IMG/VR virus record: IMGVR_UViG_3300027683_000009
Span: 1-37,038 of that record
Source: a virus
Lineage: Duplodnaviria; Caudoviricetes
DNA length: 37,038 nucleotides
Strand: one strand, 5' to 3'
Below, piece by piece: positions 1 to 37,038 of this stretch. The notes under the pieces are model-generated. The model ran no database searches and was not told the DNA's origin. It was given only the letters and a program-made list of their open reading frames with translations. Positions within the stretch are counted from its first letter, which is position 1, and every line of letters begins with the position of its first letter. The translations under genes and the position numbers were made by a program.

Positions 1-656
1 CATGATGGTGTTATCTTTACATTAAACGCTGCGTTGAGGGATGTTATATAGGCCGTTGATATTGCATATACTTTTTTTGCTTTTATCATACACTCTATAT
101 TCCAACCAGAGGGTTGGGTAAATGAGAGAGCATTCTTATCTGTATAACCCGGCAACTCTTTGCGGGAGAACCAAGATAGGAAAGAGTCCTCTAAGGAGTT
201 GGGGTCAAGTCCAGAGGACTCATATTCATTTTCATAGGACTCCCAACAATCTGTATAAAGGTCTGCAATCGTAGGTGAGTATACATACTTATAGTCATTA
301 GATGGAAATATTATTCGTGATGATGGGGACCATCTCCATGCTTTCTCGGATTTTTTTGTTATCCATACAAAAAGCCCATCGGACCGTGGCTTCCAACCAA
401 AGCGTGATTTTAGTAGGTCATCAACTCCTTTAGATACCTCCCGTGGAGTATCTACTGGTTTTCTATTTGTTGCTACAGTGGAGATATAAACAAGGTCATC
501 GGCTATACTTATATATTTTGGTGACATTCTAAAAAACATATTTCTACCAGACCTCAAGTCCTTTATATATTTGGAGCAAGTTTTTTCTATTTCGGGAAGT
601 ATAATATCTATATCGGAGTTTGGTGCATTTTCTTTTATATATCTTAATAGGTTCAT
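1..656 (-). CDS. Paralog-array copy 5 (218 aa, stop codon just off-window); putative virion-packaged protein, possible ART-like fold
   Basis: Not in the ORF track; translated by hand from ATG at 656 (ATGA overlap with the stop of 653..1372): MNLLRYIKE...TCSKYIKDLRSGRNMFFR...FGWKPRSDGLFVW...IFPSNDYKYVYSP...YTDKNAL...ECMIKAKKVYAIS. Frame is open to the edge and ends in TG, consistent with a TGA stop overlapping an ATG at 3..1. Confidence 0.9.
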   Translation of the reverse strand, partial: MNLLRYIKENAPNSDIDIILPEIEKTCSKYIKDLRSGRNMFFRMSPKYISIADDLVYISTVATNRKPVDTPREVSKGVDDLLKSRFGWKPRSDGLFVWITKKSEKAWRWSPSSRIIFPSNDYKYVYSPTIADLYTDCWESYENEYESSGLDPNSLEDSFLSWFSRKELPGYTDKNALSFTQPSGWNIECMIKAKKVYAISTAYITSLNAAFNVKITPS

Positions 657-1372
657 AATTTTTCCAATGGTGCAATATTAACATCCCATAGCTCGTTGAG
701 TTTTGGTATATGTACTGGTGATATTGCATATATTTTATTTGCTCTTAACATACACTCTACATTTCCGGACTTTTTAGATACTTCAGATTTTAACGCATTC
801 TTATCGGTATAAGTATCTAATGCTTTTTCCCAAAACCAGTCCAGAAAAAGTGTATTGGCTGCTGTTTGGTGTTGCTTATAGGATTCTCTATCTGGTCGGA
901 TATTGTCGTTATAATCATTATCGTTATTTCTTTCATAGTGAATCATCTTTTCTTCATATGAGTTAAAAATATCTATAATATTAGGTGAGTATACATACTT
1001 ATAGCCATTGGATGGAAAGATGATTCGGACTCGTCTCCACATTATTTTCCAATTCCAAACAGATTTACCTTTTCTTGTCAACCAGACGAAAAGTGCTTCG
1101 GACCGTGGCTTCCAACCGAATTTAGATTTTAGCATATCATCCATTTCTGCGTGGAGTTCTTTATTAATATCTTTAGGTTCTCTACCTTCTCTTGCTGGTA
1201 TTACTAAGGTAGAGTCTGGAAGTGTTGTGTTATACTTGCTGGACATTCTTATAAAAAAATTCTTTCCAGCCTTTAACTCCCTTATATACTCGGAACAATC
1301 CTTTTTCATTATTTCTAAGGAGTCTTCTATGGATATGCTTTTGGATTCTGTTAGATATTCGTTTAATCTCAT
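653..1372 (-). CDS. Paralog-array copy 4, hypothetical (putative virion-packaged, ART-like)
   Basis: 239 aa; shares CSEYIREL, FGWKPRS, IFPSNGYKYVYSP, YTDKNAL, ECML motifs with its neighbours; N-terminus MRLNEYLTE. Confidence 0.9.
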   Translation of the reverse strand: MRLNEYLTESKSISIEDSLEIMKKDCSEYIRELKAGKNFFIRMSSKYNTTLPDSTLVIPAREGREPKDINKELHAEMDDMLKSKFGWKPRSEALFVWLTRKGKSVWNWKIMWRRVRIIFPSNGYKYVYSPNIIDIFNSYEEKMIHYERNNDNDYNDNIRPDRESYKQHQTAANTLFLDWFWEKALDTYTDKNALKSEVSKKSGNVECMLRANKIYAISPVHIPKLNELWDVNIAPLEKL

Positions 1373-2043
1373 TGGTAATCCCTTACTGGTTTTATATTTA
1401 AATTAAAAGTATTGTTTAATAACGGTATATTTACTTGTGCTATTACAAATGCTTTAGTTGTTCTAAGTGAACATTCTGTTTCAATAAGCGGAAAATTAGC
1501 TTTAAGAACATTCTTATCGGTGTATGTTGGTAGTGCTTCCTTTGTGAACCAGTTTAAAAATTTTTCATTTAATTCTTCTGGTGTATAATTATCGGATATA
1601 TCATATAACTCATCTTCTATTCTTTCATATTCATAAAATATATCAGGTATGGATTTTGAGTATACATATTTATATCCATCTGTTGGAAAGATTAATCTCT
1701 TTTCTGTTTCTTCAAATGAGTTTCGTTTAAAGTTTTTATTTTGAGGAGTTACCCATACAAAGAGCCCTTCGGACCGTGGTTTCCAACCGAATTTAGCTTT
1801 TAGTAGGTTATTCATTTCATTATGAAGGTATGGATTCATATCACGAGGAGCTCTATCCTCCCGTGGAGGTAGGAGTATTACATCGTCCTCGGAATATATA
1901 ACAAATTTATTATTTTCTCTAATAAAAAAATTTTTACCAGACCTCAACTCCCTTATATACTCCGAACAATTTCTTTTTAATAGAGTTAAAGTATCCTCCA
2001 TTTTTATAACTTTAAATTCTGTTAGATAGTTATTTAACCTCAT
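1369..2043 (-). CDS. Paralog-array copy 3, hypothetical (putative virion-packaged, ART-like)
   Basis: 224 aa; same motifs; N-terminus MRLNNYLTE; ATGA overlaps at both ends. Confidence 0.9.
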   Translation of the reverse strand: MRLNNYLTEFKVIKMEDTLTLLKRNCSEYIRELRSGKNFFIRENNKFVIYSEDDVILLPPREDRAPRDMNPYLHNEMNNLLKAKFGWKPRSEGLFVWVTPQNKNFKRNSFEETEKRLIFPTDGYKYVYSKSIPDIFYEYERIEDELYDISDNYTPEELNEKFLNWFTKEALPTYTDKNVLKANFPLIETECSLRTTKAFVIAQVNIPLLNNTFNLNIKPVRDYQ

Positions 2044-2780
2044 TTATTAATCTCACTGTTATATCGGAGTGATTTATGTGGAACTTCTTTTTCTATTGGT
2101 TTTATATTTATACCAAGGTGTTTATTAAGTACCTCTATATAGTTTTGGGAAACAACATATATTTTATTTGCTCTTAACATACACTCTACATTTCCATCAA
2201 ATCGTGCTAACTTGGTTTTTAATGCACCTTTATCGGTGTATGTTGGTAGTGCTTCCTTTGTGAACCAGTTTAAAAACTCATCCTCAACTTCGTCCTCATC
2301 AAACTCACCATATACACCATCACGGTCATTATTATCTGGCATATTTGACATTATATTTTCATATTCAAAATAAACATCATTAACTTCTGGTGAGTATACA
2401 TATTTATAACCATTAGATGGAAAGATAATTCTGTTTCTATCTGCTCCATTACCTTTTCGGGTTGTTGTTTCTGATTGCGGAGTTATCCATACAAAGAGCG
2501 AGTCGGACCGTGGTCTCCAACCAAACTTAGCTTTTAGTAAAGCATCCATTTCGTTATGTAATGTTATACTCATATCACGAGGAACCCTGTCCTCTCTTGC
2601 GGGAATAAGTATAACATCACTTGAGTTGATAGAAGTGAAACCTACACGGTTTCTTATAAAGAAGTTCTTACCAGCCTTTAACTCCCTTATATATTCCGAA
2701 CAAGTTCTTTTAACTATATGTAAGAACCCTTCAAAACTAATTTTTTGTGTTTCTGTTATTAGATATTCATTAAGTTTCAT
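2040..2780 (-). CDS. Paralog-array copy 2, hypothetical (putative virion-packaged, ART-like)
   Basis: 246 aa; same motifs; N-terminus MKLNEYLITE. Confidence 0.9.
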   Translation of the reverse strand: MKLNEYLITETQKISFEGFLHIVKRTCSEYIRELKAGKNFFIRNRVGFTSINSSDVILIPAREDRVPRDMSITLHNEMDALLKAKFGWRPRSDSLFVWITPQSETTTRKGNGADRNRIIFPSNGYKYVYSPEVNDVYFEYENIMSNMPDNNDRDGVYGEFDEDEVEDEFLNWFTKEALPTYTDKGALKTKLARFDGNVECMLRANKIYVVSQNYIEVLNKHLGINIKPIEKEVPHKSLRYNSEINK

Positions 2781-3517
2781 TAAGTTTCATCCATGTTAAA
2801 TTCATGCTTTGGTTCTAAATCGGTTATTTTATACCGTGATGGTTGTATATCAAGATTAAAAAGGTCATTTAATCGTGGTATATGGAGTGATGATATTGCA
2901 TAATATTTTTTTGCTTTCAACATACACTCAGTTCTTTTATGTTTAGTTGCACCCATTCTTAACGCATTAAGTTTTGTATATGTTGGTAAACCCTTATTTT
3001 TAAACCACTCAAAAAATTTATCTTTTATATCATTATTAATTTTATTATCATCATAGGAATCTGGATATATAGGATAATCATAATCATTTAAAAAAGTTTC
3101 ATATTTTAAAAAGAGGTCACCTATCATGGATGAATAAACATATTTATATCCATCTATTGGAAAGATTAATCTCACTTCTTTCCAAAATGAGTACCAATTC
3201 CATCTTGGATTCTTTTGTTCTGTTATCCATACAAAGAGTGCTTCGGACCGTGGCTTCCAACCGAATTTAGCTTTTAGTAAGTTATCTATAACATGGTGAA
3301 CATCTTTAGGAGTATCAATCGGTATTCTATCCGATTTAGGAGGTATAATGAGTATTTTATTATGATCTATTGGTTTATAACTTTCTGATAATCTAACAAA
3401 AAGGTTTCTACCAGACCTCAACTCCCTTATATATTCGGAGCAATTCTTTTTAATATCCTCTAAACCTTCTTCAGTTGATATTTTTGTATCTTCTAATATA
3501 TAATCATCTAATCTCAT
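2780..3517 (-). CDS. Paralog-array copy 1, hypothetical (putative virion-packaged, ART-like)
   Basis: 245 aa; same motifs; N-terminus MRLDDYILE; TAATG overlap with the next copy. Confidence 0.9.
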   Translation of the reverse strand: MRLDDYILEDTKISTEEGLEDIKKNCSEYIRELRSGRNLFVRLSESYKPIDHNKILIIPPKSDRIPIDTPKDVHHVIDNLLKAKFGWKPRSEALFVWITEQKNPRWNWYSFWKEVRLIFPIDGYKYVYSSMIGDLFLKYETFLNDYDYPIYPDSYDDNKINNDIKDKFFEWFKNKGLPTYTKLNALRMGATKHKRTECMLKAKKYYAISSLHIPRLNDLFNLDIQPSRYKITDLEPKHEFNMDET

Positions 3518-3526
3518 TTATATTTC

Positions 3527-3826
3527 CTATTTTTTAACATGTGCAAAAGTTGTTACACCCATATATGCACCTATAACACCAGTACATGCAAAATAATACC
3601 ATGTTATAAAATCTGATACAACTGCTACCTTTGCAACCGGTAATAAACTTTCTGGTAAAAATATAATTAAAGTGGTTAGAACTATCATGGATACTAAAGA
3701 TAGCCAAGCCATATGTCTTCTATTTTTCCATCTTTCTCTATCTATATTTATTTCTTCCATAGCTTTTGTTACATACATATCACCTTCAGGTGGTAAATTG
3801 ATATTAGTAGTTTCATTATCCAACAT
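3527..3826 (-). CDS. Small two-TM membrane protein, holin-like
   Basis: 99 aa with basic stretch RERWKNRRH followed by two hydrophobic segments (MAWLSLVSMIVLTTLIIFL; FITWYYFACTGVIGAYMGV); strong AGGAGG RBS. Holin function is a guess. Confidence 0.5.
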   Translation of the reverse strand: MLDNETTNINLPPEGDMYVTKAMEEINIDRERWKNRRHMAWLSLVSMIVLTTLIIFLPESLLPVAKVAVVSDFITWYYFACTGVIGAYMGVTTFAHVKK

Positions 3827-3841
3827 AATATTCCTCCTTCT

Positions 3842-4831
3842 TTAACTTGGATATCCAAGTTTACCTGCAACCCATTTTGCCCTATCTTTTACTTTATTTA
3901 TCTCTTTTGTTGCTGAGAATGTTGTTCTATCCTTTACATCTTCTGCGAATGATTTTCTATCAAGATTTTTTGCAATTCTAACAAGTGAACCAACCCTAAT
4001 GGTATCTGCAAAAAGTGGTGATATATCTGTAAAGTTTAGAGTCAACTCACATCTTTGCGGAATACCATTTTTATAAGGATGTTTCCAAGTTGATTGAACA
4101 GAAGTACATGCTGCAAGGTCAACATCTAAAACACCTTTTGGGTCAGTTTGTATTGACCATAAATGTGGCCATTTAATATGTATATTTCCAACTGATGATG
4201 GTGCTGAGTATGCTGAAATGTTTTTTACAATTTCAACCAAATCTGTTTTTAATCCTTCTGATAATAATTGGAAGGTAAACATAAATTGTCTTCGTGGTGA
4301 ATTTGTATATGAAAGTGGTGCATCAACTTTCTTTTTTGGTATATCTACTGCCACTGCTGCATGTAAGGCTGCAAGCATTTGTTCACCTGAAGGAAAATCA
4401 CCTGCTTCAAAGGCTCTTACTACTGACCCCCAAAGACTTCCTGCTATTTGTTGGCCTTGTGTCCATGCTGTACCAAGTTTTGCTTCCATTGCCAATAATT
4501 TAGAAAATATTGTTTCATAAGTATTCCATTCATGGTTACTTGCTTCAAGAATACCATCATCTGGAGCTAAGAATTTATATAATGGACCAAATTTTGATAC
4601 ATCATAATTTCCACCTCTACCGGCTGAATTTATTGATTTTAATTCAAGTGGTTGCAATTCTATCCAAATTGACCCAGTATGACCTGCATGAGGAAAATAC
4701 CAATGAGGTACTTGAATTAGATTCTCATCCTTGGTGTCATTTATCCTTTTCTTAATTGATTTATAATGACTATAACCACCTTTTATTATTGATGGTCGTC
4801 TTAAATTACTAAATTGAACAGGTATTGACAT
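3842..4831 (-). CDS. Baseplate tail-tube cap/initiator, T4 gp48-like
   Basis: RRQFMFTFQLL...WPHLWSI...CTSVQ...GIPQRCELTLNFTDI pattern resembles tube-fold baseplate proteins; lies directly after the tape measure. Confidence 0.6.
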   Translation of the reverse strand: MSIPVQFSNLRRPSIIKGGYSHYKSIKKRINDTKDENLIQVPHWYFPHAGHTGSIWIELQPLELKSINSAGRGGNYDVSKFGPLYKFLAPDDGILEASNHEWNTYETIFSKLLAMEAKLGTAWTQGQQIAGSLWGSVVRAFEAGDFPSGEQMLAALHAAVAVDIPKKKVDAPLSYTNSPRRQFMFTFQLLSEGLKTDLVEIVKNISAYSAPSSVGNIHIKWPHLWSIQTDPKGVLDVDLAACTSVQSTWKHPYKNGIPQRCELTLNFTDISPLFADTIRVGSLVRIAKNLDRKSFAEDVKDRTTFSATKEINKVKDRAKWVAGKLGYPS

Positions 4832-4858
4832 ATATAATAAATTCCTTTCTTAAAAATT

Positions 4859-6505
4859 TTAAGGATGTGTTGCTGCGAATCCCATATCCCGTGGATTTTG
4901 AGATGTATATCGTGATGATGGTATAGATGTTGGTGCTGTTGATGTATTATTAGTTACATTACTATTATTTATAATAGTATTTTTATTTGTATCTAATGGA
5001 TTTTCACCAAAACCACCACCCCAATTTGTGGTAGTTGTTGCTGCTGCTTTCTTTTGAGTTTCTTCATTAAACTTTTTCTTTTCTTCTTCGTTTTGTTGTT
5101 TTAATTCAGCAGATCGTTGTTTTACATCATCACCAAATGAAGCTAATCTACTCTTATAACCTTCTTCACCACCGGATATCATTTTACCGATTGTTGGATA
5201 TTCTGTTAAGAAATTATACCACCATACTTTTATATTCATTATGGATTCTTGTATCCATACAATAGCATCTTTAACTAAATCAATAAAACTTTGTACTAAA
5301 TTACCCAGACCACCTATAGCTCTACTAACAAGGTCAGTTAATATGTTCATTGCTTTATCACCAGAACCTGGATCACCTTTTTTTCTAAGACCTAATTGTT
5401 CCATAATCCAATCATATACACCGGCAAGTAGTCTAACAGGAAATTCTAAAAATTTTGTTATCATACTTGTTAAACCACCTTTTAATTTTTCAAGAAAATT
5501 TCCTTCTGTTTTTACAAAACCTTTAATGAAATCAATTGCTGATAGTAAAATTTGAAGTGGCCATCCAAGAAATTTGAAACCTACTTTTAATGCTCTGAAT
5601 AATATACCAAGACCTGGAATTTTTGAAAACCAATTAAAAATATCTACTAATTTTTTACCAGCAGCCATTATCATTTTAAATGTTCCACCTATTGTTTTAC
5701 CAATCCAACCAGCAATCCAACCAATGGTTTTAAATACTTTTTCAATAACAATAAAAAGAAAATTTATTGCTTTATTGTGTCGTATAGTTTTCATAAATTT
5801 TCTATAATACCATTCTATTGCTAAACTTAATTGACCGATATTTTTTTGTCCTATTATTGCATGCCATACAGATTCAAACATTTTTTTAAATAATGCAATT
5901 TTAGCCCAAGCCCATTTACCAGGTGTAAGTAAAAATGCTTTCCAAAGTTTAAATACAATTTCAAAAGGAAGAAGTATTTTTCTTACAACTGCTCCTATCA
6001 TACCAAGTATCAAAGCTAATGGTAGAAATAAAAGGTCAAGTAATTCTGCAAGCCAACCTTTTGCCTTTATACCTCGTTGAGCAAGTTCTTCTTTTCTTCT
6101 CATTTTTTCTATACCAGCTAAATCGCCAATCCATCCAGTCATTCTTTTAAACATTGGTACTTGTAATATCCAATGTTTTATTAATTGTGTAAATGGTTTT
6201 GTTATTGGTGATATAAAGCCGGTCATTCTTGCCCATCCTGTTTTGGCAATATCAAGACCATATTGTAGTTCATCACTTAATATTTCTTGAAATTTTCCGG
6301 ATACATCACCAGCTAATCCTTTTAAAGTACCACTTAAATTTTCAACTAAGGTTTTTATACCATCACTGACTATTTGTTTAGTACCGGAAAATGGATTTCT
6401 GGTTACAGTTTCTCTTCCTTTTGCTGCTGCTTTTGCTGCAGCCGCTGCTGCAGCCGCTGCTGCTGCTGGTGTTTGTGGTTGGTTTGTTGGAATGCTTGTT
6501 GCCAT
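4859..6505 (-). CDS. Tape measure / baseplate hub-like protein (gp29-like)
   Basis: Amphipathic helical protein rich in W/F/G, hydrophobic central stretch, N/T-rich C-terminus; follows tube and chaperones. ATG 6505 has GGAG at 6515-6518, so preferred over TTG 6520. Confidence 0.7.
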   Translation of the reverse strand: MATSIPTNQPQTPAAAAAAAAAAAKAAAKGRETVTRNPFSGTKQIVSDGIKTLVENLSGTLKGLAGDVSGKFQEILSDELQYGLDIAKTGWARMTGFISPITKPFTQLIKHWILQVPMFKRMTGWIGDLAGIEKMRRKEELAQRGIKAKGWLAELLDLLFLPLALILGMIGAVVRKILLPFEIVFKLWKAFLLTPGKWAWAKIALFKKMFESVWHAIIGQKNIGQLSLAIEWYYRKFMKTIRHNKAINFLFIVIEKVFKTIGWIAGWIGKTIGGTFKMIMAAGKKLVDIFNWFSKIPGLGILFRALKVGFKFLGWPLQILLSAIDFIKGFVKTEGNFLEKLKGGLTSMITKFLEFPVRLLAGVYDWIMEQLGLRKKGDPGSGDKAMNILTDLVSRAIGGLGNLVQSFIDLVKDAIVWIQESIMNIKVWWYNFLTEYPTIGKMISGGEEGYKSRLASFGDDVKQRSAELKQQNEEEKKKFNEETQKKAAATTTTNWGGGFGENPLDTNKNTIINNSNVTNNTSTAPTSIPSSRYTSQNPRDMGFAATHP

Positions 6506-6522
6506 ATATTTTATCTCCAAAA

Positions 6523-6580
6523 TAAAAAGGTCTAAAGTTTACATCAACACCGGATAATGTGTTTTTGTCCTTTAGACCTT
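6523..6580 (-). terminator. Long irregular hairpin with U-tract just upstream of the tape-measure RBS (attenuator/terminator)
   Basis: 11-bp inverted repeat aaggtctaaag (6527-6537) / ctttagacctt (6570-6580), inner AACAC/GTGTT stem, followed on the minus strand by a T-rich tract. Confidence 0.5.
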
Positions 6581-6601
6581 CTATGATCCATATCCTTTAT
6601 A

Positions 6602-6781
6602 TTAGGATAAGCGTGACAAATGGCCACCTGCCATCATCGTAGCTATATCAAGTTGCATTTTCTTTTCTTTTATAGCCATATTTACATATGCTTCTCTTTC
6701 AAAGTCTACTAAATTTTCCGATTCTGAAAGACTTATTCCCATTGTTGCCAAAATAAACTGTTCCTCTGTTATTTTTGGCAT
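6602..6781 (-). CDS. gp51-like baseplate hub assembly/tail chaperone (59 aa; probably also the C-terminal part of a -1 frameshift fusion)
   Basis: Below the ORF-track cut-off; translated by hand: MPKITEEQFILATMGISLSESENLVDFEREAYVNMAIKEKKMQLDIATMMAGGHLSRLS; SLSExENL..FERxxYV resembles gp51 of T4-like cyanophages. Confidence 0.75.
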   Translation of the reverse strand: MPKITEEQFILATMGISLSESENLVDFEREAYVNMAIKEKKMQLDIATMMAGGHLSRLS

Positions 6782-6801
6782 ACTGGTTTGTAGTAATTTA
6801 A

Positions 6802-7608
6802 TCAGAAAAAAAAATTGTCTGGCGTTGCTTCAAATTCAATTTCATTACCACATGTTATACAACTATTTTTTATGGTAAAATTGGTACCATAATCATTGTC
6901 TTTATACCATTGTGATATTTTTTCATAGACAACTGTTGGCATTTCTTCTACAAAGAATTTTTTATCAATTAATTGTAGATCGGTATATTCTTCATCACCT
7001 TTTATAATCTTATCAATACCAGCAGAATGTAATATAATTGTTATCTCTGCTTGTTTTTGCATGTCACTCATTTTATTATCAATAAAAGTAAGAGCTTCTA
7101 ATTCATCACTTACTTTTAAAAACCTCATTTGAATCTTTACATCTTCAAATACATCAATAATATAATTCGTATTAACAAAATCTATTTTCTTTATTGGAAA
7201 TTTTGATAAATCTTTTACCAATAAATTTTGTGATCCACATTTCTCACATTTATATTCTGTTTCCCACATGTTGCCTTTGGTTTTGTTTCTCATTTCCCAA
7301 AGTAAGAAGGCCCTATCTTTAATAAGAATATCATTAATATCAAAATCATCTTTGTTTATAACCGCTTCGGTTATAACCATATTCATCATCTTTGATAATG
7401 CTAATGGGTCTTTTTCATTTTCATATGCCAACATCTTTTTAATTTGACCAGTTTTCAGTGGTCTAAATCTTACTGGTATACCAGTGCCAGGTAGTGTGGT
7501 ATCAAACTCATATATTTCTTGAAATTTGGATACATCAAATGTACTCTTTTCTTTCTTAACAACTCTTTGAATGGGTGGACCATTCTGATGAACATTTTTA
7601 TTACTCAT
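6802..7608 (-). CDS. Baseplate hub subunit/tail assembly chaperone, T4 gp26-like
   Basis: LPGTGIPVRFRPL N-terminus, two CxxC pairs (CEKC, CITC), C-terminal NFFF, all typical of gp26-like proteins. Confidence 0.8.
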   Translation of the reverse strand: MSNKNVHQNGPPIQRVVKKEKSTFDVSKFQEIYEFDTTLPGTGIPVRFRPLKTGQIKKMLAYENEKDPLALSKMMNMVITEAVINKDDFDINDILIKDRAFLLWEMRNKTKGNMWETEYKCEKCGSQNLLVKDLSKFPIKKIDFVNTNYIIDVFEDVKIQMRFLKVSDELEALTFIDNKMSDMQKQAEITIILHSAGIDKIIKGDEEYTDLQLIDKKFFVEEMPTVVYEKISQWYKDNDYGTNFTIKNSCITCGNEIEFEATPDNFFF

Positions 7609-7637
7609 TTATATAACCTCTTGTTTTTATTCTATTT

Positions 7638-8174
7638 TTATAAACCAGTTGGTCTTGTTGTCAATGTATGATATGCATATCTAAATGTAACATCAAATTG
7701 AACATTATCATTTGTACTATAATCCAAAGTTGCAGCTGCAACTTCTCTTGGCCAGGCGTGGTGTAATAGATATTCCATAACTGGAGTTCCATCATATCCA
7801 AGTAATTGCAATCTTTGTGGGAACATATAGAATGCGATTGTACCATATTCATTTGTTACTGGGTCGTGAATCTTATTAATCCAGTTCTCAAAGCATAATC
7901 TCAATAAACCCTTATCATCAAGGTTGAATGTTACGGTAAAATCAGAAAATGTATGTTTACCACCAACAAAGAAATCAAAACCTTGCCAGTTTAAATTTAT
8001 TTCTTCTATTGTTGATGCTGGTAGACTTGTTGATCTAACCAAATATGAAGTTCTACCATTTGTCATATCACCTTCAATACAATCTCCTGGAATCATTGGC
8101 AAAAAATAAAACAGATTCGCTCTTGCTCCATCTCTAAAATTAGATTTATAACTTTCAATGTCAAAATTTGGCAT
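7638..8174 (-). CDS. Tail tube protein, T4 gp19-like
   Basis: GARANLF, SLPASTI, WP..V....LDY..ND....FDVTF.Y; directly after the sheath. Confidence 0.92.
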   Translation of the reverse strand: MPNFDIESYKSNFRDGARANLFYFLPMIPGDCIEGDMTNGRTSYLVRSTSLPASTIEEINLNWQGFDFFVGGKHTFSDFTVTFNLDDKGLLRLCFENWINKIHDPVTNEYGTIAFYMFPQRLQLLGYDGTPVMEYLLHHAWPREVAAATLDYSTNDNVQFDVTFRYAYHTLTTRPTGL

Positions 8175-8201
8175 TTCTTAATTCTCCTTATATTTTCATA
8201 G

Positions 8202-8225
8202 ATGGGGGATAATAACATCCCCCAT
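8202..8225. other. GC-rich stem-loop between sheath and tube genes
   Basis: atgggggat (8202-8210) / atcccccat (8217-8225), 6-nt loop; no U-tract on the minus strand, so more likely a processing/stability element than a minus-strand terminator. Confidence 0.55.
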
Positions 8226-8231
8226 TTATAT

Positions 8232-10034
8232 TTAGGCAGTTGCTCCTGCAGCTGTTGCTGCAATTTCTGTAAATGAGGCGCCTGTTTTTGTTGCGATAAA
8301 GTTAAGTACAATAAATTCAGCGGCTCTTGTTGGTTTGATATAAATATCACACCATAATTCATTTCTATCAATTCTCTCTGGTGTATTGTTTGTTGAGTCA
8401 CATACAACCAAGAAGTCATAAATACCTCGTCTTGATTTAACATCCCTCAAGAAAGGTTCAATCATATTTATAAGTTGAAGCCTTGTAAATGAATCGTTTG
8501 GTTCAAATAAGAAATATTTAACCGCAGTTGAGATTGCTTTTTCAAGAATGATAAACAATCTTCTAACATTGACTCTGTTGAATGCGGATGATTTATCTAA
8601 ATATGTTTTTTGACCCCAAACAACTTTTCCTTGACCAGCGAATGATACAATTGGATTGATACCATTCTTATACATAATATCTCTTTTGCCTTGATTTGGA
8701 TTGAATGCAAGTTTTCTAATATTACCGATAATACCTCTATTCAAACCTGCAGGTGCAAACCAAGGATCGGTTACATCGTCTGTGTTTGCATAGATACCTG
8801 CTATGTGTCCTGATGCTGGAATCCATCTATATTTACCATTCCACTTATCATAAATTTCTAACCAGTTACCATACAATGCTGCGTAACTTGTATTTTCATT
8901 TAAGTTATATGTTGAATGTAAACCTAATCTAAAATCTCTCATATCTGTTGCTTCTTGACCACTGTTGTTTAATACAAGTGATGAAGGAACATCAAGAATT
9001 GCTATACAATCTTTTCTACTTTCGGCTATTGCCATAAGTGTTTGTTTTACTGTGATTGATTTATCTGAATCAATTAGAATATTAACATCAACTGTTTCAG
9101 CATCTTCATATATTTCAAATGCTTCAATAATTGCCGCATCTGTAACTTCTGTACTTGGTCTATTTTGACCACCGGACATGTTTTCATAATCTGTAAAAAT
9201 ATTTGACATATCAGTATTCTTTGCTACTGAGGCAAGTTTACATCTTATGAAATTTGATGTTTGATTTATAAAGTTTTCACAATAAATATTACCACCTTCA
9301 TCATCAAGTTTTCTTTCATTAGTTGAAACAAACATAGCTTCTCTAACAAAGAAAACTGGACTTGCTTTTGTTATTTGGTCTTGGTCTGCATTTTTTACTA
9401 TTACAATAAATTCTGTATCTGTTGATGAGTCAAATGAAACATCAACACTATCTATATCATCATATAACTCACTTGATATATTAAGTTGTGTATATGTATA
9501 TGCTTGGCTTCTTATTCTATTATATAGATTTTTACCAACTAATGCGACTTTTATATAATTACCCCATTTACCTCTTGATTTTGCAATGAAAGATATACTT
9601 GACCCATAATCTTCTCTGTTTTCATCAAATGGAACGGACTCAGTATGGTATTGGTCAGGATCTTTTGCTTCAAAATCATCAATCATATATGCACCACTGG
9701 GTGTTATATTGTAACCGTCAAGTTCGCCGGCAGATGCGAAAACACCATGACAACCAGCAAATGTTGCACTTACTGCATATGCGGCTGTAGCATATAATTT
9801 GTTACCATAATTTAGATAACCTACAGATGATAAAATATCTTTAAATGAACCTGAAGTTGGTTCACCAAAGATTGTTATCAACTCATCAACTGTTGTTATA
9901 AGTTGTTGCTTTAATTCAGGTCCTTTATATGGGTCCCTAATTACAGTAACGGCTATTGAAGTTGCAACAGCTGGAATTGTTGTTGTTAAATCTATTTCTT
10001 TAACATCAACTAACGGTGAAAGGTAAAGTGCCAT
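8232..10034 (-). CDS. Tail sheath protein, T4 gp18-like
   Basis: YLSPLVDVKEIDLT N-terminus; PWFAPAGLNRG, WGQKT...SAFNRVNVRRLF, FEPND.FTR, CDSTNNTP, IYIKPTR. Confidence 0.98.
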   Translation of the reverse strand: MALYLSPLVDVKEIDLTTTIPAVATSIAVTVIRDPYKGPELKQQLITTVDELITIFGEPTSGSFKDILSSVGYLNYGNKLYATAAYAVSATFAGCHGVFASAGELDGYNITPSGAYMIDDFEAKDPDQYHTESVPFDENREDYGSSISFIAKSRGKWGNYIKVALVGKNLYNRIRSQAYTYTQLNISSELYDDIDSVDVSFDSSTDTEFIVIVKNADQDQITKASPVFFVREAMFVSTNERKLDDEGGNIYCENFINQTSNFIRCKLASVAKNTDMSNIFTDYENMSGGQNRPSTEVTDAAIIEAFEIYEDAETVDVNILIDSDKSITVKQTLMAIAESRKDCIAILDVPSSLVLNNSGQEATDMRDFRLGLHSTYNLNENTSYAALYGNWLEIYDKWNGKYRWIPASGHIAGIYANTDDVTDPWFAPAGLNRGIIGNIRKLAFNPNQGKRDIMYKNGINPIVSFAGQGKVVWGQKTYLDKSSAFNRVNVRRLFIILEKAISTAVKYFLFEPNDSFTRLQLINMIEPFLRDVKSRRGIYDFLVVCDSTNNTPERIDRNELWCDIYIKPTRAAEFIVLNFIATKTGASFTEIAATAAGATA

Positions 10035-10078
10035 CTATTTCCTCCTAATTTCATAATACAATATCTATTTATCGTATA

Positions 10079-10086
10079 TATTTATT
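10079..10086 (-). promoter_or_regulatory. Putative T4-type late promoter (AATAAATA variant) upstream of the sheath gene
   Basis: One mismatch to TATAAATA; the same variant is upstream of gp13, gp22 and gp67; the AT-rich background limits certainty. Confidence 0.5.
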
Positions 10087-10091
10087 TATTT

Positions 10092-10592
10092 TTATTTTAT
10101 CTCAAAATAATCATATGAAAATGTTGCTGAACATTCTAATAGAGATTCACCATCCCTATTTGATAATGTTACGGCACCCAAATTCACGGGCCACATTCTA
10201 ACAAACCCAACTCTCATAATCTCATCATTAAAATTATTCAATATTTGTAGTGAACTATCAACACTAAAATTTCTCCATTTTTCTAAGGGTTTTTCTTTGA
10301 AATTGGTTATATAATTTAACCAATACCAAATAACTTTCCAGTTTTTAAATTCTGTATCTACGATAAATTCAACTGTAAATTCATCAAATGCCATTGGGCC
10401 CATAGCCATTTTGGATTTAGTATTATGCCAATTTAAATCTCCTGGTTCCAAACCAACACCAGGTAAAATAGTTCCGTGAATGTTTAATATCAATTCTTCC
10501 GATGCATTTATAGCAACTTGATTTGGTAACAATGGAAAAACCAATCTAAAGTTTGATGGTGTTGATTTATTTAACTGTACATTTAATGGCAT
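10092..10592 (-). CDS. Tail tube terminator/completion protein, T4 gp3-like
   Basis: N..SNF.L..P, LPG..L, F..F.V.FIVD..FKNW..I..W, P..L..., ATF.Y.YF pattern. Confidence 0.85.
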   Translation of the reverse strand: MPLNVQLNKSTPSNFRLVFPLLPNQVAINASEELILNIHGTILPGVGLEPGDLNWHNTKSKMAMGPMAFDEFTVEFIVDTEFKNWKVIWYWLNYITNFKEKPLEKWRNFSVDSSLQILNNFNDEIMRVGFVRMWPVNLGAVTLSNRDGESLLECSATFSYDYFEIK

Positions 10593-10604
10593 ATATATCT
10601 CTTT

Positions 10605-11138
10605 CTATTTATATTTATCTTCTGCTAATAAGGAAATTATTTTATCTTCTATATTTATATCTTCATGTACTTCATCATCTTTTACATATTCATCATTTGT
10701 GTTATTTGTGTTATCTGTGTATTCCATATTGGCAGTTTTTTGATGCATTTCTTCATCACCCCAACCATCAGTAAATGGACCTAAATCATTTTTTAACCAT
10801 CGTGATCTTTTTGGTATAGGTTTAGCCACTCCATTATGCATATGTTTAAATAACCTATCGGTTAAAAAGAAATTTTTTAGTGTATCACAATAGTTTTGCA
10901 TTGTTCCTTGACCATGTGCGGAATCAAATCCACCCCATTGCCAATCGCTATCATCAGGTTCCCAGTTGATATTAAATGTTGTTAATCTATTATAATAATC
11001 TTTCTTAACATATGGTCCACCAATAAGAATATTACCTATTGGATAATCATCATCACCAGCCATAGCATGTATACCGGTATTAGGATATCCATATGTTATT
11101 GTTGATTCATCTTTTTTTAAGTATTTTTTCCAATCCAT
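10605..11138 (-). CDS. Hypothetical protein (possible head-internal protein)
   Basis: 177 aa with RBS, in frame with the operon; N-terminus MDWKKYLKKDE; no family recognised. Confidence 0.7.
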   Translation of the reverse strand: MDWKKYLKKDESTITYGYPNTGIHAMAGDDDYPIGNILIGGPYVKKDYYNRLTTFNINWEPDDSDWQWGGFDSAHGQGTMQNYCDTLKNFFLTDRLFKHMHNGVAKPIPKRSRWLKNDLGPFTDGWGDEEMHQKTANMEYTDNTNNTNDEYVKDDEVHEDINIEDKIISLLAEDKYK

Positions 11139-11152
11139 TTTTATAATTCCTT

Positions 11153-13411
11153 TTAGCCGATAATTTCACCAGAAACAAGTTTAACATTAAATGTTAATGT
11201 AGTTGGCCCATCGTTTCGTATTACAAAGCATGATTGACTCCAATGCCAAGGAGTAATATTATATGTTGTTGTTCCTATATCTTCTAATGGACTACTCCAT
11301 TGTTCACTGTATGCTTGTAATCCTGTTTTTATATAACTGGCCCAATATATATCATCTGTTGAACTTGCATCTGTTGATTTTAATGTTGAACCTTCACCAT
11401 CCCATACTGAACCATTATTTAAATTATAGTAATATATAGCACCCCAAGCACCCGATCCTATTGACATAACAGATACATCTTCTTCAGTATTATAACCATC
11501 ATGTGTCAGGTTTTCTTCTGCCCATACCATAGCTTCTTGTGCGGTTTCAAAATTTTGTGTAATTAATTCTTCTTCATCTCCACCATCACCTTCTTCAATA
11601 ACAATAGATGCACTTGGTGTTATACTTATAACACTACAACTATCATGAGTATTTTCTAATATTGTATAGAAGGATGATGCACTTGTTGTTATTGTAGATG
11701 TTGCATTTTCTATAGTGTATGTTTCACCAACTAAATTTGCATCCCAGCTTTGATGTAAAGTAAAAACTAAGGTCAATTCTTCAGAAATAAATTCTATACT
11801 GTTAATTTGGTAATTATCAGTAGGCATTGAAAAATGAAGTCTTCTAATATAATATGTCCATTCCCATGCTGGATCATCACCATCTTTAGATGACCAATCT
11901 AAACTTATAATTTCATTATTTACTATTGGTCCAGTATATAATGTAAATAAACCTTGATCATATCCATCTGGGTCTCTGGGTGTATATATTAAAGTGCCGG
12001 TAAGTGTATTTGAACCTGCAGTACTGAAATTTATTCTCATACTATTAGGAAAGTAATTAGCCGACCATTCACCAAGATCGGGTGCTAAACTTGTTCTTAA
12101 CCATAAATTATAATTACCGCCACTTAAACCACCTATCCAATATGGATCCACCCAAGTTCCATAAGTTAGTCTACCCCAGTAAAGATTACTTGTTCTATTA
12201 AGAGCTACTGTAGATACATCATTTATTTCTTTATATAATTCCAAGGTAAATGGATTATCAGAAATTGCATTATATCTTAAATCATATGTTGCACTTGGTG
12301 AAAGATTTTCTGTTACTGCTAAATATTTACCACTCTCAATTTCAAAATCTTCTGTACTGATATTAAATTCCACGCTGATTTCTTCACTAAAGTTTTGTAT
12401 TGCTAATGTTTCACTATTATAACCCATACAGATAATATTAGTAATAATATCTGATAGTTCTGTTATTAAATCAGAATATCCTAAGTTAATACCTACACCT
12501 GTACCTATAGTTGTTTCAAATGTTTCTGATATTAAATCAGAATATCCTAAATTAACACTTCCATTAACACCTTCAGGTGTTTCATTTCGTGGTGGACCTG
12601 GCATGATTATTTTAGGAATTGGTGGTCCAACTCTTTCACCAAATTGGAATATTTCATATGTATAAATCTTTTCATCTTCTTCATTTAAATATGGACTTAT
12701 TCCAGTAAATACTTGTGATTCACCGGATGCTGCAGAAGAAAACATTGAAGTTGTATCTCTAAATGCTTCTGCCCATCCTTCTTCATTTGTATAGTAATTG
12801 ATAAAAATTTGTTTAATTAATCCATAATCTTCTACTGGTCTGAATAAGTATGTTTGAACTGTAAAGTCCATTGTATATTTTATTATTCTTCTTTCTTCTT
12901 CACCTAAATCTGTTGATATATCAGGACTTGCTCCGGCAAATACCACTTTTACATCAAAGAAGAAATCAACTTCAGGCATATAAATTCTTATAAAGATATG
13001 TGGTGCAAAATATGCTAATATTTGTTCAAGTATTTGATCAACATCCGCCATATATTTTGTCCAAAGGAATACAGTAAAACCAAGATTATATGGAACAGGA
13101 TTTAAAAATCGTTGCATAATACCAGCATCAATCTGGGAAGCTTTTGTCAGTATGTGATAATTACTACCCATTCTATCATTGGCAAATGATACAGAGTTCA
13201 TTGTTACGCTAATCATAGGTAACATTTCATCTTGATGATTTTCAAATATATAATAATACGCTCTTTCTTTTGGAGCAAACTTTATTGGAACATTTATATG
13301 GTTTGTAAAAACACCATTTTCATCATATCTTTTTATTTTTATATCGTTAAAAATATCAAGAAACTGAGTTATAGTTTTTCTTAATGCTTGATAATAATAA
13401 TAGGTTCTCAT
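11153..13411 (-). CDS. Tail sheath stabiliser/terminator gp15-like protein with ~500 aa C-terminal extension
   Basis: YYYQALRK...F.DI.IKR...VPIKFAPKE, LPMIS, PVPYNL.F, QILEQI..F.P, RRII.YT.DF are gp15 hallmarks in the first ~220 aa; the rest is acidic and beta-rich. Confidence 0.88.
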   Translation of the reverse strand: MRTYYYYQALRKTITQFLDIFNDIKIKRYDENGVFTNHINVPIKFAPKERAYYYIFENHQDEMLPMISVTMNSVSFANDRMGSNYHILTKASQIDAGIMQRFLNPVPYNLGFTVFLWTKYMADVDQILEQILAYFAPHIFIRIYMPEVDFFFDVKVVFAGASPDISTDLGEEERRIIKYTMDFTVQTYLFRPVEDYGLIKQIFINYYTNEEGWAEAFRDTTSMFSSAASGESQVFTGISPYLNEEDEKIYTYEIFQFGERVGPPIPKIIMPGPPRNETPEGVNGSVNLGYSDLISETFETTIGTGVGINLGYSDLITELSDIITNIICMGYNSETLAIQNFSEEISVEFNISTEDFEIESGKYLAVTENLSPSATYDLRYNAISDNPFTLELYKEINDVSTVALNRTSNLYWGRLTYGTWVDPYWIGGLSGGNYNLWLRTSLAPDLGEWSANYFPNSMRINFSTAGSNTLTGTLIYTPRDPDGYDQGLFTLYTGPIVNNEIISLDWSSKDGDDPAWEWTYYIRRLHFSMPTDNYQINSIEFISEELTLVFTLHQSWDANLVGETYTIENATSTITTSASSFYTILENTHDSCSVISITPSASIVIEEGDGGDEEELITQNFETAQEAMVWAEENLTHDGYNTEEDVSVMSIGSGAWGAIYYYNLNNGSVWDGEGSTLKSTDASSTDDIYWASYIKTGLQAYSEQWSSPLEDIGTTTYNITPWHWSQSCFVIRNDGPTTLTFNVKLVSGEIIG

Positions 13412-13427
13412 TCATCACCTTACTGAT

Positions 13428-13697
13428 TTATTTTTCTTTGTCATTTAATTCATAACTTATTGTGGTTGGTTTATCTGTAAATAATTTAACATTAAAAAGG
13501 AGAAATACTTTGTTTTTAAAACCAGGAACATAAACTGAATAGAATTTAAACTCATCTGGTTTTCTACCATGTTTTCTTGCTAATTCCTTTTGAGCCTTAC
13601 TTATCAACTCTTTTGGAACATCAGTTGTTTGTCCGTTTTTAAATTTTGTATTATCTTTTTCTTCTAAGATAATATTTAACTTATCTAATATATTCAT
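13428..13697 (-). CDS. Small hypothetical protein (possible head-internal protein)
   Basis: 89 aa; N-terminus MNILDKLNIILEE; 1-nt overlap with the upstream ferritin-like gene. Confidence 0.7.
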   Translation of the reverse strand: MNILDKLNIILEEKDNTKFKNGQTTDVPKELISKAQKELARKHGRKPDEFKFYSVYVPGFKNKVFLLFNVKLFTDKPTTISYELNDKEK

Positions 13698-14011
13698 TAT
13701 ATATCCTTCACCTCAGCTTCACCTTCTTCTTCGGCTTTTTCATAATCAGGATCAATTTGTTTCATAAGCTTTTTAAATTCACCTGCATGGACTTTTTCCT
13801 CTCTTGCAACATCTAACATAACCTTTTTAATGTTTTCATCTTTTGTAATATCTGCAAATTGTTCATATATATTTACAGCATCAAGTTCTGCTATAATTGC
13901 AAATCTAAGCATTTGTAGATTGGCAACTTTAGGTGATAAACCTTTAATTTTTTCCGGATTTATCTCAATAATTTCATTTATTTTTGGACTTAAAAATTGT
14001 GATAATCTCAT
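13697..14011 (-). CDS. Short ferritin-like (rubrerythrin/encapsulin-associated Flp type) protein
   Basis: LRFAIIAELDAVNIYEQ...VMLDVAREEKVHAGEF: E...ExxH di-iron ligands in a two-helix half-ferritin. Confidence 0.85.
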   Translation of the reverse strand: MRLSQFLSPKINEIIEINPEKIKGLSPKVANLQMLRFAIIAELDAVNIYEQFADITKDENIKKVMLDVAREEKVHAGEFKKLMKQIDPDYEKAEEEGEAEVKDI

Positions 14012-14014
14012 TTG

Positions 14015-14449
14015 TTATTCCTTCTCTACATTTTTTTCCATATCTTTTAATCTTGTATAATAATCAGGTATTTCTGTAAGATGATCCATGGCAATTTCTT
14101 TTGCTAATTTTTCATCATTTGTATGTTCCATTTCAATTTTAATACCTATTTTTAATTCTTTGGGATCAAAATCTTCAGGTTTCTTTTTATCGGCTAAACC
14201 ACCTTTTATTTTATCTTCCTTTAACATAGAACCAAGAATCATGTAAATATGTTCTTCAAATTCATGCTCATCTATATCTAATGATTTAGCGAATGAATGA
14301 ACTTGTCCATCCGATGGTTTAGGATTTTTTTTAAAAAAATCTTTTATTTTATTATGAATATTTTCCATATCCATTTCATTTAATTTTTTCTTTTTTAAAA
14401 CACTTCTTTCATAAACTTCATAAATTTTATCACGATCATAATTTGCCAT
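14015..14449 (-). CDS. DUF5661-like phage protein
   Basis: C-terminal IKGGLAD...ELKIGIKIEMEHT...AKEIAMDHL.EIPDYYTRL motif recognised from memory of this family. Confidence 0.7.
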   Translation of the reverse strand: MANYDRDKIYEVYERSVLKKKKLNEMDMENIHNKIKDFFKKNPKPSDGQVHSFAKSLDIDEHEFEEHIYMILGSMLKEDKIKGGLADKKKPEDFDPKELKIGIKIEMEHTNDEKLAKEIAMDHLTEIPDYYTRLKDMEKNVEKE

Positions 14450-14463
14450 AATCTTTTAATCCT

Positions 14464-15108
14464 TTAATAACCATAAATTTTGGTATCAACATCACTATAA
14501 TTATCAATCTCATTACTCTTTTCTTCTATAAATTCATTGTCACCAAAGGACTCAATACCTGAAGGACTTATAGATAGGGATAATGTAGGTTTAGAACTAA
14601 TATCTCTTGCACTTTCGGATTCCTCGGAGAATCTGAATGGTTTCATAATAAAAGAATATACATTCTTACTTACTTGAAATATACTTACTTCTTTTTTAAC
14701 TGTTACAATTTCATAAGTTCTTGTATTCCATAGAGTTTTTATAACATCACCTGTTTTTGGTTGAAATGTTTCTGATATATCTCTTATAAACATTTTAATT
14801 GGAATAAAGCCAAACATAACCATTTCTTCAGAATTTAAGCCGAAGGATGTTATCATTGATGGTTCATCTGTAACTTCATAAACCATACTTGATTTATAAG
14901 GTCCACTATATGCAATGTTTTGATATTTTGGTTCACCATATAAATCATCTTTATCAACATCGGCATAGTTGACAACATAATATTCAATTTCAACACCAGA
15001 AATATCAACAAACTCAACAATATATTCATCCCACAACTCATGTTCTGGGTTATCATTTATATCATATAATCTTAATTTAGGACGGACATATCTACTTGAA
15101 TTTGCCAT
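14464..15108 (-). CDS. Neck protein, T4 gp14-like
   Basis: E.VDI.G..I.Y...D.LYGE, FGL...E, P..GD.I, YEI..V, F...FS.E pattern. Confidence 0.82.
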   Translation of the reverse strand: MANSSRYVRPKLRLYDINDNPEHELWDEYIVEFVDISGVEIEYYVVNYADVDKDDLYGEPKYQNIAYSGPYKSSMVYEVTDEPSMITSFGLNSEEMVMFGFIPIKMFIRDISETFQPKTGDVIKTLWNTRTYEIVTVKKEVSIFQVSKNVYSFIMKPFRFSEESESARDISSKPTLSLSISPSGIESFGDNEFIEEKSNEIDNYSDVDTKIYGY

Positions 15109-15118
15109 TTATGTTTCC

Positions 15119-15460
15119 TTATTCTGCTGATCTAATCTCTCTAATGGTTTCATCTAAAATACTTATTACATCAAGATATTCTTTTTTAACTTTTGGATTT
15201 TGTACCTTAGTTTTTGTGTATATCTGGTCTCTTAATTTTAATAAATTATTTGTTTTTCGTGAATAATCTATTTTATCATCCGTTAATATATCCATTATAT
15301 CTATGGTGTATTTATAACAATCATCAGAAGCATCTTTCATATCTTTTCTTTCTTGCACTCTTTTCTTAATACTATTTTTTATTTTAGAAAGAAAGTTTTC
15401 ATTTATCTTCTCAATATCATCTTTTATTATTTTGTTATATATTTCTTGTATTTTATCCAT
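15119..15460 (-). CDS. Hypothetical helical protein
   Basis: 113 aa, translationally coupled to its neighbours. Confidence 0.65.
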   Translation of the reverse strand: MDKIQEIYNKIIKDDIEKINENFLSKIKNSIKKRVQERKDMKDASDDCYKYTIDIMDILTDDKIDYSRKTNNLLKLRDQIYTKTKVQNPKVKKEYLDVISILDETIREIRSAE

Positions 15461-15765
15461 TATTTTTCCATTAACTTTATTTGTTGTTTCATCATTATGG
15501 TCATTAGACCTTCTAACTCTTTTACTTTTTCTTCCAGTTTTGATATTTTTTCTAATGATGTTTGTTCAACTATATTACCGGATAAATTTTTCTTTCTTTC
15601 AATTCTTTCATCTATGTTTCTAAGAAATGATTCTTGCTCATCATCTTTTTTCGTTTGTATATTTACATTACCACCATTATCAAAAGGTGTCGGTTGTTTT
15701 ATTTGTGTCCTTATTTTGTTTTTAGGATTTTTTAACATATTTTCATAAATTGATTGTACTGTCAT
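15460..15765 (-). CDS. Hypothetical coiled-coil protein
   Basis: 101 aa, GAGG RBS, C-terminal heptads (LEKISKLEEKVKELEGLM). Confidence 0.65.
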   Translation of the reverse strand: MTVQSIYENMLKNPKNKIRTQIKQPTPFDNGGNVNIQTKKDDEQESFLRNIDERIERKKNLSGNIVEQTSLEKISKLEEKVKELEGLMTIMMKQQIKLMEK

Positions 15766-15792
15766 TTTTTACCTCTTTGAATTTATTAATTT

Positions 15793-16221
15793 TTATTCTT
15801 CAATAAGTTCCACTCTTACTCTAAGAATACCATCAACATTATGATGAACAGTAAATGTGCCATTATAAGGACTTCTATCTACTGAAAAATCATATAAACA
15901 AATCAATGGTTTACCTGTTGCTGTATCATCGTATATTACACCATATCTAACAGTGAAAGTTGCATTTGACCATGCAGGATTTGTAGCTGTCAATGTTGCG
16001 ATACCATCTAATTCTGTCCAAAGTACATCTGTTAGTAATTGACCGCCTGCGGTATATCCACTACCAGTTGTTAATTCACCTGTTAGGTCAGAATAAAATT
16101 CATCTGATGATAACGGATTATATGAATCTGTTAATAATACCATATATAAATCATCATTATCAAAATCTATTTCTTTATTACCTAATTTTTGTCCAAGTTT
16201 GTCATAAAGGAAATCTGCCAT
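15793..16221 (-). CDS. Virion appendage/minor tail protein (paralog C of a ~140 aa domain)
   Basis: KEIDFDND.L..LLT..Y.P...E...G.GYTAGG..L...W..ATFT.RY.VIYD.TA.GKPLICLYDF, near-identical in motif to 19612..20037 and the N-terminus of 16251..17549. Confidence 0.75.
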   Translation of the reverse strand: MADFLYDKLGQKLGNKEIDFDNDDLYMVLLTDSYNPLSSDEFYSDLTGELTTGSGYTAGGQLLTDVLWTELDGIATLTATNPAWSNATFTVRYGVIYDDTATGKPLICLYDFSVDRSPYNGTFTVHHNVDGILRVRVELIEE

Positions 16222-16250
16222 TATTTTTTACTCCATCACATTAATTTTTA

Positions 16251-17549
16251 TTAAGTTTGTACAAATATTTCCCATTCTGCATATATACTTATATTAGAAC
16301 AGGATTCATTTGTGTTTTCTATAATTGTATAAATTGCATTCACATCGGTTCCAGGTGTATATTCTTCACCTTCTATACTCCAAACACCACCATCTTCTAC
16401 TGCTTCCCAACTAATATCTAATGTTTCACCTTCAACAACATCAAAAAATTCTATTGCACTAACTCTAAATTGTAGTGCATCTGCAATCATTGAGATTTCA
16501 TCTATATCATAAGTGCCCCAAGTTAATTCTAAAATCATTCCACTTTCATAATAACTTTCTGAGCAAATATAATCACCATTTTTGTCTCTTAAAATCATTG
16601 CAAAATTTGGTGCACCTGTAAATGTTATACGCATATGCGTTGGCCTATAATCTGTTATCCAATCAGAACCTAATTTATCTTCTTCTCTTAACCACAACTC
16701 ATATGCGCCATCTGTAGTACTTAACCAATAACTACCACTTGGAATCCATTCACCTACGAAGTTATCAGGTATAATCTCCCATGCACCCCAGTAATCAGTA
16801 TTTGTAGTATCAAGTATATTATCAGGAATATCACCAACTTTATAGCAATGTATAGTAAAAGGACCATCTTCGGAAGAAGCTGTATAATAAGTATCTATAT
16901 AATCTAATTCACTTATTTCGGTAAGGTCAGTATAATTCACTGCTAAGAATTTATTAGCCTCAACATCATAAAGACTTGGTTCTCCTCCTTCACCACCAAA
17001 TTCACTATATGAAAAACTTATTTCAACATTAATACTACCCATTGCTGTTGCTGCATCATTAGAACCTAAACATACAGGTTCTTCGGGTGGTGGTTCTTCA
17101 GGTGGTGCTTCAGGTATAACAACATCCTTACCCATTTGTAATATTATATCATTATTAAAATTTAACAGTAATGTGCCATTTACTGGACTTTTGTTTTCTA
17201 AGAAATCATATAGGCAAATCAATGGTTTGCCTGAAGCTGTATTGTCATATATAACAGCATATCTAACTGTAAATGTGGCGAATGACCATGATGGACTTGT
17301 TCCTATAGTTAATCGTGTTACACCTGATGAACTGGGGACTTCTGTCCAACTAATATCTGTAAGTGTGGCACCACCAAGTGTATAACCAAAACCTGTGTTT
17401 ATTTCATTTGTTAAATCTGTATAATAAATATGGGATTGTGAAGGCATATATGCTGCTGTCAATAAACAAATTTTTAGAGTATCGTTATCTAAATCAATTT
17501 CTTTATTACCTAATTTTGCAGAAACACTATTATAAATAAAATTTGACAT
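16251..17549 (-). CDS. Virion appendage protein: paralog B domain, Pro-rich linker, acidic C-terminal domain
   Basis: N-terminal ~140 aa as above; PEAPPEEPPPEEP linker; C-terminal domain similar to the gp15 extension. Confidence 0.75.
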   Translation of the reverse strand: MSNFIYNSVSAKLGNKEIDLDNDTLKICLLTAAYMPSQSHIYYTDLTNEINTGFGYTLGGATLTDISWTEVPSSSGVTRLTIGTSPSWSFATFTVRYAVIYDNTASGKPLICLYDFLENKSPVNGTLLLNFNNDIILQMGKDVVIPEAPPEEPPPEEPVCLGSNDAATAMGSINVEISFSYSEFGGEGGEPSLYDVEANKFLAVNYTDLTEISELDYIDTYYTASSEDGPFTIHCYKVGDIPDNILDTTNTDYWGAWEIIPDNFVGEWIPSGSYWLSTTDGAYELWLREEDKLGSDWITDYRPTHMRITFTGAPNFAMILRDKNGDYICSESYYESGMILELTWGTYDIDEISMIADALQFRVSAIEFFDVVEGETLDISWEAVEDGGVWSIEGEEYTPGTDVNAIYTIIENTNESCSNISIYAEWEIFVQT

Positions 17550-17569
17550 TTTTTATTACCATCCCATTT

Positions 17570-18178
17570 TTATCTTTTTGTATTTGTTAAACCTTTCACA
17601 AAAACTGTATTGCTTTTTGTATTTGTTAAACCTTTCACAAAAACTGTATTGCTTTTTGTATTTGTTAAACCTTTAGTAAAAGTTATACCTCTTGTATTTG
17701 TTAGACCTTCAACTAAAGGAAATTTTAATTTTTCTATTGCTTCTACTATTATATCAAGTTGTGATATAATAAGTTCAGGTGTTAATAATAGTTGACTCTC
17801 ATCTCGTTTTAAATCAAGTATTTCAATTATTAACTCAATTGTATCTAATGGAACACCATCACCAATTGAAAATCCCTCATAATTATTTAAATTGATTATA
17901 ACTTCTTGTGTATCTAAATAGACTTTTTCTTGTAATGATAATTGGTCTATTATAAGGTTATGTTCTTCTAAAAATATATTACTACTAATTCTTAAATCAA
18001 TTAAATCAGGTTGTTCAATTATAAAATCAGGTTGATTTTCTAAATATATGTTTGTTGTAATACCTAATTCAATATCAAATAAATAAATTTTGAATTTTTG
18101 TTCTGCTAAATATGTAGCAACATTAATAGTATTTGTAATAGGTTCTATTATTGTTTTTGTTGTATAATAATGTGTCAT
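17570..18178 (-). CDS. Hypothetical virion protein with C-terminal 13-aa repeats
   Basis: 202 aa, I/L/E-rich; ends in GLTNT repeated 4 times at 13-aa spacing. Confidence 0.7.
   Translation of the reverse strand: MTHYYTTKTIIEPITNTINVATYLAEQKFKIYLFDIELGITTNIYLENQPDFIIEQPDLIDLRISSNIFLEEHNLIIDQLSLQEKVYLDTQEVIINLNNYEGFSIGDGVPLDTIELIIEILDLKRDESQLLLTPELIISQLDIIVEAIEKLKFPLVEGLTNTRGITFTKGLTNTKSNTVFVKGLTNTKSNTVFVKGLTNTKR
17575..17712. repeat. 39-bp in-frame tandem repeat (~3.5 copies)
   Basis: ttgtatttgttaaacctttcacaaaaactgtattgcttt repeated exactly twice, plus degenerate copies. Confidence 0.9.
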
Positions 18179-18384
18179 TTAGTTTTTTTATTTACTATTC
18201 TATATTTTGAACTAAAATCATTGGTTTTATTACATATTGCTTTTGTAATGGATGTCCATCCAGAAAAATTATTAAAATTTACACAGAATGGATTATAAAA
18301 ATAACTCACTCTAAGAAATTTTTTAAATGATATTAAGGTATTATAAAAAGAATTTGTATTCTTTTTTATATAGAAATGTGCCAT
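18175..18384 (-). CDS. Small hypothetical protein
   Basis: 69 aa filling the gap exactly; N-terminus MAHFY resembles MTHYY of the next gene. Confidence 0.55.
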   Translation of the reverse strand: MAHFYIKKNTNSFYNTLISFKKFLRVSYFYNPFCVNFNNFSGWTSITKAICNKTNDFSSKYRIVNKKTK

Positions 18385-18385
18385 T

Positions 18386-19600
18386 TTATATAAACCTTAT
18401 AATATAACAACTTGTACCACTATATTGCCATTGTATCCATGCTTCTTCGCAAATTGTATATGTTGATTCATTTGTTAATGAAACAGCAAAATTTACATCA
18501 AAAGTTAATGTATCACTTGTGTTACTTACAACTCTTGCCATTTGTCCCTGGCCAGGACCACTCATTATTATAACAGCTTTTCCAATCCATTCATTAGTTG
18601 ACCAACTTTTACTTGTATCTGTTAATAGATTAGTTGCACCTGCAGATGTTGTTGTTCCTGTATCCAATCTATATATTTCTACAGTATTTTCATAAAATTG
18701 AGCCGTTGAGTTTGGAATTTTCCAGAATGTTATATATTCATAAAGAAATCCATAAGTACTTGTTGAACTATAATATATATATCCTGGAAATGATCCATTA
18801 TATAGGGAATTTTCATCTGGGTCAACTGTTGTCATTGTACCTATAGACGCTACGGATGAAGACACATTATTTTGTGCTGCATTTGTATAAACATTATAAG
18901 AAAGACAATAAGCGTATGCTGTATTGCCGTTTATATTGTTTGTAAAGCAATATGGGTATGGTGTATTACCAATTTTAGCACCTGCACTCCAGTTTTGTGC
19001 TGTTGTTACAGTAACCGTGTTTGCTGATTTATTAACACCTGTTATTGTTACTCTCTCCATTGTATTTGTACTATTTTCTAACATTAAATGGGATTCACCA
19101 ACATAGAAATCATTTGCTTGACCAGAACCTAATTGTAGAGTTACACCTGTTCCTGCTGTTACACTGGATTGTAATGTTCCTAATGTATTCCAATATCTTG
19201 TAAACTTTCCCCAATAGAGACAATAATATGTAACACCTAATTTAAGTGTAACAAAACCAAAATTTTTGTTACCTGAAAACCATATAGTAAATGGGTCAGC
19301 ATCATAAGTAGCCAAATAATATGATGTTGCGGAATGTTTAAATGTACCAACATGTGTTGTTGCATTCCAATATGTATACATTGCAAAGTTTATTCTATTA
19401 GCTGTTGCATTGTTTAATTCAAAATACATATCCAATTCTGAACCATCTTCACCGCCATTATTTTTTAATACATAATATTTACTTGCTGACCATTGGTTAT
19501 CAACTAATGTCCAACCCGCAGCAACCATTGCAGTAACTATATAACTTAAAGCGTCAGCAGTATTCAAAACAGGTTTTGCAATTAATCTTTCTATAGCCAT
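18386..19600 (-). CDS. Virion structural/fibre-like beta-rich protein
   Basis: 404 aa rich in T/N/G/Y; LTDTSKSWSTNEWIG..V.I.SG.G.GQ...V.SNT..TLT module typical of phage appendage proteins. Confidence 0.65.
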   Translation of the reverse strand: MAIERLIAKPVLNTADALSYIVTAMVAAGWTLVDNQWSASKYYVLKNNGGEDGSELDMYFELNNATANRINFAMYTYWNATTHVGTFKHSATSYYLATYDADPFTIWFSGNKNFGFVTLKLGVTYYCLYWGKFTRYWNTLGTLQSSVTAGTGVTLQLGSGQANDFYVGESHLMLENSTNTMERVTITGVNKSANTVTVTTAQNWSAGAKIGNTPYPYCFTNNINGNTAYAYCLSYNVYTNAAQNNVSSSVASIGTMTTVDPDENSLYNGSFPGYIYYSSTSTYGFLYEYITFWKIPNSTAQFYENTVEIYRLDTGTTTSAGATNLLTDTSKSWSTNEWIGKAVIIMSGPGQGQMARVVSNTSDTLTFDVNFAVSLTNESTYTICEEAWIQWQYSGTSCYIIRFI

Positions 19601-19611
19601 TTTAACCTACC

Positions 19612-20037
19612 TTATGCACCGGATTCACTTCTAAATCTCATAACACCATTAACATTAAAATAAAGTGTAAATGTACCATAGTTGACGTTTTTATCACTTA
19701 AAAAGTCATATAAACAAATCAATGGTTTACCAGATGCAGTATCATCATATATTACAGCATATCTTGCTGTAAATGTGGCAAGAGTCCAAGCTGGGTCATT
19801 TGCACTTAATGTTGTTATACCAGAAGATTCGGTCCATGTAACACCTGTTAATAAATTACCACCTGTGGTGTATCCATTTCCACTTGCAACTTCATTTGTT
19901 AATTGTGCATAAAATTCATGTGCATTTGATGGAGTATATGTGTTTGTTAATAAACATACTTTTAAATTATCTGTATCCAAATCAATTTCTTTATTTCCTA
20001 CTTTTTGTCCAAACTTATCATAAATAAAATTTGCCAT
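19612..20037 (-). CDS. Virion appendage/minor tail protein (paralog A)
   Basis: 141 aa; same domain as 15793..16221. Confidence 0.75.
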   Translation of the reverse strand: MANFIYDKFGQKVGNKEIDLDTDNLKVCLLTNTYTPSNAHEFYAQLTNEVASGNGYTTGGNLLTGVTWTESSGITTLSANDPAWTLATFTARYAVIYDDTASGKPLICLYDFLSDKNVNYGTFTLYFNVNGVMRFRSESGA

Positions 20038-20043
20038 TTTTTA

Positions 20044-20874
20044 TTACCATCCTATAGAGATTCCGTATCCTTCATACGCCTCTTCCAGTTTTAATTTTTC
20101 TTCTAATTCTCTTTTTTCTTCTTTTGCTTCTGAAATCAATTCACTACCATCTAAAGAAACACCAGTACCACCGATTGATGCAAAATTTGCAAATTTACTT
20201 CTTATTCTACCTAATATTTCTTTTGTTTCCGCTGTTGCGTAATCATAAATCCAATCACTTATATAAAAATCATTATTACTTGAACCATTAGTCCAATTAC
20301 TGACATTTGTTGAGCCTTCAATCATATATGACCTTAATAAAATCCAGCCGGGTGAATCAATTGTCCATTCTCGTCCATCTTTCCAGAATGTTAATGAATT
20401 TCCTGTCTCTGGTTCTGGATGTACCTCAAGTTCATTTTGATATTTATGGTATGTATATGTGTATTGTGATGGAGTATATTTTTTAATGTTTTCCAGAAAA
20501 TCTCTTGCAATATGATATGATACCAATGTATAACCACCATCTGCTGTGTTAAAAAGAGATTGATACATACCTTGATTAAATAAAAAGTTTTCAACTGTGA
20601 ATAGGGTGTTTATACCACCGCCTGCACTTCCTGTATCATCATATGAGATTATTTCCGTTACACCTAATGGTAATTCATATATTGTTTGACCACCGGATAG
20701 AGCAAGTGTAAAGAACACCTCATTGGTTGCTTGACCAACGGCCCATTTTATAAACTTATCTCTTGCATAATCAATAGCATCATAGATTTGAGTATTATCA
20801 ATTTCTACTTTGATCATTGGGTGACCAAGTCTTCTTTTTATTTTTTGGGCTAATTGTTGTTTTGTTATACTCAT
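20044..20874 (-). CDS. Neck protein, T4 gp13-like
   Basis: IKRRLGHP.I.VE...Q..D.ID.A; W...YA.A..K..LG..R.KF...GGV.LDG..L..EA..E. Confidence 0.93.
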   Translation of the reverse strand: MSITKQQLAQKIKRRLGHPMIKVEIDNTQIYDAIDYARDKFIKWAVGQATNEVFFTLALSGGQTIYELPLGVTEIISYDDTGSAGGGINTLFTVENFLFNQGMYQSLFNTADGGYTLVSYHIARDFLENIKKYTPSQYTYTYHKYQNELEVHPEPETGNSLTFWKDGREWTIDSPGWILLRSYMIEGSTNVSNWTNGSSNNDFYISDWIYDYATAETKEILGRIRSKFANFASIGGTGVSLDGSELISEAKEEKRELEEKLKLEEAYEGYGISIGW

Positions 20875-20898
20875 ATTTTTATAAATCCTTTTATGTTA

Positions 20899-20906
20899 TA
20901 TTTATT
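20899..20906 (-). promoter_or_regulatory. Putative late promoter (AATAAATA) upstream of gp13
   Basis: Variant of TATAAATA about 25 nt upstream of the ATG. Confidence 0.5.
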
Positions 20907-20918
20907 TATTTAACATAT

Positions 20919-22460
20919 TTAAATATCTCTATTTGTCAACCAAGACCAATCCTCTATTATAGTATTTATATCAGATAATATACCCCAGGCATCTTCATCT
21001 TCATCATTTTTCTTAAATTCAAAAGTTTCATCAAGAATATCCATTTCAAAGATATAACAAGCCCAATATAGAGCAGATACAAGGTCATCATTTAAATCTT
21101 TACCAAAAAATTTTCCACCTTCTTCTATATATGAACCAAGTTCTTTTAATGTTTTTTCATGTCTGATTTCCAAACAACCATCTTCAATAATTTTTTTCAT
21201 AAGAAGAACCGCTTTTGGTTTTGTTGAACGAGATGCTCTTATTCCAAGTGATACTTCTTTTGAACCTGAGTTTACAAGATTTGAATTTTCATGCTCCCAC
21301 CAAAGTCTTCTAACAACAGCTGAACCTTCTGAGTTGTTTTCAACCATTATATAGGCATTATTATAATAAATGGAAAGTCTATGAATGATATCCGCAAAAT
21401 CATAAATATCTGTCATGTTATCATAAAAAACACCAACTTGGACCATACCTACTGGTTTAACACTTTCTATTTTTATAATTTGAATGACTGAATAATTTTC
21501 GCCCGAACCTTTAGCAACATCAACACCCATAACATATAGAGAATCCGTTTTTGGTTTTTCCCATATAAGGAGTCTATCATTTAAGTCTCTCATTACGGGG
21601 TCCACATTTTTTCTTAATATGACCCTTAGAACATCAGGTGATATAACAGTGTTTGTTGATCCAATAAACTGAACAGCAAATTCTTGGTCAAATTGTTTCT
21701 GACCAAGGTTTTTAATTTGTTCTATTGCCCAATTTTTATCTCTACCTGGAACCTTTTCCCATGATACTTTTGTATATACAAAAGTATTTTTACCAAACTC
21801 TGCTTCTGTATATATTCTATGAAAAATATTAAACAATCCATTTGGTGTGGATATGATAATAATCTTTGCTTCTTTTGAGGCTGAAATTGTAGGATAGTTG
21901 GCAGACCAAAACTCTTCTGCTTGACTTCCGGGAACAAATGCAAATTCATCACAGACCAATAGATTCATTGTCTCACCACGAAATGCGTCTGCTGATGTTG
22001 CTGATATAACTATTCTTGTTCCATTATCAAAAGAAATAAATGTTTTTGAGTATTCTGTAACACCCGGTTTTAACCATGTAGGTAAACATTCATAAGATTT
22101 TTTAATACGGTGGAGAATCATTTTAGCAGATGATTCTTTGTTTGAAACAATACCAATTGTTTTGTTCTCATTAAATATAGCATACCATATAACATATGAA
22201 GAAACAATAGTGGTTTTTCCTGATTGGCGGGAACAAAGTGCAACATTAAATCTATAATCTTGAAATTTTTGTAGTAGTTCTAATTGATAATCATAAGGTT
22301 CAAAAAAGATTTCACCTTTATCTGGATTTACAATCTTTACATACTTTATAAAATAATTAACACTTTCTGAACATTTTTGTAATTCTTGTATGTTTTCAGG
22401 AGAGTATTCTAATTCCTCTCTTGGCCTTTTAATAAATTTATCATCATACTTTACGGGCAC
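20919..22460 (-). CDS. Terminase large subunit, T4 gp17-like
   Basis: GTG start; PYDYQ Q-motif, Walker A SRQSGKTT, Walker B LLVCDEFAFV, ISTPNG, F.QEF...F.G, RNase H GVDVA.G.G, DDLV. Confidence 0.98.
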   Translation of the reverse strand: MPVKYDDKFIKRPREELEYSPENIQELQKCSESVNYFIKYVKIVNPDKGEIFFEPYDYQLELLQKFQDYRFNVALCSRQSGKTTIVSSYVIWYAIFNENKTIGIVSNKESSAKMILHRIKKSYECLPTWLKPGVTEYSKTFISFDNGTRIVISATSADAFRGETMNLLVCDEFAFVPGSQAEEFWSANYPTISASKEAKIIIISTPNGLFNIFHRIYTEAEFGKNTFVYTKVSWEKVPGRDKNWAIEQIKNLGQKQFDQEFAVQFIGSTNTVISPDVLRVILRKNVDPVMRDLNDRLLIWEKPKTDSLYVMGVDVAKGSGENYSVIQIIKIESVKPVGMVQVGVFYDNMTDIYDFADIIHRLSIYYNNAYIMVENNSEGSAVVRRLWWEHENSNLVNSGSKEVSLGIRASRSTKPKAVLLMKKIIEDGCLEIRHEKTLKELGSYIEEGGKFFGKDLNDDLVSALYWACYIFEMDILDETFEFKKNDEDEDAWGILSDINTIIEDWSWLTNRDI

Positions 22461-22499
22461 TTTACAAATTATCCTCCATTATATTTAATTATATAAGGA

Positions 22500-22507
22500 T
22501 ATTTATA
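22500..22507 (-). promoter_or_regulatory. T4-type late promoter TATAAATA for the large terminase
   Basis: Exact consensus immediately downstream of the spoVR terminator, 40 nt before the gp17 start. Confidence 0.7.
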
Positions 22508-22508
22508 T

Positions 22509-22548
22509 AAAAAAGAAGGGGAATGTTATGTAAAATAACATTCCCCTT
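22509..22548 (-). terminator. Intrinsic terminator after spoVR
   Basis: 14-bp stem aaggggaatgttat / ataacattcccctt, 5-nt loop, then T-tract on the minus strand. Confidence 0.88.
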
Positions 22549-22568
22549 TATTTATTTTCACCTGTTTT

Positions 22569-24152
22569 TTATATTAATTTTATTACAGGATTTGGTTTCT
22601 CAAATGGCGTTGATGAACCACTTTTAAAGACTGACCAGATATTATTATCCTTTTTTTCAGGTATATTTTTATTAGCATTTAAATCCAGAACTTCCACTTT
22701 TTCATTTATTATGGTTTCTAAATATACATCTTTACCCCATAGAGTTCTAATATGTTTCATTGTTCTTTTTGCATATTCAAGATCAAGGTCAACACCACTA
22801 TGTGAGTGTATCATATATAGATTACCACCTTTATAATTACCATCTGCTATTTCAATATTCGGTATATGTGAATGTGAAAAACTATTTATAATAACTTTGG
22901 CAACTGTTTTACTTTCATGTTTAGTTCTAACAATATCAATAGTGTCTCGTGTTTCTTTTAATACATAGATATACATTTTAAGTTTTTCTACAAGTTCAGG
23001 TGTTAAGAAGTCCTGTAGGAAAAACCAATCAGTATAACTTTTCATTACTTCCATCATCTTTTGATGACCACCCATTTCTTTTGTATCCCAGTTAGCTACC
23101 TGGTTTCTATTTTGACATTCTTCATATTCATCACCATGACGACCTTTATCCCATCTTTCAACTATATCATTCCATATTTCACATCCAATTAAATATGGAT
23201 TCATTTGTGTTGGACCCATTGCCTTAACAAGTGAATTTGCATAGTTATATTCTGCGTGGTCTTTACTATCAAGAGTGCCGTCCTCAATTAAATCTTGAAG
23301 AAGTTTTTGGTGCCAATATGTGGCAAAACCTTCATTCATATATTTTGTTTTAATTTGAGGCCAGTAATACCTACCTTCTTGTCGTAGAACTTCAAGAATA
23401 TCTTTTTCCCAATCAACAAGATTTTTTGAGTTATCAATTATATATCTTAATAAATCTCCGGTCGGTTCAACTGGAGTCTTATCACATAAAGACTTCCATA
23501 ATTCTTGATTAAATAACTCAACATCTTTCTTTACAAGGTCTTCAGTTAGATTTTGAAATATATCTCTAAATTCTGATTTTGATACTTTATGAAATGTTTT
23601 CTTACTATATTCAAATGCTTTCTTTCTTTTTTCATCTTCTGTTTCATTATCAAATGGTGATGAATGGAATTGAATAGAGTGTCCGGCATCAACAATTCTT
23701 TCAATGTTATCAATACCAAAATGACGTTCGTATTCCATAATTCTTTCAGATGACATTTGCATATATGAGATAATATCTCTCCGAGATTGTTGGAAATATT
23801 TATTCATTGTAAAAAATGCAACATGTCCAATAACATGGGCCATAACAAGACTTTGAACACCAAATGTATTTGACTTCATTAAATATGCTCTTGCTGGGTC
23901 CGAGTTAATAACAACTTCATATGGTAGACCAGCATGAACATGTTCATTTATTGTTCGGAGACGTTCATAGTCACGACCAAATTTCCAGTTAGATAAATTT
24001 CCTGGAATATGATATGCCATAATCTCTAACATCTTTTGATCAGGAATAACATCCCATTCAATATCACAATATTCAAGACCATATTTTTCACGGGCCAGTT
24101 GGTTCAGTCTATCTTCAACTTTGATAAGTTTTTGTAGTTCTGATCTATTCAT
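22569..24152 (-). CDS. spoVR: SpoVR/YcgB family protein
   Basis: W.FG..Y, YEVVINSDP..AYL...N......LVMAHV.GH..FF..N, DLL..I, PQIKTK.MNEGFATYWH, NPY..G, D..FL..FLT. Confidence 0.96.
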   Translation of the reverse strand: MNRSELQKLIKVEDRLNQLAREKYGLEYCDIEWDVIPDQKMLEIMAYHIPGNLSNWKFGRDYERLRTINEHVHAGLPYEVVINSDPARAYLMKSNTFGVQSLVMAHVIGHVAFFTMNKYFQQSRRDIISYMQMSSERIMEYERHFGIDNIERIVDAGHSIQFHSSPFDNETEDEKRKKAFEYSKKTFHKVSKSEFRDIFQNLTEDLVKKDVELFNQELWKSLCDKTPVEPTGDLLRYIIDNSKNLVDWEKDILEVLRQEGRYYWPQIKTKYMNEGFATYWHQKLLQDLIEDGTLDSKDHAEYNYANSLVKAMGPTQMNPYLIGCEIWNDIVERWDKGRHGDEYEECQNRNQVANWDTKEMGGHQKMMEVMKSYTDWFFLQDFLTPELVEKLKMYIYVLKETRDTIDIVRTKHESKTVAKVIINSFSHSHIPNIEIADGNYKGGNLYMIHSHSGVDLDLEYAKRTMKHIRTLWGKDVYLETIINEKVEVLDLNANKNIPEKKDNNIWSVFKSGSSTPFEKPNPVIKLI

Positions 24153-24170
24153 TTTATGTGTTTCCTTTTC

Positions 24171-25463
24171 TTATCGTTTTTTAAACAACATATGTTTAAG
24201 TGCTGGAAAAATATGTTCTTTTCCCCGTATAATGGATACAAGAAATCTATGATGTATATCTATATAAGCTTCTAATCCATCTACATTTGTTTTACCAAAT
24301 TTGAATTTACCTAAAATCTCTTTTAGTAAAACTCTCCAGGTATTTCCAACATCAATTTCAACATATGATAACATGTTAATGTTTTTTTGTAGCATTCTTT
24401 CAATTTCAATTACAGTATCTTTTGGATTAAAATCTTCTCCATCGGAGATATAGATACAGTAAGTATTCCATTCACTTACTGGAAATTCAGTTTCTATTTT
24501 ATAATTTACCAATTTAAATGCTGATGAACAATTTGTACCACCAGATTCACCTTTATGAAAGAATGTATCTTCATCAACTTCATTTGCTTCTGTTGTATGT
24601 GTAATAAATACAACTTCAACATTGTCATATACTTTTCTAAGAAATTCAACAAGCCAGAACAACATTGACCTTGCTAAATATTTTTTATTAATTGTCATTG
24701 AACCAGATACATCCATCATACAGAAGATTACAGCCTTTGATTGATATTCAACATCTTCTTCAATTTGTTTGAATCTCATATCATCATCTTCAATAAAAAC
24801 ATCATTATCATAAATCTTTTCTAATTTATTATTCTTTATAATATCAATGGCTTCTTCAATATCACCCCGTGCTTGAATCAAAGATGAGTGTGCTTCTTCT
24901 TGAGTACAACCACATTCATTCATAATTTCAATTGAATAGGAAACCATTCTCCTAATTGCTTCCATCATGGTTTTCTTTTTATGAATACGTGGCATTATAC
25001 CTTTTTTGGATGTAGTTTCAAATTTCCATCCTTTTGTAACCAAATCTTGTGCTTTTGTTTTTTCTTCAATCCAAGGAAGACCAAGATCATCAAACATGAT
25101 TTTGATTAAATAGTCAATATCAACCTCTGCTTCAAGATAATCAATTCCAGGTCTTTTACCGGGTTCACCTTCTTTACCTTGGCCGGGTTTTGGAATAGAA
25201 TCAATTATATCACCATCTGTATCACCTTGACCAATACCAGCTTTATCACCTTTTTCATTTTGGCCATATATGAAACGATAATCTTTTAAACCTCTAACGG
25301 GTATTTTTACCTTTCTATTACCCTTGTTTGTGATAATTGATTCTTCACCAATAACATCCTTTACATTTTCTCTGATGGATTTATCAATCTTTTTCTGGTG
25401 TCTTTCGGCATCCTTTATACCTTTTTCGGATAAATCCCAATCATCGTGTAATATAATACCCAT
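24171..25463 (-). CDS. yeaH: YeaH/YhbH (DUF444, vWA-like) protein
   Basis: DA.RH..K....I, EESII, KIPVRGL..YRF.YG, Gly-rich linker, D.RF, AV.FCMMDVSGSM MIDAS, HTTEA.EVDE..FFH.GESGGT..SSA, SDGED. Confidence 0.95.
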   Translation of the reverse strand: MGIILHDDWDLSEKGIKDAERHQKKIDKSIRENVKDVIGEESIITNKGNRKVKIPVRGLKDYRFIYGQNEKGDKAGIGQGDTDGDIIDSIPKPGQGKEGEPGKRPGIDYLEAEVDIDYLIKIMFDDLGLPWIEEKTKAQDLVTKGWKFETTSKKGIMPRIHKKKTMMEAIRRMVSYSIEIMNECGCTQEEAHSSLIQARGDIEEAIDIIKNNKLEKIYDNDVFIEDDDMRFKQIEEDVEYQSKAVIFCMMDVSGSMTINKKYLARSMLFWLVEFLRKVYDNVEVVFITHTTEANEVDEDTFFHKGESGGTNCSSAFKLVNYKIETEFPVSEWNTYCIYISDGEDFNPKDTVIEIERMLQKNINMLSYVEIDVGNTWRVLLKEILGKFKFGKTNVDGLEAYIDIHHRFLVSIIRGKEHIFPALKHMLFKKR

Positions 25464-25487
25464 TTTAAAACCCTTTCCGTTTAAATT

Positions 25488-25742
25488 TTAATCTTCTGAT
25501 TCTTCAACATCTTCATTCTTTACAGACTCTTTCTTTTTAGAACATTTATCATTTGTAGAAAAGCCCATTTTATGTTTTTTCTTTTTCTTTTTATTTTCAT
25601 AGCAATCATCATCATCAAACATTCTTATTTTATTTAAGAACTCTGTTTCTTCAACTTCATCAAAATTATCAAAGGAAGAGGCTATCACAGTTGTTTTTGA
25701 TTCGTCCTCAACATCTCCGATTTGTACAGTTATTCTAATCAA
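25488..25742 (-). CDS. Small acidic protein with poly-Lys patch, first gene of the yeaH-spoVR transcript
   Basis: TTG start with AGAGGA RBS, downstream of the promoter at 25774-25803. Confidence 0.65.
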   Translation of the reverse strand: MIRITVQIGDVEDESKTTVIASSFDNFDEVEETEFLNKIRMFDDDDCYENKKKKKKHKMGFSTNDKCSKKKESVKNEDVEESED

Positions 25743-25773
25743 TATATTATCCTCTCTTTCTTTTCTTTTTTAT

Positions 25774-25803
25774 ATTATACTATATTTATCAAAAGTTGTA
25801 AAC
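25774..25803 (-). promoter_or_regulatory. Sigma70/sigmaA-type (T4 early-like) promoter for orf-yeaH-spoVR
   Basis: GTTTACA-17 bp-TATAAT. Confidence 0.85.
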
Positions 25804-25808
25804 TAAAT

Positions 25809-25845
25809 AAAAAAGGCTGGGTGAATATAGATACACCCAGCCTTT
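25809..25845 (-). terminator. Intrinsic terminator after prkA
   Basis: aaaggctgggtg / cacccagccttt inverted repeat with T-tract on the minus strand. Confidence 0.88.
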
Positions 25846-25863
25846 CCCAATCATAAGAAACTT

Positions 25864-27840
25864 TTACGATTGTTTTCTCAGTATTTCACCGACAAATGAA
25901 AGAAGAACATTTGCACAGTGTTCACAGTAACCTTTTTCCATCAAGGTCTTAAACGCTTTACTTCTCGCTTTCATCCTCTTTGGATCGGTACTTGTGGTAT
26001 TTACAATTGACAGATTGACCACATTTTTAAGATCACTCATTAGTTTCTTTTCAATCGCTTCTTTCAAAGGTGCATAAGAATCATATTTAAATTCCTTGCC
26101 ACGATCTCCGCAACTTGATTTATGAACAAATATACCGTTTCTAAATTCATCTTTGGAATTTACAGGGACGCCAATAAGTTCTTCAAGTGATCGCATCAGT
26201 TTTTCATCAGGTGAACTATATTCACCCGTTGCTGTATCTTCAATCTTTTCTTTTCTACAGTAAGCTCCGACATTCAACATATATCGGTTAAACAATTCGG
26301 TTGCTTGTTCGTCATAAGCGTGAAGGAATGCCATATTGATTTCTTTTTTGGCAAACTCACGGAACTCAGCAAGTGCTGAATCTTTTTCAGCAACCAACAG
26401 GTTTGTAAAGTTCTTAATATCCTGTTCTTCAATACCAGTGTGGTGATCAAAGTTTTGTTTAAGTGCTCGCAGAACATCAATTGGATTGATACAGTTTTTA
26501 TCTTCTTTTGATGCGAGTGCTATATTAAGTGCATTGATAATAAACCTTGGAGATATACCTTGGTCCATACCTTCACCATTTCTTCTCCCATCCTCACGAA
26601 TCTTTTTAATATCAACTTCTTCCTTTTTAAATTCGTTAGATGTTCTACCATCATAGAGTTTCATTTTTTCAATCAAAGAGGAAACTTTGGTAGATTTCTT
26701 TAGCCTTGTTAATACGGCAAACTGTGCTGCCAATTCAAGGGTACCTGGAGCGATATGAATATTCCTAAAATCAGATTCTTGAATCATTTTCTTATAAATT
26801 TCAATTTCTTCGGATACATTCAAATTCCAGGGTACAATTACTTTATACATACGGTCATGAAGTGCTTCATTTTTCTTGTCCGATTTAAATGTATCATACT
26901 CTGTTTGGTTTGTATGCGAAAGAATCAATTCATCAAGATAAATCTGTGGAAAACCAGGTGACTTGATTACTTGTTCTTGTGCCGCTGAAATAAGAACATA
27001 GTGAAATTTAATATCTGCTTTTAAAATTTCAATATATTCAATCAATCCACGGTTGGCAACTTGCAATTCACCGTCAAAGCTAAATGCTCGGGGATCGGTT
27101 TCACCGTAACGAGCAATCTTAGCCATATTTACCCGACCGATTAACTCGGTAATATCTTGAGATTTTGGGTCGGATGGTTGAAATGTGCCAATTGCAATTC
27201 TTTCCTGTTCGGATGGTATTACTGCTGTAACCGGGATTTCAGACCAACGAACAGTTCCATCATCGTCAGTATAATTTTCTTTAACAACTTGACGACAATG
27301 AGGACAAAGATAACCCTCTATTTTAATACCCAACTTTTCTTCCCAATATGCTCGGTCATTGATTGGAATTGCATGCAAAGGTTCTTCATTGATCGGACAA
27401 CCTTTGATTGCAAACATTGGTGTATCATCTTTTTCAAGACCTCGCTTTAATAGCGCCGCGATTGTAGACTTACCACTCGCGACTGGGCCCACCATGATTA
27501 AAATTCTTTTTCCTGTTTCAGTCCTACGTGCAGACGCTTTCAAGAATTTCATAACATCATGGATAGCCATCTTTGATTCAAGACCAAAGATTTTTCCATC
27601 AAAAAACTTATACTCCACGAGGTCTTCATACCCCGCTAATTTAACATCATTTGGTACATCATTAACACCGTATTTCATAATCATATTGAAAATACGACCT
27701 GGGGCAAAATTAGCAACCTCAGGATTTTTATGAACTAATTCTAAATAATCAAGCGAGTTTCCTTCCCATTTATGAAACGGATTAATTTTCTTTTGGGAAA
27801 GAATTGCTTGCTTGAAGTCTTCCATTAAAGGTGATAACAT
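25864..27840 (-). CDS. prkA: PrkA/YeaG family AAA+ ATPase ('serine protein kinase')
   Basis: Walker A GPVASGKST, GCPINEEPL, LCPHC, F.PSDPKSQDI.EL.G, DPRAFSFDGEL.VANRG..E..E..K, HTN..EY, EAL.DR, GISPRF, GYCEHCAN. Confidence 0.97.
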   Translation of the reverse strand: MLSPLMEDFKQAILSQKKINPFHKWEGNSLDYLELVHKNPEVANFAPGRIFNMIMKYGVNDVPNDVKLAGYEDLVEYKFFDGKIFGLESKMAIHDVMKFLKASARRTETGKRILIMVGPVASGKSTIAALLKRGLEKDDTPMFAIKGCPINEEPLHAIPINDRAYWEEKLGIKIEGYLCPHCRQVVKENYTDDDGTVRWSEIPVTAVIPSEQERIAIGTFQPSDPKSQDITELIGRVNMAKIARYGETDPRAFSFDGELQVANRGLIEYIEILKADIKFHYVLISAAQEQVIKSPGFPQIYLDELILSHTNQTEYDTFKSDKKNEALHDRMYKVIVPWNLNVSEEIEIYKKMIQESDFRNIHIAPGTLELAAQFAVLTRLKKSTKVSSLIEKMKLYDGRTSNEFKKEEVDIKKIREDGRRNGEGMDQGISPRFIINALNIALASKEDKNCINPIDVLRALKQNFDHHTGIEEQDIKNFTNLLVAEKDSALAEFREFAKKEINMAFLHAYDEQATELFNRYMLNVGAYCRKEKIEDTATGEYSSPDEKLMRSLEELIGVPVNSKDEFRNGIFVHKSSCGDRGKEFKYDSYAPLKEAIEKKLMSDLKNVVNLSIVNTTSTDPKRMKARSKAFKTLMEKGYCEHCANVLLSFVGEILRKQS

Positions 27841-27891
27841 CTAAAAACTCCTTTCTTTTGTTTTTTATTTTATCTCTCACTCTTTAAAAAC

Positions 27892-27920
27892 ATTATAACA
27901 CACGGAATAAAAATTGTAAA
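27892..27920 (-). promoter_or_regulatory. Sigma70/sigmaA-type promoter with extended -10 for prkA
   Basis: TTTACA-17 bp-TATAAT with TGTG.TATAAT. Confidence 0.85.
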
Positions 27921-27927
27921 TATTTTT

Positions 27928-28383
27928 TTATTCTTTTGGTTCTTTTAACAATTTTAAAACATCTTCTCTGGAGGCAATTATTAGATTTTGATTTTTTGGT
28001 GCCTCTTTCTTTTTTCTTTTCATTTCAATTTCTTTATCTTTTAATAATAACATACGGTTTCTTATTTGTAAATATACTTGGTAATTTTCATCTGTTATTA
28101 ATTCTTTACTTGCTTGTGTTACTGAGTTTATTAAACCTGTTGCTACTTCAACAAGTCTCGCTGTTATATTTCCATTATTTAATTCTTCTTCAACAGTATC
28201 TAATATTTTATTTGCTCTTTCTATATTATCTCTTATTATATTTCTTGGGTTATTTTCTTTTTCCCATTCTTCTTCAAATTTATCTGGTCCACTTTCAGAT
28301 ACTTCTGGTTCCAACTCAATAGTTTCATCATGTTGGTTGTCTTGCATATTAAATTCTTCTTCTAAATTTTGTCTATCTAACAT
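27928..28383 (-). CDS. Terminase small subunit, T4 gp16-like
   Basis: R..I...IE......AR..EVA..LI.SV......L...NQNLIIASREDVLKLLK matches the gp16 pattern (PRAYEV..QL..; N.LFVGST.EL.K.L). Confidence 0.8.
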   Translation of the reverse strand: MLDRQNLEEEFNMQDNQHDETIELEPEVSESGPDKFEEEWEKENNPRNIIRDNIERANKILDTVEEELNNGNITARLVEVATGLINSVTQASKELITDENYQVYLQIRNRMLLLKDKEIEMKRKKKEAPKNQNLIIASREDVLKLLKEPKE

Positions 28384-28877
28384 TGTATTTTTTCCTTAAC
28401 AATACTATTCAATTTTTCTATGGTTTCATCACTTGATTTGTGTAATATGCCAATACCTCCGTTATCTTCCCATTCATTTATGTTTTGTTCAAAATCATCA
28501 ATTAAAATAGAATTAGAATTTGAATATAACTTTTTTTCTTTTCTATGGCATATAATTGCATCTTTATAAAATTCATAACCAAGATTATTTTTTATCCAGT
28601 CCAACTTACCGTTTCTTACATCTTCATGTACTGTAAAATTACCACGAGCAGCAGCTGATAGTAAAGTTGGTTTATATGTATTTATACCTTTCCATAGATT
28701 TTTACCATCTATTGTCCAAGGATTACTTGCCCAGAATTTTCTACCTGCTTTAACCAGTAGAAAAAACCTTTTCTCCATATCATCTATGTCCCAAAAATTT
28801 TCACAAAAATTTGTTACATTTGTTTTCCAATCTACCAATACATCATCCATGTCACAATAGATTTTAAATTTTTTCAT
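28377..28877 (-). CDS. 5'(3')-deoxyribonucleotidase, NT5C/HAD family
   Basis: IYCDMDDVLVD (DxD motif), FW, K..W, ILIDD...N...W...GG.GILH. Confidence 0.88.
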   Translation of the reverse strand: MKKFKIYCDMDDVLVDWKTNVTNFCENFWDIDDMEKRFFLLVKAGRKFWASNPWTIDGKNLWKGINTYKPTLLSAAARGNFTVHEDVRNGKLDWIKNNLGYEFYKDAIICHRKEKKLYSNSNSILIDDFEQNINEWEDNGGIGILHKSSDETIEKLNSIVKEKIQC

Positions 28878-28907
28878 TTATATATCCCTTCTTATTTTTA
28901 TAAAATC

Positions 28908-28936
28908 ATTATAACATAAATTATGAAAAATGTAAA
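28908..28936 (-). promoter_or_regulatory. Sigma70/sigmaA-type promoter with extended -10 for the nucleotidase and gp16
   Basis: TTTACA-17 bp-TG.TATAAT, directly after the capsid terminator. Confidence 0.85.
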
Positions 28937-28941
28937 TAAAC

Positions 28942-28967
28942 AAAAAACCCATTTCCGAGGAAATGGG
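28942..28967 (-). terminator. Intrinsic terminator after the major capsid gene
   Basis: CCCATTTC-CTCG-GAAATGGG-TTTTTT. Confidence 0.9.
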
Positions 28968-28999
28968 CTCTTTGTTATTCATTTATTCTTTGATAAAAA

Positions 29000-30202
29000 T
29001 TAGGCAGGTAGATTTGTCAAAGAAACTTTTTGATAGTAATTCTTTGATCCATATAGATGATCGTGAATACCATATCTTGACATCAAGCCAACTGTTGGAT
29101 GGAATGAATCTTCAAATACTGCACGGGATGCCAGCAATTGAACATAAGGCAGGTAAATAACACCTGTATCATATTCTGAAGGTCCTTTATAACCAATAAG
29201 GAATTGATTTGATGATTGGAAGGTGTCACGATAAACACTCAATCTTCCATCAATAGAACCGATTCTTGCGATACCAACTTGTGATGTATTAACATTACCA
29301 GCGACTGGTGCGATAGTAAAACCGGCCATTGCTTCAAAAATTGCTACGGCATATGGGTTACCAACGATCCAGTTACCAGAACCTCTACGAGTATTAATTG
29401 CAATATCTTGTGAACGTCTTAGGATATAGTGATAAAGTTCTCTATATCTTTCAAGTTCCCATCTACCACCTGGAACGCCTGTACCTGAAGCTGCTTGGTA
29501 GTTCCAAGTTCTGTCAAAAAGTGCACCACCGGCAACACAAACTGAGTCAATCTTTTGAATCAATTCACGGTCAATTTCTGCTGTGATTTCATAAGCCAGA
29601 ATGTCCATCATTTCTTCTTCAAGATTCAATCCGTGCATAGCCTTCAAATCTTGTGCAACTTCAAGAGACCATCTACTTCTCAACTTTCTTGTTTTTGCTT
29701 CGATTTGTGCTTTTTCAACTGTCATGTTTACTTCTTTAATTTCTGCGTTTGTACCGATACCAAGACCACGGTTATTTGTGCCTGCATCGGAACCCAAAGT
29801 TTCACCAGCGGATGTAATAACTGATCCAGAATAAGTTGAATCAATTGTATTATATCCAAGTTCAACATTTGCTGTTGAGTCGTAATCTTGACCGGCTCTA
29901 AAGCGAATTGCGAATGCCAAACCAACTGGACCTGTCATTGGTTGAACACCAACGAGGTCGTGTGCTACTAATTCAGGGAAGGTTCTACGAACCATAGGTA
30001 CTGCGATTTTGTGGAACATACCTGATCCAGCGTAACCAGCTTGTGTACCAAGAGAGTCATTACCGAATGCTGTTGCTTCCATCAGAAAGTTATGCTCATT
30101 TTCAAGCATGATTGCTGTTGCTCTACGAACATTATAGTTCTTAATTTCATTACCTTCATTAAGAACTTCTTTCCACTTAACTAACAAGTCTTTAATTTCC
30201 AT
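29000..30202 (-). CDS. Major capsid protein, T4 gp23-like
   Basis: KW..VL, TA.MLEN, VRR.FP.L.A.D.VGVQPMTGP.GL.FA.R, EAKTRKL...WSLEVAQDLKA.HG...E.E....L..EI.AEIDRE, GYKG.SEYD.G..Y.PY. Confidence 0.98.
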   Translation of the reverse strand: MEIKDLLVKWKEVLNEGNEIKNYNVRRATAIMLENEHNFLMEATAFGNDSLGTQAGYAGSGMFHKIAVPMVRRTFPELVAHDLVGVQPMTGPVGLAFAIRFRAGQDYDSTANVELGYNTIDSTYSGSVITSAGETLGSDAGTNNRGLGIGTNAEIKEVNMTVEKAQIEAKTRKLRSRWSLEVAQDLKAMHGLNLEEEMMDILAYEITAEIDRELIQKIDSVCVAGGALFDRTWNYQAASGTGVPGGRWELERYRELYHYILRRSQDIAINTRRGSGNWIVGNPYAVAIFEAMAGFTIAPVAGNVNTSQVGIARIGSIDGRLSVYRDTFQSSNQFLIGYKGPSEYDTGVIYLPYVQLLASRAVFEDSFHPTVGLMSRYGIHDHLYGSKNYYQKVSLTNLPA

Positions 30203-30252
30203 TTATATATATTCTCCTATTAATATTTTCACCTTTTTATTATAAACAAGTT

Positions 30253-31254
30253 TTAGATTTTATTTGTTCTTAAAATATTTAAGTATTGTTTTTTGAATGA
30301 TGCGAAAGGACTGGTATCTTCTTTAATCATTTTTTTCTTTTTACGTTTTTTGATTTCGGAATGACCTTCAGACATTTTTTCTTTTTTGTCTTCTTTCTTT
30401 TTGTCTTCTTCGTCTTCGTCGTCTTCTTCGTCTACTTCTTTCTTATCTTTCTTTTCATCTTCTTCATCATCTTCTTCGTCTACTTCTTCTTTGTCCTCAT
30501 CATCTTCTTTTTCATCTTCTTCATCTACTTCTTTCTTTTCGTCGTCCTCGTCCTCATCATCCTCGTCCTCGTCCTCGTCATCTTCTTCATCTACTTCTTT
30601 TCCGTCTTCGGCTTTTTTGTCTTTTTTGTCTTTTTTGGTGTCTTTTTCATCGTCTTTTTCCTCATATTGTTCAACTATAATTGAAAATTTACGATCAATT
30701 TCTGCTTTGTCTTGAACACCTTCGAGAACTGCCATAACATGACCCTTTTGTTTCTCGGTCAAGCCTTCACATTTCTCATACAAATAAAGTTGTGCTGCCA
30801 TTTTTTGTGCATCAGAAACAACTTCCAAATTCTTTTCTGTTATTGAGTTCATTTCTTTGCGAAGTTTAAGAATTTCTTCCTTTGCTTCTTTCAAAAGACT
30901 TTTAACTTCTTCATCCAAAAGTCCTTGATCTACACCAAGACGAACTTTAAATTGTTCAATAAGGTCATCATAAAGTTCACCCTTTTTTGCGAACTCCAAA
31001 ATTTTTTCAGGAATTGCAAGTTCTTCTTCAAGAATGTTATCAACAAAATTTGAGAATTTGGTTGTTACATCTTTCTTATATTCTTCAAATTTTTGTTCAT
31101 ACTTCTCAACTAAAGCTTCCTTTTCTTCATCAAGTTTGCTTTCAGAAATTTCTTTAGCCTTGATGTCGATTACATCTTGTAGCTTTGTTTTGATTTCTGC
31201 TTGAGTAGATTCATTAAGCTTATCTGCACCAAGCAATTGTAAAAGTTTATCCAT
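30253..31254 (-). CDS. Prohead core scaffold protein, T4 gp22-like, with acidic insertion
   Basis: Coiled-coil; LTEKQK..V..VLEG; located between protease and capsid genes. Confidence 0.85.
   Translation of the reverse strand: MDKLLQLLGADKLNESTQAEIKTKLQDVIDIKAKEISESKLDEEKEALVEKYEQKFEEYKKDVTTKFSNFVDNILEEELAIPEKILEFAKKGELYDDLIEQFKVRLGVDQGLLDEEVKSLLKEAKEEILKLRKEMNSITEKNLEVVSDAQKMAAQLYLYEKCEGLTEKQKGHVMAVLEGVQDKAEIDRKFSIIVEQYEEKDDEKDTKKDKKDKKAEDGKEVDEEDDEDEDEDDEDEDDEKKEVDEEDEKEDDEDKEEVDEEDDEEDEKKDKKEVDEEDDEDEEDKKKEDKKEKMSEGHSEIKKRKKKKMIKEDTSPFASFKKQYLNILRTNKI
30385..30665 (-). repeat. Low-complexity D/E/K tract with four (K/E)EVDEED motifs
   Basis: Seen directly in the translation; the DNA motif tctacttct recurs at about 30431, 30479, 30525 and 30590. 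Confidence 0.85.
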
Positions 31255-31289
31255 ATAATATCTTCCTCCTAAATGTATTACTATAATTA

Positions 31290-31297
31290 TATTTATT
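31290..31297 (-). promoter_or_regulatory. Putative late promoter (AATAAATA) upstream of gp22-gp23
   Basis: Same variant as upstream of gp13 and gp18. Confidence 0.5.
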
Positions 31298-31334
31298 TAT
31301 TAAAATAATAGAAACCAAATATCTTGATTTCCAT

Positions 31335-31544
31335 TTATTTCCAATGAATTACGGTGTACCCTTTTTTATTCATATCGTCAATATCTTCTTCTGTTACAAT
31401 AGAGCCGATAGGATAATCCCAACTTTGAGTCCACAATACTTCGTTTCCTTTCAGATATACTTGTGTTTGTTTAGTCCACCAAGTATTGAAAGCCATCTCA
31501 CTTGATTCGGATATAAATCTATCTATTTTACTTAGTAATTTCAT
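31335..31544 (-). CDS. Small hypothetical protein (possible head-internal protein)
   Basis: 69 aa, coupled to the gp21 stop; N-terminus MKLLSKIDRFISE. Confidence 0.7.
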   Translation of the reverse strand: MKLLSKIDRFISESSEMAFNTWWTKQTQVYLKGNEVLWTQSWDYPIGSIVTEEDIDDMNKKGYTVIHWK

Positions 31545-32320
31545 TATAAACCTCTGTTCAAGTAAAATTCAATTATACCTTCTTTATTTGATTCAACAAT
31601 TCTTTTAATTTGTTCTTTTGTTTTACCTTTGAAAATGAATGCTTGTAGATATTCAACTACATTATCCATAACATTCTCATTTTTGGTATCACCCTTCCAT
31701 TCTTTTTCAACTTCATCAAAAAATTTCTTTTTTTCTTCAGGTGATAACTCACTTGGAGATGATACATTATATTTCTTTAATTTTTCTTGGAAGAATTTTT
31801 GATATGCTGATTCCTCATTTTTCATATTAAACTCCTTACCTTCATATATTCCATTAATCCAAGAAGGATTATTTGATGGGTCTGTTACAAGGTCCCATGT
31901 TATCAAATTAAAGTCTTCATTAACATATCCATTTTCTGATACTGTTCCGAGACCTCGTGATGATATACCTAAACTACCTTCTTTTACTAATGTTTTTGCT
32001 ATTTGTCCCATAGGTGTGTCAAGTACTTTTGCTTTACCATAAACATGGTCACCTTTCCACTCAACCATCTTGGTTAATATAGCGATTTTGTCCATATTAA
32101 TTTCTGGATTTGGTGGATGTCCAAGTTCACCCCATAGAGAACCTTTATCTACTTTTTCATTAATCTTTTTAATTTCTCTTTCAAGTATATCTCTTTTGTA
32201 TTTTCTCTTATTGTTATTTTCAATTTCAGCAGATGAAAAGATACCAACAATATGCATGTTTTTATCTGATTTGCTTTCTACTAATTGAAGTTCATAAGAT
32301 GTTTCAGTAATAAGTTTCAT
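31544..32320 (-). CDS. Prohead core protease, T4 gp21-like, with C-terminal extension
   Basis: MKLITE, N.N.R.Y, GELGHP, GKAKVL.TPMG.I, LGISSRG.G, DF.L...D.V.DPS. Confidence 0.97.
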   Translation of the reverse strand: MKLITETSYELQLVESKSDKNMHIVGIFSSAEIENNNKRKYKRDILEREIKKINEKVDKGSLWGELGHPPNPEINMDKIAILTKMVEWKGDHVYGKAKVLDTPMGQIAKTLVKEGSLGISSRGLGTVSENGYVNEDFNLITWDLVTDPSNNPSWINGIYEGKEFNMKNEESAYQKFFQEKLKKYNVSSPSELSPEEKKKFFDEVEKEWKGDTKNENVMDNVVEYLQAFIFKGKTKEQIKRIVESNKEGIIEFYLNRGL

Positions 32321-32323
32321 GTA

Positions 32324-32491
32324 TTACTCTCCCGATTTAGGTTCAATATCAATATCATTTTTTAAACCCAATTTATTTTTCAGCCATTCATTTTTATGTG
32401 TATGAATTTCTTTTTGTAGAATTTCCTTTGCATTTACAAATTCATCATTTTCAAAGTGATCTAAAGCTTTTTTAATTGACTCAATATTCAT
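32324..32491 (-). CDS. Small prohead core protein, gp67-like (55 aa)
   Basis: Not in the ORF track; translated by hand MNIESIKKALDHFENDEFVNAKEILQKEIHTHKNEWLKNKLGLKNDIDIEPKSGE; AAGGAG RBS; sits between portal and protease like T4 gp67. Confidence 0.7.
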   Translation of the reverse strand: MNIESIKKALDHFENDEFVNAKEILQKEIHTHKNEWLKNKLGLKNDIDIEPKSGE

Positions 32492-32557
32492 AACTAACTC
32501 CTTATATTATTTATTTATTACTCTTTTATTTAATACATCTTTCGGATATTATTGGTA

Positions 32558-34135
32558 TTAATATGTTTCCTCTGGTTCTTTAGGAACAAGACCCAATTGT
32601 TTATCCTTTATTTTACCTTCAAGATTTAAATCTATTTCTTCATCAGACCATTTAAGATACCTTTTCATCAAATAATATTTACTCATTTCTTCTCTATCTG
32701 CAATACTTGAATAGTTATTAAAACGAGTTTCTAAAAAGTTTTGTTCCATTTGTTCTTTGTAATTAGATGGAGCGGTCATATGAATTTTTATTTTTTTATG
32801 ATCTAAGTCATATTGTTTTTTTAGACCTTTGAAATCCAAATGTAGTAAGAATACTTTTTCAAATTCTTTACAAAATTTATCTTGTTGTTTTTCTAAGTAT
32901 TTACTCCATTTTATTTCATCACGGGATATTTCACCTGTATTACTTCCACCAAAAAGAACGTCACCTTCTCTTTTTTCTTGTGATGCTGTTACTCTTGATG
33001 CTGGGTATTTTAATGCTCTATACATTTTTCTTGCAAAGTAATAAATGTCATCCAACTCAGCAAAACCGGCTGCATTACCACCAACAGATTCAATTTGTGA
33101 TCCACGACCATCTGCTGATTGTGGTAGATAATAATTTTCAAGCATACTAAATATTTCAGGTTCGTTTGTAAGTTGTCCTGTAGTTGGATTGTATGTTTGT
33201 TTTTTAGAAAGTTTTTGTTTTACCTTTTCAACATATTTTAATGCTTTATCTTTTGGCATGTTTCCTGTATCAATTCTAAATACCAATCTTTCAGGTGCTC
33301 TAATAAGTCTGTATATAATAACAGATGTTTCCAAAAGTTTTAATTGATTATATGGAACTCTTGCCTTTTCAAGATAACCTAAAATATCATGTCTTGATAT
33401 GCCATATATACCACTGTTAATAAAACCTATTTGTTCAGGATTAAATAATATTAATTCTCTTCCATCTTTTGCCTTTGCTTCTTCTATGTTGTTTAATGTT
33501 GTTGGTGTTTCGGTTAAATACTGAACATAATTATATATGTGTCCCGATTTTGGTTCATAAAAATAATCCATTGTTTCAGAAGGAAGTTTCTTTAAACCTA
33601 TTATACCATTTTTAGGTGTTCTTGTGTCAATTATTCTTTCATAATAAAATCTACCATCAATCATATAGGTTCTAAAAGCATCCCACAAAAAGTCTGAAAA
33701 ATCATCAATTGTATTTTCAAATAGATATTTAAATTCTTTGTTTATATTATTAACTATATTTTCGTTCTTACTTAAAACCGCATCTCTTATTTCCAATGTT
33801 AATAAATCACCATTTATATCTTCTTGTGTTGCTTCATTTGTGGCATCTTCTATAACATCAGCAACTTCTGTCATTAATGCCATTTCTCTATAACCAAAAA
33901 TTTTCTGTCTTTCATTTGCCCATGATGGATTAACATATTTGTTATAGAATAAATTAAATGAACCTATAGCTAAATGACCTATACCAGGAAATTCATGTAG
34001 ATTTTCCCAACCTTCACCAGTAGCAGATTTTAAATCTACTTCGGTGGGTATTTCGGCCTTGCTTTGGAAAGCCTTTAATTCTTCTTGTACAATACCTCTT
34101 ACTTCGTCATTGTTTTTATTAAAAAACCAGCCCAT
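32558..34135 (-). CDS. Portal protein, T4 gp20-like
   Basis: YREMA...EV...IE...NEA, DGR.YY, YLEKA....NQLKLLE....IYRL.RAPER.VF.ID.GNMPK.KA, MLE.YYLP...GRGS.I, DI.YF..K.Y.AL..P.SR, EISRDE.K. Confidence 0.98.
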   Translation of the reverse strand: MGWFFNKNNDEVRGIVQEELKAFQSKAEIPTEVDLKSATGEGWENLHEFPGIGHLAIGSFNLFYNKYVNPSWANERQKIFGYREMALMTEVADVIEDATNEATQEDINGDLLTLEIRDAVLSKNENIVNNINKEFKYLFENTIDDFSDFLWDAFRTYMIDGRFYYERIIDTRTPKNGIIGLKKLPSETMDYFYEPKSGHIYNYVQYLTETPTTLNNIEEAKAKDGRELILFNPEQIGFINSGIYGISRHDILGYLEKARVPYNQLKLLETSVIIYRLIRAPERLVFRIDTGNMPKDKALKYVEKVKQKLSKKQTYNPTTGQLTNEPEIFSMLENYYLPQSADGRGSQIESVGGNAAGFAELDDIYYFARKMYRALKYPASRVTASQEKREGDVLFGGSNTGEISRDEIKWSKYLEKQQDKFCKEFEKVFLLHLDFKGLKKQYDLDHKKIKIHMTAPSNYKEQMEQNFLETRFNNYSSIADREEMSKYYLMKRYLKWSDEEIDLNLEGKIKDKQLGLVPKEPEETY

Positions 34136-34162
34136 ATTATTTTCCTTTTTAAGTTATAAACA

Positions 34163-34170
34163 TATTTATA
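34163..34170 (-). promoter_or_regulatory. T4-type late promoter TATAAATA upstream of the portal gene
   Basis: Exact consensus in the intergenic gap, 28 nt before the ATG. Confidence 0.7.
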
Positions 34171-34186
34171 TTTATTCTACGGATTT

Positions 34187-34474
34187 TTATTTTTTATACT
34201 TATCAACATAATCTGGTGGTAATTCACCTTTATCTTTTAAATCGTTAATGGCAAGTTCTCTTATTTTATCTTGTATTTTGTTTTCTATTATTTGGTCAGC
34301 TTCTCTTGCAAGTCTTTCATCTATTTCTTGTTGTGTTTCAAATGGATCAGGTGTATTACCTTCTGCTAACCATTTTAGATATTCTTTATAACTTCTATTA
34401 CCTTCACTTAGCGGAATATATTTACCTGTTTCTGTATCTAATATATTAAATTCTTTTATTTTATATTTTGCCAT
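34187..34474 (-). CDS. Tail fibre assembly chaperone-like protein
   Basis: IP...GNR.Y.EYL.WLAEGNTPDP motif, characteristic of small genes directly after fibre genes. Confidence 0.7.
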   Translation of the reverse strand: MAKYKIKEFNILDTETGKYIPLSEGNRSYKEYLKWLAEGNTPDPFETQQEIDERLAREADQIIENKIQDKIRELAINDLKDKGELPPDYVDKYKK

Positions 34475-37038
34475 TACATTATCTCCGCATCAAAAGAATA
34501 TAAACCCGCATATGCTCTAAAAGAACCATTTGCTGTTACTGTTACTCTATGTATCCAACCAATAGTATTAGAAACTAAATCATAGTCCGTACAGTTATTA
34601 TATGTTGGTGTTGTTATAATAGCAGCATCAGGATTATCTCGCATTCTTGTATGAAATGTATCACCATCAATTCCACAAACAACACCTGCTAAACCATATC
34701 TATAACCATAACCTTGACCAGTTGCATAACTATTCATATAATATCGTTGACACATTGCAGTTTCTACTACCGTAGGTCTAAACTCAAATGGTGTTGCAAT
34801 CGTTCCTGGTTCCAATTGAACTTGTGCCAATCTGAAATAGTTAGATGTACTATTGATATTATTATCAATATTAGATGTTGCTAATTTATTTGCATTTTCC
34901 CAGGTATCCACACTTGAAACATGTCTATCAGAACCACAAGCAAGAACAAAAAAGATTTCTAATCCACTACCATTTGTGTAATTCCAAGTTCCAATACCAC
35001 CACCATCAAATACTATTAATATTTCTTTTTTCTCCCAAGTAGCAGATGAGTCTATAGTAAAATCTGTTGCGTAAGATGCATCATTAGTACTATTTCTCAT
35101 TGATATACAGTATGTTCCTGTTTTATATGCTTTAACCCAAAATGATAATACACCAGTTTTACCTTGAATATATTTGAAATCATAACCTTCAATATTGTAA
35201 CCAATCATAAAATATTGAGTAGCACCAATACTTGAATCTGCTGTTGTAATTTGAACATTAAGTGATGTTGTAGGTGCTCCTTGATTTGCAGGAACATCTG
35301 AATTGGATGTAATAGTACATGCGGCGTCACTACTTGCAACATATCTCCATCTATCAGAAGTATAAGCATTTGATGCTGGTGATGTAAATGTTGCTCCTCT
35401 TGCCCAAACTTGAAAATTTCCATTTATGATTAGATTTTTATGTGTATAGGTATCTACAATATATTCGGTTAATCTATTAACATCCTCTTTAGCACTTGCA
35501 GATAACTCTAATGTTTGAAGGTTATTCTCATTATCAATATATTCGGTTAATCTATTATCACCTTCATCTATTGCAGCAGATAGGTTGGTAGATAATGTAT
35601 TTAAACTTTGGTCAATATATTCGGTTAACCTATTATCACCTTCATCTATAGAAGCAGATAACTCCAATGTTTGGAGATTATTTGATAGGTCAATATACTC
35701 ATATAACCTATTATCACCTTCATCTATAGAAGCAGATAGATTGATGGTCTTGCTATCTATATAATTTCTAACAGCATTATCACTTTCAACACTTGCGGCA
35801 GATAATGAATCTGATAGTGTGTTTATATATTCGGTTAATCTATTAACATCCTCTTTAGAACTTGCAGATAAGTTGGTAGATAAGGTTGATATGTTACTAT
35901 CAATATATTCGGTTAATCTATTATCACCTTCATCTATTGCAGCAGATAGACTATTAGATAAGGTATTTAAGTTTTGGTCTATATATTCATATAGTCTGTT
36001 ATCTTCCTCTTTTGAAGATGCAGATAATATACTTGATGATGTTAATAAATGCTCATATAACCTATTATCACCTTCATCTATTGCTCCTGAAAGGTTGACA
36101 GTCTTACTATCAATATATTCGGTTAATCTATTATCACCTTCATCTATTGCAGCAGATAGGTTGGTAGATAATGTATTTAAACTTTGGTCAATATATTCAT
36201 ATAGTCTGTTATCTTCCTCTTTTGAAGATGCAGATAAGTTTATAGATAATGTATTTAAATTTTGGTCAATATACTCATATAACCTATTATCACCTTCATC
36301 TATTGCTCCTGAAAGGTTAATTGTTGATAGAGTATAATCTATATATTCATATAGACGATTATCTTCCTCTTTTGAAGATGCAGATAAGTTGGCAGTCTTA
36401 CTATCAATATATTCGGTTAACCTATTATCACCTTCATCTATTGCTCCTGAAATACTGGTAGATAATGTATTTAAACTTTGGTCAATATATTCATATAGTC
36501 TGTTATCTTCCTCTTTTGAAGATGCAGATAAACTTGTTGATGTGGTTGATATATTATTATCTATATATTCGGTTAATCTATTATCACCTTCATCTATTGC
36601 AGCAGATAGACTATTAGATAAAGTATTTAAATTTTGGTCTATATATTCATAAATCCTATTATCACCTTCATCTATTGCTCCTGAAAGACTGATGGTCTTA
36701 CTATCTATATAATTTCTAACAGCATTATCACCTTCAATGCTTGCAGCAGATAACGAATCTGATAATGTGTTTATATATTCGGTTAATCTATTATCACCTT
36801 CATTTATTGCCCCTGAAAGGTTGGTAGATAAGGTATTTAAGTTTTGGTCTATATATTCGGTTAACCTATTATCACCTTCATCTATTGCAGCAGATAGACT
36901 ATTAGATAAAGTATTTAAATTTTGGTCAATATATTCGGTTAACCTATTATCACCTTCATCTATTGCTCCTGAAATACTGGTAGATAAGGTTGATAAAGCA
37001 TAATCTATATACTCATATAACCTATTATCACCTTCATC
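34474..37038 (-). CDS. Long tail fibre/whisker protein (5' end off-window): coiled-coil repeats plus carbohydrate-binding-like C-terminal domain
   Basis: Frame stays open upstream of the track's TTG at 35667 (checked codon by codon for about 240 nt; repeat phase is kept to the edge); C-terminus KNLIINGNFQVW.RG...DRW...LSFWVK...VQLE.G..ATPFE.RP...E...CQRYY is typical of fibre tips. Confidence 0.85.
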   Translation of the reverse strand, partial: DEGDNRLYEYIDYALSTLSTSISGAIDEGDNRLTEYIDQNLNTLSNSLSAAIDEGDNRLTEYIDQNLNTLSTNLSGAINEGDNRLTEYINTLSDSLSAASIEGDNAVRNYIDSKTISLSGAIDEGDNRIYEYIDQNLNTLSNSLSAAIDEGDNRLTEYIDNNISTTSTSLSASSKEEDNRLYEYIDQSLNTLSTSISGAIDEGDNRLTEYIDSKTANLSASSKEEDNRLYEYIDYTLSTINLSGAIDEGDNRLYEYIDQNLNTLSINLSASSKEEDNRLYEYIDQSLNTLSTNLSAAIDEGDNRLTEYIDSKTVNLSGAIDEGDNRLYEHLLTSSSILSASSKEEDNRLYEYIDQNLNTLSNSLSAAIDEGDNRLTEYIDSNISTLSTNLSASSKEDVNRLTEYINTLSDSLSAASVESDNAVRNYIDSKTINLSASIDEGDNRLYEYIDLSNNLQTLELSASIDEGDNRLTEYIDQSLNTLSTNLSAAIDEGDNRLTEYIDNENNLQTLELSASAKEDVNRLTEYIVDTYTHKNLIINGNFQVWARGATFTSPASNAYTSDRWRYVASSDAACTITSNSDVPANQGAPTTSLNVQITTADSSIGATQYFMIGYNIEGYDFKYIQGKTGVLSFWVKAYKTGTYCISMRNSTNDASYATDFTIDSSATWEKKEILIVFDGGGIGTWNYTNGSGLEIFFVLACGSDRHVSSVDTWENANKLATSNIDNNINSTSNYFRLAQVQLEPGTIATPFEFRPTVVETAMCQRYYMNSYATGQGYGYRYGLAGVVCGIDGDTFHTRMRDNPDAAIITTPTYNNCTDYDLVSNTIGWIHRVTVTANGSFRAYAGLYSFDAEIM
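35460..37038. repeat. Coding tandem repeat, about 22 units of 66/72/78 bp
   Basis: Core ctattatcaccttcatc (IDEGDNRL) and variant ctgttatcttcctc (SKEEDNRL) recur at spacings that are multiples of 3. Confidence 0.92.

Follow-up and report, generated by a model that had tools for sequence, protein, structure and literature searches.

An intact set of three genes, prkA, yeaH and spoVR, lies between the small and the large terminase genes in the DNA of an uncultured T4-like phage (37,038 nucleotides, hereafter the window), and this arrangement was confirmed to be real. As to its job, we give about an even chance to the reading that the three products form an ATP-driven machine, encoded by long-resident genes with predicted host-type promoters, which recycles host cytoplasmic proteins to build virions. 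All features discussed are located on the minus strand. The gene prkA (yeaG, spdA; 25864..27840) encodes an AAA+ ATPase of 658 amino acids with the Pfam families AAA_PrkA (E 8e-111, 371 bits) and PrkA C-terminal (E 3e-66, 224 bits), both against a cut-off of 25. For yeaH (yhbH; 24171..25463; 430 amino acids) the family is DUF444 (E 4e-94, 317 bits, cut-off 27), and for spoVR (ycgB; 22569..24152; 527 amino acids) the families are SpoVR (E 1e-97) and SpoVR_C, with 327 and 42 bits, both over the Pfam cut-offs. The motifs GPVASGKS (Walker A), DVSGS, HVIGH and NEGFATYWH are all present, which bears out the statement of an earlier note that three full-length genes with their key motifs are placed between the terminase genes.

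The downstream flank is the gp17-like large terminase gene (20919..22460; Terminase_6N/6C in Pfam, and PHROG). The upstream flank, a gp16-like small terminase gene (terS; 27928..28383, 151 amino acids), was assigned by a weak match to phrog_445 (E 8e-6) and by synteny; in relatives without the trio a terS homologue is situated 0.3-2.9 kb upstream of TerL, and the homologue of locus L205 matches the same PHROG at 7e-8. Homologues of gp20, gp21, gp22, gp23, gp16 (the weak match), gp17, gp13, gp14, gp15, gp18 and gp19 make up a T4-like head-tail module. A 5'(3')-deoxyribonucleotidase-like gene (28377..28877; phrog_2643, E 2e-24) is a variable passenger of the interval between the capsid gene and terS, and few relatives have one. 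Within the block, an accessory ORF of 84 amino acids with a TTG start (25488..25742) is acidic (23 D/E versus 16 K/R), gave no usable match in Pfam and shows a dN/dS of 0.125 in the one pair compared. It is restricted to the four closest relatives and was therefore rejected as a core part of the trio, which the earlier note had considered.

Single Logan contigs bridge both junctions of the block in the runs X1 and X2, both possible source runs, and in run X12, which is not flagged as a possible source, each junction is bridged on a separate contig; the chimeric assembly considered in the earlier note is not supported. Two IMG/VR contigs (L001 and L002) match over the entire block with 99.7% and 99.9% identity, and the GC content of the trio is level with that of the flanks. 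A chimera or a recent capture from a host is ruled out by the junction-spanning contigs, the IMG/VR matches and the viral clade described below. A low-depth X2 contig seemed to skip 22576-28926, but its short side comprises 21 letters only and it was taken as chance. Two further joints of this kind, likewise with a short side of 21 letters only, were also taken as chance.

The trio is intact, has long resided in this phage lineage and is carried by nearly all sampled members. A TerL-based search for relatives retained 80 of 202 loci, and the trio occupied the same place in all of the TerL-found loci with both terminase genes (38/38). Counted over distinct loci with both genes, it lies between terS and terL in 50/64. 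In a quick tree of the MCP, with row L193 on a very long branch, 34/34 trio, 13/13 partial and 1/14 empty rows are on one branch (SH-aLRT 97). The TerL tree requires two changes, and one gain plus one loss of the trio suffices for the capsid and terminase trees. In 11 pairs the dN/dS values were 0.03-0.15 for PrkA, 0.02-0.20 for YeaH and 0.06-0.23 for SpoVR, with 0.02-0.17 for TerL; being far below 1, they show purifying selection on the trio and leave no sign of relaxed selection. Distances correlated weakly with those of TerL for PrkA (Spearman 0.35) and at 0.65-0.76 for SpoVR and YeaH. The viral PrkA rows form a clade of their own, contrary to the near-identity to a bacterial chromosome with no viral clade that the earlier note had named as a refutation.

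In PrkA we found the Walker A motif, the Walker B motif IEYIE, the motifs SHTN and ALHDR and a YG loop at 245-246. G123, K124, S125, E268/E271, N311 and R330 are invariant in 22 rows, and we take them to belong to the Walker A/B, sensor and arginine-finger-like motifs. The solved homologue 9XIP matches with an E value of 7e-153; a literature search that was thin on subscription journals revealed no paper on the structures 9XIP-9XIR. The NCBIfam equivalog cut-offs were missed (PRK15455, 316 versus 576; TIGR02877, 325 versus 468; PRK11767, 217 versus 679), which argues for a subtype other than the E. coli and Bacillus models. Only PrkA families matched the ATPase at E<=0.001. The earlier comparison with MoxR-vWA machines was therefore right in kind, as an AAA+ protein with a vWA partner is encoded, but not in family, since the ATPase does not belong to MoxR.

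YeaH comprises an N-terminal arm, a UBA-like three-helix insert and a C-terminal vWA domain. The MIDAS residues D251-x-S253-x-S255, T310 and D341 are all invariant in 81 rows, and the model yielded 167 Foldseek matches at E<=0.001 with vWA domains on top. The insert (residues about 163-215; 24819..24977) was recognized by alignment and by a match to UBA_HYPK below the Pfam cut-off (E 6e-4), and 11/24 members match at E<=1. It is common to the sister cellular clade and missing from the Clostridium and Epulopiscium rows. A connection of the insert with the ThiF/JAB genes of these phages was not supported, as ThiF occurs in 3/5 trio and in 3/5 empty records. The arm is predicted to bind SpoVR: the modelled YeaH-SpoVR complex reached an ipSAE of 0.73 versus 0.00 for the best of three controls, the mark for this score being reached by 116/157 solved complexes and 2/215 mismatched pairs. 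At least 89% of the contacts agree between runs, with a partner pLDDT of at least 82. That the three proteins act as a unit, as the earlier note argued, is supported by this predicted complex, the joint retention of the genes across the clade and the cofitness of prkA, yeaH and spoVR in six bacteria described in the accessible part of 10.1101/072470.

For SpoVR a gluzincin-like fold with an H/H/E metal site is predicted. The top rows of a fold search with the model were zinc peptidases and their relatives (3o0y: Z 12.9, rmsd 3.3, 187 aligned; M1 aminopeptidase 3cia: Z 11.3, rmsd 3.8, 177 aligned), and Z values of 12.9-8 were obtained for many zinc peptidases, although according to the tool a helical model may reach Z values below about 13 through a common arrangement. 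Foldseek gave nothing at E<=0.001 (the best weak rows were dipeptidyl peptidase III), profile-profile comparison with seven M1 domains (hhalign) no match at a probability of 5.7%, a sequence search of the PDB 0 solved homologues, and the ESM Atlas, searched without the SpoVR families, no usable match. E79, H106, H110 and E274 are present in 95/95 rows and Y320 in 94/95. In the model H106 and H110 are located on the helix 97-116 and E274 on the helix 270-290, so that two histidines on one helix and a distal glutamate provide predicted ligands of the gluzincin type. The catalytic glutamate of HExxH is absent from all 95 rows (position 107: V 86, A 6, C 3), and SpoVR is therefore not filed as a member of the gluzincins, only as working like one. 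Inteins of relatives are inserted directly after the SpoVR motifs EVVIN and NEGFA, as at the Walker A motif of PrkA. Our search, with its thin coverage of subscription journals, found no paper on SpoVR as a zincin or peptidase and none on the function of a phage trio.

A sigma-70-type promoter-like site, TTTACA-17-TATAAT with a TG (11/12), precedes prkA (27892..27920), a second TTTACA-17-TATAAT site precedes the 84-aa ORF, yeaH and spoVR (25774..25802) and a third the nucleotidase-like gene and terS (28908..28936). Terminator-like hairpins follow prkA (25808..25849, with a U tail; -25.5 kcal/mol, z -5.3) and spoVR (22516..22548; z -5.0); between terS and prkA no hairpin was found. The T4-type late promoter box TATAAATA, which we take to be linked to T4 gp55, is located upstream of terL (22500..22507) and again about 300 nt upstream of terS within the nucleotidase-like ORF (28679..28686). 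Among relatives, a host-type site before terS or prkA was detected in 32/45 trio loci versus 0/14 empty loci and not in the other 13/45; the pattern was tuned after viewing these loci, and the contrast amounts to about one evolutionary event because the loci with the trio and those without it belong to different clades. The same site class lies upstream of prkA in 21/56 relatives, an untuned promoter score picked 13/56 where 0.1 were expected, and the strong consensus class was found before 0/38 cellular prkA genes. The late box precedes terL in 48/89 relatives (4.3 expected) and prkA in 2/56 (3.2 expected). Late expression of the trio is also possible because 35/73 terS genes carry the box, and late read-through into prkA could start from the TATAAATA ahead of terS.

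Recycling of host protein for virions is the likeliest job since E. coli YeaG (SpdA) is required for a largely nonspecific, starvation-induced proteolysis (SPD) which yields amino acids and ATP; the main text of that study never mentions yeaH or ycgB and does not give the protease (PMC13684143). Purified B. anthracis PrkA alone had negligible protease activity in the accessible part of PMC13001217, as would be expected if a partner is the peptidase; against this, cleavage of casein by B. subtilis PrkA unaided was reported (PMC9512850). The energy benefit of SPD depends on respiration (PMC13684143), and this may be a mismatch with fermenting hosts. In the proposed mechanism PrkA would be a ring unfoldase and YeaH a vWA adaptor joining it to SpoVR, with the UBA-like insert possibly helping to catch substrates. 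SpoVR would cut peptides with an unusual general base, for which the invariant E79 is a candidate, or else would hold substrates for a host peptidase. Expression would start early via the host RNA polymerase, perhaps followed by read-through from the late promoter of terS into prkA, and virion production in slow-growing hosts short of energy would draw its amino acids and energy from the degraded cytoplasmic proteins.

Starving bacteria lose a third of their proteins to a degradation that needs YeaG and for which no protease has been named. Our predictions of fold and complex point to SpoVR, with E79, H106, H110, E274 and Y320 and the YeaH residues 58-92 as candidates. Tentatively, and with more doubt than belief, we suggest that PrkA-YeaH-SpoVR is a new three-part class of ATP-dependent protease (AAA+ ring, vWA adaptor with UBA-like catcher, zinc peptidase with relocated general base), that it is the machine so far lacking in accounts of bacterial starvation proteolysis, and that a phage lineage fixed it as an early-expressed core set to digest the host proteome. 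If true, with several captures by phages and one lineage keeping the trio like its capsid gene, this would be a route for large phages to multiply in starved, energy-poor cells.

In an alternative that we regard as unlikely, the trio would act on a small set of host proteins (defence proteins, regulators, central-metabolism enzymes), which it would unfold or destroy while sparing the bulk, with SpoVR possibly an inactive scaffold. The missing HExxH glutamate, early-type promoters that fit host takeover, an insert that could confer specificity and the species-dependent phenotypes of cellular trios (10.1101/072470, accessible part) agree with it. The largely nonspecific SPD of E. coli speaks against it, as does a trio conserved as tightly as core genes, with hosts probably differing and no arms-race divergence seen.

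Less probable still, the trio would sustain an infected, starving cell until nutrients are available again and so support a stalled infection. In E. coli yeaG explains much of the RpoS-dependent survival (PMC13684143), and the runs containing window DNA carry the labels sediment, soil and wetland (most are possible source runs; no RNA run is among those listed). Biochemically this would be the same machine as in recycling, and strong consensus promoters would not be specific for starvation.

We consider it improbable that the trio assists head assembly or packaging as an AAA+/vWA chaperone of terminase, scaffold or prohead. The conserved placement, which survives inversions (L026, L080, L088), the late box before terS and a trio three genes from terL in phage phiYS40 would suit such a helper. 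However, sister phages with the same head genes package their DNA without PrkA (0/5 records, one of them 98% complete), the late box is absent before prkA, yeaH and spoVR, the hairpins isolate yeaH-spoVR in the window, and unrelated genes and homing endonucleases also enter the terS-terL interval. Because the trio has its own predicted promoters and flanking terminator-like hairpins, and a relocated copy lies among replication/recombination and nucleotide genes in L034, the site is an ancestral insertion address with no sign of a packaging job, and the tie to the terminase suggested earlier was not upheld.

Steering of sporulation or dormancy in a spore-forming host, also proposed in the earlier note, is very improbable. 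It draws on the family names, on Bacillus phenotypes (PMC9512850) and an interpretation of viral spoVR (PMC8940887), both as given in the accessible parts of these papers, and on yhbH-like genes in Bacillus phages. In PrkA trees the closest cellular copies come from Desulfobacterota, Spirochaetota, Fibrobacterota and also Planctomycetota, and Clostridium and Epulopiscium branch at a great distance; the phyla next to the phage copies are rich in anaerobes. Genes of a Gram-negative-type envelope (MotA/TolQ/ExbB and glycine-zipper) occur in one relative (G011), in which a scan of 131/175 ORFs revealed no sporulation family, and Thermus and Ralstonia are the hosts of the trio phages in culture. 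The five MAG rows that lie nearest to the viral copies (L200, L201, L202, L204, L205) resemble phage DNA in bins, with terS or capsid genes beside L201, L202 and L205, and their labels were therefore not used as hosts. A Ser/Thr kinase signalling pathway, as in database names and in YeaG kinase reports cited in the accessible parts of 10.1101/072470 and 10.64898/2026.07.20.739708, is least credible, given no kinase family match in the window trio, no Hanks-type Ser/Thr kinase domain in PrkA (Pfam) and no kinase activity of the PrkA proteins of B. subtilis (PMC9512850) and, in the accessible part of PMC13001217, B. anthracis.

The proposed recycling machine can be compared with several known systems. 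The MoxR AAA+/vWA pairs RavA-ViaA and CbbQ-CbbO likewise have an AAA+ ATPase gene beside that of a MIDAS-bearing vWA protein, whereas the phage ATPase belongs to the PrkA family and is constantly accompanied by a third partner with a predicted peptidase fold. With the gluzincin zinc peptidases (M1 aminopeptidase, thermolysin, M3, M32) and DUF885, SpoVR has in common the predicted fold and the order H-x3-H ... E ... Y; it differs by the lacking HExxH glutamate, the lacking sequence-profile similarity to M1 and a third ligand 164 residues downstream instead of about 19. The earlier note implied that known phages lack the trio, but it is annotated in several, as serine kinase, SpoVR and conserved protein in the accessible part of PMC8504454. 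The Thermus phages phiYS40, TMA, MN1, Lalka and phiLo, the Ralstonia phage RsoM2USA and four huge uncultured phages carry the same three families in lytic genomes, none between terS and terL, and in the Thermus phages in a different gene order. With PrkA identities of only 27-36% and positions on other branches, these appear to be separate acquisitions; the cultured Thermus phages make the function of the trio testable now. SPD in E. coli employs the same AAA+ family in a chromosomal, RpoS-driven system. The nearest counterpart is the cellular prkA(yeaG/spdA)-yeaH(yhbH)-spoVR(ycgB) operon of the Desulfobacterota/Spirochaetota/Fibrobacterota subtype, sister clade in the PrkA trees, with the same three families in the same order, 53-60% PrkA identity and the UBA-like insert in YeaH, from which the phage trio differs by its place in a head-gene block, its strong consensus promoter class and its own viral clade.

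The prkA, yeaH and spoVR genes that the earlier note had placed between the small- and large-terminase genes were found there at full length, with profile matches far above the Pfam cut-offs and with all the motifs described; the trio proteins score below the E. coli/Bacillus equivalog cut-offs. On the minus strand lie a terS-like gene (27928-28383; 151 aa, phrog_445, E 8e-6), prkA (25864-27840), an 84-aa ORF (25488-25742), yeaH (24171-25463), spoVR (22569-24152) and, on the trio's other flank, terL (20919-22460). The 37-kb window carries T4-like head and tail genes according to Pfam and PHROG, all on the minus strand: portal, prohead protease, scaffold, major capsid, large terminase, neck, tail-sheath stabiliser, tube, sheath and baseplate. 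The suspicion of a chimeric assembly was dispelled, as two IMG/VR contigs match the whole block end to end at 99.7-99.9%. Both junctions are spanned by single contigs in sequencing run X1 and in run X2, and each is bridged in run X12, which is not flagged as a possible source. The trio block is no assembly artefact, and a phage-borne trio between the terminase genes is real.

Other features of the window were recorded in passing. At 653-3517 stand four paralogues in tandem, each about 240 aa long (phrog_11975, unknown function), and the tail-sheath stabiliser (11153-13411; 752 aa) has about 500 additional C-terminal residues without a Pfam family. A rubrerythrin/encapsulated-ferritin-like gene (13697-14449) lies next to DUF5661 among the neck genes, and three phrog_644 paralogues with unknown genes (15793-20037) occur between gp13 and gp14 in the closest relatives only. 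Many short repeats at 35459-37038 resemble the first 70 codons of a 397-aa tail-fibre-like gene; they extend on in the relatives L001-L003 and may be an array of cassettes by which the fibre varies.

When IMG/VR was searched with PrkA, 40 loci (41 candidate stretches) were obtained, nearly all with the order terS-prkA-yeaH-spoVR-terL. To avoid the bias of a PrkA-only search, TerL- and capsid-alignment searches were added (80 of 202 loci and 80 of at least 188 kept), using patterns built from trio-bearing phages. The trio lies between the terminase genes in 38/38 TerL-found loci with both of them; among the matches listed, 24 of 39 capsid-found loci contain it and 15 are empty. The 199 viral loci taken together include 64 distinct terS loci, of which 50 carry the trio at this junction and 14 are empty. 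In a capsid tree of 85 rows (quick search, with SH-aLRT as its sole support measure), all 34 trio rows and all 13 partial rows group on a single branch (61 rows, support 97). The same branch includes 13 rows that are uninformative and a single empty one, the 11.6-kb contig L172, in which the trio was therefore lost or relocated; 13 empty rows fall outside. The TerL tree (80 rows) explains presence and absence by two changes, and PrkA was found nowhere in five empty-site records, one of them 98% complete. Because of this tree pattern, the 38/38 loci and the PrkA-free records, the trio was gained by one ancestor and kept by its descendants. The 84-aa ORF clusters with the four closest relatives only (114 inserted ORFs compared), and terS-terL intervals also accumulate homing endonucleases and other passengers. 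Three relatives (L026, L080, L088) have terS, trio and terL inverted together with respect to the capsid and neck genes.

A GTDB scan with two short patterns (at least 64 loci) located cellular operons at 53-60% PrkA identity in Spirochaetota, Desulfobacterota, Fibrobacterota and Planctomycetota. In a PrkA tree of 94 rows, thinned at 93% and with the 13 most distant myxococcal rows omitted, the viral copies form one distinct clade (support 96-97), and copies from the same four phyla are its sister (support 100). This arrangement holds (support 98) after addition of 53 full-length representatives from a 50%-cluster search. Five MAG rows that fall at or within the viral clade appear to be phage DNA caught in bins. 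Relatives measure 190-236 kb, and the phage is put at about 200 kb or more; at least half of the window is present in 14 of 17 listed runs (11 may be its own source), whose labels are freshwater sediment, soil, wetland or simply metagenome. Some relatives (L282:8330-11249, in the 162-kb record G011) carry an 88-aa ORF ending in VAG, a 300-aa ORF, ThiF/E1 and Prok-JAB. The 88-aa ORF of G011 is ubiquitin-like by look, without a Pfam match; ThiF also occurs in G006, G007, G008, G012 and G013. This four-gene run resembles a bacterial ubiquitin-like tagging system and occurs with and without the trio.

Within 19-33 kb, the top three sigma-70-type sites have identical TTTACA-17-TATAAT boxes, located on the minus strand in the gaps before a nucleotidase-like gene, prkA and the 84-aa ORF/yeaH. 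The scan as a whole gave no excess over shuffles; therefore the position and conservation of the boxes carry the weight. U-tailed hairpins follow the capsid gene (z -6.7), prkA (z -5.3) and spoVR (z -5.0), and the hairpin scan found none between terS and prkA. Just before terL, after the spoVR hairpin, lies a minus-strand TATAAATA box of the T4 late promoter type. Using an untuned score, the sigma-70 class precedes prkA in 13/56 relatives (0.1 expected), terS in 17/48 and terL in 0/90. A second pattern, tuned on these very loci, gave 21/56 for prkA, 29/73 for terS, 5/59 for yeaH, 1/59 for spoVR and none for portal, scaffold, capsid, terL or gp13. The late box precedes terL in 48/89 and terS in 35/73 cases, prkA in 2/56 (3.2 expected), and yeaH and spoVR in 0/59 each. 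The early class stands before terS or prkA in 32/45 trio loci versus 0/14 empty ones, which represent two clades and not 59 independent cases. From the early-class and late-box counts we read the trio as expressed early, with possible late read-through from terS. The terS-terL gap is thus an address rather than a function, given the promoter and hairpin signals and the relative L034, where the trio has genes for UvsX, gp46, dNMP kinase, thymidylate synthase and ribonucleotide reductase as neighbours. In L200 (15490-17406) a viral-clade trio lies away from the terminase genes, 2.4 kb upstream of an ATP-dependent protease-family ATPase (phrog_4871).

The relaxed selection considered in the earlier note was not observed: in 11 close pairs picked by hand, some with saturated dS, dN/dS indicates purifying selection on PrkA (0.03-0.15), YeaH (0.02-0.20) and SpoVR (0.06-0.23), with 0.02-0.17 for TerL (9 pairs). 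Across 25 loci, distances correlate with those of TerL for YeaH (Spearman 0.76), SpoVR (0.65) and capsid (0.86), and less for PrkA (0.35). PrkA has kept all AAA+ motifs, and a homologue has been solved (9XIP, 9XIQ, 9XIR), for which our literature search found no describing paper. Its invariant cysteines C148, C179/C182, C450, C528 and C639/C642 may form zinc sites. In the predicted model and alignment the C-terminal half of YeaH is a vWA fold with invariant MIDAS; a UBA-like three-helix insert occurs both in the viral rows and in the cellular rows of the sister group, and the Clostridium and Epulopiscium rows lack it. Inteins tend to favour essential motifs, and in relatives they occur at the PrkA Walker A and directly after SpoVR EVVIN and NEGFA. 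LAGLIDADG inteins were seen in L031, L038, L040, L090, L092 and L164, up to three in one PrkA and up to two in SpoVR; in-frame inserts are also present in portal and TerL.

The SpoVR model (mean pLDDT 76) had no Foldseek match at E<=0.001. An exhaustive structure comparison returned zinc peptidases and relatives throughout its 50 rows, with Z scores of 12.9 for 3o0y, 11.3 for 3cia and 8.4 for thermolysin; the families (DUF885-type, M1 aminopeptidase, thermolysin) are presumed from the entry titles. Of the 95 aligned rows, 54 are viral, 37 come from genomes and 4 from cultured or huge phages. All 95 have E79, H106, H110 and E274, and 94 have Y320; where HExxH has its glutamate, these rows show V, A or C and in no case E. 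The order E...HxxxH...EG...Y echoes GAMEN...HExxH...EG...Y of M1 domains, and SpoVR and M1 profiles do not align in a profile-profile comparison. The YeaH-SpoVR complex prediction scored 0.73 versus 0.00 for the best of three controls, a mark attained by 116/157 solved complexes and 2/215 mismatched pairs; own alignments were used, and therefore these counts hold roughly. Contact agreement of at least 89% and partner pLDDT of at least 82 were obtained. The predicted interface (YeaH 2-25 and 58-92) does not list the putative metal residues, and the model supports binding of YeaH to SpoVR.

E. coli yeaG is required for broad, nonspecific starvation proteolysis yielding amino acids and ATP, the protease being unnamed in the main text (PMC13684143); trio genes cofit in six bacteria (10.1101/072470), and ycgB and yeaG mutations were alternatives in one evolution experiment (10.64898/2026.07.20.739708). 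B. subtilis PrkA is reported to cleave casein slowly (PMC9512850), and pure B. anthracis PrkA had negligible protease activity, with contamination suspected (PMC13001217). The simplest joint reading would be an unfoldase, an adaptor and a peptidase-fold subunit. Amino acids and energy for virions would be the likely gain to so large a phage in slow hosts, a reading to which we give about an even chance. Targeted removal of host proteins, instead of the nonspecific breakdown described for E. coli, is a doubtful alternative, and life support of the host is quite unlikely. A part in head assembly, suggested by the terminase neighbours, is improbable beside the early-type signals. Sporulation is very improbable: in the 162-kb relative, a scan of 131 of the 175 ORFs turned up MotA/TolQ/ExbB, glycine-zipper and lytic-transglycosylase families and none for sporulation, a hint of a Gram-negative host. 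Kinase signalling, the reading least to be expected, faces the lack of kinase activity reported for B. subtilis PrkA (PMC9512850).

The PrkA-YeaH-SpoVR module is known in cells and already annotated in phages (PMC8504454), and viral spoVR is known (PMC8940887). Our literature search found no paper that describes what the module does in phages or treats SpoVR as a peptidase. The present analysis tested the single gain with empty-site sisters, the early-type promoters, the sharing of the UBA-like insert, the residues that speak for or against SpoVR being a peptidase, and the predicted YeaH-SpoVR complex. The vWA half of YeaH alone is matched by 15 records of Bacillus phages and one of a Xanthomonas phage, and these were not among the PrkA or SpoVR search matches. 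The trios of Thermus phages, RsoM2USA and huge phages differ from the one described here, with 27-36% PrkA identity and placement on other tree branches, and are therefore separate captures.
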